64,000 bases of DNA from Amphiscolops sp. MND2022 (taxonomy: Eukaryota), in assembly GCA_964187785.1 (NCBI GenBank), contig OZ076409.1, positions 20,896,001 through 20,960,000 on the forward strand, read 5' to 3'. Positions within the stretch are counted from its first letter, which is position 1, and each line of letters opens with the position of its first letter. Position numbers and translations under genes: made by a program. The notes beneath the pieces are model-generated. The model ran no database searches. It saw nothing but the letters and a program-made list of their open reading frames with translations, and was not told where the DNA came from. Shown piece by piece: positions 1 to 64,000 of the stretch.

Positions 1-800
1 CCCAAAGACCCCAGAATGACTCAAAAATGACTCCAAAAATGACAAAAATTGCGAAATTTTTCCATTTTTAACGTTTTCATTCAATTTTTGTCAAATTTTT
101 GAGATGCTTCGTGGCTTAGAATTTTGAAAATTTTCAAAAAGAAAGGAAATCGTTGACCAAGATGTAACTTTGAAGAAACAAATGCATTTCTTAAAGAAAA
201 ATTTTCGTTTTTTACGTTTTAATGAAATTTTTGTGACATTTTTGAAAGACTTCGTGGATTAGAACGTTGAAAACGTTCAACAACGAATGAATGCGTTGTC
301 CAAAACGGTATTTGGGGAGATAAAGGCAGTTTTGTTACAGAAAAAGGCCACAAAATGACACCAAAGTAGTCAAAAAAGTCCTATTTTTTATAATTTCCGA
401 TTTTTACACAAAATTTTCGTGAACGTTCTCAAGGATTACAACTCTGAAACCGCTCACGAACAATTGAATCCGTTCTCCAGTAGGCTTTTTGGCGAGATAA
501 CGCCCAGTTTTCCGGAAAAATATGCCTTAATTTGAAACCAAAATAAACGAAGAGTCCAAAAGTTTCCTGTCTATGTAGCTTTCGATGCTAATTTGAGTTC
601 AATTTTCGAAGGTTTCTATGGGTTAGAAAGTTCAAAACAACCGAAGACGAACAAACTAACTATGTAGTAACATTTTTTGAAGAGAAAAGTGCAGTGTTTT
701 ACATCAAAAACACTTCGAATGGGCAGCAGTGAGTCGGAAAAGTGAAAATATCAAGCAGCTACCAAAAACTGAATAAATTCATGTTGCAACATTTAAAACT
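1..800 (+). repeat. Diverged ~180-bp tandem repeat array (partial copy of the satellite-bearing element, truncated by the window start)
   Basis: The unit motif (..cttcgtggattagaa..ttgaaaacgttcaa..gttgtccagtagg..gaagaga..gcagtttt..) recurs at about 108, 250, 430 and 620. Bases 1-60 match 8231-8290. Confidence 0.8.
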
Positions 801-3324
801 TTTGAGAACTTTTAACTAGGGTAAAAACAATATTACCCGTTGTTTTCTGTTCAACTATTTCTCAAATATCCCGTGTTTTGAATGTCAGCTTTGACAATAG
901 TTTCACATGTTTTTCTTCTTTATTTTCTGAAGTCGACGTTACTGAAGCCCTCGACGAACTAATCCGTGGAATACTCACGACAATAGTTTACTTTTTACAT
1001 TTGTGTTCTATAGAAGCGTTTAAGGAAAATTCTCGATTTCTTGTCGGGCTACATTTAGCTTAAACGAGAGTATTACTGACGAAGTATCATTTCTGGATTA
1101 GACGGGAACGTCTCAAGATGGTGATCGGCGTGAGGCCCAAAAACGCAAGACTTTCAAAAAACCAGCGATGGTTTTTAGAGTTGAGCCGCTTTGGTGAATA
1201 CTTAAAAAAATCGAAATAGTCCAACAAGGTTTAAAAAAAAAACAGAACTACCGTCTTTTGGCGACGGCCCTGAGCAGCGGTATATTTTTTGTCCCAGATC
1301 CGAACTGTTCCAGCGAGGGCATAATTTAAGGGCAGGATAAAAACTAATAAAATATGGAAGAAGTTCGGAAAAATGGAAAATTTTGACACTTTCGATTCAT
1401 CTTAAAACATCGAAAACACTTAAAATGAGAGCATGAAATACCCAATTGCTCTATTGAACGATTCTGTTGTTGAATTATGGGGATTTCACTAACCACGTAA
1501 ATGTTCAAGAAAATGCCATTTAGTAGCTAAAAAAGTTGAATCCATTCCCCAAATACGCGGCGTCCGGGATTGGCTCATTTTTTAAAAAATTCACTCAGCC
1601 GACACACTTCCGGATACTATCAACAGATGACCAGCAAAAAGTGGTTTTTGTTGTTTAAACCTATGGATACCAAGTGTCAATAATCACTCGAGAAAACTAA
1701 CACAAGGTAGTTGAATACAAAGAAGAAAATGGTTCAATTATCAAATTATCATACTCCGTGGGCCGAATAAACATAACCGCTTCTCTAGAACGGTGCTTTT
1801 TCCGGAAAACTTCCCATTGCAAGCTACAGTACCGCTGTTGCAGCCACGTGATTAACCAAAGGTCTACTTGACTCAGCCATTTCTAAGTGATTCGCTTGAC
1901 GTCACAAAGGTCTAACTGCCCGTAGTTGCTTTTTCAATTTGTTTTCTCGGCTAATTGGTCTCTTTTTTTTTCACAAGACCACATCACTAAATTAGCGATT
2001 TGCAGCTGGCTCGAAACCCAACTTTGCTGAAAGCGATTGAAACAGGTATCCGCGCTAACACAGGTTTAATGCTTCAACCACTACAATATGATCATCAAAA
2101 ACCGCAAACTTTGGTTCTTCTTTCACAATTTTTGGGGAAACCCTACCTTATCTAATTCAAAAACTAATAGCTAATAATTTTGTTTTTCAACTATGGTTTT
2201 TTGCATCTGCGTCAGCATTCCAAATTTTTCGAAGAAGATTCGAAAAAACCGTCAAAATTGTACTTCAACGATTTGTTTTACTTTTTCTCAATCATGCGTT
2301 TTGACCAAAAGACTTATTAACTCTCAATAAAAAAGATTTGAACCACGCTAATAACGTTTACTAGTCGGGTTTCAAGAAAAACAAAGAAGTTTATTGACCC
2401 TGAAGAGCAGGTTTTACTTGAAATGATGATACAATATTACACTGGACACCGAATTGACAACGAAAAGGTGAACCACATATAAGAAACAAAAAATGCCTTA
2501 CGAATGTGCTCAGAGAAGCATGAATTGGACGATGAGCATTTCTACTGTGGCGAAACGGACTATAAGAAACATGAACGGCGAGGTCAAAAGGGAGACGAAC
2601 CGAATGACGTACTCAAGTAAGATTGAATCTGAATAGCAAGCAAAAAGACGAAATCAGAGATTTGAATAAATTCTGAAGGGCACCTTGTTGCCTCTACAAA
2701 CGCTTTTTTTCTAGTTGAAATCATTCAAAAATGAGGGGACCTTTACTATTTCTAGCCTCGTTGTTTCCAGTTGGTGGTCCTAGATATGAGATGATCCTAG
2801 ATATGAGATATGAAATGGTCTTAGATATAGTTTAGAGTAGTTATACAGGACACTCCGCGCGAAACTCTAAAAAATTTTGCTCGGAAGAAGCCAACACATT
2901 TTCCACCAAAACTCTTACTAGAGAACACACACCACGAAAATTTGTGACAACTTTTCAATCAGGTCTCAACAACAAAACAAACTTCAACCTTTCAAGAAGT
3001 TCAGAAGTTTTGTACGTCCCACATGTTCATCTTTCCAGTTCGAACAGTGCGTAACAACAACACCCGACTTTGGACTATAAACCACTCAGTTGAACACATC
3101 GTCTTAACAAGTCATGGCAGCGTTCTAAAGACACCCCTGAAACCGAAAAGGAAAATGCTACAAACTTTTGATGCAGCTAAACATATTGTCGGCTGTGCTT
3201 TTTTCAAACTCGATTCCTCCCAGGCCTAGCACTGCCCACTACCCGTTAACGGCCAACAATCCACTCAATGACTAGCATTTAGCTTTGCGTTGAAACATTC
3301 TCGTGGTCTAGATTAGCACAAAGG

Positions 3325-6300
3325 CCCATATTCCAAAGGGGAAAGGAAAACATTTAAATCAGCCGCGTTTTTCTCCAAAATTAGCCAAATTCCAAATTTA
3401 TATCCAAATTGAAGGATGACAGCCAAAGAATTTAACTAACATAAGTTTTTTTTGGATTTTTGTGTTTAACGAAAATTACCACAGAATGCCCCAAGAAGGA
3501 CCACTCCAAAATGAGAACAAGTGCAAAACTTTCCAAGTTTTAACGTTTTTATGCAGTTTTTGTCATATTTTAGAAAAACTTCGTGGCTCTAATGTTTAAA
3601 TTATTCCACAAGAAATGAACTCGTTGCCCAGGAGTCTTGTCTGAAAAAATAAATGCAGTTTTTCAATAAAAATGTGTCTCAAATGACCCCGACACTAGAA
3701 AAACTCCAAAAACTTTCGGTTTTCAAATTTTTAGTGCGACTTTTGTCAAACTTTTGACAGACATTGTTGGTGAAATTGTTTCAAACGTTCAACGAGCAAA
3801 GAACTCGTTAGGCAGTAAGATTTTCCGAAGAAATAACTGCTGTTTTCTGAAACAGAAAGACTTGAAACTGACACCTAAAATGATAAAAATCCCAAAAAAA
3901 TCCATTTTTTCAAAATTTTTATGCAGTTTTTGACAAACTTTTGACACACTTCTAGGATTGGAATGTTGCAAAGGGTCAACAAAAAAGAGTGTTGGTCCAG
4001 TAGGCTTTTTCGAAGAGTTTATTGCAGTTTTCTAAATGAATAACGTCTCAAATTGGCACCAAAAATAACAAAAAGCCCATAACTTGAAACTTTCCTATTT
4101 TCGAAAAATTTATACAATTTCTGTCAAAAATTTGATAGACTCCGTAGTTTGGAATGTTGGAAAGGGGCAACATTGAAAAAGAATTATTCCAGTAGGTTTT
4201 TCCGAAGAGTTTATTGCAGTGTTCTACGTGGAAAAGATCTCAAATTGACCCCCAAAATTTTTCATGTTTTTATGATTTGTTTTAGATTGTCGACAGATTT
4301 TTTTTCAATTTTCAAAGTTTATATGCATTTTTGCTAGAAGTTTTGTTACACTCTGGCGTATGGAATGTTGGAAAGGGTCGAAAAGGGACAAATCTGTTGT
4401 CCAGTATGCTTAGTGAAGAGATATATTCAATTTTTCAAATGAAAAATGTCGGGAATTGACATCGAAAGAGACAGAAATTCAAAAATCATCCAAATGTCAT
4501 CATTTTTGTTCAATTTTTGTCAAACTATTGCTAGACTTCGTGGACTAGAGTGTTAAAACATCTAAACAATGGGAAATTTGTTGTTTCAGTGGGCTTTCGT
4601 CAAGAAATAAGTTCAATTACTAAAGGTAAAATGCTTCAAATTGACCCTGAAATTTACATCGAAAAAGACAAAACTTCAAAAATTTTCCGATTTCCATCAT
4701 TTTGGTTCAATCTTTGTCAAACTATCAATAAACTTCGTGGACTAGAGTGTTAAAACGTCCTAACAATGGGAAATTCGTTGTTTCAGCGGGCTTTCGTCAA
4801 GAGATAAGTTCTATTTCTAAAAGAAAAGTTCTTCAAATTTACCCTGAAATTGTCGAAAAAATTGAAATTTTTGTCGTTCTTAATGCAATTTGATTACAAT
4901 ATTCGAGATTTCTGCATAAGTTTCACACCAATCAACAATGAAAAAACGAGCTATGCATTACATTTTTTGACGAGAATATGGCGGCGTTTTCCTTCAAAAA
5001 CACTTCAGAATGACACCAAATGAGTCGTAAAGTTTAAACATATTCGTTTCATTGCAACTAATGTCTACTTTTTAACTCGTTTTGAAGTCTGAAGGTAATC
5101 AACCGTTTAGCAAAGATTGAACCCATGTTCCAGTCGGCTTTCGAAGAAAGATTGCAGACTTCGGTTGAAAAATGGCTCAAAAATTACCGCAAAAAGTCGA
5201 AAATGTCGAAATTTTTGCCGAAATTCATTATCAGTGAATTTTCATTTGTGATTGGAAAATTTCGACAAATTAAATTCTTCAAAGAACTCCAGGTGACAAA
5301 ACTTGGTCCACAGAACAAATTTGAAGAGAGTTTATATCAATTATTGGAAGAAAGGTTCTTCAGAATAACCCAAATAAAGCATGAACCGAGAATGTTTAGG
5401 TTTTTTTTCACATTTTAAGCAGTTTTTTGTACAATTTGTGGGCTACTTTCTTGCAAAAAATCGTTTCAAAAACTTAACACTGACTAATCCTGGTATCCAG
5501 TGGGTGAAGTTGTGTTGGAATTGAACACTGCTTTAAGTAGGTTCACACACAGGTAGATGAACTTTTTCAATACTTGGAACACATCCAATTATTCGAGAAA
5601 CAACTGCAGATTTGTGTTGGATTTGTTCTCAAAGCACCCCAAAATCCATGAAACAACAAAAAGAACGTTTTAGTCAAAATATTTCCAATGTTTGTTCAAT
5701 CCACGAACATTTTCGTAGAATGAAACTTCCATAGAGCCGAGCGTTGGAACAATGAGGTATTCAAAATGCAATTTGTGAAAAAATTAGGATGAAGTTGGTC
5801 GAGTCTACAACAAAGGCGTCAAAGTTTCCAATTGTTCTCATTTTTCGGCAACATAGTTCCAATTTTGGACACTTTTCGAAATTTTAGTTCAATCATAATA
5901 CCGATAGGCTCAGAATTGAAACGTGTAGCAACCGGTAGTGTTTCGAAAAGATATCATACGTATTTGTTTAAACAACTTTCAAAAATTTCACTTGGGATCG
6001 TGAAGTTCGACCTTATTTGTCCAACACTTAATATTCAATAGACTCCAAGCAAAATCACTAGATATTGAGTACACGTTCCAAAGGAAAATGTAACTTCGTG
6101 GGTTAGAATGCTGTAAACACTCAACGACAACAGCTAAACTCGGTGTCCAGTAGGATTATTGTTGAAGAGATATCTGAAGATTTTTGTTGGAAAATTTCCT
6201 CGATTAACCGCAATTTTTTCGAAAATATTTCCAATTTTTACAATTCTGGTGGAACTATGTGCAATAATAAAACAAACCGCCGGGACCGCTCAAGTTCACC

Positions 6301-6852
6301 AAATTTGCAAAAGACCTAATTTCAAGCTTATACCATTTTCTTAGCGCAAAAAATCACCTCAATAACGACGCCTGAGGCTCGGAAACAACTTTTTGAACAA
6401 CAGACGTCACATAACATCCAATTTTTCAAGTTTTTTGTTAAAGACCTATGTTGACGTAAAAAAATTTTGGCCCGGAAAACTAGTTTTCTCAAGCCGAAAT
6501 CAGCTTTGAAACCAAAGTGGCACCCTTCGACCAAATGAAAGTTTCGGAAGGAAACTTATTTCCGTTACAGAAATGCTCACAAACTAAAAATTCGGAAATA
6601 TGTTTTTCGAGATTTGTTCTGGAACAAATTTTTTACTCGGTAAGTCGCGTAGTGCGGAAAAAACAAAACTGGCCAGCTATCGCACATTTAATAAATTAGG
6701 TGTTTCTTTAAAAACGAGCTTAGATGAATCAAAGCAATTTTCGGCTTTCTTTGCGTTTTTATAGTGCATTGGCTACTCTTGTGCCTGAAGCTTATCTGGT
6801 TGTAGAACTTTTTGTGGCGGAAAATATCTCGCTGCTTAGCGGGCGTCGTGTT
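3325..6852 (+). mobile_element. Non-autonomous Helitron/Helentron-type element, copy A, with internal ~180-200-bp tandem array
   Basis: Collinear with 8051-11346 from the head (cccatattccaaaggggaaaggaaaa) to the tail (gcattggctactcttgtgcc...gcgggcgtcgtgtt). The tccagtagg-type motif repeats at about 3625, 3807, 3995, 4188, 4399, 4583, 4781, 5128 and 5496. No coding capacity. Confidence 0.6.
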
Positions 6853-7319
6853 AGTCGGAGCGTTTTCCCTTGAGGAAAAAAGCCCGACTTTTACAGTGGG
6901 TAGTTTTTTTCAGCCTACAATCTCACTTTGAATGAACCACTTTTCTTACAATTTTCATGTCTCATGAAATCTTGCTTGCGAAGTACGTTTACTTTTTCAA
7001 AAGCTTGCGAAATTTTTTACATCATCTAAGAAAATCAACGGGGCCGAAGGGTAGTGCTCTCTTCGGCTCTGTGAGACTTTTCTTTCAAAAAAATTGTTTT
7101 CACCAAAGGGTCCCCCTTCAATTTTTTGATACTTTCCGACAGAATGGATGTTGAAAAATCCCAAAGGGTCCCATGTTTCAGTTTTTTCGGCATTGTGAGA
7201 CTTTGTTTCATTTTTTTCATAAAAGGGTCTCCAATTCACTATCACTTTGACATTTTGAAGTCTTTTTGCTATTTTTGAGCCTTAGATATGGCGTCCACTT
7301 GGGCTGTTCCCGGCTTGTT
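6852..7319 (+). mobile_element. Helentron-associated interspersed element (HINE-like), family B
   Basis: The 5' end tagtcggagc matches 49033 (tagtcggcgc). The 3' end ttttgagccttagatatggcgtccacttgggctgttcccggcttgtt is shared with the copies ending at 30481, 49451 and 61965 and, in reverse, at 29656. Confidence 0.65.
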
Positions 7320-8050
7320 TTAGTTTTAACACCTCTTTATAAAAATCTTCCGAATCCTGCAAGTATACGCTTCGAATAAACGTAAATACAAGTCCGAAAA
7401 ATTGATGTTTTTTCAATGGAACATATAAATATACAAATAGTGAAAAGGACTAACCCAAATAGGTACCTACAGTTATTCGGTTTGTTGGAACTCCAAAAAC
7501 AATGCAAGTTTGACATAACATTGCTACACTAGATCACTTTACAAATATTGCTTTAAGCTGTTCAAATAGCTCGACATTGCTACAAGGTTCAATTCGAGCC
7601 GAAATTTTCATTAGCCGGAGCAAAGATATCTCATTTCACACCAACTTCATTCTTAGGCGAGAGCTATGTTGCAAGTGCATCTAACGCAAAGATGAAGCCA
7701 CAGTTCGCTCCATTTTTTGTTTGATTCCTTTTTATTAAGTTTTTCTGTTCTTGAAAATCTCTGCACAATTTTCCGAATTCATGCAGCAGTTTTTTGTGAA
7801 GCTTTTGGCACGGTCATATCAGAACTTGCTACATTAGGCGAGAATCCTACAAAGAGTTGCAAAAGGTCTTAGTGTGTCCCTTGATTGCTCTGGTAAAAAG
7901 TCAATGAGATGGAAATCAATGAAATTTAATGGTCAAGTTGTCAAGAAACTTGAAACCATTCCATACCTGACCTACCGGGGATGCACCGATGGCCATCGCT
8001 CAGGTTTTAGTAAAACACTGTGACCATCAAAGTTAGTTTTTTGTTTTCCG

Positions 8051-11000
8051 CCCGTATTCCATATGGGAAAGGAAAATATTTAAACCAAAAGGGTTTGGGT
8101 TTTTTTCACAAAATTTGCCAAACACCTAATTTATATTTAACTTTAAGGGTTTCATCCATAGAGTTCAACTCACATGAATTTAGCGTCGTGCGCTATGTAT
8201 TTGAGGAGATTTACGGACTTTTTAGGTGACCCCAAAGACCCCAGAGTGGCCCAAAAATGACTCCAAAAAAAGAAAAATTTCGATTCTGAACGTTTTCATG
8301 AATTTTTGTCAAAATTTTGATGAACTTCGTGGATTAGAATGTTGAAAACGTTCACCAAGGCACGAATTTGTTGTCCAGTAGATTTTTCCGCAGAAATTTT
8401 TGCTGTTTTCTATATGAAAAAGATCTCAAGTTGACACCGAAAATGACAAAACCCCAAAATTTTCCATTCTTCAAAGTTTTTATGCAATTTCTGTCAAATT
8501 TCCGCCAGACTTCGTGGATTGGAATGAATGTTGAAAAAGACCAATAGGCAAAAATTATTTTAGTCCAGTAGGCTTTTCCGAAGAGTTAATTGCAGTTTTC
8601 TAATTGAAAAAATCTCGAATTGGTGCAGAAAATGACCAAAAACCCAAAATTTTCAAACTTTTTTTGCAATTTCTGTCAAAGTTTTGAGATTCTCCGTTGG
8701 ATGGATTGTTGGAAACGTCCATCAAGGCATGAATTCGTTGTCCAGTAGATTTTTTCCGAAGAGTTCATGCAGTTTTCTAAAAGAAAAAATCTCAAGTTGG
8801 CGCATAAAATGACAAAATCCCCAAACTTTCATCAAACTTTCAAGTTTTTATGCAATTTCTGTAAAAATTTGAAAAACCTCCGTAGATTGGAATGCTGAAA
8901 ACGTTCATCAAGGTAGAAATTTGTTATCCAGTAGATTTTATTGAAGAGATAGTTTCAGTTTTCTAAAAGAAAATGTCTCGAACTGACACTGAAATTTACA
9001 AAAACCTTAATTTTTTTTCAATTTTCAAAGTTTATATGTCTTTTTCCCAAAATTTTTGTCAGACTTTGGCGTATGGAATGTTCGAAAGTGTCGAAAAGGG
9101 ACAATTCTGTTGTCCAGTATGCTTAGTGAAATGATATGTTCAAGTTTTTAAACGAAAAATGTCTGGAATTGACATCGAAAAAGACAGAAATTCAAAAATC
9201 ATCCAAATGTCACCATTTTTGTTTATGTTTTGTCAAACTACCGATAGACGTGGTGGTCTAGAATGTTGAAACTTCTAAACAATGGGAAATTTGTTGTTTC
9301 GGTGAGCTTTCGTCAAGAAAGAAATACAATTGGTAATGGGAAAAAGCATAAATTGACCTGGAGGTAGTCGGAAATTTTGAATATTTGTAGTTTTTGATGC
9401 AATTTCTGTACTATTTTCGGGAGACTTCTATATGAGTTCCAAAATCCAAAACGAAAAAACAAGCTATGCATCACATTTTTGAAGTGAACGTTGCAGCGTT
9501 TCGCGCCAAAAACACTTCAAAATGACTCCAAATGAGTCGAAAATTTTCAACATTTTCGTTTTTATGCAACTCCTGTCTATTTTCGGAAACGTTTTGGAGT
9601 TAGAACGATGGCAAACGTTCAAATGGGAAAACACTTATAATCCAGTTGGCTTTTAAAGATTTATTTGCAGACTTCGATTGGAAAATGGCTCACAATTGAT
9701 CGCAAAATTCCAAATTGTCGAAACTTTTGCAGATTTCTTACAGTCAGTTTTTATTTGAGATTGGAACTTTCGGTAGGATAAAAGTTTCAAATAGCAACAG
9801 AAGATAAAACTAGGTCCACAGTTCTTTTTCTAAAGCAAGAAGTGCATGTTTAATGAAAAAAAATTCCTCAGAATGATCCAAATAATGCAAAAACTGAGAA
9901 TTGTCAATTTTTTGTACAGTTCAGGCTGCTTCTGTACAATTTTTGAGCTACTTCCTTGCATAAAAAAGTTTAAAAATCTCAACAAGGACTAATTTTGGTA
10001 TCCAGTAGGCAATTTTGAAGATATAACATCAAGTTATTGTTGGAATTGGCCTCAAAGGACCCCAAAGCCAATGAAACAACAAAAAAGCACAGTTTTTCAC
10101 AAATTATTCCCAATTTCCGTTCAAACCACCAAAGTTTTCGATCAATGGAACTTTCATTGCCGCGAGCGTTGAATCAAGAGGGTATTCCATGTGCAATTTG
10201 GTGAAAAAAGGATGAAATTCGTCTAGGTTACAACAAACGTGTCAACTTTTCCAAATTTTTTTCAAGTTTCGCCAACATCACCGAAAATATACCTCAATCA
10301 GAAAACCCATAGACCCAGGATTGAGACTTGTAGCTACCGGTAGTGTTTTAAGAAGATTTCAGACGAAATTCGCACATTTTTCAGAAACTTTACTTGAAAA
10401 CGTAAGTTTCGACCTAATTTATCAAATATTTATTATTCAATAAGCTCCAGGCAAAATCACTAGATATGGAGTACACCTTCCAAAGGAAATTATTTCGAGC
10501 TAATTCGTGGGTTAGAAGGGTGTAAACGTTCAACAACAGCTAAACTCGATGTCCAGTAGGCTTATTTTTGAAGAGACATCTGTAGATTCATGTTAGAAAA
10601 GTTCCTCAAATTGACCCTAAAAATGCCGAGAAGTTTTCCAATTTTTGACATTTCTGTTGGAACTATATGCAACAAACCGGGACCGCTCAAGTGTCCTAAA
10701 CTTGCAAAAGACTTAGTTTCAAGGATATATCTTTTTCTAAGTTTCAAAAACAACCAAGAAGTAAGCCTGAGACTCGAAACCACTTTTTCCCAACAGGAAT
10801 CACAAAACATCAATTTTTTGAAGTTTTTCGGTAAAATCCAATGATGGCAAAAAAAGTTCAGCTCACAAAACTTCTTTTTTCAAGCCGAAATGAAGGGTAC
10901 CCTTTGACCAAATGAAAGTTCCAGAAAAGCGCACAAGACAGAAAAAACTGAAAAGAGGTATTTTCCACTATCAATAAGAAAACGCATCAGTTCCACATGA

Positions 11001-11346
11001 TCAAAAGTAGGAAAGAGGTCACGTTCAAGACTCGGGAATCTTATTTCCTTCACAGAATTCCTCAAATACTATAAATTGAGACATTTGTTTTTCGAAAACT
11101 GTTTCTTATTTATGTTATTATAAAAAATTTATCTTTCCTCGGTTAGTCGTATAGTGCCGAAAAATCTAAAACTGGCCAGCTATTGCAAAAACAAAAAATT
11201 AGGTGTTTCTTTTAAAAATGGGCTAAAATGAATCAAACGTTTCTTTTCTTCGAGCTTAGCGTTTTTATAGTGCATTGGCTATTCTTGAGCCTCAATAGAA
11301 CAGTTTGGGGCGGAAAATATCCCACTGCTCCCACAAGCGTCTTGGT
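8051..11346 (+). mobile_element. Non-autonomous Helitron/Helentron-type element, copy B, with internal ~180-bp tandem array
   Basis: Diverged collinear duplicate of 3325-6852 (e.g. 4340-4640 vs 9060-9360; 6040-6300 vs 10440-10700), with the same head and tail motifs. Confidence 0.6.
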
Positions 11347-11650
11347 CCATGGAAAATGTCTCAAATGAACCCAAAGAGTCCAGAATTTATTTGTTGTTGT
11401 CCAGAACAAAGCCCAGAAGTTGTTGTTGTTTTTCTTACCATTGGTAAACAATTTCCGAGAGATTTTGTGTGTTAGAGGTTTCAAACCGTTCAAAAGACTC
11501 GATCGCAGTACTCTTTTAAATAGAGGAAGTTACTGTGTTTTGGTTCAAAAACACTTCATTTTGCCTCCAAACGAGACGAAGGGTCGGAAAATTCCGTTCT
11601 TTTTCTAACCGATTTTCATGTGACAAGATAAGCAGATTTATATCGGAGAT

Positions 11651-12333
11651 TGTTCATTTTGACACCTTGGTCGGACTCCATGAATTACCCAATTTTGATG
11701 TATTAATTATTATGTGATTTTCTCATATGTTGGAAGGAAATATATATATATGTCCTTGAAGGAAATGTAACTCTGTTTCAATTAATGATGTTTACACTGT
11801 GTGAACATACTTTCTAGCCCACCTAGCCAACATGCCAAAACCACCACATTGTTTGTTTACCTAATGAATGCCTTCGAAATATGCTTTAAGTAACATTTAT
11901 TTATACAACATATTCGATGTATATTTACTGTAGAAGTGTAAACCAGATTTATACCATTACTACATAGGGATTTTAACGACTAAAAAGCTATAGTCATGTT
12001 GGGTTTTAGGACCAAAAGTCTAAATGATGAACTTCTCAATCTTCACAACTTTTCGCTAGAGTCAGAGCGAACAAGTAGCTACTCTCTTAGTTGGAGAGCC
12101 GGAACGCGTGAAGATACAGTGAGGGAAGTGTGTGACGGATCACATCGGATCCAAACAAGTCCAAGAGGGATCGCAAGAGAATTCTACGTGTCCCATCGGA
12201 CCCACCAGTTAAAAGATACAGTCCTTTACAACAAGAAAACCAGGATATGTTTAGTAACGGTACTAAGCAACGGATCAGGGCGGCGTAAAGCTTGTCAAGC
12301 CTCTGCGCAGGATAAGGTCAAGCAGCAGTTACA
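11651..12333 (+). repeat. 5' LTR (shorter at its 5' end than the 3' LTR)
   Basis: 11663-12333 aligns with about 19787-20444. It ends aagcagcagttaCA immediately before the PBS. The start position is inferred from the TG dinucleotide and the TSD. Confidence 0.8.
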
Positions 12334-12335
12334 TT

Positions 12336-12352
12336 TGGTCCGCCGACCCGGA
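12336..12352 (+). promoter_or_regulatory. Primer-binding site (tRNA-Tyr-like)
   Basis: TGGTCCGCCGACCCGGA lies two bases after the LTR CA end. It is close to TGGTCCTTCGAGCCGGA, the complement of the eukaryotic tRNA-Tyr 3' end. Confidence 0.65.
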
Positions 12353-12420
12353 CAGAGAACACGAGGTCGAAGACCACTCGTTGGTGGACGGTTAAAGAAG
12401 ATTGCCCAAGAAGAACAAGT

Positions 12421-12685
12421 GTCTATCTCTGAGAGCTTTGGCTACGGTGTATCTTGGCGATTTTGCCACTGTGTGTCTTGGCGATTGTGCCACTGTTTAT
12501 CTGGGCGATTGTGCCACAGTGTCTCTGGAGTTTGTGCCATAGTGACTCTGAGAGTTTGGACTATTGTGACTCTGGGAGTTTGAGCTAATGTGAACCTGGG
12601 AGTTTGGGCTTTTGTGACTCTGGGAGTTTGGAATAAAGTGACTCTGGAGTTTGGGCTAATGTGTTTTCTGGGAGTTGGGCTTTAG
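12421..12685 (+). repeat. ~24-bp minisatellite (about 11 copies) in the retroelement leader
   Basis: Units grade from gtgtatcttggcgattttgccact to gtgactctgggagtttgggctaat. Confidence 0.9.
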
Positions 12686-13017
12686 CAGCACTCGTGAGGT
12701 TTTTGTGTATCAATTCTAGTTTTGGGGCGAATTGTATTCTTGATTGAAGCAAAGAGTTGGTACAAGGCATCATTGCAAGTAATTCCACTAAGTAAAGGAA
12801 AGGGATCAAGTCAGAGGGACAAGATCCACGGTGACAATCAAGGTCGTCAAAGTAGGGAAGTATAATCGACAGTAGTTGGTTGATTCTTCCATATTTGGCG
12901 ATTGATTACCGGATTGAGCAGTTGACACTTTGTATCTGAGAAATTGCAGGATTCGGTATAAGTGACAAAGTCTACAAGAAATGATTGTAAAATTCAAAAA
13001 CCCTCAGTGAAACAAAA

Positions 13018-16000
13018 GTGTCATCTGAACAAATGAAAGGCAGAAAGAAGGAAAGGCACGTGATGCAGCATCCTCGAATGACAAATGTGTTTGAAGGAAG
13101 AAACACACAGCAGAACCAAACGCTGATGGAATTCAAACCAAAAGATTTGGAGAATACGTCAGATTGGTACGTGTGGAGCCTCAACTGTGATAGTTTACTC
13201 ATACCTGTGAAAAAACTCCATACGTTGTTGAAAAACTTGGATGACAAGTTCGATGAGAAAGAAACTGTTGTGTCCAAAAGCAACTTGATTGGTCAGGTAA
13301 TCGAATACTGCGAGAGAAGACAAGCGTTGCTGTTTTGTGTAGACTCCATGTTGAGTCTAACTAATGAAGAAACGCAAAAAAAGCTCAGTCGAAGTGTGTT
13401 TGAATGGGAAGAGTGCTTTGCAAAATTGAAATCGATTTGAGAATAATGGTTCCCCGAAGTGAAGCAAATGTTAAAGCGTTCAATTGAAGGGACAAAAGCA
13501 ATGAAACTAAGCCAGAAGACAAACGGAAAATCTGCAGACACAGCTATGAGATGCCCTCGCACTAAAAAGTTGAGGCAAAGACGTGTCGATCAGACATTTC
13601 AAAATTGTATAAAGAAAGCTGCTAGGGAAAAGCAATCACTGACGGAGTCAAGAAGGACCAATCACCAAAAACCTCGCTTTGTCATGGGAAACAGCATATC
13701 TGAAGTGGAAAAATCTGTCTACGTTGTGACACCAATACTCGAAGAAAGGGGTAATGTGTCTGACAAAACCATCCAGATTGACAACAGAACAACAGTTAGC
13801 TCGAAAGAGTCTAATGAAGAGCGACTGATTCCTCTAGCAGTATAGAAAGCCGAGGACCAGAACTCGGATGAATTCCAAGGCCAAAGAAGCGAGCCTGAAT
13901 CATAACAAAAAGAGGAACTGGGCAAACATTCACAACTGGTTGAAACCAGAAGCAACAAAACCTCTGTGACTTCGATAACTTCAAGCGCTAGACGAGTTCT
14001 TTATTTGAAAGTAAAAGCTACGAAAGAACAATTAGAACCGCAAGCCAGACTGGAGAAACTGAAGCGCGAAGCATTACAAAGAGAATTAACTGACTTGCAC
14101 CACTTGCGAAGCTGAAAAAGCTGAAATAGAAAAAGAAATAGCGTAAGCATCGAGCAGTCAGGGGACTAGCTTGTGAAATATCTCACCAGTCGACAGTTTC
14201 ACGGAAGACTCAGGATGGGTGGACAAGTCAGAAACAATCGAGAACGGGGCTACGTCCAAAATTGCAGTATCAGTACATTCGACGCCAGAGAATGCAGTGA
14301 ATTTAATTCACGAAGGAAAGTTCTTCGAGCCTGGGAGAGACTCCAAAACTCCCAGAGAAGCAGATGAGCGAGCTGATGGGAAAGACAGAACGAACTATGA
14401 TAATGGATCATGCAGACTAGGAGCAACATCACAACCAGAAGTGAAAGTTGCAAACAAAAGCACCTCGAAGCTCCTCACAGCGGAATGCATACAGAACTGG
14501 TCAAAAACAATCGTTTTAGAAAATTGTCGGCATTACTTCCGTTCAAAAACCCTCCTCGTGGATACCAAACAAAGTTTGGAAGAAGAGATTCACTTTGTCA
14601 TGAGTGAGCAGTCGATAGTGCAAACAGAGGTGAACTTGAATTACACAATGACGGAAACAAGGAAAGAGCATACAAGCTTAGCATTCGCATCAAGCAAGCA
14701 AACTTCGGAAGAATTGAGTGTGCAATTTGAACTGGTGCAAGATAGTGCCACAGAAGATACCACGGCACTACAGAACGTAGAACACGGGATTTTTTTCCGA
14801 ATGACAACGTTTTAAGCCGATAATCTACTCCTTGAAGAAGTAAACCAATTTTTTTTAATTTGACAAAAGTTATGGATTTGTGCACTGCAAAACGATTGGA
14901 ATGAAGAAGCTATTTATCAGAAGCCATGTCGCGTTGCAGTGAAACAAGCCCGTGGAAGGCAGTGCCAAATGTGAAAAACAAACCATGAAAGCAACCTTCG
15001 GTAAGAATTTCGATTTTGACTTCAAAGTAAGACTTGTTGAAGAAATTATTCCGAGTGATGGTACTGTACGGAAAACTTTGACTGGTAATGGAATCTCTGG
15101 GATAGACGCAGTAGCACAAGCTAACAGGATTGATAAAACTCAATTGAGCAAAGGCTACCGCAAGCGACCGAAAAAAAAGAACTTGGAAGATTGAAACTAC
15201 CTCGAACTTGTTTAATGGAAAGGAGAAAAACGCTCAGTTGAGCGAGAATGAAATACAAAAGGACACAGTTTGGCTACAAGCTTTGAGAGACAATTTATCA
15301 GTGACAAGAACGTGAATGTGTTTTTTGAAAGTACCAACAATAGCAAGTTGGAGCAATGGGTTTTGCAAAGGGCCGGCTGCACTGTTCGAGACAATGTGGT
15401 TTCAGTATGATTCTTTTGGTAAATTGGAAGTCTCTGATGTTCTATCGGAGCCTGTGAGAAACCCAGATGATGAAAAATTGGTGTAATATGGGGAAAGAAG
15501 CTCCGTGACGCTCTACAAAAAGAAGCGAAACTCCACAGCATTGCAGTTACTGGGAGAAAACTCGGATGTAGCTACGGCAATTGATGTGCCTGTAGGCAAA
15601 GAGCAAAAGGAACCCAGCGACTGAATTCAAAGCACAAATTCATTCCCATTGGATACATAGAGAACACTGAAAACAAAAAGAAAAACTTCAATGGCTGTAA
15701 TGTTGAAAAGTCTCTATATCTACTGATCATGATGCTGGATGATTCGACAACATTTCAAGAAGAGCAGATTATTCAAAAACAGGATTATGGAACGAATAGA
15801 TAACGAACAATTTTTGGCATGTCTCCCCCATGATCAGTCAACTTTGACGAGGAATTGTGTAGCAGAGCAAATTTTGGGACACTGGCGAGAGATATTATAT
15901 ATTTACATTGAAATCTACTTTTTGGATAATGAAGTAATTGAGTCGAATGAGTTCGAGCATGTTCGTAATGTAATGTAACTTGCAAATGTTCAAAAAAGCA

Positions 16001-16327
16001 ATTGATTGAATTCAAAGAATGTTGGACATTGATGCGGAAGTTTGAGATAATTGGGAAAACTATGACTTCAAATGAGGAAACAGTTTTTTGGAAATCTTTG
16101 GTTGTGTGGTGTGAATTTGTGGAAAAGAACCTTATGCTCAGCGAACTAGGATGAGCTGAAAAATTTTTGCAGTAGAGAAAGCACACAGCAAACAACCGAC
16201 AAACATGACAATGAAACTGAACATCCCCGGAAGAGAACGACGATTGACGGCAAACTTAAAAGACCAGCAATGAGACTGGCACCCTTGGTCTATGAAAGTG
16301 TTTTCGGGAGAAAAACAGGGCAGGCAA
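13018..16327 (+). pseudogene. Decayed gag-like/pol-remnant internal region of the BEL/Pao element, copy 1
   Basis: Chain of broken + strand ORFs (13018-13440, 13459-13845, 14219-14815, 14952-15194) with a coiled-coil-like segment (TSSARR...QARLEKLKREALQRE). It ends in the KLKRPAMRLAPL remnant. Confidence 0.6.
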
Positions 16328-16873
16328 TGTTGACACCTGTCAATTGCAAGATCAGAAACTCAATTTAGAAAGTGACTGATGAAGCTGATCACTCAAAACA
16401 CTTCGAAACTTTGTCAAGATAATAGTTGGAAAATTACAAGTTTCACCATGTATAGGGCATCCCCAAATTGGGCCACCCCTTGTCCGGGCGAACCACTCAT
16501 TCAATCACCTCGAAACTTGGCACACATGAATGAGTGGTGTTACCCTAACTTTTCACTTGGAACACTCTACCCCGTATATCCCCTGGGTTCCGAGCACTTA
16601 ACACCCAAAGTGACCTGGGTCGGACCACATGGAAACCCATTTTTGCTATACAAGGTATTATGTAAATTTCTCATATGACCTTGAAGGACATGTAACTCTG
16701 TTAAAATTAATAATATTTACATTGTGTAAACATACTTTCTAGCCCACCTGACAAACATGCCAAAACCACCACATTGATTGTTTACCTAACCAATATCTTC
16801 ATATTATACTTTAAATGACATTTATTAATACAAAATATTTGATGTATATTTACTGTAAAAGTGTAAACCAGAT
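16328..16873 (+). repeat. Middle LTR, 3'-truncated
   Basis: Starts TGTTGACACC after cagggcaggcaa and matches 19503-20050. At 16874 it switches abruptly to internal sequence equivalent to 13726. Confidence 0.85.
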
Positions 16874-19502
16874 GTGACACCAATACTCGAAAAAGGGGTA
16901 ATTTGTCTGACAAACCCATCCAGATTGACAACAGAACAACAGTTAGCTCGAATGGTCTAAAGAAGAGCGACTGGTTCGTCTAGCAGTAGGGAAGGCTGAG
17001 GACCAGAACTCGGATGACTTCCAAGGCCAAAGAAGCGAGCCTGGATCGTTACAAAAAAACTCGGCAAACATTCACAAGTGGTTGAAACCAGAAGCAACAA
17101 ATCCTCTGTGATTCTGAAAACTTCAAGCGCTAGACGAGTTATTTATTTGAAAGTAAAAACTCTGAAAGAACAAGAAGAACGGCAAGCCAGACTGGAGAAA
17201 CTGAAGCGCGAAGCATTACAAAGAGAAATAGCTGACTTGCACCAAAAGCTTGCCCGCGAAGCTGGAAGAGCTGAAATAGAAAACGAAATAGCGGAAGCAT
17301 CGAGCAGTCAGGGGACTAGCTTCCGAAATATCTCACCAGTCGACAGTTTCACGGAAGACTCAGGGAGGATGGAAAAGTCAGAAATAGTTGAGAACGGGGC
17401 TAAGTCTAAAATTGCAGTATCAACACATTCAACGCCAGAGAATGCAGTGAATTTAATTCACGAAGGAAATTTCTCCGCGCCTAGGAGAGACTCGAAAACT
17501 CCCACAGAAGCAGATGAGCGAGCTGATTGGAAAGACAGAACAATTTATGATAATGGATCGTGCAGACAAGGAGCAACATCACAAGCAGAAGTGAAAGTTG
17601 CAAACAAAGGCACCTCGGAATCTCCTCACAGCGGAATGCATACAGAACTGGTCAGAAACAATCGTTTTGGAAAATTGTCGGCATTACTTCCGTTCAGAAA
17701 CCCTCCTCGTGGATACCAAACAAAGTTTGGAAGAAGAGATTCACTTTGTCATGAGTGAGCAGTCGATAGTGCAAACAGAGGTGAACTTGAATTACACAAT
17801 GACGGAAACAAGGAAAGAGCATACAAGCATCGCATTCGCATCAAGCAAGCAAACCTCGCGAGAATTGGGTCTGCAGTTTGAACTGGTGCAAGATAGTGCT
17901 ACAGAAGATACCACGGCACTACAGAACGTAGAACACAGGAATTTCTTCCGAATGACAAGGTTCTATTCCGATAATCTACTCCTTGAAGAAAGAAACAAAT
18001 GTTTTGAATTTGACAAACGTTATGGATTTGTTCGTGAGCAACAGTTTGCACTGCAAAACGATTGGAATGAAGAAGTCATGTATCAGAAGTCATGTCACGT
18101 TGCCTTGAAACATGACAAGCCCGTGAATGGCGAAGACAAATGTGAAACACAAACCATGAATGCAACTTTCGGTAAGACATTCGCTTTTGACTTGTTGAAG
18201 AAACTATTCCGAGTGATGGTACTGTACGGAAAACTTTGACTGGTAATGGAAACTCTGGGATGGACGCAGTAGCACAAGCTAACGGCATTGACAAAACTCA
18301 ATTGAGCAAAGGCCACCGCAAGCGACCGAAGAAAAGGTTTTGGAAGATTGAAACTACCTCGAACGTGTTAATTGGAAAGGAGGAAAACGCTCAGTTGAGC
18401 GAGAATGAAATACAAAATGACACAGTTTGGCTACAAGCCTTGAATGACAATTTATTTGTGACAAGAACGCGAATGTGTTCTTTGAAAGTACTAACAATAG
18501 CAAGTTGGAGCCATGGGTCTTGCAAAGGGCCGGCTGCAACGTTCGAGACAATGTGGACTCAGTATGGGTCTTTTGGTACATTGGAAGTCTCTGATGTTCT
18601 GTCGGAGCCTGTGAGAAACCCAGATGATAAAAAATTTGAATATCATGGTGGAAGAAGCTCCGTGACGCTCTACAAACAAAAGCAGAACTCCACAGCATTG
18701 CAGTTACTGGGAGAAAACTCGGATGTAGCTACGGCAACCGACGTGCCTGTAGGCAAAGAGCAAAAAGAACCCAGCGACTGAATTCAAAGCAAACGTTCTT
18801 TCCCATTGGCTTCATAGAGAACACTGAAAACAAAGAAAACTTCAGTTGAGAAGTCTCGATATCTACTGATCATGATGATGGATGATTCGACAACATTTCA
18901 AGAAGAGCAGATTATTCCAAAACAGGATTATGGAACGATTAGAGAACGAACCATTTTTGGCATGTCTCCCCCATGATCAGTCAACTTTGACAAAGAATTT
19001 TGTAGCAGAGCAAATCTGTAGCAGAGCAAATCTGTAGCAGAGCAAATCTTGGGACACTGGCGAGAGATATTATATACTCACAATGAAATCTACTTTTTGG
19101 ATAATGAAGTAATTGAGTCGAATGAATTCGAGCATGTTCGTAATGTAATGTAACTTGCAAATGTTCAAAAAAGCAATTGATTGAATTCAAAGAATGTTTG
19201 ACATTGATGCGGAAGTTTGAGATAATTGGGAAAACTATGACTTCAAATGAGGAAACAGTTTTTTGGAAATCTTTGGTTGTGTGGTGTGAATTTGTGGAAA
19301 AAAACCTTATGCTCAGCGAAATAGGGTGAGCTGAAAAATTTTTGCAGTAGAGAAAGCACACAGCAAACAACCGACAAACATGACAATGAAACTGAACATC
19401 CCCGGAAAAGAACGACGATTGATGGCAAACTCAAAAGACCAGCAATGAGACTGGCACCCTTGGTCTATGAAAGTGTTTTCGGGAGAAAAACAGGGCAGGC
19501 AA
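16874..19502 (+). pseudogene. Decayed internal region of the BEL/Pao element, copy 2 (duplicate of 13726-16327)
   Basis: ORFs 17078-17758, 17598-18239 and 18236-18781 are visibly homologous to the copy-1 ORFs (e.g. LLTAECIQNWS..IVLENCRHYFRS). Confidence 0.75.
19001..19048 (+). repeat. 16-bp triplication tgtagcagagcaaatc x3
   Basis: Present three times here but only once at the homologous site (about 15857). Confidence 0.9.
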
Positions 19503-20444
19503 TGTTGGCACCTGTCAATTGCAAGATCAGAAACTCAATTTAGAACGTGACTGATGAAGCTGATCACTCAAAACACTTCGAAACTTTGTCAAGATAATAG
19601 TTGGAATATTACAAGTTTCACCATGAATAGGGCATCTCCAAATTGGGCCAACCCCTTGTCCGGGCGAACCACTCATTCAATCACCTCGAAACTTGGCACA
19701 CATATAGTAGTGGTGTTAACCTAACTTTTCACTTGGGACACTCTACCCCGTATCTCCCATGGGTTCCAAGCCATTAACACCCAGAATGACCTGGGTCGCA
19801 CCACATGGAAACCCATTTTTGCTATACAACTTATTATGTGATTTTCTCATATGACCTTGAAGGACTTGTAACTCTGTTAAAATTAAAAATTTTTACATTG
19901 TGTAAACATACTTTCTAGCCCACCAGACCAACATGCCAAAACCACCACATTGTTTGTTTACCTAACCAATACCTTCATATTATGCTTTAAATGACATTTA
20001 TTTATACAACATATTTGATGTATATTTACTGTAGATGTGTAAACCAGATTTATACTATGACTACATAGGTATTTTAACGACTGAAGAGCTATAGTCAAGT
20101 TGGGTCTTAGGACCAAAAGACTAATTGATGAACTTCTCAATCTTCACAACTTTTCGCTTGAGTCCGAGCGAACAAGTAGCTACACTCTTAGTTGGAGAAC
20201 CGGAGCGCTTGAAGATACAGTGAGGGAAGTGTGTGACGGATCACATCGGGTCCAACAAGTGTAAGAGGGATCGCAAGAGATTTCTACAGGTCACATCGGA
20301 CCCACCAGTTAAAAGATAGTCCTTTACAACAAGAAAACCAGGATTTGTTTAGTAACGGTCCACAGTACTAAGCAACGGATCAGGGCGGCGTAAAGCTTGT
20401 CAAGACTCAGCGTCAGCGCAGGATAAGGGCAAGCAGCCGTTACA
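19503..20444 (+). repeat. 3' LTR, full length (942 bp)
   Basis: TGTTGGCACC...CAGCCGTTACA, preceded by the purine-rich tract gggagaaaaacagggcaggcaa. Confidence 0.9.
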
Positions 20445-22534
20445 GAGAGTTAGAAGCTTCAAGAAGTTCCAGAAGATGTAACTAATGTTGGCAGACGCAT
20501 TTGACTGACGAATTTGCTGTTTTACGGTGGAAAAAACCTCAGAATGACCCCAGAAGTTGAAAATTTTAAATTTATGGCAATTTTACGCATATTTGTTTTT
20601 CACCACGTCTGAGCAATCTTGCGGAATACAGTAGTTTGGACTCAGCAACGACTAAACCGCTATCCAGTGGGTGTTTCTGAAGATATAACCACAATTTTTT
20701 GTTAAAATCAGAATCAAAAAACCACAAAAACCAAAACTGAAAAAAAGCTCATTGTTGGACTAAATAGTGCCAATTTAATTTCAGTTCACAAAATATTTAG
20801 TAGAGGAGAACTTTCTTTGGTTTAAACGTTGAAACAATGGGCTTTTCAAACGCTATTTGGGAAAGAAAGTCTAATACCGTTTCTCGACTTAGAGAACAAA
20901 GCATTTAACAGTTCCGAACATTTCCCTTCATCGACTACAATCTCCCAATTTTGGACATTTCTGAATGTTTTCCCCAATCAGAAAATCTATAGAATCATGA
21001 TCGAAACGCGTAGCTACCAGTACGCGTTGCAAAAAGGTATCGGAGTCGTCAAAAATTTGCAAAACTTCTAAAATAATAGTTTCCTCGAAAACGTTGAAAA
21101 AATTTTTCGAACTGTTGTAGTCAAAATTTATTTTTCATTAAACACCAAACGCAATGAATACGACTCTGAATAAGTAAACCAGTATGCCTTTGAAAGGATA
21201 AAATCGCAGTTTCCGAGGGGAAAAAGTTTCAGAAATACCCTGAACAATTCAAATTGTTTTGAAATTTTATGCGTTTTCTGTAGTGTATACAATAAGCAAT
21301 TTTGAAAAACATATCTGCAGTTTCGCGTTTGAAAAACGCGTCAAATTGACCCTAAAGTCGCCGAAAGTTTTTTGAAATTTCAAGTGATTTTTTGTGCTTA
21401 CTGAAAATTTGGTTAGTTAGTTATTGATAGCCAACTAGTTCACTTACAAAACGATTTGGAACTTAACGTTTTCGTAAATCAGAATCAGGTGTTTCTTTTT
21501 CATAAATGGGGTACTTTGAATCAAAAAGTGTCAAAACTATCTTTCTTTCAAACTTTTACACATTTCCATAGTGCATTGGCTATTTTTGAGCCTCAAGATA
21601 GTCGTTGTAGAACAGTTTGTGGCAGAAAAAATCCCACTAGTCAGCGGGCGTCTTGTTCATTAAGCATTCACAAAATTAGACCGTAAGTTATTCGACCTGT
21701 TAGTAAAAGCAGACAGATGCGCAAAACGTTACAGATGTTCGAAACAAGCTTTTTTTGAGAACAAGATGAATACCCCAAAAACTTTTTCCACGTTCCATTT
21801 TATTTTGACATTATTATGCTGGTCGTATTGTGCTTCAAATACATGTACTCAATTACGAGCTGTTGGAGAACTTTGTCCATCAAATAGCAAAGTTGAGAGC
21901 TAACAGAAAGTCTAATTAGTCTTTTTTCCCTTTTAAAAATCATTCTTACTTTTTGGAAACTCGTCAAAACGTTCATGATAATGTGGAGATATGCTGTTTA
22001 ACCCCATTTTTACTCAGTCTGGTATCCGAATAACCAAACAATATTAATCTAATCCAACAACGATAAAAACTTGGAGCTGATAAAAAATCTCTGGCGTGAG
22101 TTGCGTGAGTTCATTCACAAGTCAAAAGTTGATCAATAAGGGTACCATAGTGTAGCTAGGATTCTCAACAAAAGCTATATTGCAAGCATCAAACTGTCCT
22201 GGACAAAACCACCAAGTCAAGCCCAGTTGAGTGTTCAACTCATTGAATCATGATAACCCTGAACGCTGTCAGGTCACAATCCTAGTAAAAATGTCCTGAA
22301 TTATCGTATCGTGATTAGCTACGTTCATATACCGATATTGCCCTAAATGCAGGAGCGAAGCGAAGCGACGTGCCACTACTGGTCCAGCGGCTGAATCAAA
22401 AGTTTTGATGAAGACCGAGTCATAGACACCCGTTTTGACTTCATTTTCAAACAGATTTTAACCTAGATTTTCGTCTAAGAGATTTTAACCTCGAGGATTT
22501 TAACTTAGATTTTGACATGTAACCTTATAAGTAT

Positions 22535-22588
22535 TTTGAAAATTTATATGGGTTTACTAGCAGATGTATACCCATATAAATTTTCAAA
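22535..22588. repeat. Near-perfect hairpin (23-bp arms, 1 mismatch, 8-nt loop)
   Basis: tttgaaaatttatatgggtttac-tagcagat-gtatacccatataaattttcaaa. Confidence 0.9.
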
Positions 22589-24420
22589 TTGCTCGGATGA
22601 TCAGATCAGTTGTTTAATGACGAAATAGGAGAGCTTTTTATATATTTTTTTTGTTAATGATGTCATGTATAAAATTAAAATCCCTTAACTAACTAGGCTT
22701 CTTTTGGCTCACTGTTTATTAAGCTTTTATTCGCAGGACTTGGTTATTTCAGTGCTGCACAAAAGTTCATACATCTATGGTTGGATTTTATAAATCAAGA
22801 TAAAGTGAAGCTATAACATGAAGTTATAGTACGTAATGTAATGTGAAGAATCTGGCATGCATTAACATAATTGTTTTTCACGCCAATTACCTGACAAAAA
22901 ACACTTGTGGCGTGGAACCAACGTTATATGCGGCAACAAGCAATGAAGTTGTTATAAAGAAGTTAAAATGTCGGTGATGAAGTTACAAGCTGGTAATGAT
23001 GTTTAGCCAGATTGGTTGTTCCGATGCTGTGTATTGATTGTTTTGGTTTTGCTTTACAAGCGATCGTTTCATCTAGCACTGAAGCTGACACTGGTTTGTA
23101 TACCAGTCTTCGTACCTGTATTCAGCAGTTGAATAACACGAACGGCGAAGCACGAGCTAAAAAAGTAATAACAACCGACTTGACGAAACAAGAAGCAAAG
23201 TTTTCAGATGACTTCAGAAATAATCAGTTGATTATTGTTGAATTACATAGAAAGCGGGCCAAGTTTTTGCTTGTTAGCTATGCTCATAGTACACATGAAG
23301 TCATTATAATTAAAGAACGGCAGAAACTCAATTCAAGAATATTCTTGCCTAAAATTGCATCAAATTATTACATCAAAAACATGAAGCATTATTCTTAATT
23401 TTCTCAAGTGCAATCGGAATTGCTCTGTGATTCAACTGAACATAGTAATATATATGAAAAATTGGTTCAGCTCTTGCTCAACTTTTTATCCAAATAAAGA
23501 TACCTATTGTCATCAATAACATCAACTGAGCATTATCTTTACTGGTCATATCTTTATAGCCTAACTTTTCGTTATTACCATTTGGAATAGAAAACTTCAG
23601 CTTTGAAGAGCATTTAAAAAATCACAGAACGACTCCTATTAAAATTTTGACTCCTATAGCGAAGTTTAAAGTAACGGAATCATTCCGCAAGTGAAAAGAA
23701 ACAAGCGCGGGAAAGTGCAGCCACAGCCGATTTGCAGCGAAGGGTGTCAAGAAGAGCGAGGATTGAACAAATCAAGAGGGAGAAAGTTGTAGTTTGGGTT
23801 AGATCACAATCTCGGATTATTCGAGAAGTGGGGTGACGTTTTGAGGAGTGGAAGGGAGAGCGAATCAGATAAAGACGGACATCTTGGGTTGTTGGGCGTC
23901 GTCTGTGGTGACCTTAAACAGCACCCGAGTCGTGTCTTGTCGTGTGGTCGGGTGACGAGGCGACGGGTGACGGCGGCAGTTGATTGCAGTTGATCCGTGC
24001 TCTATCTCGAATTTTGTATTGAATTATGGGCATACTAAACCAATAGCCCAAAATTTGGGAAGTAAACAAATTCAGTTTAAATCTGCGTGCCTTTGATATT
24101 TGCCCGACAAAACCAACCCTCGTGGCCCGCTGTATCTACATAAAATACCATTGAAAGGCCATTCAATAATTGTTATTTTCCGACTCGATTCTAACCAACT
24201 AGTAATATTATTATCTTCCTATCTTGTACTTGTTCTTATTAAGCAAACAGATTGTTCTTGCTAAGTTCGGCCTATTTATTATTAGACACTGTTTCAAATA
24301 TTTGCCGTTTCTAACTTTTCTGATTTCGTGAAAGTGACATTCAGCAAAGAACTCGTACAACATATCAACATCCATCCTTTCTTTGATTCTTCTACTTCTT
24401 CTCTTCTTTCGCTGCTGCAG

Positions 24421-26085
24421 CTGCTAAGAGACACAGCATTCTGCTCTCAAATCCCACCCTGGATTTTAGTCTGAAACCACCCAGCTCGAGGACAGGCGTT
24501 GGCGCTTTGCAACAACGGTATCACAGGTGCCCTCTTTGCAACCTGCCAATTTTAGCCGGTGCGAAAACGCACACCTCTTCTGTCTGTGGACACACAGTTC
24601 ATAGCGACTGTTTCGCTGATCTGCGCATTTTCACCAACCGGGTTTGGAAGTGTCCAATTTGTGAGTGCCCTCAACCACCTGCTAGACAAGAGCAGGTACA
24701 AACAGTGCTGCAACATCATCACGAACAGGTACCTTCTGATTTATACCCCCAGCTATTGAGGCTCACCCAGCAACAGCAACAACAACAAAAACTCTTGCAA
24801 CATCAAAGTACCCCCAAGAGTCTATTCAAACCAAGCATGGCTGAATCTCTTCAAACAGCAGCAGCTCATGGGTTTGACCTCACGCCCTATATTGGGTCAT
24901 CAACGTTCTACGAAAACGCCGACATTTCAGACGCCGCCACTATGGACCGTCTTCACTCACCTCCAAAACCCAGCCCACTTTTGGTGCCAGGTTGGAAAAA
25001 ATACGCTGGAGCTAATGGCTTGTTTGACGGTGCCCAAACTACACCTGATACCATGATGGATAGAAGATCCGGCATGTCCAGTTATGCCAGTTTTGATTCC
25101 AGTCTTCCGACACAGGTGGCACCAGCAACATACCTGCCAGCTGAACCACAAGACCCTTTCCGTGCTAAACTTTACCAGGGAATCTTGTCCAAGAAAAAAA
25201 TTAGTGAATCTCGGCGAATTAATGGACAGTCTATCCAAAATATTATTCCATTTGGATCTCTGGATGGCATCGTCGATTCGAGGCAAAAAACAACCAGCAA
25301 TGACTTGGTTGCCAATAATTTGTTAAGAAGTGCTGCTTTGGACACTGAAACAAGAAATAGTTTGAACATTCCAACAAGTTCTTCTCAATTACCATTAGAG
25401 CACGATATGTTTCTCAGAAGCATTAACGAGCTCGCAGGAATGCATGATATGTCGTCTATATGCAGAAGTGTTTTTTCAGACGAAAAGTTGCAAGGCAACA
25501 ACAGGAAACGTTTGATTCACTTTCCAAACACAAAGAAAGATATAGACCCGTCAATCAAAGTGCCTAGGATGTGGGACTCTTACCAGGGTCTGTCTAGTAC
25601 TTCAGGTAGCATGAGCTCTGATGAGAAAATCATTATGTGGTATAACGTCACTGTGAGAAAAGTAGCGGAAAGTTATCACTTGAAAAGCGAAGATGCGTTG
25701 CATCAGCAACAACGCATGATCACACAGATGAATGAAACAGATCCAATTGAAGTCAACGAACCATCAGATGAATTGAGAGAAATTCCAGAAAAGGTCAAGA
25801 ACAACAACATTGAAGAAGATGTCCAAAGTTTCGAACAAGTTGACCCCGTAGTACAAGACGATGAACCTCTTGACCTTTCAATGTCGGCTGTCACCGAGAG
25901 CCACAGCTCGAAAGCGGCTTCCGAGGTCGATGATAGGTCAGAGGTGTATGACAACCCTGAACCTTTTGAAGTTGACCCTGAAGCTTTGAAGGAGCCAATA
26001 GTTGACCTGATTGATAACGAAGTGATTGGCTATTCCGATGACACCAAAGTTCCTCGATCCAGGAGAGAGTGTCGCAAGGGCCCAG
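24421..26085 (+). CDS. RING-H2/ETS gene, large coding exon (RING-H2 finger, polyQ, low-complexity linker, PLDLS motif); upstream start exon not located
   Basis: Open frame over the full 1665 nt in AT-rich DNA. Polypyrimidine tract plus CAG acceptor at 24420. C-x2-C-x15-C-x-H-x2-H-x2-C-x13-C-x2-C at 24528-24662. Donor CCAG|gtacgt at 26085/26086, phase 1. Confidence 0.85.
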
Positions 26086-27202
26086 GTACGTTTCAATATG
26101 GTTACAATCCCCATCAATGATGACTTGAGTAACAATCATTAAAGAGATAACTTTGTAAAACCTTGTGATTCTTTGTAAGATTTTTAAAAATCCTGAAGAA
26201 GTGCTCCACTTTAGGAGTCTAAGGTATTTGGTGACCCCAATGATGGTACTGATCTTTGATTTCTGATATATTCAATGAGTGTGATTAACATGAAATTTTA
26301 TGATCAATGAATGGTCAATGTTCTAAACAATGGTCACACGCTCTTAATTTTGATGACGAATAATTGCACTGAAATTTACAGTCATAACATTACTTATAAA
26401 ATTTCTATTTTTTCAATGACAAATTTTTCATAAGTACAAAGTTGTCTTGAATTCTATTCATAGATGTTCTATTCATACCCCAATAACTGAACAAAGAACT
26501 CATTCATTTGTTTTTCAATTTAACATTTTAGACGACAGTTTGAGAGTTCAACAAGGTTTGCTCAACATGAAAATTAGCCCAGCGTTCGACATCATTGAAA
26601 TGTAACCAGGATTTTGAAAAAGCATGCAAAACCTTGCAAGAACTTCAAAAACTTTGTACTTGTACTTGATAACAATCCAAACATGGGGAAAAGATAATAA
26701 AATTTCCTTTGATTTAGTTTTTGTTCTTATTGCTCAAATTTTTTGCGACAACCTAATTGACATGGTTTTCAACTTGATCCTAAATTTTTTTTACTTTATG
26801 ACTGAAAACAGGATGTAACTGAAAGCCATTAGCGGCTCGATTCGCACATAGTCGAGCGCTGGGAGAATCTATGTGGAATCATCTTGATCACAATCCAGTT
26901 TCACTCACTATTTCACAAACCTCGCTATGTGTGAAATCATTTTGTGCAGTCATTTCATCGAAAAATACAGTATCGAATTGATGAAGCCTTTGTTTTGGAT
27001 CACTGTATAGTATATTAAATGATTAAATCAAGTTGAGCGCCCAAAAAGACATCCCAGCGTTTGACATTGACACATGGGGAAAAGCAAAACTTCAACGAAG
27101 GTATCCATGAACTGACTGCTCCAGTAAAAACATTACCGTACATCAATGCTTTTTCGAAAACATTACTATTCAGAATTTATTCAGAATCTCCAAATTTTCT
27201 GA

Positions 27203-27440
27203 GGGGGAGCATGGAGTAATGGTTAGAGCATTCGGTCTGTACAGGGGCCGTATCAGGTTCGAATCTCTCTCAACTCACCATTGTTGGGCCATAAGCAAGT
27301 CCTTCATCCCTAGCTTAGTGGTATTGTCAATGACAAAAAATAACGCATTTGGCGGAGAAAAAGCAAAAACAAAAAGAGCAACGGTGAGCAGTCACACCTT
27401 TGTGATCTTGAGCAAGTCATTTTGAACTCACAGCTTCAAG
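27203..27440 (+). mobile_element. tRNA-derived SINE remnant (intronic)
   Basis: A-box-like tggagtaatgg and B-box ggttcgaatc, head ending in cacca, poor cloverleaf pairing. Followed by CORE-like segments (gggccataagcaagtcctt; gtgatcttgagcaagtcatt), which are also seen near 43200 and 56868. Confidence 0.6.
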
Positions 27441-27740
27441 TCCACCATTGCTTGACCACTTGGCTGCAAATATGGTACCATAGCTTGCTATGGGCAGATA
27501 GTATCCGAAAAGGCGCCGACTTAGAAACGCATAGCTGCTTATTCGGCGTCCACTCCGCGCTAATGGGGAAATTAACTTTTTTCTTTCCCATCATGTTGAA
27601 CAGTGTTTTTGGATGTCGATGTTTTTCATTTTTGTGTCGACGACTTCTTCATTCTAAAAGCTTATACTTTTTAACTTTCGCGCTTTTTTTTCGGCAATGG
27701 CCGCTTGAAATTGACCCACAAACGGTGTTGTGTGTTACAG

Positions 27741-27917
27741 GGATAGCGAGGAATCTGAAATCTGCCAAGTTGTGGGAACTGCTATTGTGGCTGCTCAGCA
27801 GACCAGAGCAGTACTCGGCTGTGATCCAATGGAGAAACAAGAGCATCGGGTATTTCAAACTAGTCAGCGATGAACTGCTGTTGGAGATTTACAACGACTA
27901 CAAAGACAGTATTCCCG
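27741..27917 (+). CDS. RING-H2/ETS gene, exon encoding the N-terminal half of the ETS domain
   Basis: ttacag|GG acceptor and CCCG|gttggt donor, both phase 1. Translates as KLWELLLWLLSRPEQYSAVIQWRNKSIGYFKLV, matching the ETS LWxFLLxLL...I-x-W...G-x-FKL pattern. Confidence 0.9.
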
Positions 27918-29139
27918 GTTGGTTTTTTACCATGTATAACTTCTGTCGCCTAAATTACAGGTTACACTTTTAACAAGGCACAGTGTAGTCATGAATATTT
28001 TCTGGAAGTTGTGAAAAATTTATTGATTGCTTTCAAAAATATTCCTCAGAACCCTTGTATATAATTGGGGAGTTTCTCAGAATGAAAGAATTTTTATAGA
28101 AATTTCTCTGATGCTTTGTAAGTGGAAATTGTTTGGTTTTGTAAGCTTCTGTCTCGTGATTCAAAGTAGTTTTCACTCATCAAAATTGAACTCTAATGAA
28201 AATGGAAAACCAAGAACGTAGAAATTATAAACGGCAACAAAAGTTTCATAATCCCATAGTTGAAACTATTTTGAGATTGCTATGAATTTTGAAAAAAATA
28301 GACAACTCCAACTAACGCTCACAACCACCTAGCCTTTTTTCTAAACCCAGATTTTTGCGTGGATTCTAAACTTCAAAAAATAAGATTTTTAGGAAATGTG
28401 GTTTGATCCACAAGTCATAATTCCAAGAAATTTTTGTCAAAAAGGCTTCGAAAACTGCTGCGAAAAGCATCAGACAGATATTTGAATGTTTCGGAAGGTA
28501 TTATTTGTTATAAATACTCATGAATTTCAGCTCAAATGCTCAATGATAAGTATATTAATGTAAACGTTTGTATTCATAGACACAATATGAGTTTTCTGTA
28601 TATTCAAGTCAAGTTTCTTCAAGTAAATGCAACTCGAGCGAAGTTAAGAAGTCACCCAATTTGCTTGTTAAGCAGAACAAACTTGTTCAGTACTACGGTC
28701 ACGAGTGAAATGCAAACTAAATGTCACTCTGCAAAGGATAATATTGATATCTTTCTCTCAATTGGGTTCCGTACTCCGGAATAACATTTCTGTATGTTTT
28801 CGCAATGATTAAACAAGACAGTTGAATTCCTATACCACGATTTCATCCAAAATGTTTCCTAAATTTCGAATGAAATTTCCACCAAGATTACTCAGAAATG
28901 TTAGGAAGTTAAACCCGGTTAATGTTGAAGAGGTATCACAAATTTCTTATTCTTCGTGACTCTCGTTTTTTCCCCCATTTTTCCTTCAAGATAGAAAAAA
29001 AATGGCTTTTCTCAACCAACATTTTCTCAAGTTTTGCCGTAAACTTATTGGCGGACACTATCCCGGGCGACTAGAATCGTGTTGAAACTACCCTTGATGC
29101 AGCATCGAACAATCGCATTGAATGATTTAGAATATCGGC

Positions 29140-29650
29140 AAGGCGCAAACTGAGAACGGAGATTATGAAATTTACAGTGCCAAAAATACTCGAAGGGACA
29201 CCCATAAGACTCGTAAACCGCTCTTCCCTAATTCTAAAAGAAAAAAATCCAATTTTAGAAAAAAAAGTTGTCAAGAATTTTCCCGGAAAATGTATAGTGC
29301 CGGAAAACTCAGAAGGAACCTTTTAAGTTCACAAAACGCTTTTTCTCAGCCAAAAAGTTTTTTTTGATGAAGGGGCACTCTTTAACCAAATAATTTTTTT
29401 CGCAAAAATTAATAATTTTTTTGCCAAAAAAACAGTAGATCTTTTACACATATATTTACACTCTCATTAGAAACAGGACCCAAAATATAACAAAAGACAT
29501 CACCCTTGAAAGTCGGAAAACCGTTTTCCTTAACAGAAAATTTCAAGAAAAAAACAAAGTGTGATTTTTTTTTCAAAAACAATGTCTTCGATAAGTCACA
29601 TAGTGACGGAAAAATCTGAGGGTCCTCTATCCTCGCAAAACGCTTTGTTA
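29140..29650 (-). repeat. Interspersed repeat fragments related to the HINE-like families
   Basis: Carries the recurring atagtgccg(g)aaaa / tttcggcactat motif shared with 11150, 30080 and 43305. Confidence 0.35.
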
Positions 29651-29655
29651 TTGCT

Positions 29656-29900
29656 AACAAGCCGGGACCGGCGCCATAACAAGTCGGCGCCATATCCAAG
29701 GCTCAAAAATAGCAAAAGGACTTCCAAGAGTCAATTTACAGTACTCGAAAATCGAAAAAGCAAAAAAATGGACCGAGTGGCGCGCCGGGGCCCTCTAGCG
29801 CGAGTCCCTGCCGCGCTAAAAGGGGGACACTTCCGAAATTGTCAACATTTTTGTCTGTTGAAAAAAAATCTCACAATGCCGAAAAATTGAAAGGGGGCTA
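29656..29900 (-). mobile_element. HINE-like family B 3' fragment, reverse orientation (intronic)
   Basis: aacaagccgggaccgg...aagtcggcgccatatccaaggctcaaaaa is the reverse complement of the family 3' end. Confidence 0.65.
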
Positions 29901-29904
29901 AAGC

Positions 29905-30481
29905 TTTTGTCGTCAGTAGAAAACTTAGAAGGATTGGTTTTACGAGTTTTTTTTCGGCATTGCGAGACTCTATTACCGAAATGTTTTGATGTCGCCGAAG
30001 GGCCTTCTCTTTGGTTATTTGGATTTTCTGCAACCAACTGGATAATAACAAAGCCCAAAAGGTCTCCTCTTTTGCGTTTTTCGGCACTATGAAATTCTTA
30101 CTTTTCGTCAAAAATTTCATTTTCAGTTGAATTTTCCAATTCTATTCGAATTTTTGACCTTATATCCGTAGTGAATTGCGTCTTAGTAAGGAGAAAGCGG
30201 AGGTTCAAAAATTTTGTGCTAAATCCGAACTATGACGTTATATCCGAAGCAAATTGTGTTTTACCAAGGAGCAGACCGATGCTCGGAAAAAAGCGTTCCC
30301 ATGTGGCCCATCACGCTATATTCTAACTTCTGAAGCGTTTTCCGAGCACGAAAGGCACCCTTTGGAAGTTTTGAAATTTTTCTGAGATTTTCATAAAAAA
30401 CACCCTGCGCATATTTCAAAAACTTTGCGCTTTTTGAGCCATAGGTATAGCGCCGACTTGAGACGTTCCTGCCGTGTTGTT
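29905..30481 (+). mobile_element. HINE-like family B copy with internal ~90-bp repeats (intronic)
   Basis: Ends tttttgagccataggtatagcgccgacttgagacgttcctgccgtgttgtt. Internal units (tatatccg..aattg..taaggag..gcggaggttc) are shared with 61555-61810. Confidence 0.6.
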
Positions 30482-30737
30482 ACTTTTCCCTATATAGAAT
30501 TTTTAATCGGCGTTTTTATATGAGAAAAGAGCCTGACTATTATTAGAACTAACAGATGCTATTAGTTTTTTGAGTGCCATTTTGTGATAAGAAGGAGGAC
30601 TCGTAAAAAAATTACTAGTAATCTTCAAAACGGTGATGATGTCTTTAGGTTGAGGTCAAAATCATCGTAATATGAGCATTTGAATAGTGTTTTCATGATT
30701 AGAAATTGATGAACCCGCTTTTCCATTTCCATTCCAG

Positions 30738-31504
30738 GGCGAGTTCCCCTCAAAAGAAAGATCCTTTACTCGAGTATCACTAGAGCCTTGCGTCACTATT
30801 ACTGGAATAGCACCTTGCACCCTACCCCTAAAAGGAAAACATACCAGTTCGGACCCAACGCCACCGACTGGCAGCTAGGAGTGCAGAGGGAACACGCCCT
30901 ACAAAGTCTGGACTACTGGGAGAAGACCAAACACCAGAGAAAGAGTTACAGCCACACTTTGTACGCAGAGCCAGCATCCCCTGACAGCTCTGATGGCGAG
31001 TCTAACCAGTCTTCGCAGAAACACCAAGTCACGTGCTCAAATTCAAGCTCAACTTCAAACTTGAGCCCACAAACATTCCCAACTTTTCAGAATGGTGAAA
31101 AAAGCAACGGGGTTCTTTATGGAAAAGCGTTGGACGTGGCATTGAGAATTGAAGACGAGATTTCAGGTGTTCGTAAAAGTTCAATGAGTTTTTCCGAAGT
31201 TTCAAAATCGACACTTCCTACAAAAATCAAGCAAGAAGTGCTGATTTCAAGTGCGGATCAGAACGATAACAGTTTAAGACCCCTTGACTGGAAACCAGTT
31301 AAGGAGCTAAACCTGAAGGAAGAAGAGGAAAAAGAGGAGAAAAATCATGTACCACAACCTGATGACGACGACGACGACGAAGATGATACCAGTTTTTTAC
31401 CGATTGACCTTTCTGTCAAGTTGAATGGGGTTGAAACTGAAAAGTTGTCTATACGTGGTTTGACCTCTAATGGCGTTTCAAGGTCACAACCCATGGAGGG
31501 TTGA
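30738..31504 (+). CDS. RING-H2/ETS gene, exon encoding the ETS recognition helix/wing, acidic tail and PIDLS motif
   Basis: ttccag|GG acceptor, phase 1. Translates as ILYSSITRALRHYYWNSTLHPTPKRKTYQF, matching the ETS Y-x-KLSRALRYYY...K..Y-x-F pattern. TGA at 31502-31504. Confidence 0.9.
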
Positions 31505-34500
31505 CTGACCTTGACTCATTCTGGGAAACAAAAGGATTATTTCACGTGGGAAAATCCACAGTCTTCGAAGTGGGAAACTCCACTGAGTGCAAAAATGCAT
31601 TCACTCCGCGTTGAACCATTGAGCCTCGAACCCAATTCATTTGAACCGGTTAGTCAATTTCTACATTTTTTTTGAAAAAAACTTGAAAAGATAAAGAAAA
31701 AAAAGAAAAATTTGGAAAAGTAAAAAGAAGACCAAATTGTACTCTCAGGTTGATGTTAAGCTTCAGTAATTATTCGAAAGTAAATGCACTTCCTATTAAA
31801 TTGAATTAGTTCCAAAATTTGTTTGAAAGATTTTTCCCAGTATTACGTTGCGTCAAAAGAAGATCAATGCTTACTTAATTCGTGATTCATTGAAATTATC
31901 ACCGATGCATACATAAGTATGTAAAGATTTTAGCAGTATTATAAAAAGTATGCGACTTTATTAAACACAATATGAACTACTTTGTCTTCCGATCCTGAAA
32001 TGTTAGGAGTTGAACTTTGGAACTCTTGTCCAAATATTTGACTCCTAATAGAAAGTTTCCATTACCATTCAACGAGCAGGACATTACAAGCGATGTTTAG
32101 GAGAACTTTGAAAACTCGAAATTTGTTTCTAATTTGATCTATTTGAGCAAATTTACCTGAACGGTGAAATTAGCCTAACGAATACTTCTGTTTGACTTCA
32201 AAACTTAACATTCTATATCAGCTGACAGGAAAGTTTTGACAGTCAGGAAAGTTTCGTGGATGATTTAGCGGAATGTAATTTGAAATAAGGAACGTTCAAA
32301 CGCTACCAATGATTGTCAAGTCTATATGAGTTCGAAAGGGTTGATAAACTGCATCGTTACTGTTCTTTCGTTTGGCCTGATTGATGTTCAAAACAAACGA
32401 GACGAAAACACGCCGACTTTGGTTGGAGATAAATTAGGAAGAAACGTGGTGAGCTAATGGAAATTTCTCTTCAAAGAAACTCTGAATTAATGACTGAGAA
32501 ATTTATTGCGAAAGCAAGATATTTAAGGCAGCTTATAGAAGGATAAAGAAGAACTTGAATGCAAACTAAGTCGGATCGCAGAAGCGTTTTAAGTTGTTTC
32601 GCTTTAAAACGAATTTCACGCTTCAAGCGAACAAACTTCATGTCAAGGTGTTATTTCTTGCGATTGATAATCAAAGAAGTATCAAAACCTTGTGTTGTAC
32701 AAACGAAGGAATAGAAAAAAATTTTCAAAGATCTTTCACAGAGATATGAAGCTTTCAAACCTGTATCGATTTATTACAAAGGTTTTTCAATTTCCGGACT
32801 TTGAGGTTTTTGATGACTTCATGCAAGAACCTTGTTTCCCCCCATTTCTAAATGCAATTCATACATTTTATTGTACTTTTTTTCGTTATAATGATTTCTG
32901 GTTGAATTATCAAAAATCCTGAAAGAAATTATATATTTTTTTTTGTTTTAGATGAAGGTGCACAAAACTCTAATTCGGGATCTATTCTGATCTACACGAG
33001 CCACATTATTAATGATTGGCCCCGGTTCAAGTTGTGGAAAATCACTACTGCGGTGAAAACACTGCGCCCTTGAATGCACAGCGATGGAAGTATGACCTGA
33101 CCTGTTTATCTGAAAGCGACTTGAATGACCTCTAAGATCGACCCAAACAATCCTGATATCAATGATCAACGATCAAGACATGCAAACAACTCCAATCAAC
33201 CAAAGAAATCATTAAAATTCCTGGAAAATGATGCATTACATCATGAAGGTCATTCAATTGATTGACGTCACATCGTTTTTTGATTTTCCAATGCAATGGC
33301 ATTTGAAGCTTTGGAACTATTTCGAAAAAATACAGACCGATTCACTCTCTATCGAAAGACGATGACAACTAATCCTCAAAACTGAATCAACTTTGACTTA
33401 TCAAACTCACCAGTAAATGCAAAGATTTCAGTCAAAGACTCAACATAATCTGTTTTTTTTTCTAAATATTTGTATAGATTTATGTAACGCTGTATAAAAA
33501 TCGAAAGCTGTAAAAAAACTGCTTCTTATTTTACAATTTAAAGTTTAGTGTTGTTTTTCTTCTAAAAATCTAATAGATGCAGCTAATACTTTCATGTTGT
33601 AAGACAGATCAATCATTCAAACTATGCTTCAGATTACATTGTGCGCTAACAATGAAACAAGCCGGAAACAGCTCAAAATGGCGCTCATCTTACGGCGATG
33701 AACGGTTCAGAAACAGTACGAGAAATGTTTTGAGAAAATTAGAAAGGAAAAGTCACAAAAAGCATACATCAAAGTACCTTAGTTGGAAGCCCTTTGCACA
33801 AATTGAAAGGTTTTTAAGAACAATCGCAAGAAGTCTGCTTCTTCTTAATTCGTTATCATCTGAAAAAACACCAAAAAATCTAAATATCGATTCATTAACT
33901 TTTTGTTTTTGTAATCCTAAAACTAAACTAAGTGAGTTTTCTTTTCTCCAGAACTCCAGAACACGACTACTTTTATGTAGCTTTCGGCGAAAAAACTTAG
34001 TCATGACATGTCGTAAGGCGGTTTGAACTTTATTTCAAACTTTAGTTGAAATCCAATTCTCTTTTTCTTAAAATGGTCTGTTCGAAACAATCGAAATAAG
34101 GTTGACATCAAACGAAAAACAAATAGTAGATTGATTAAGAGTGTATTTGAGGCCTTTCACTGGAAACGCTTACGAAGTATCTCTATTCTTCGGTGGTACT
34201 TACTCGAGCTTCGAAGCCAATGAGTTAGAGGATCATTTTCGGTTGCGAACGGTAGCTGTTTACCGAATACTAGAAAATGACAATGACGTCACAACAAACA
34301 AAACATAGACGCGACGGCATATCGCGCTTGGCATCAAACAGAAACGTTCAATATTCTGCAGAACGTACTACAAAATGTGAACTCAAAACTTAGTGAACTT
34401 ATTTAGTCTCATATCAGGAAATTTTGATGAAAGACCTAAAAAGATGAATGAAAAAGTTTTTTGAGAAAAAAGATCAATTTTTGCGGAGCAACTAGGGCGT

Positions 34501-36281
34501 CATACTTGATGACGGAAATTTCGTTGATACAAAAACTAGCCTACATCCTTGCTGTTTGTCTTGAGGAATAATAGTTTCTGTATGTGTTTTCAGTTTTGTG
34601 AGATAAGAGCTACAAATGAGAAAAAAAATTTCGGCATTTTTTTCATTCCTTTTTTGTCCAAACAACTAAGCATAAAAAGTTTTTGTACTTCATTTTTGAG
34701 CTAAAATGTAGCCTATGAAATGCTTCTACATTTTACGAAAGCATGGATATCCAAGAATTGCGTTTTTTCAAACTTCTTTGCAAAAAAACCATGAAGCCGA
34801 TTTTTTTGAATTATTTTCGGCGTAAATGTAGCCTAGGATCTTCCGCAACTTTTAGCGAAAACATAGTATCCATTGTAAGGAGTAAAGTCCGTATGATCCC
34901 TCAAACCACAGGCAGACCTGGAGTCCTTCTTTGTAAGCTTCGTCTTTGCGTTTTTCGACATATTTCCGATTCTATCTTCATTTGTGGACGCACACGGCTC
35001 AACGCCATGTTGGTTCAAATGCAAATTTTCCAACAACTTTTGTATTTCAGGTTTTATTTCTCGGTTATAGCATAGCTAATAGCCCTTTTAATTTGAGTCT
35101 GCATGACGTCCATCATTGTCTCCAATTCCCGGGACATTCTAGCATTCATTTCGCCCGAGAGCGTTTTAATTGATTCTATTAATCTTTCTTCCCTGACGGG
35201 CTAATTTCTATTGCCAATATCTCTGATCGCATTATCTTGAGATGATTTTTCTCTGTTCGGAAAAGACCGAAAGTCCCGCTGTCCTTCTGGGACGTTGATA
35301 AGACTATCTAACTCTCTTTCTATGGAGTTGGAATTTCAATCTCCTAAAATTACATCTATGCTGCCGTATTCGGACAACATACCTAATTCTCTCGCCTTTC
35401 AGGCCTTAGCATTTTGTTTTCTTGTGGAAGGCATAAAATATTTCTACAGCAGGAAATTTTTAATTTATTCCTGTAAACGGATATTGTAGGAGAGCTTTAC
35501 AAGGAACCTGTATAAATGCAAAGCAACTGAATAACAATGATTCAACTAAGATTGTCCCTTACAAAGACCCGGTCCGGGTATGTATACCCAAACGAGCATG
35601 ACACGCAATTTTATAACGGTCATGTTACTGAAAATAGTCAAAGACTATAAAGAGCAACATCACTTACATCGTTCTAAGTATAGCAAATGCAGTCATAAAT
35701 GTTTTGCGGGGCGGCGAAATCAAAGGCGCGCCGCGGTCGGAAAAGGGGGGGGGGGTGTGACACATGTCCTATTATGGACTAGCAACGCATTCAAATATAT
35801 CAACACGAAGTAACACTTTACATGTCAACATTACATGCATTTCAAATTAGGACACTCAGTTCATATGCCCGTACAAGGCCTTTCTCATTTTCGCAACGGA
35901 AAGGGAATTTGTATTGCGCTATAAGCACCTTTGCTGGTATTTCATCAATAAAAGGTCATATAACCAACATCAACTGAATTGGTTGACAAGTAAGGCCGGC
36001 TAGTCCGCGTGGTCTTACTCGTCCTTTCCGAGAAAATATTAGCACAGCTATATAATTGATAAATAAGCATCTAGTACCAACTGCGCTGGGATTGGCTAAT
36101 TAGCCGGTGACGGCCACGTTAGCTTTACTGGACAAGCAAATATTTGAACGCGTTTCCTTTCTGCCTGTCAGTATAGCTTGCTGACAAATGTTATTTTACG
36201 TGATGGTAAACAATAAAAACTAAATACATCAAACAACACTATAAATTCAAAACAGTATCAAAGATTCAAAAGTTTTAGTTT

Positions 36282-37399
36282 TTACAAAGGCAGTGTTCCG
36301 GGTAAGGCGATAGGCCTTGTGTGGTCAATCGTGTAAATATTGCCATCGCGGGCGGCCGTCTGTGACACTCCCCCTGGTAATAATAGAAAAGTGCCATCCT
36401 GCATTCCTTCTAACAAAGCAACCTTTCGAGCTCCTAGCTGGTCCGCTGTTTCTCCCAAAATAGCCGTATTGCGCAGGTAATCTGTAACTGCCTCGCTTTG
36501 GATCTGTATGGTAGATTTCCCACATATCACACAGTCCGAGTTATTTGCCATCGGATTGTATGTATCGATTTCCATTGCTTGGAGATAGTTCGTAACTGTC
36601 TCCACGGACTGCTGGGTATTTGTGCCTTGAACGTCCACCGGACTAGGATTGTAAGTCGGTCCCTTTTCTTCTGGTGGGGGGGGGGCGACATGGGAGTATC
36701 CACCATGGGGATAATTTCTCTACATAGTTTTATCGGGTGGTTACTAGGTACTCGGTCGTCTTGTTTGCTTTTCCTAGCGAGAAGAAAGATTGGTCAAAAG
36801 TCGGTCTCGAAGCGAAATATGGTTTGGGAGTCTCATACCTAGACGAGCCGTACTGGGGGGGCGTCATTTCTGATTTTCAATGTACTAGAGGGACCCGGAA
36901 CAGGGATTGGCGATGATAGTTTCATCTCGACACACTGGGCAATCATATTGATTTCATCATCAATCTCCTCGTCTTCTGATGATAAATGAAGGTCCAAGAC
37001 GAAATTTATGCTCATATCGCACATCTCGTCTTCGTCGTCACTATATCGGCAGATTGTATCCACTCTATCGGGCGCAGCGCCTTGGATGTCTTCAGGAAAT
37101 CGTTGAGCCATGTATCTATCTTTTATCATCTTTTTCGCAATTTTGAATGCAATTGCCTATTTCGGTTTGATTTCAGGAGGGTAACTGTTCAGTTTGAAGG
37201 TTAGGAGGTAAATGGCAAATTTTGTTTCCGGATTTCTTGATAGTTTCTGCCTCATATTTTCCCGGGTTCTCATTTCCCCGCATTGTGTTTCATTGATGAA
37301 ACTACCCGACATATTCTTTGATATAGGCCGCCTTCGCTTTGTTGACCGTCGATCAACTCCAATTTGCCTAAGCCGGCAAAGAACTTTTAAGGACTTCAT
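36282..37399 (-). pseudogene. Interrupted ORF of unknown function with a CxxC motif, probably TE-borne
   Basis: Successive minus-strand ORFs (37157-37399, 36839-37129, 36282-36638) with protein-like composition, separated by stops or frameshifts. Confidence 0.4.
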
Positions 37400-38286
37400 C
37401 TAGTGTTTATCTCCTCTTGATGGCCACTTGAAATCTTCAAGAGGTTGCATCTATGGCTGAAGGCCACGCGCGTCGATGTGTCTGTGACGACCAATGGGAA
37501 TTCAGATTAATTCCTCGCATCGCAAGATGGCGAATCAAGAAGTAAGCAGCCAAAAATAGAAAAAAAAGATAACTAAAATAATAAGACAATGGAAACTGTA
37601 TATTTCGAAATTTCAATAATGCGGATTTCTCTGGCAGATTCCATCCACGAAGTAGTTTCTGTAATTGTAAAAACATTTGACATCAAGTCAAGTTTGCCAC
37701 AAGATCCAATCTCTTCTGCATTAACAATCTTCTAATCTTTCAATTGTTACTTTACGAATTCACATTTTAACCACCGTTTATTTAGTTCCATAGTTAGTCT
37801 TTTAGTCTTCTTTCTTAGTTTCATACAGTTCATCTGCGAACAATTTTATGCTTCTGTCGCGCCTTCTTACATCACTGTCTAGACGCCGTGGTCGTCACAT
37901 CGCCATTTGGGCTTTACCCAGGGTTTACTCCCTCATCTTCGATCCCCACAGTTTCAGCCGATTACGACGTCTCGTTCTCGTTGACTTGTGCTCCTCACGT
38001 CAACACGAGCTTCCAGTCCTTTCTGAGCTACTACAACTCTTGTGCTTCTACGATTAGTCCTCTTACGTCCATCAGCCATAGGTAAGCTATTTTGACTTTC
38101 AATTTTGAACGGAAATGAGCTTGATCAGGGCTCTTCCTCTCGTTCATGCCTATCCTGTCCATCTTCACTAAGAAAACTTAGCATTCCGATTATTTTCTTT
38201 TCACTTCCGGAAGGTTTTATTTGCGGGTGTTCATGGACTCATATTCAGGAAGTTGTCCGCTATACTTTATCTCCTTCTGTTTAGAT

Positions 38287-40990
38287 ATGTCGTCAGAGAA
38301 GGAGTTGCCAAAATCCACTACTCCTGGTGTTAATGGAGATAATGCCACTGAAGGGCTGAGACAAGAGATTGGTGAAGTAGTTGACATTGCTCGTCCTTTA
38401 TCCCGGACGTCTATATCTAGCCGGTCCACAGAAGAAAACGTGTCTGCTTTCATTGAAAGTACAGTCTCTCCCATGACATTGCCGATACCGCATGCCTGTT
38501 GTCACATTCCTGCCTGCTCCGAGCCCTACGGTGGTTACTTCGACGGCACAGGTTGACCTTTCGAAAGCATCAGTTTCCGATCCTAATATTGTAAATCAGG
38601 ACACGACCAAAGGAGGATCTGACCCCGCTGTCAGAGAGGAAGTGACGTCCCAATTTGAAGCAGCACCATTGTCTGCCGATACTACCAAACGTTGACGATT
38701 TATTAGAAAGTTCTGGAGTTGACGCATTTCGTCGTGTTACGTCCACTATGGCATGGGATCCGACTGCTTTTCCCGATTTTGAAGGAGAATTTCGGGAAGA
38801 ATCTGGCCACAGTCACACTGAGCAGGAGCAACACCGTGCTAAGGTTGCAAGCACAGTTAGGCAATTAACTTCAAAGGAAGGTCCGTTATTCGGAAATACT
38901 TTACCGCTGCCACGCACGTCCAATTACCAGCTGGTCACACTACTGTTGCCTTTAATGAAGACCAAGTGCACACCGTCCTCCGCACAATTGCTGATGAATC
39001 CGTGATATCCTCTCATCACATGATGAAGTCCCTCCACGCCACGCGCGGTGCCCCACAGGACAAGAAGAGAAGCCTATCTCGGCGTTGTGCCACGCCTGCA
39101 TGCCAACCCCATGGTAGTTCGGAGGACGAAAGCAGCCTAGGGGGACACGCCACTGATGGGTACACTAGTGGAGCAATTAACTCGGACGAAGATCCATATC
39201 AGCTTGGGTTTCATCTCAGGGCGTAAGCGAAGCTGATCCAGCAACAATTGTTCTCGAGGCACCCCTTGGGCTTGATCCCAGTACATCCCGAGCTGAAGTT
39301 ACCACGCCAATTTCTGGAGACGGGTACAGCACTGCTGACCACCAACCGTTTTCGGTCCTAAGGCGGTCAAGGGAAACTGATATTCCCTCAGTCAGTAGCC
39401 CTCGAAAGAGGAGACGATTGCTCAGCAAGCCAGGAAAGTTTATGAAAGATGCGTACTTCAAGGGCATCCAGTGGACGCGGACCTTTGTGCCTGGACCTCT
39501 CGACCCCGTCCACAACAAGTTCAAATTCTATTGTATGCTGTGCAAGACCAATGTATCTATTTATTCGAAGGGCGCTAGAGAGATTCTGCGACACTACAGG
39601 ACAGAAGGCCATTTGAGAAAGGATCAAAAAAGTGGAGGTATGTCCTCTTGCAGGAAACAGACGAAGTTACTGGAATCGTCACGCATTATGTCAGGGGCAA
39701 GGACGTTTACGTCCTAACTCCCGTCGAGTTGGAAAAGGAGAAGTTTTTCTTCATGGATGTCCCCCTCGTTGAGGCAGGGGACCAATTCCCGTTTAATGAA
39801 GACTACATGGCCAATATAGGAGGGATTACCAATCCAGACGATTTGAGAACCATCGCCTTGATTTCCCTTATCGGCACTTTCGTACCCAAAGATGGAAATT
39901 TCTCTCTGTTGCAGAGCGTTTGGACGAAGGTTGGACAGTTCACTAACCATCAGGCCTCATTTTCCTCCTTTGACTGGGGATCTGTTACTCTTACCGTCAG
40001 TGTTTCTTCTTCCTTGTCGCTCCAATTGATAGCCGCACCGGGTTTACTGTTTCTGAATCCTTATCATTCTTTCCTTTCTGTTTCAGAATATCTTTCATCA
40101 TATCTTCATGTGTGGGCTCTCTGACATCTCTGGACATGTCGTCGCCAGCGATTTGTATTCATTGAGTTTAGAACTCAGGGGGTTCATCGCCGCATGTTAA
40201 TTCGCTTCTGGAAGGACGATATACTGACCAGAGTTGAACTGTGTTGTCACCATCAAGGAGAGATTTACCCTGATTGTTATCTGGCTGCGATATCTCACTT
40301 GTTATCCTTCATCTCATCCAAGCCTAGTTTGGTCAGCGTCTCCGTATGTTCTTCCATGGTCTTCCGTGCTCTAGAGACGTGTGGCCTTTACAAAAATGGG
40401 ATACAATACCCGTTCAGTTTCGAAGTTTTTTTGCCCTCCAAGAACCTATGCAACCGAATGTTCTGCAGACCAAGCATGTCTTTGGACGTATCGACATGTT
40501 CTCACAACTCAAAAATCCGGTCGTTTTCTTGCGAGGATGCCAGAGCCAGCCCTGGGCCCTTCAGTGTCCCGAGCTTTGCAAGGTTTCTTTCTTATCTCAT
40601 TTTCTTTCATAATCTGATCTTATGTTCTCTGCTATGTAGACCTGTAGTCACTACTTTCCTTCGTCATAGTCGAAGGCCAGCGCTCCAGTACTATTCTGTT
40701 TTCCATTTGCAGGTCTCAGCCTCGTGTGACATACAGTTGAGGAAGATCCCATCTTTGTGTTCCGAACTCATCAAACATTGGAAGGCCATCTTTGAGTTCA
40801 TGGCGAAGGCGGCCCACCACAAGTGTTGCAGGGAGTCAAAAATAAAGTTCGTACACCTTTGGTTTTCTATTTTGCATTTAGTCCGGATTAGTATTCCAGT
40901 CCTTCAATTTGGTCAAAGATTTCCCTGCTCCCCTTTTGCCCTTTTCATTTCAGCCACAAAGTCTGGAATGGGTGATAGTCCAAGATGACT
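38287..40990 (+). pseudogene. Frameshifted, intron-containing hAT-like transposase gene
   Basis: Overlapping + ORF fragments run from MSSEKELPKS through an NLS (PRKRRR) to a BED-like finger FYCMLCKTNVSIYSKGAREILRHYRTEGH. Probable intron at about 39996-40086 (gtcagt...tttcag), then LYSLSL...MLIRFW and LIKHWKAIFEF segments. Catalytic DDE residues are not confidently identifiable. Confidence 0.5.
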
Positions 40991-41069
40991 TCTTGACCGT
41001 CAAGCTCGAGTTTTTCTCTCACTTAGTTCGAGATTGTTAGTTGTTTTTTCATAACCATGTAACTCATTA

Positions 41070-41642
41070 AAGTGCACAGGCAAGCCTTATTTGCTCAAAG
41101 CGCAACATTGTGCTTTCAATATCTCGGATTCCACGACCATACCTTTAACCGTGCAAAATTGGCAAATTACGTCATTTGTCCCGGATTCCACGGATTTCGT
41201 CGTGGATTCCAGTAACAAATGCTTAGCTGTACGCACTGTCGGCATGCAGCGGTGTCCCGGATTCCACAAAAACGTAAGTTTTGCAAAATGAACCAGTCAG
41301 AATGCAGAAATCATAAATTTCCTGGATTCCACGACTTTATGCTTGACGCGATACGCGGCATCTCTTCTTGAATTAAATTCAAGTGGATGACTGAACAAAC
41401 ATCATATTATGCACTACTTTTCGTATTTTAACTCAAAATGATTCAGACAAACACACCAATATCACACAAGTTTTCGTATTTTTCGAAGTTAAGTCCAGTT
41501 TTGAACAAACTGCCAAGCACTATCGTGGAATCCAAGACACGCTTAACTGCAAAGAGAAATTTTGTCCTGGATTCCACGACTTTTCTAAATTTTCGTGTCC
41601 CGTATTCCACGAAAAGCAGCAAAATAGCTTGCCTGTGCACTG
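41070..41642. mobile_element. MITE with 15-16-bp TIRs and TA flanks (Tc1/mariner-like)
   Basis: agtgcacaggcaagc (41071-41085) and gcttgcctgtgcact (41627-41641), with TA on both sides. About 8 internal ggattccac(g) motifs. Confidence 0.8.
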
Positions 41643-42078
41643 TAACGCTCTGGTTTTCTCCTTTTCACTTATCTGCCTTACTCGGCTTCTGTACCATACG
41701 ATGCATATCTAGTGCGTTATCAGCTTAGGTCATTGTGTTTCATAGTTTTGTTGAATCCATTACTTGTTTAGACACCAAGTGTTTTGAACGCAGTCTCTCC
41801 GGGCGACGGGATGCCACTCTGTTCGGATACGGACAAAATTGTCGTTTTATCCGTAGGATGTGCCACAGAGCATTCCTCCCCAAGTGTAAACACGATGATG
41901 TCGAGTGGACCCAACTTCTCCAACTGTGCCCTGATGACTTGAAGCAACTGTCCAGTCAAGATTTTTTGGGCCGGCTGAAATTGACGACCGACATGGACCA
42001 AGCTTGACGCGCTAAAATAAAGCGGAACCAGGATGACAGGAAACCGAGGCAACCTAGTCTTGACGACCTCATTGCCAA

Positions 42079-42110
42079 AGAGAGAGTGAGAGAGAGAAAG
42101 AGAGAGAGAG
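42079..42110. repeat. (GA)n microsatellite
   Basis: agagagagtgagagagagaaagagagagagag. Confidence 0.9.
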
Positions 42111-44701
42111 GTTTGGAGTTGAGGCCCGGGGTTACGTAGTGTCTTTGTTAGAATCCCTACTGCATAACATTCATTTCACTGCCAACATTGTTCACGGAAC
42201 GGGTTGCTTCGATCCTCTGATGTGACATACTTTGCGTTCATAAATTCCATTTACGGCACGTGATTGTTAATACCTCCCCTATATTCAATAGTTTTAAGGT
42301 CACGGAACAAAGTCACCGGTAAAAATTCAAACACATATTTGGAAACCATCATTCCTTTCATGATATTTCTCAAAGCATCATCATCAGTCAAAATATGGTA
42401 AGTATGTAATTAACAAGTCAGACAGGTGGTAGCACACACAGCCTAACTATTCACTGGTTACTATAAATTCTTAATAAGCATGTTCATGGAATTATTTTGA
42501 TATGCCGAGTGCGGCCACCAGACTAAATGAAATGAGTCTTTCATCATTGGCCGGATTAGGACCAAAGACTGGAACGCTCACTCATGACTTCATACTAGTA
42601 ATAATTGCATCAAACGACAACAATGATGTTCTTTATTCAAAAGGTGATTATCATACTAATTCCATGCATACAAATAACATCACTATTAGATTAACAACGT
42701 CTCAGGCGTTTAAATATTGCGCGCGACCGAAACCGGTCATTTGCTTGATATTGAAGAAAGCACGAGCTGAGATTGGTCAAGTGTCCTCAACCGGCAAGCG
42801 GTGGCAGTACATTCTATCACTAACAGAGGCCTGTGATTGGTTGATGAAAGTTGTTGAGCGTTGACGTCGCGAAATTATAGGAGTACATTTGAGCACGTTT
42901 CCGTTTTGCTTTGCAGTCAAATTTTACATCGATTTTATACAATCCAATTACATTTACAACAACTTGAACAATCTATCAACGTTAACCGACTAATACTTTA
43001 ATATTCTAAAATAACAACTTGTAAAAGGGCACTAACTAAAAGTCATTTGGAAAAACAAGTTTAATGTTACTAGCAGTAAAGTTTTACTCCTAGTAAGTAG
43101 AGAGTGTATCTGGCACAATACCTTGTCCGTCCGCTGTTGTTGTAATCATTGATCTGTCACAGGTGGCAGCCTGCGACAACCACTGAATTGACAGATTTCT
43201 TTTAGCAAGTCACTTGGCCTACGGGTTATCGCAAATGAGATCCACTCCTTCGATTTTCAGCCGAAACAAAGCTTTGTGCGAGCATAAATGGCCAAATTAG
43301 GTTTTTTCGGCACTATGCGACTTACTGATGATTTTGAAAAGAAAATAAAAAAATTACTACATAATTTTCAGTTTTCTTGAGATTTTCTGTTAAAGAGGTA
43401 TTTTCCGAGTCTTAAGGGTGACCTCTTTTTTGTTCATGTTAAATTGATGAGTTCTTCAATATTTGTGGAAAAAACCTATGGCTTTTCTCGGCACTCTGTG
43501 ATTTTTCGAGTGTATCACTTTAGATATATTTTGACACTGTCCATTTGAAGAACTTTTTGCAATAGTGGAAACTCATAATACTTTTCTGTGTTTTGAAAAC
43601 TGATAAGCGTAGGATGCGCCTAATAAAAAGGACACCAACTTCGGACAGATTTTTTGAGATTTTGATTGAACTTCACCGCAAAAATTGGTCGCAAAAACGC
43701 AAACAAGTACAAATATACAGGAACAGTTCTTTCTGACGAAAAACTTTCAAAATTTAATAATTCATTGTACATTACATATACGCAAGGAAAAGTGCACTAA
43801 CACAATAATCTTTCAAAATGATTTCATTTCAAGCCATAAGCATTGGAAGACCTGAATTCTTTTCAGACAACTTTCTTCCAACTTTTTCCAGAGGGTATTT
43901 TTTCAAGCACGATAAATTGTCTCTGTAGAGTAGCTGTTCGTTTCAAAACAAAAAACCCGAAACGTAAAACCAATTCTTCTTTTGATCTATTGCACTTACC
44001 AGGCAATACTTTTCATCCTGTTCAGATTATACGTCAGAAAAACTAACGTCAGCAATGAAGATGGCGGAAGCGTGAACAAGCTAGACTGCCTGATTACCTT
44101 AATTTCAATGGCCTAATGTGCGTCACTAATCGGTAAACCAATGACGTCTTATGTTATTGACGAAATATCAGGCGGAATAAATCGAAAAAAAAGTCGAGTC
44201 GTTCCGTTCAAACTCAAACATTGATTTCACTTGATTGCTCAAAGAACGTTTTGATCAGAGAATCAATAAAAAATTCCAATGAAAAAATAATTGTCAAAAA
44301 TAAATAAAACTTTCCTCTTTTCGCATTTCTTCCAATATTTGGGGAAACTTGATCATTCTTTCTAACTAGTGGTGGTTTATTTCGTTTCGTGAGACACTAC
44401 CGATTTGTTGAATTTCATAATTATGGAAAAATTTTGTAGATGTAATCCAATAGATTAGAATTCCGTTTTATATTTTTGATGAGGCAAATATGTAGCAAAA
44501 AGCCGGGACATTGCGTTTATGAAAAGTTTACCAAAGAAAATACAGTACAATATCTCAAGTTGCATCTCTTTGATCTCATGCAGTAATTGACCTTGTAACT
44601 TGAGTCGAAATGTATAACAATTAATCAAATGGACCATTCAATGTGAACTTTGTGGCTTAGAGAAAAAGCTCACTGAGAATGTCGTGTATTTTTTCTCAAA
44701 A

Positions 44702-45351
44702 CCCAGGTTTCCGATCTTTGTGAATCTGTGCAGATCTGCTGGATTTTTGAAGATCTTTGCAAATATGCGCAGATTCGAAGAAAATTGACCTACTCAGGAA
44801 CACAATAAAAACCTCACAGCAATGTCCAACGAATAATAAAAATGTTTAAAACTCGAGAGAAATCTCATTTATGTCAAAATGATGAAACATTTTTCTGCAG
44901 CAATTTGTATAGATCTGTAGAGATTACAGATCTAAACAATGACCAATAAATTACTATAACGTATTCCGAATTACCAGATGGTGATTCATCACTACTACAC
45001 TTACTAAATTTACTCAAACGAACCGTGTGCATTCTCCAGTCACCAACATTACCGTGATGGGGTCAAATTTTCTTTCTCGAGAATTTTTAGTGATCAAAAG
45101 TATCAACTGACTGAGCCTTGGTCAGCCGAAATAGTTGATAAAGTGAAGAAGTTCAAAAATGCAGTATATTGATTCCTTAGAAGCTGCAGAAAAACAAGTT
45201 TCTGCAGAAATCTTTGAAGAAAATCTGCACACTTCTGTAAAGATCCTGCAGATCTGTATGGAACTTCAAGATTCAGTGCAACGATCTTTGCAGAAAGATG
45301 CAGAAAAAATTCTGCAGATCTGCACAGATTTGCAATGATCGAAAACCTGGG
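44702..45351. mobile_element. MITE with ~38-bp imperfect TIRs (CCCAG termini, possible AA TSD; CACTA/EnSpm-like)
   Basis: cccaggtttccgatctttgtgaatctgtgcagatctgc vs gcagatctgcacagatttgcaatgatcgaaaacctggg. Many subterminal gcagatct motifs. Confidence 0.8.
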
Positions 45352-47549
45352 AAATGTACCGAATAAAAATTTTGCGATTATAAAATGATAAAGGTTGAAA
45401 TAAAAATTATTCTTTATTCTTGTTCGCAAACTTAGAAACGTTCTTCGAACACTAGCTCTTTGATGCATTTTTCATCAAATGTGGCATTTAAAGATGAAAA
45501 TCAAATCGCAAAAACTGGCATGCTTAATTGAGTAAAATTACTTGGAGAAAGAACTTTTTCTGAAATGACTTCAGTATGCGGAAAACAAGAATCGTGTAAA
45601 GTGTCGCATTTGAATCATTGGATCGGAGGTTATCACGTGGACCCCGCAGAAGTTTCGTCGCCAGAAAAACTAGTCGTCAGAAATATTAGTCATCAGAATT
45701 CTTGTCTTGTTTTCAATTGTCCAATTATTGAATTCAGATCTCAGCTTCATTACCAGTAACATTGAGAGCAAAGGGTAGTTGCATGTAATTTAATCAACAA
45801 GACGACGCTCACGGAGCAACGAGATATTTTCCGGATTCAAATATTTTCATTTCCGTTGTCTTAAGAAATGAAAAATCTCATTCTAAGCTCGGGGAATAAT
45901 TTTTTTCATTCTTTTCCTCCTACTAGATTTGCTGAAAAGTTTTTTTCCTCTTGGAATTGAGGTTAAGGTGAGTTTCTGTGCGTGGGGAGTGTTTCTCTCA
46001 GCGTACGAGACTTCGCTGAATCAATTTTTTAATTGCTTGGAAATGTATAGAGGACACCAAAAGGTGAAAAATTTGTGAAAGTATTGGAATTAAAATATTC
46101 GAAACTATACCAGAAACTTCAAGTTTGAAATTTTTTTCAGGGTGATGGTTTTGGATCCAAATACAACTTTTATTTTGTTCGCACTATTTCACCCTAAAAA
46201 TTCATCCATTCGTGATTATGAAATCAACATCTTACTTTTTCGAGTTACAAAAAGCAGTTAATTCGAACACAATCACAGTTAAAACGTTTGAAAATTATTT
46301 TGTTCAAGAGAAGAGAGAACCTTTTCTTATAGAAGTTAACTTTCTGTTGTAGAAAACTGATTCACTTTTAATTCGGCCAGTTTGAAAAAATTTAGCAAAT
46401 TTTCCATATGAAGTGTTGATGGTGGGGGAAAACAAAAAAATTTCTGACGACAAAAGTTGTGGCAATCCCCACGTTACCTCTAGGTTATGTCAATAGTACC
46501 AATAACATGGCCAAAATGTCCTCTAAACAAGATGATTATGTGAAAATAAACACAAAAATTACCTTGATAGCATGGAGCTCCAAGTTGAATTGATTCTAGT
46601 TAACAAATCGCAAATCAGATCGGAAATCATAACTTTCAGGTTCAGTTTCCAATGGCAAAAAAAATTACATGTTATAACCGACAGCTTTCCAACCAATGTA
46701 TCACATGACTAAAGAAGCTAGCAAATCAATTTCGTCGACTTACAATTAGACTTGGGCTAAACGGAATAAAAATGCATGTATCCGTCTTACTCGACATGCA
46801 TACTTAATGTCGGTTTGAAAAAATACAACTGAAAACTGAACCTCCTTTCTACTTCACATGAAACGCATGGTTTATTGCTGCAATATACTTTTAAAAACAG
46901 CGGGAGTCATTTTGCTTGACAGGATCTAGTGCAATCACAACTTGAGCCAATACAAAATGTAACGGCAAGCTGTGATCGGTCGCAAACGCGCTAACTGAGG
47001 TGGAGGAACCTGCCGAAATGGGTGTATTGATCGGGACAGGCGCCAATCGCCAAAGCTCCATTTTGCGTCCAGGGGTGAAATACGTCCCGAGGATGCTTCG
47101 ACGAATACTGTCCAACTGGTCCTAGTCTTCGGTTGCTAATAAAAACGGACAAGTCTTCGATTGCTAATAATAACGGGCATCTTCCTGACTCTCTACAGAT
47201 CATCGCTTGACTAGCACATAGAAATAATGCCAAGAAGGAGGTCAAAAAATACTTCAAAAGTAGTCGAAAAATACTTCAAAAATTTAGTCGAAATGTTGGG
47301 GAAACAATATATCAGTTAACTGTTTTTTGTTTAAATGCCTTTTGTATTGTTGTAATTCAAGAATATCGGCAAATGTATGATGGAAATATATTGTATATAA
47401 TAGACAAAAATTGCAACCACACTTTTATTGTTAAAACTGTGTATCATGAGCAATGGATTCAGTGTTTGAAAAATATATCCTTTTATCATCATGAAAACTT
47501 GAACCATTTTTCTATAGCGATTGCACTATAAGTTCATGATGATCGGATT

Positions 47550-47708
47550 CTATTCCATAACAAGTCATATAGGTTGTTATAGTGATAAATAAATTATTTT
47601 CATATTCGAGAAGTGAAGAGTGTTCTTGTATTCCGTAACAAGTCCTATAGGTTGTTATAGTGATAAATAAATTATTTTCATATTCGAGATGTGAAGAGTG
47701 TTCTTGTA
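47550..47708. repeat. 78-bp tandem duplication inside the PolB remnant
   Basis: QEHSS(H/L)LEYENNLFITITTY(R/M)TCYGI appears twice in ORF 47512-47871. Confidence 0.9.
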
Positions 47709-49032
47709 ATCCATTTTGAGTTGCTACTTCTTTATCACCAACTTCATATGCATCTGATTTACTTCTTAGACATATAAAAGTATTGATTACTTTATTAGCA
47801 GATATTTCCATTTTGTCTCCTCCTATTACGTTTTTGGTACTCGGATCATACAGAGCATGGTTTTTATCCATTTTACTAAAATTCCAATCATCTTTTTTGT
47901 ATTTGAGACGCTTATAAGACTTTGTGCATCTGCTTTAAAACTAAGGACAAAAGAATCAGTATCCATAAGAATTAATTGCTGTTTTTACCCAATTGTGGTT
48001 GTGAAGTAAAAATAATAAAAGTCATACAATAATAAACTAATTATTTCTAAAACAGAGAACCTCCATTTATTAGTTTATTAAATTTCATATCTATAAATAT
48101 TAATACATTTATCTATAAACTTATATAAATATTAAACGTAGGAGATTTCTGTTTAGAAATTCTGTCAAATGATAGTTTAGAATGTCTTTCTACAATACTT
48201 TCGATGACAAGACAAAATAAAAGCTAAGTTTGTTCTTTGTCTTACATTTTCCATAGTCCTAACAAGGAAAGAATTGTTCATTAGTTTTTAAAAATCTATT
48301 TCAAAGTTAGTTTCTGCTTTGGTTCTCTGTTGGGTCTTTTGATTTAAGTATTTTGCTTATCACGCACTTTGTCTGAACCTGTATGTTGTGTGTATTTTTG
48401 TTACTTTCAACCCCATATTGACGTAAAACTTAAGAAACCCATACTGCATATTATAACTTTTTTATTGTGATGATTACATACTAATTTCGATGCTGATTCG
48501 TATTTTTCAGGTTGAAGGGTGTTCATGAGGTGTGTAGAAATTTTGAAATTGAATTTTGTTTGTTAAGGACTAAGGGGGAAGCTTTGAGACTTGTCTTTAC
48601 TTTCAACTGGATATTCCACATCATATTCTATTCAGAATCCACCCTCATTGTTGTCTGGAATCATCAACAAATCTTCTACGACGTAATGATGCTCATGAGC
48701 AAAAAATAACTTTTCGAATTCGATAGTACGAAGTCATTGACTTTATGCCCATGCGTCTAGAATAATAGCATCAAAAACATTTTTTTATTATTATCCGATT
48801 CAACATACCTATCACCCATCCCACCGAAAAATCCTCCACGAATGTTGTTTTCTAATAGTAATGGTAGGTGTTTATATTTCAAAAAATCTGACTTGATTAT
48901 ACACAAGTTCAAACCACCTTACCATGCATAACCTGGTAATGAAAAACTTTACAAAGGATTGATACCGTTTTGTTGTGTAGATTTTTCCACCAAGTTTCCA
49001 AATACATCAGCTAATTGAAGAACGTCCATTTT

Positions 49033-49451
49033 TAGTCGGCGCATTTTCCTTCTGAGGAAAAATGCCCGCCTATAGCAGTCACTTTTTTTCTTCAGACCAC
49101 AGAGGTCACCTTGATCGGTCCACGTTTCACAAAAACTACTAAAAGTACTGAAACCAAGTACGGCCACTGCAAAACATAGTCCCTTTCATTTTTTACTTTT
49201 TCAGGGTAACCTGCAAAACAGGCCTAAAACCGATTTTTCGGAACTGTGCAATTTTTTTCGAGAAATTCTTCAAGGATTCAAAAAGGTCCCACTTCGGGAT
49301 TTTTGATATTTTGCAACTGATTGTATGTTACTAAATCCAGTAAGGCTCTCCTTTTTTAGTTTTGGCACTGTGCGACATTTTCTGAAACAAAAATGATTTC
49401 TGCTTTTTGAGCCTTAGATATAGAGCCGACTTTAGAAGTTCTCGTCTTGTT
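49033..49451 (+). mobile_element. Complete HINE-like family B copy inserted into the PolB remnant
   Basis: 5' tagtcggcgc and 3' subterminal gagccgact form an inverted repeat. Ends gtcttg(tt). It sits in a T run and interrupts the KYL...DVLQLADVF polymerase motif. Confidence 0.75.
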
Positions 49452-50999
49452 GAACACAACAAAGATACTTCTTTTCTAGTTTTATATCAGCCTTTTTTAA
49501 AATTTCTTGTGTGCGGTGACTTACGTCATCCGCTGGTTGTTCAAGTATTGATAAAAAGTCTTCTTTGTTTAAAATTAGTGGACTAACTGCTGCAATCTGA
49601 TTGGCTGACAAGGTTCCGACCGAAACGAAGTCCGATCGCACTTGAAAAAAAAACATTTACCACCTTCCCCAAGACGACCTAATTTCTTTCTTAGTAATTC
49701 ATCTTCGAAGTTATTTGAATCCATAATGGGAAAGGTTTATAATATTTGGGTAATTTGCATAAGTAACTGTATATAGACCTATTTGAACCTAAAACCCTCA
49801 AATAACCAACTTGGCCTGATACATAAATTTTCATTGACTTTGCTATTATATCCTATGTTTATCCTGATTCAAATAATTTTGTTAGTTGTTGTTCAAGAAT
49901 TAAACGAGAATCATACCCAGAAAAGCTATGGAAAAACAGAGGAACAAAGCTTGAACTAATTTGTTCACAGTTGAGATAACACTTATTATGAGCTGCTCCT
50001 CTGTTTTTTTTCTGTTAGATGATCATGATCCACAACCTTATCTAATGTCAAGTAGTTCTTCACACAACTAACACACCTTGGGTTGTTGGAATTTTCTTCA
50101 TCTCGAGGAGTCATCTGGGGTGGTATAATAGTTTTTTAATTATCTGCTGCGTTTTTTCTTAATTAACGTTTCATTAGCAAACCAACTACACTTTTTGTTC
50201 CGAAATTTGAGCAAAGTTGATTTCCCAATGGTGATATATTTTTACTAACAGCAGTAGGTTCTCGTTTGAAAAAACTTTTTGTTTGATTCTTTGTTTTATC
50301 TTGAATGCATTATTGCATTCAAAATCAACTTTCGCGCGGAATGTTTTTGGTATTTTCATAAACTAATCGAGCAAGTCTCGACACTTGAGTTTTGGGAAAC
50401 TAATTCCTGATTCCTTCATCTTTTTATGTGATCATTCAGGATGTCTTCTGACCTAAATGCTGTTAAACAATTTCTACACAGTTTCATGTAAGGTGTGTAA
50501 GAATGTGTAAGGTTGTAATTAGACATTAATGGTATTCAAATAACAGCTTTTTCATTTGTTATTGATCATAGACTGTACTAAAATGATCTGTTGTAGCACT
50601 GTTTTGTTCAACTGAAAGACTTTTATATATAAATTGTTTAGATTTTCAAACTGGGAATATCTTCCACTTTCAATGGAAATTATAACCCTTGTATCTTTAG
50701 TGTAGATAATTTTTTGGAATAGTTGGTTGTTCTTTTTTATGACCCTTAACTGGGTAAAGATGGTCTAAGATATACAACAGTAAACAGAACTAATCGTCAT
50801 TTTTTATTTTTTGATGATTGATTTATTGTTATTGTATTTTAGTGGTAACTCAACTAAAGAGCCAGCTGCTATATCGTGGGTTTTATAAAGTTCAACAAAC
50901 AATTTAGGTTTTCTTTTATCAAATCATGAGCCTTTCAATTGTTCATCGTCTATTTGTTGTTCAAGGCAAATAGACGTAAGCGGTATATCATGGTGTAAA

Positions 51000-53100
51000 G
51001 ACCAAATTGAAAGTATTCATTTATACAAAGCATTGTTTGAATTATGTTTTTCATACCTAACACATAGTTTAACACAATACTTAACGTGGAAAAAGAGGTT
51101 CAGATAAAGTCTTCTTAGAGTTCGTTCTGGATCATATCCACAGAACAGAGGAAAAGAAACGAATTTGACTGTCGAATACAAAATGGAATTATGGTTAACC
51201 CAGCCGAGAGAAAATCACATGGATAATGTCTATTAATGCTATTAACGGAGATATTGCATAATCGACATTTGGTTTTTCATTGAAGTATTTTGCATTATAT
51301 GTGATGTTTTTGTACTCGATCTTGTTTTTTGTCTAGAGAAACATAGAAATTACAATGTTCACAATAATACTGTCAAAGGGCTTCTAGATCTTTCCTTGAT
51401 TTTGTATGTTGATATTTATTTTGAGAATTAAATTCAGCAAGACATCTGCGCAAACTCCAACTACTGTTCTTTTAGTTAAACACTCTACAATCTATGTAAA
51501 ACTGCTTTGGATAGAAGAGAAAAAAATTCGATCTATTAGAATTTTTTCATATGAAATACCATTAGACATAATAATGACTCATATTCATGAAATGTATTCA
51601 TGAACCAGTTTTTCTAAGTAATAGGAACAAAGATATACAATAATGCTAAAAACATTTCTGCCCGAGTATTTTGATTATTAACGTTTTTTTTAAGTATTAT
51701 ACATATCCACGAATCGTTTATATCCTGTTTCGTCTACGTGGTTGTCTTTCAAACGTTTTGAAAACACCAATCGGGAGCCATCTTCTCATGTTTTTTGTAT
51801 GCGTGTATATTTCTTTGTATAGTTTTGATCCTTTTTTCTTCAACCTTCACGGAAAAAATTTTTCAACCATTCCAGTTGTGCAGTCTACTCATGCAAATAC
51901 CTGCAACAATTAGAACATGGTAAATACCTACACCTATTGAAGTCGGATGTTGTTTCTATTATTGGAAATAAGTCTGTTGTATTAGGTAGGTTAATATTCA
52001 ATTCATACTTCTTGTGTTTGTTACGGAACGTTTTTCTTCCAATTCAAAACATTTCATCCTCATCAATATTATTTAAATAGAATTGTTAAAAATAGTTTTT
52101 ACTCCTAATAGTCACTTATTGATTCTACTTTGTCAGTTGCATTGCTTGATAGAAGAGGGGCAGAAGCATGTAGTTTGTGTTCAATTTAGAAAAGAAAAAA
52201 TATATATCTATAATTTTTTTTCAAATTATGTGAAAGTTATTAAATGTTCTGTTAATTTAATACTATGTCTCATATCAACTATATCGGCATCGGAATCCTT
52301 TTTCAAGAATTTCAAAATAATTTTCAGGGGGAATATAGGATAGGTTAGACAAAAGACATTATAGAATATAGGTTAGACAAAAGAAACTTACCATCTGGAG
52401 TAGGTAATGTTTTTTGATATTTATTCAGAAAAAATGTCATAAAAAGATGGTTCCTTTTCAAGTAGTTTATGTCTTTTGGAGAAAAACCAAAGTAAATTTT
52501 GTAAAATAAAATCTGAATTATCTTTTTAGTTGCAGTGATTTTTTTCAAGTCCAGACCAATACAGATTTTGTACTTTTCATCTTCATTTAAAATCATTCCA
52601 TCTTGACCTGGAGTTGACTTGTACTTCAGGTTTTTTTCTGTTAACATTTCAAAACTGCTCTTGTTAAATGAGTCCACTATTTTTTTGTAGCAGTTTTTTA
52701 TTCTGTGAAGGATTTTTTCATCAGTTGTTCTTATTTGTTTATGGTGTTTGAAAGGTCTGAAAAATAGGAATAAAAATCTTTCACTAAATTAGAATTCAAA
52801 ACAACATTTTGAATTTCTCCTACATCAGTAAATTTTGTTTTTTCTTGTTTTTTCTTTTTGATCTTCCAATTCATCTTCAATTTTTTTCAATGTCTTCTTT
52901 CACTTTGGAATGGGTTATTCGAGACAATTTTTCTGATTTTTTCATATCTGCTTTTGATTTTTGTAACACTCAACTTCAGTTGTTCACTAAAATAACCGAG
53001 TTTAAAGATGTCGTTTCCTTTCTTTTATTAGTATAAAATTGTTTTTAATATGTAACTGAGAGAAAAAATACCTCAATTTTTGTATATCGAACAATCACTG
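51000..53100 (-). mobile_element. Probable continuation of the decayed Maverick/Polinton (very AT-rich, broken minus-strand ORFs)
   Basis: Same compositional bias as the PolB remnant and a Lys-rich ORF at 52345-52677. No diagnostic motif recognised. Confidence 0.35.
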
Positions 53101-56100
53101 GTCAATTTTCGCTTTTACCATTTTTGTTGAGACTTTACAGTTTGACTGGTGCTGATTGCTGGCTTCGGGTTACAGAAAAGTTTCTTCCTGAAAGTGTGTC
53201 TTGATCCCCGGTCTCCTTGCGCAGGAATGAGTCAGTTTCGAGAAAGTTGGCAAGGAAAAACTCACTTTTCACACCTGTTTTGGCAGGTGCTGTTTGCTAA
53301 GTTTTTTTGCATACATGTTCAGCGGGAAGTGTGTTTAACCTTTGACTATCTACAAATTTGTTCCTGATGTTTTTAACTAAAATTGTTTCCCGTTGAGAGA
53401 TTAGGCAACCTATTTTTTCCCGTAATTAGGTATTAGGGGTCGAGTTGTCTAGCAGTTAGAACTTTTGCCAACTCTAAGGTCTATTTTTTGTCTTTTATTT
53501 TTTCCAATCGCACAGTTTTCAACTAAAAGCTTCTCGAATAAGGATTTTTCAGATACTGTGGCATATACTGACAAAAATTCATAAGGTATTTTTTGCGGGA
53601 ACAAATGGTCTTGAAATCTGAACAATTTCACACCATGATCCTATGCGTTGAAACTTTTTTCCTATGCGTTGAAAATTTGCATGGTGGTTAGTTTGTCGAT
53701 TATTTATGTGTCTTTTTGAACGCAATATGTAGCTTTTCTTTTTCATATTTGCATTACACTTATTGATACCATAGATTTTTCACAACAGCAACCGGCGATA
53801 GACGGAGATAGTTTCTGTGCAACAAGGTCAATCGAAGGTATCTTGGGCTGGTGGCGATTGAGCCATCACAAACGATTGATGAAAGATGTTAGTCTACTGT
53901 CTCAGAAGGGTTCAAAACAAAAGGGACCAATACTGGCAGAAGATCTAGAACGAGTAAAGAGCGCAATTTATCGTGTTTCCACTCATTCAACAGGGGAACT
54001 TTACGATATTGCGTGACAAATTGTTCCACAACAAATGCAAAAATGCGAAGAAAGAGTTAGCAAAACTTTGTGCTGACGAAAGCAAAGTACAGCTCAACCC
54101 AAGGAAAGACTCATTACGCCTAGAGTGAGTGAACTCACCAAACACCCGATAAGAAAGACTCTACGAAGCCTTTAAGACAATTGCCTTCAATCCGGTAGAC
54201 AGTCAGTTCTGCATATGCATCATCAATCATAAACCTAAATTCGTTTCAATTGCTGGTAGCAGCAATATTTCAAAGATTGTGCAATCAAAAAAGCCAATGT
54301 CGTGCTCGCAACAAAATTTGAAAATGGTAGCAATAGAAAACAATAAAATCCTGGATTGAATCCTTGCCAAATTTCAGTTAGCTGTACAATCAGAGCGGAA
54401 AATTCTTGTCGTTTTAGACTAAGGTAGAGGTAGACTCATAGTAATAGGCGGAAGTCGAATTACGCAGCTTGGAAACAAGCTCGGTAAATCCGATTCAACG
54501 GGGCAACAATTCACTATTGAATAGATACAGTTCTTCAAGAAGACTTTAGTGCTTTTAGGTTGAATCGAGGACTGGCGTAACGCTTGAGTCCACTGTAATA
54601 AGATATGAGCAGCCCCATAGACATGCAGAAGTAGGATGAGTTTCATTACGCGATGGGCAACTTCTATACAATAAAGGCGAAAGGAGATGATGTCACAGCC
54701 CCAGCTGAGCTGTGAATTTTGTCACACAACAAGCTCAGTCTACGGAGAAGGAAAAGGGAAATAGAAAACAAAGAACGAAAGGAAGGAAACAACATCTGAA
54801 ATAAGTAACAAATAATCAATCCTAATAATCTTAAAACAACGGAGCTAAACATTTATAATAGTACCTAATACTGAATAGCTACTTAACGAGTGCATATTTA
54901 TATACGGTTTAACAGCAACAATACGAAGCTATAGTAAATATTAAAACGGCGCTACGTAATTAACAATAGTTGGAAAGCACGGTCTGGCGAACGGCCTGAG
55001 ATTTGTAGTCAGTCCCGCAACATCGCAAGCGGCATCAAAAGTAAGAAGTGAGACGCCGGCCTGGCATGCAGCCTCAAATTTAAATGTGCACTGTTTTGGA
55101 ATGAAACCACTTGTATGTTGAAGCGAATGAATGCACGTAAGCGTATTTAGGCAATTGTACAAATGATGTTGAACATGTATATGTTATACACACTTGAACA
55201 GTTCTGTGGAAATACGACCTTTTGTGTACTGCGGCACAGGACGTGTCCTGCAAAAAGTAAAAGATTAATTTCATCGTTGAAGTGAATTATTGTGTTATTG
55301 TTAACTGTTGTTATGTTTTAACAATAACAAAAGTAATACAGCCATCAACCAGTTCATAGACTAATTTGTTGATTGTTCGCATTTCATAATTATCTCCAAG
55401 TAAAGATAATAATTGGTTATTCATGCGTCCCAGACCGTGGCCTGAGACCTGGATATGTGTTGCGTTAAAAGTCTCGCTCCAATTACCTAAAAATCCAGTG
55501 AAATTGACCCGTTTCAAGCAGTGTGATGTATTGTGAAGTATTTGAGTTGAATCGGGACTTTTTCCCTTTTCGTAAAAATTGATTTTAGCTTTTTTTCTCC
55601 AATGAGATTCATGAATGATCCAAATTGTTTCACGGCCATGTTCACTTTGGGCGTCCTGAAGTGCAGGAATTTGAGGCGAAGGGAAGCCGAGTCGCATTTC
55701 GGACAGGAAGTGGACGCTTGCTTTCCCCGGAAAACATGAACGAACTGAGTGTCTGAGTTCGACAAGTCGGAAATGAACTTCCTCTTTCTCTGCCTTTGAA
55801 AGACGCCGGAATGAACGAGAGGCGTGAAGGTTGTGAGTAATTTTCCAGGGAAAGAAAGTAACAAAGTATATATATGAAAAATCTGAGTTATTAATCATAT
55901 TTTTGTTTGATTTCGCAATTGAAAACTCTGACACTCAATAAAAGTTCAAACTGCCTTTTTTTGTTCTTCAAGAATAACGCAATGCCCAAAAAAGTTTTCA
56001 ACAAAAGCTTTGTGATAAAATATCTCTGAAATTACCGGAAAATTGTCCGAGCGATCGTCCAAAAGGAAGGCTAGAAGAAATTCCTCATGTTGCTCAGTTG

Positions 56101-59100
56101 AGGAACCATAAAAAGCTAACTTGAAAAGTGAGAACGTCACCAACATTTCGTACAGAGATTTTTCTGAGATCTCTGAGAATGCTAGAAATCAATAAGCAGA
56201 AGAATAGAGGAAACAGAGACAAAGCAGAGAGAAATTCTAGAAATGAAAAGGAATTTGTCTTGAAAATTGACTCGTTGACTGGGAAAACCGTGATCGCAAT
56301 AGAGCGAAACACTGAAACAATCGAATCGACGTAGAAAACATCCCGTCGACTTCTTACTCAAGAGAAACTGAAAACATGGCCCAAGTCGAAGGTCATTACA
56401 GCTGATATTGCAGGCGAAACGCATACTTCTTCGACATGCATTTGATGGATAAGAGTGTCAATCAAAATTTGTTCAGAAACTTCCGTATGCAATCTTTTGT
56501 TTTGAAACTCAGAGAAATTTAGAAAAGTAATATTGCTTGAGATAATTATGAATGAGAAATTTTTTCATGAGACTCTCTAACGGAATAACGAATTTACGAA
56601 AAAAGTCCTTGACTCGGTTCATTAACGCTTGGTGAAACAGTTTTTCTAAAAATGTCTTCAAGGACAAACAAGTTGCTTCATGAAATATTCATTCCAAGAG
56701 AATTAAAGATAGCAAACGTAACAAGTACTTGTGGATTGCGATAAGATAACATGGGGTATCCGTCATCCATACCATAGTGGTATCGTCCTTGCAAAAGAAA
56801 CGTCCTTTCAAAAGAAACGTCCTACGGAAAAAGAAACGAAAGTAACAACGGTGAGAAGTCAGACCTCTGTGACCTTGAACAAGTCAATTGATACTACAAC
56901 TTGAAGATAACTTTTAACTCTGACCTTCAGAGGGTACCATCCTATGAGGATATGATTTCAAAAAAAAGCAACTTAGAAAATCCCAAGTGTTCACTATGCT
57001 TCCACCTCGCGAAATTGGGTAAGCAAACTTATTCTACATCTTACAACTACTTGCCGTGTAGTTGTCGAAGTGAATGTTTTTTTAAAAAAATGTTCAAATT
57101 TAAATTTTGAACAACAATGTCAAACGTAGGATTTTTCCTTCAAGCGTTTCGATACGAGTTGTGGTTTTCCACATATTGCACGAGAAAACTCAAAAGATTG
57201 AAGGTAGCAAAATTTCCGAAACTGCACACTATTTGGCAAACAGAAGCAGCAATTCGGCTCAAAGAGTTGGTAGATTTTTTTTGCAACCATCTGAAATTCT
57301 AAGTTTTTTGTCTGTAAGATAAAAATGTCTCCGAGCTGGTATGAGTCTCCTCCTAAATAATTTGTGTTGAATAATGCAAGATATCTGTTTTTACTTCAAA
57401 CATATTTTGGACTGTTTGCTAGATTGGTAAAAACAAATCCTGATTTTCGATTGTTAAATGCAAAGTTGTATTTTTAATCGCAAGTTTCTCGCTGTTTTGC
57501 ATACTAAAAAGGGAAATACTAATAGATTCCCACTAAAAATAGCCGGGCCTTTGCTGAGTTCTATAGTTTATCTTTTCCAATTGTCTAAAAACGCTCTGGA
57601 GGGTTTTGTATATTTCAAGATAATGGAGTGCAGCGATTGAAAAGAAGATGCAAAATATGAATGCAAAAAACGAACACAAATGCGAGCACAGTTTTCCCTG
57701 GGGCATTGATTGAAAAAAGACATGAGATGAAAAATTTGCACCGGTGTTCCAACAAAGGCACTTTGAACCTGCAATAGCCAAGGAAAACAACTAATTTTAG
57801 CAAGAAGGTTAATGCTGCTGCCAAGAACACAGAATAAAAGCAGTACTTGGCCTGTTCTGCAGTTTGCCAGTTATATTTGTCTGACACTCTCTGAAAGTAG
57901 AATACAGTGCTTATACACCTGAGGAGATGGCCAGAGGAGCTTAGTCATAATGCTGGAATTTGTGGCATATATGGCAATCAACGGGAATGGATATATCAAT
58001 TATTAATGCAACTTGAGTCGCCGAGTTTCTGATTTCACTGCTTTTTCAGTCTCTCAAAATTGTACGCATCCATTTTGTCGTAGTTTGAACTCTTAGTAGT
58101 AGCGGGTCCGGGAATTTCAGTTCCAGACAAATTCAACCCAGCCAGACATTTCGGCGTAATATCCAGAATCTGATAATCATTCTTGACAACACCGTATGTC
58201 GTACAAAAAGGTACCCGCTTATCGCATTTACTTTTTGCACTTATTTTAAAATTTGTTTTAAAAGCAGAATCCCATTCCTTTTTTCTCCATATAAGGAGGA
58301 ATTCATTCATCAAGTCAGAATACAAAACATTCGTTAATTGGAAGAGAAGAAATACTTTCAATTTGACTTCGCGCTGCTTCTTAGCGAGTGCTGTTTAAGG
58401 AAGGAAGCTTTTTGGTGGGGAAAAAACCACAGGCTTGCAATTATCAGATTGGTTGAATAGAGAGAATGAAAAACAAATGTTGTTTAGCTTTGCTCAGTGG
58501 CAGTTGTGGCGCAGTCATTAAGCAGCATTAACTAAAACAGACCAAATCCTAAAACAGCTTAACAAATTCAATTCCACAGTCTTCTAACCGAACCTAGTAT
58601 CTTCGTCTTTCCTCTAAATTACCACCATTCATTGACCACATTAAACAAATTACCATCAAATTAGGATAAATAAAGCGAAAAAGAAACATGTCGCAATCGA
58701 TTTCGCAATTCGCACTCATTTAATGTGGTTTGACATTTGCTGCGCAATTGCAAAATAACCGGGTTAGTGGCGCAGAATGGGCTCGTCTCAGTTCACTTCC
58801 TTATAAGGAAATAATTGGAAACAGTTCGCAAATCTTGTTGATTCTGATCTTGAACACACCTAAACAATCTATCTACATTGCATTTCCAAGTCTGCTCTTT
58901 TCGATCACAGACGACAAATCTTAGTCAAAGGAATTTACAAGCAGTTGTTGAGTTTGATCACACCTAAGCTTTGAAAATGAAACAACTGTTCCGTCAAATG
59001 ATACGTCGTGGAATCGAACATCTTGAGTTTTGAATAACCTAAATATTTGATCCCAGATCTTGAAATCAGGTTCTTAATCATTCACAAGGATCATTTTGAT

Positions 59101-61549
59101 TCCAACACATTCGACTTATATCATTCCATTACACAATAGACATCGGCGATTTTGTTCTTACTGTTGTTTTTATCGTTATTTTCTAATTATTATTGTTATT
59201 ATCATGAAGCCTTTTGTCCAAGACAGAAGTCGAGCTTGCTTCTGTGGATTTATCTCTTGTTTCTTCACAATTTACTCTCTCCAACTACCACACAGAAAGA
59301 TACAAGCCGCACCCGCCACGTCAAACACACCAACTGTCATTTCTCTACACTCGAGTAAGGACTCCTTTTGTACCATTCTTACCATTCTCGCAACTACTAT
59401 TACTACTACTACCATTTGTACGAACCACTACCATACAAATGTCATACCTACGAACTAATACTACCAGGGATTATATAATTGGGTAGTAATCCTATCCCAA
59501 CACTTCTGTCACAACTCAGAAAGTGCATGAATATGAATAACAGTTCATACTAGATTGACGTTTCAATTGTGTCCTATTCTGACAAATTGCGTTTATTCAT
59601 AAGCTGACTCAAGTTTCTATGAATCAAATACAATCCTTAAATTTGTATAATTAGGATGCCATAGTTGAAATTTAGCAAGTTTCTGTTTCGTAGAACTCTG
59701 AGTATTTTGAAACTTCATATTAGATAAATGCAATTTCTAAACAAGAAGCAGAAAATGAACTCGAATGGAACCATGTTTTTATTGTATCATCCCCCACCCG
59801 AAGCTGCTACGGGGGATACGAAACAAGATTCAAATACCATTGTATCGACATCGGTTGCGATTAGATTTTGATCGATGTTTTTGGTTCTCAAGCTTTGCGA
59901 GGTGCCCATATGGTGACGTTTTTTTCGCAGATTTCGAGACATGTGCCAACTTTTCAAACTTTCAAACTATGCAATTTTGGTCTGTTCCAGTCGTGAACTT
60001 TTCCCATTTAGGAAAAAAATAAGGCATGGGCATCAAAACAGCTCTAGAGACAATCCTCTGAGTATTTGTAATGAAATCCCAAACTCTTTCATTGAGCAAG
60101 ATTTTTTTGCGAGTATAAAAGTTGTTTTCGTCTTCGACGGGAAACAAGAAACAAGGTGTACCTTGAATAAGAAACATGGTCCCTCCAATGAATTCAGATC
60201 AATGAAGATTTGTTGATGCAGGTTTTTAACGCATTTCTTGAATAAACGGGTTGATCCTCTTGCTAGCATCTTGGCTGCTATGGCAAGACCTTGCCAAACT
60301 ATTAGTACATCTTGGCGCCCATGAATCATATGGCAAGCTTCTCACCAAGACCTAAACAAAGATCCATTATTATTCCAAGATCGCATCTTAACAAGATGAA
60401 ATAAAATTCGAAGTTGGTACTGCGACCATAGAGGATTTTGACAAAGTAATATCGTAGACTAGCAAAACACTTTCCATGCGGTTTTCGAAACATTTAAATT
60501 TTTGGCCTGGAAAAAGACTGTCATTGCCGAAGCTATGTTCTGGCTGACGAATACTGGAGAAAGTGCAAGTACAATATACAACCTTATGCTGATCTTTTTA
60601 ACTCATTTTGTCTTTCTAATATCACTTTCCTCTGTACTCAATTCTGAGCATCTCTGTGAGAGCCAACCCTAGTCGAGATTGCTTGAACTTTTCACATGCT
60701 GCATGGAAACATGCAGGCTAATTTTTTTTACAAAACATGGAAAACTCCGGGAGCCTGCATGGAAACATTTTGTAGGATTACAATGCAGCTTCCACTATTT
60801 CAATTAAAACTGAAAACATTTCCACTTCTTCACCACCACGATCACTTTGTTTTCACGCGTAAGTTTCTCAAGAAAGTATCTTATGTATTCACCGTTAGTC
60901 AGATAGCACGCTGAATATGACGCCGCTACTTTGAAACCTATAATGTGACTGAAGTTTATTTGCATTGAAAGCGCAGTAAAATTGATGACAGTCTCAGCTG
61001 CTTTCAAAATTGGAACGGCGTCTTAATGAAAACTGCAAAACTTTGCGGCGCGAAATTGCCGCCAAATTTAGGATGCATTTTATAGGCAGCTTGATAAAAT
61101 TAAATCGAATCAGTGTCGCATGGACGTTTCTTTGAGACTTTTATAAAATCATGGAAAATTAGGTTGGTAACCTACAAAAACATGTAAAAAGTTCACGCAA
61201 TTCCAACCTGGGAATTGTTTCTCAAATGGCCAGCGGAGACCAAAAAGAAATGGATGTATTTTCTGAGAACCTGACATATTTCTGATCTTGAGTTAGCTCT
61301 TCATGACTTCTAGATGAAAGTGGCCCCTTATGTGGAAGATCACTGTTCAGTTAGGAACTATTACTACCACATTGTCCCAGTGCTTTTAGATTTTTAGAGG
61401 TAACAAAGATTATGTATGCAATTTTTGGTTCGTCCCCCAAATTTTGTTGCGTAGGAGGAAGAAAATCACCATCTGTGTGGTTTTTTTCAAAATCTGCCAA
61501 ATCTCCACTCTATTATTCTATTCAGATACTGTAGTTGCTTACTCCTATT

Positions 61550-62093
61550 TGTCCCAGCACGCTAAAGCAGAACTTCCTAAGAAAACAGCGTTTTGTTAAG
61601 ATGGATGCGGAGGTTCAAAACCAAGCGCTCCCATGTGGTCCAGCACGCTAAAATCGAATTTTTGATTTTATATCGGAAGTAAACTGCGTATTACTAAGGA
61701 GGAGACGGATGTTCGAATTAAAGGGTTCCCATTTGGCCCAGCGAGCTATATCCAAATTTTTGATGTATCCGTAGTTAATTGTCTTTTATCAATAGAGAGG
61801 AGGAAGTTCGAAATTATTGAGCCCCTTCGAAAAGGTCCGCCTTTTGGTATTTTCGGTACTGTGAAATTGAGAGTTTGTTCCAAAGAGAACACTTGACGCT
61901 TTGAAGTACTTTTGCTCTTTTTGAGCCTCACGTGGGGCACCAACTACTGCCGTTCTCGGCTTGGTTTTGCTTTGGTAGAACGTCGCTTTCGCTGTACTTT
62001 TTTGTTTTTTTTTTGCGTACTATTTGCCATACTGTTTTTTTTTACAAAACTAGGGTGGCAGAAACTATTCCGGTGCTCAGCGGGTGTCTTGTT
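61550..62093 (+). mobile_element. HINE-like fragments: ~90-bp internal repeats followed by two consecutive 3' ends
   Basis: Repeated cccagcacgcta..ggaggttc..cccatgtgg units. The family-B tail ends at about 61965 and a satellite-family tail (ggcagaaa..gctcagcgggtgtcttgtt) at about 62093. Confidence 0.55.
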
Positions 62094-64000
62094 TTAAAGT
62101 TCTGTGTAAATTTTATATTATCTTTCAATTTTCTATTCATATTTTCTAATTTAGTTGTTGCTGTTGGTAACGTTTTCCTTACCTTCTTTAAAATCCTATT
62201 AAATTTTTTCTGGAAACATGCGTGTATTGATAAAATCTTACAAGATCGTTCTCTGTTCCAAGATCTTGGCAAGATATTCATGGAAGGTCAATACAGTTGT
62301 CTTTTCTGATCCTAAACTGCGAAGACGTTTTCAGAATGGAGACTACGGAAATGGCTAAGCTTTATTTTTTTCCAAAAAACCACAAAAAATTAGCTTCAGA
62401 GTTATCTATCATTCCCAAGCAAAGTTTTTTCCTACCTCTTGGAGACTTTCTATACTTTTTACGCCTGAAAAAAGCCCTAGTAGTCTTGTCACAGTGGAAA
62501 CTTTGTCATTTCAATAACGTTTCGGAACAAGATTTTACCACTAATTTGGTCGAATAGAATCTAAAATCACCATATGCTAGTTGAATGAAATCTGGAATCA
62601 GCGTAATGCGGAAAAATATATAAATCAATTTTTCCGAGGTCCTTCTCTCCATTTCATGGCTTTCTGAGGCATTACTACATTCTTTTTGTTCGCCAAACCA
62701 TCTCTTTTCTTGTTTCATTGTAGACAAGCCTGTTCCTTGCACGTGCACGGTGCCCGCTCGTTAGCGCCGAAAATATTTCAGATGAATACAAACTAGGGTT
62801 TCCCAAGACTTGGATAGACTGCTTCAGGATTCCCACGGACTGTCAAAAGCTGGCCGAGGACTTGGAAGGCCTGTAGAATCATTGGCAGCCACTAAAATCA
62901 GAGTTCGTTGGTACGAGTGACAGGAACGATAAAATGTTGCTTCTGACCTAGAGGAGCGAATAACGTCTAACAAACAACGTCTAAAATTCGATCTTTTAAG
63001 TAGGGAATGAACATGGTAATTCCCATTTTGCAAAAAAGACGTTTTTCTTACTCGCCCCTTTTTATGGCTCAAAATTTCACTTTTAAAAGCTCCCTTCGTG
63101 GGTTTGGAAAATTTAGCAAAATAACTAACAAATTCTAGTCAAGACTAGCAGCAAAGAAATTTGATCGAAAAACATAATATTTAACAAAAAATCCCACATA
63201 GGTTCCTTGCAAAGTTGAAAGGCTTCGTTTTGATACTAATCTTGCAATTGTTCAATTTTTTAGTGAGTTTTGTCAACGTAACCAAATACCCGTATCAACA
63301 TAAGTTGATCATTTGAATACAAGCTACAAAATTCCTAGAATGAAACAAGGAACTACACTGTGAAGCAATTGAAGCTTGTAATTTTTTAAAAAGCTATTTT
63401 CGATGCAATTGTTTCTTTTATGTTCAACTTTTGTGAAAATCCCACTCTTTCCCCTGAAATAGACGAATACGACAGAATATTTTTAAAATCTTTTTCTATC
63501 CTTTATACTTGAATGCGAAAAAGATGTTTGACCTGATGTATCAATAAGGCTATTTTCAGCTTCTGAGCCGAGACCGATTTATGAAACGTCAGTTCTCATA
63601 AAAATTCTGCTAATATTAACAGTGAGAATGTTTGAGGTTAGATCAACGGGGAAAGGAAGATAATTGTATTTCCGAATATCTTTTATAAACTTGCGAGTAA
63701 TCAATTTTTCAGGAATGACGCTAAAGCTTGCTACGTGATATCGGTAAATTTTGAATTCAGCAAATCAATGATGAAAAGTGACGAAAAAGGGATGCTATGG
63801 TTAGAATGACAACAGTTACATTTAAGATGAGACATTAAGAAATCACAACTATATAAAACCCGATCTAGAGAAAGTATACTTGATGAGATAAATCGATTTT
63901 CGTGGCAACCCTCGAAACACTTTTTTTTTCGAGATTACTGTTGCTCTGTTACACACTATGACGATTGTGCTTCCAAACATGCCGAACGGTGTGTCTTCCA

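Follow-up and report, generated by a model that had tools for sequence, protein, structure and literature searches.

Within the window (the whole 64,000-nucleotide stretch of the Amphiscolops sp. MND2022 genome that was analysed), three exons on the forward strand are very probably spliced into one gene, which encodes an N-terminal RING-H2 finger and an ETS domain (Table 1). A scripted join of the exons through GT-AG sites, all in phase 1, gave 868 codons in the frame from 24423, in agreement with the initial annotation, which had described three exons, the same canonical splice dinucleotides and phase, and a single frame. Exon 1 ends at 26085 with the donor CAG/GTACGT and is joined to the acceptor TACAG at 27741, and exon 2 closes at 27917 with CCG/GTTGGT and is followed by TTCCAG at 30738. 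Many alternative GT and AG picks nearby also preserve the frame, so that an open frame alone is little proof and the splice sites were fixed by comparison with relatives. An AlphaFold model of the whole of exon 1 had a pLDDT of 37 and was used solely for the description of this exon as mostly disordered. Upstream of 22500-23000 lie a decayed repeat and retrotransposon ORFs. Rfam gave no match at the gathering score over the whole window, and two matches on the leader were at chance level.

Table 1 Features of the RING-ETS gene (positions in the window)
Feature	Position	Strand	Remarks
Putative non-coding first exon / 5' leader	23457..24061	+	Inferred; consensus-type donor GAA/GTAAAC at 24062; ATG-free to 24025
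Six-codon uORF	24026..24046	+	Strong context; sole ATG in 23457-24836; also the start in the GC-donor alternative
Pyrimidine tract plus CAG	24389..24420	+	Cis- or trans-splice acceptor (CTGCAG at 24421); 87% pyrimidine
Exon 1 (large)	24421..26085	+	RING, Q-rich linker, mostly disordered conserved blocks, basic RRECRKGPG end, phase-1 donor
Candidate CUG start	24459..24461	+	acc-CTG-g; the exact codon is a candidate
RING-H2 (C3H2C3) finger	24528..24662	+	Ligand spacing, profile score, ortholog alignment, model
First in-frame AUG	24837..24839	+	agc-ATG-g, MAESL; likely start of a RING-less 730-aa form
SUMO consensus LKSE	25680..25691	+	Conserved
CtBP-type motif PLDLS	25866..25880	+	PLDLT in P0002
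Exon 2	27741..27917	+	First half of the ETS domain
Exon 3	30738..31504	+	ETS recognition helix (ITRALRHYY), wing, ESE-like FGPNATDW tail, disordered C-terminus, stop
SUMO consensus IKQE	31226..31237	+	IKEE in P0004
Second CtBP-type motif PIDLS	31400..31414	+	PIDLT in P0004

Conservation in a second species and in paralogs

P0002 and P0004, a second species' orthologs of exon 1 and exon 3, lie on contigs of the same length, 129,281 nt. Similarity to P0002 ends exactly at the exon-1 donor (26086): up to it the last codons of exon 1 agree in 16 of 16 residues, and beyond it 4 of 11 are identical. In both paralogs of this genome a phase-1 acceptor lies just before NL.SAKLWE; upstream of it, paralog A also has a large exon whose GT donor is in phase 1, and the intron inside the ETS domain is shared with paralog A only. 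Exon 2 is without a start of its own, and the sole complete ORF of at least 100 codons in the 1,655-nt intron is a 104-aa frame. Together with the linkage of the orthologs, these observations argue against the RING exon and the ETS exons belonging to separate transcripts, an arrangement that we consider very unlikely, although the 27741 acceptor is only 50% pyrimidines. Because of the conservation and linkage in the second species and the intron phase of the paralogs, the sequences give good support to a lineage-restricted RING+ETS gene. To that extent the lineage-specific regulator of the initial annotation stands; the upstream coding exon and the possible E3 role that it included need revision.

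Searches with exon 2 (51-163 aa) returned no candidate, the second species' exon 2 included, whereas exon 3 returned P0004 only, and no same-species copy. A search of representatives returned P0001 and P0002, plus the weak low-complexity matches P0005 and P0006, and no full-length spliced protein. The RING pattern was absent within 40 and 50 kb around the paralogs, and a pattern scan of JGI metagenomes gave 293 pattern matches, 0 of them confirmed. Limited literature searches found no description of a RING+ETS protein or of the present gene. According to portions of the review PMC8151852, the E3 ligases that regulate ETS factors are separate proteins, among them COP1, SPOP and F-box proteins. 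A RING built into the ETS factor would be a new way of wiring ubiquitin control to DNA binding.

RING, ETS and effector motifs

All eight zinc ligands of the complete N-terminal C3H2C3 RING of the initial annotation are present, in the spacing C-x2-C-x15-C-x-H-x2-H-x2-C-x13-C-x2-C. Run on the domain by itself, the zf-RING_2 profile scored 27.7 bits against a cut-off of 27.3; in the whole ORF the score was 22.5. The P0002 RING has 31 of 45 residues identical and 8 of 8 ligands; no second copy of this RING was found in the genome, and its Atlas matches are to generic RING clusters, all below 0.9. The structure model adopts a RING-H2 fold, a cross-brace around a central helix (pLDDT 80.5, Foldseek probability 1.00 to RING-H2 domains), with EL5, Arkadia and RNF165 as the top Foldseek rows. 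Note that the model was built from an alignment of other RINGs, which makes the fold match circular in part, and that none of the rows had an E-value as low as 0.001.

The ligand pattern and predicted fold are common to RING-H2 E3 ligases (Arkadia/RNF111, RNF165, RNF38, Pirh2 and EL5), but identity to these is only 20-30%. The finger further differs in having an acidic or neutral residue at the linchpin position (the codon after the last ligand; Glu, and Gln in P0002), Leu instead of Trp in the helix, a further conserved Cys two positions past the last ligand and a junction to a sequence-specific DNA-binding domain. Within a census of 30 loci drawn from the top HMM scorers, the linchpin was Arg or Lys in 21 of the 21 other complete RINGs of the genome, 16 of which have Trp at the helix position. 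Since the linchpin is so deviant, canonical E3 activity seems doubtful. Whatever its mode of initiation, the RING-bearing form could nevertheless have full E3 activity while bound to DNA and ubiquitinate histones or cofactors at ETS sites. The zinc ligands, the Leu of the first CxxC and the Pro of the last CxxC are intact, and natural E3s with other linchpins exist, Tyr in XIAP and His in Doa10 (PMC12326332). In that paper, however, Glu is among the least active linchpin substitutions in RNF38 and XIAP, and RNF38 R454E nearly abolished E2~Ub binding. On balance we consider a fully active E3 unlikely: the linchpin and helix residues weaken the initial designation as a possible DNA-binding E3 ligase, and the conserved effector motifs, two PxDLS motifs and the SUMO consensus, point to a repressor.

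The Pfam Ets profile (PF00178) bears out an ETS domain assembled from exons 2 and 3, as initially annotated: positions 1-46 match exon 2 with 27.6 bits, which passes the cut-off (26.9) alone, and positions 47-80 match exon 3 with 22.4 bits, below it by itself. Independently, the best PDB match of each half is ELF5 (E 1.3e-4 and 3.9e-5). ELF3 and EHF rank among the first six matches, and PDEF and PU.1 score close to these. Atlas matches to the ETS part are to Ets-only clusters, all below 0.9. The recognition helix aligns with LSRALRYYY of ELF5 and retains the two invariant Arg residues, the pair that reads GGA in ETS proteins. This Arg pair and an FG.NA..W tail are shared with the ESE factors (ELF5/ESE-2, ELF3/ESE-1 and EHF/ESE-3). 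Unlike these, the protein has an N-terminal RING-H2, no PNT/SAM match (SAM_PNT profile, E up to 1), a long C-terminal tail and an insertion of ~8 residues before helix 3; of the conserved Trp residues the first two are present and the third is Tyr, as in both paralogs. The conserved extension W..GV.R..A..S...W is likewise foreign to ESE factors, being common only to this gene and its two paralogs in this genome. By sequence, the domain seems to be a divergent, ESE-like one. Binding to GGA is not assured, because the third Trp is absent and the insertion is present.

Two PxDLS/T motifs arose in 1 of 20000 shuffles, and a CtBP gene is present in the genome. Given that both motifs are conserved, the factor is predicted to recruit CtBP, and we think it quite probably a repressor of that type. 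ELK3/Net is an ETS factor that acts as a CtBP-recruiting repressor. Like ELK3/Net, EVI1/PRDM3 and PRDM16, the RING-ETS protein has PLDLS-type motifs, two in its case; those repressors have another DNA-binding domain or belong to another ETS subfamily, and to our knowledge none of them carries a RING. The CtBP-recruiting motifs of EVI1/PRDM3 and PRDM16 are described in sections of PMC6379669.

Start of translation

The forward strand from 23457 to 24836 has one ATG in 1,380 nt. The first 569 nt (23457-24025) have none on the forward strand and eight on the reverse. In 348 kb of strand sequence the ATG-free gaps of 808 and 569 nt, seen on the forward strand only, rank first and second in length, ahead of gaps of 552 and 530. 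Dinucleotide shuffling of either gap gave an ATG-free sequence in 0 of 2000 trials; for 24029-24420 and 24421-24836 taken separately, it did so in 5 and 2 of 2000. Note that these stretches were picked after inspection and that the 569-nt gap is barely above the background of 552. The depletion shows just that ribosomes likely scan this stretch toward the AUG at 24837. At that codon identity to P0002 jumps, from 15 of 50 residues in the preceding linker to 24 of 25 from the AUG onward. All 11 of the true starts examined in this genome carry a purine at -3. The initial annotation had taken a start at 24837 to count against its RING-bearing protein; this AUG does look like a real start, but conservation of the RING points to a non-AUG extension upstream of it.

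The RING is almost certainly translated. Its identity to P0002 (69%) is about that of the AUG-started part (67%), against 30-35% in its flanks, and in both species the frame stays open from the RING through an indel-rich linker to the AUG. These values make it extremely improbable that the RING survives as a mere relic within the 5' UTR and that the 730-aa protein is the sole product, an explanation that draws on the failure of canonical local splicing to bring an AUG to the RING. Indeed, no open in-frame AUG reached the RING via the tested GT donors, the unspliced leader or the AUG-less acoel spliced leader, an exact copy of which is in the genome. The upstream coding exon assumed at first is thus not evident.

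The same RING-ETS protein might instead start at an ordinary AUG in an upstream exon, with RING inclusion set by splicing or promoter choice. One route would splice the ATG at 24026 (A at -3, G at +4) onto the RING exon by removal of a GC-AG intron, 24030-24420; among the leaders tested, only this GC donor puts an AUG in frame with the RING. Another would use an exon farther up, for example a mini-exon that closes with the phase-1 donor CTG/GTAATG at 22993, and several ATG..GT phase-1 candidates lie within 20997-23118. The strong acceptor at 24421 fits such routes. However, the GC site (TGG/GCATAC) bears little resemblance to the GT(A/T)A(G/A) donors seen at six tubulin introns in the same genome, and neither a constitutive intron (24029-24420) nor ordinary coding sequence (24421-24836) need be ATG-free. 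Moreover, 22500-23000 contains 18 ATGs, and farther up there are the repeat and the retrotransposon ORFs. We consider an upstream AUG somewhat unlikely, though a second promoter with an AUG exon could be the source of the RING form.

Since the RING is conserved at the protein level within an ATG-free leader, we moderately favour a RING-bearing form from a non-AUG start beside the RING-less form. The CTG at 24459 is the only in-frame near-cognate codon of 24387-24527 with a purine at -3 and G at +4. In the protein alignment T-L-D at this codon aligns with N-L-E of P0002, which, if right, implies A at -3 and G at +4 in the ortholog; the alignment is not secure, as the register shifts with gap penalties upstream of ~24477. 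When the back-translated P0002 leader was compared with the 348 kb, its best match (25.5) ended at 24429, with the runner-up at 24.3, a weak difference. The hairpin after the CUG is weak (7 of 200 shuffles fold equally) and starts ~33 nt downstream, not ~15. A frame change upstream of the RING appeared at one of three gap settings and was treated as weak. RNF187 may be a RING protein that starts at a non-AUG codon. The locus resembles the extensions described in parts of PMC3105428: its in-frame extension is conserved, an in-frame stop lies upstream, the candidate CUG has a good context, and no AUG intervenes between it and the main AUG, which is the leaky-scanning pattern. Those extensions often carry localisation signals, whereas a whole folded domain lies in this one.

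We propose, with the evidence about evenly balanced for the scheme as a whole, one ESE-like CtBP-repressor gene that makes two forms from one mRNA by leaky scanning and whose RING is a weak or atypical E3. Scanning ribosomes would meet no AUG except that of the uORF before 24837; a fraction would initiate at CUG 24459, the best candidate, to give a RING form of ~856 aa, and the remainder would reach the strong AUG and give the RING-less form, so that translation would set the share of factor with a RING. The RING may serve mainly as an interaction or self-turnover module, or alternatively show E3 activity solely in combination with a partner RING or with a linchpin-independent E2. A bolder version, which we regard as decidedly improbable, is that this is the first ETS factor with its own RING, in which a uORF-tuned choice between CUG and AUG switches the RING and turns a CtBP repressor into a self- or chromatin-ubiquitinating factor that lacks the linchpin Arg.

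Acoels are a lineage important for early bilaterian evolution, and leaky scanning at this gene, if true, would give a clear acoel example in which the choice of start codon switches a whole domain. Were the RING form to start at the CUG, it would escape standard annotation; P0001 and P0003, the prokaryote-style gene calls made for Amphiscolops, both begin downstream of the RING. A GC-skew flip near 24000 had suggested a divergent promoter, which was rejected since ATG is depleted on the forward strand only. The leader segment 23500-23999 has a GC content of 44% and 27 CpG.

Gene model and orthologs

The three exons and their splice dinucleotides were found where the initial annotation had placed them, and they join into a single frame of 868 codons from 24423. 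The window belongs to a contig 104 Mb long, in a genome of 1.07 Gb. Pfam profiles recovered both domains: the isolated finger scored 27.7 bits against the zf-RING_2 cut-off of 27.3, exon 2 matched Ets positions 1-46 and exon 3 matched positions 47-80. As the frame is also kept by many nearby GT/AG pairs, the exon model was judged by comparison with relatives.

No full-length protein of the spliced form was found among 1.84 billion representative proteins. Of 7,774 candidates, two matched exon 1: one is a 99% copy and the other is P0002, an ortholog from a second species with 60% identity to exon 1, RING included; the exon-3 query gave one among 324, the ortholog P0004. The contigs that carry P0002 and P0004 are both 129,281 nt long and are almost certainly identical; a homolog search for exon 2 of the second-species ortholog found none. 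At donor 26086, identity to P0002 was 16/16 over the last preceding codons and 4/11 beyond the donor. The gene is judged real, and the evidence for its combination of domains so far comes from two species.

A tRNA-like stretch in intron 1 (27205-27285), with A- and B-box-like segments seen by eye, is possibly a SINE, because neither ARAGORN nor Rfam calls a tRNA there.

Coordinates of the gene and of related loci (G000 is this genome; C6 and C7 are its contigs)
Feature	Location	Strand	Remark
Exon 1	24421..26085	+	RING
Exon 2	27741..27917	+	ETS
Exon 3	30738..31504	+	ETS
Exact spliced-leader exon	L030, G000:C7:10870359-10870392	-	few bases on, ORF beginning MGVPAFFRWISKKYPS
Paralog locus	L020, G000:C6:33585218-33587559	-	divergent ETS gene
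Paralog locus	L024-L026, C6:62290066-62312148	+	divergent ETS gene

Probable translation of the RING, and its start

In the RING, 31 of 45 residues are identical to P0002 and 8/8 ligands are kept; identity is 8/23 immediately ahead of it, 15/50 in the Q-rich linker past it and on average 277/416 in the AUG-started part of exon 1. The frame from the RING to MAESL, the start at the first in-frame AUG (24837), is open in both species, indels notwithstanding. Judged by this conservation, the RING is very probably translated. An extra Cys (24666-24668), two residues past the last ligand, is kept in P0002 (C-E-C-P-Q-P-P versus C-Q-C-P-Q-P-P).

From AUG 24837 identity rises to 24/25, a jump such as is seen at a true N-terminus. 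The initial annotation had counted a start there, with no coding exon upstream, as refuting its reading; AUG 24837 does look like a real start, but the conservation of the RING as protein speaks for a non-AUG extension. No open in-frame AUG was supplied by the unspliced leader, the spliced leader or GT donors at 23691, 23798, 24017, 24062, 24202, 24265 and 24334. The sole tested leader giving one uses a weak GC donor at 24030; donors of six tubulin introns in the genome read GT(A/T)A(G/A).

The + strand of 23457-24836 holds a single ATG, at 24026, which starts a 6-codon uORF. These two ATG-free gaps, 808 and 569 nt in length, exceed all others (next, 552 and 530) in 348 kb scanned, comprising the window and 11 ten-kb loci on both strands, and 0/2000 dinucleotide shuffles lacked ATG for each gap, these stretches having been selected after inspection. 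ATG frequency is normal on the opposite strand. The effect is weaker when the 126-codon extension is taken by itself: out-of-frame ATG is absent in 2.4% of synonymous randomisations, and the chance of containing no Met is ~6%.

We consider it moderately probable that the RING form begins by non-AUG initiation. Of the in-frame near-cognate codons in the exon, CTG 24459 alone combines a purine at -3 with G at +4; if 24062 serves as the donor, TTG 24055 is also a strong candidate. Eleven true starts in the genome, left from 18 rows once 5 spurious matches and 2 duplicates were dropped, have A at -3 in 9 cases and G in 2. The T-L-D of the CUG region pairs with N-L-E of P0002 in one alignment and not in another, and CUG 24459 is thus a candidate for the exact start codon. 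PMC3105428 ascribes the pattern of a non-AUG start with no AUG ahead of the main one to leaky scanning, giving C-terminally coincident isoforms. Alternatively, the RING form may come from a second promoter whose transcript includes an AUG exon, with candidates near 22968-22992.

The genome has an exact copy of the acoel spliced leader reported in PMC9911081, where 30.2% of genes are given as trans-spliced; with this copy, the genome is very likely that of an acoel. The leader contains no ATG. The ORF after the L030 copy begins much like a 5'-3' exoribonuclease. A protein-coding start follows the leader, and L030 is therefore more likely to be the retrocopy of an mRNA that was trans-spliced than the SL RNA gene.

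Predicted activities of the two domains

The RING model folds as RING-H2 (pLDDT 80.5, alignment-assisted prediction). The linchpin, the residue after the last RING Cys, is Glu here and Gln in P0002, and the helix Trp is Leu. Among the 30 best RING loci in the genome, 21 show the full pattern, with linchpin Arg/Lys in 21/21 and Trp in 16/21. In RNF38 and XIAP, Glu ranked with the least active residues substituted at the linchpin (PMC12326332). Therefore the RING is more likely to serve as an interaction or turnover module, or as an E3 dependent on a partner, than as a strong stand-alone E3. Of the DNA-binding E3 first proposed, the union of RING and ETS in one gene is well supported, whereas the linchpin and helix residues make canonical activity doubtful.

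ELF5 is the best match of each ETS half, followed by ELF3, EHF, PDEF and PU.1. The domain retains the Arg pair of helix 3, carries Tyr in place of the third Trp and has an insertion of ~8 residues; Pfam gave no PNT match. CtBP-type motifs PLDLS (25866) and PIDLS (31400) have ortholog counterparts PLDLT and PIDLT set in variable blocks, as are two likewise conserved SUMO consensus sites. Two PxDLS-type motifs arise in 1/20000 shuffles, CtBP is encoded in the genome and PLDLS is given as the canonical CtBP site in PMC6379669. The product is thus probably a repressor.

Exon-1 blocks 25077-25196 and 25437-25796 show 75-95% identity. Pfam matches nothing in them and helix is weakly predicted; they are putative conserved interaction surfaces.

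Paralogs, novelty and neighbouring repeats

Two divergent ETS paralogs, A and B, lie on contig C6, both with a phase-1 acceptor directly ahead of NL.SAKLWE. Paralog A has a large upstream exon ending in a phase-1 GT donor and shares the phase-1 intron within the ETS domain; the internal intron of paralog B is at a different position. No RING pattern was found in the 40 and 50 kb examined near them, and no second copy of the RING in the genome. In the simplest history, the RING would have been acquired before the split between the two species, and by a single gene of a small ETS subfamily. In this divergent subfamily of two paralogs the third Trp is replaced and a conserved extension follows the wing; an ORF ~19 kb upstream of paralog B carries MLDLS.

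In PMC8151852, the list of subfamilies and the table of E3s present ETS proteins as targets of ligases that are distinct proteins. No RING+ETS protein was found in the literature searched, where subscription journals are thinly covered. The combination is probably new; both domains and the non-AUG extension are of known kinds.

Window positions 11748-20148 hold a decayed repeat, with copies ~3.15 kb apart and 91-96% identical, a 300-nt unit in three copies, and broken ORFs for which Pfam gave no convincing match. The fragmented ORFs at 36282-41000, including a CxxC..H zinc-finger-like stretch (39181-39717), are probably a mobile element, because the 20 kb that precede the window contain a similar piece.
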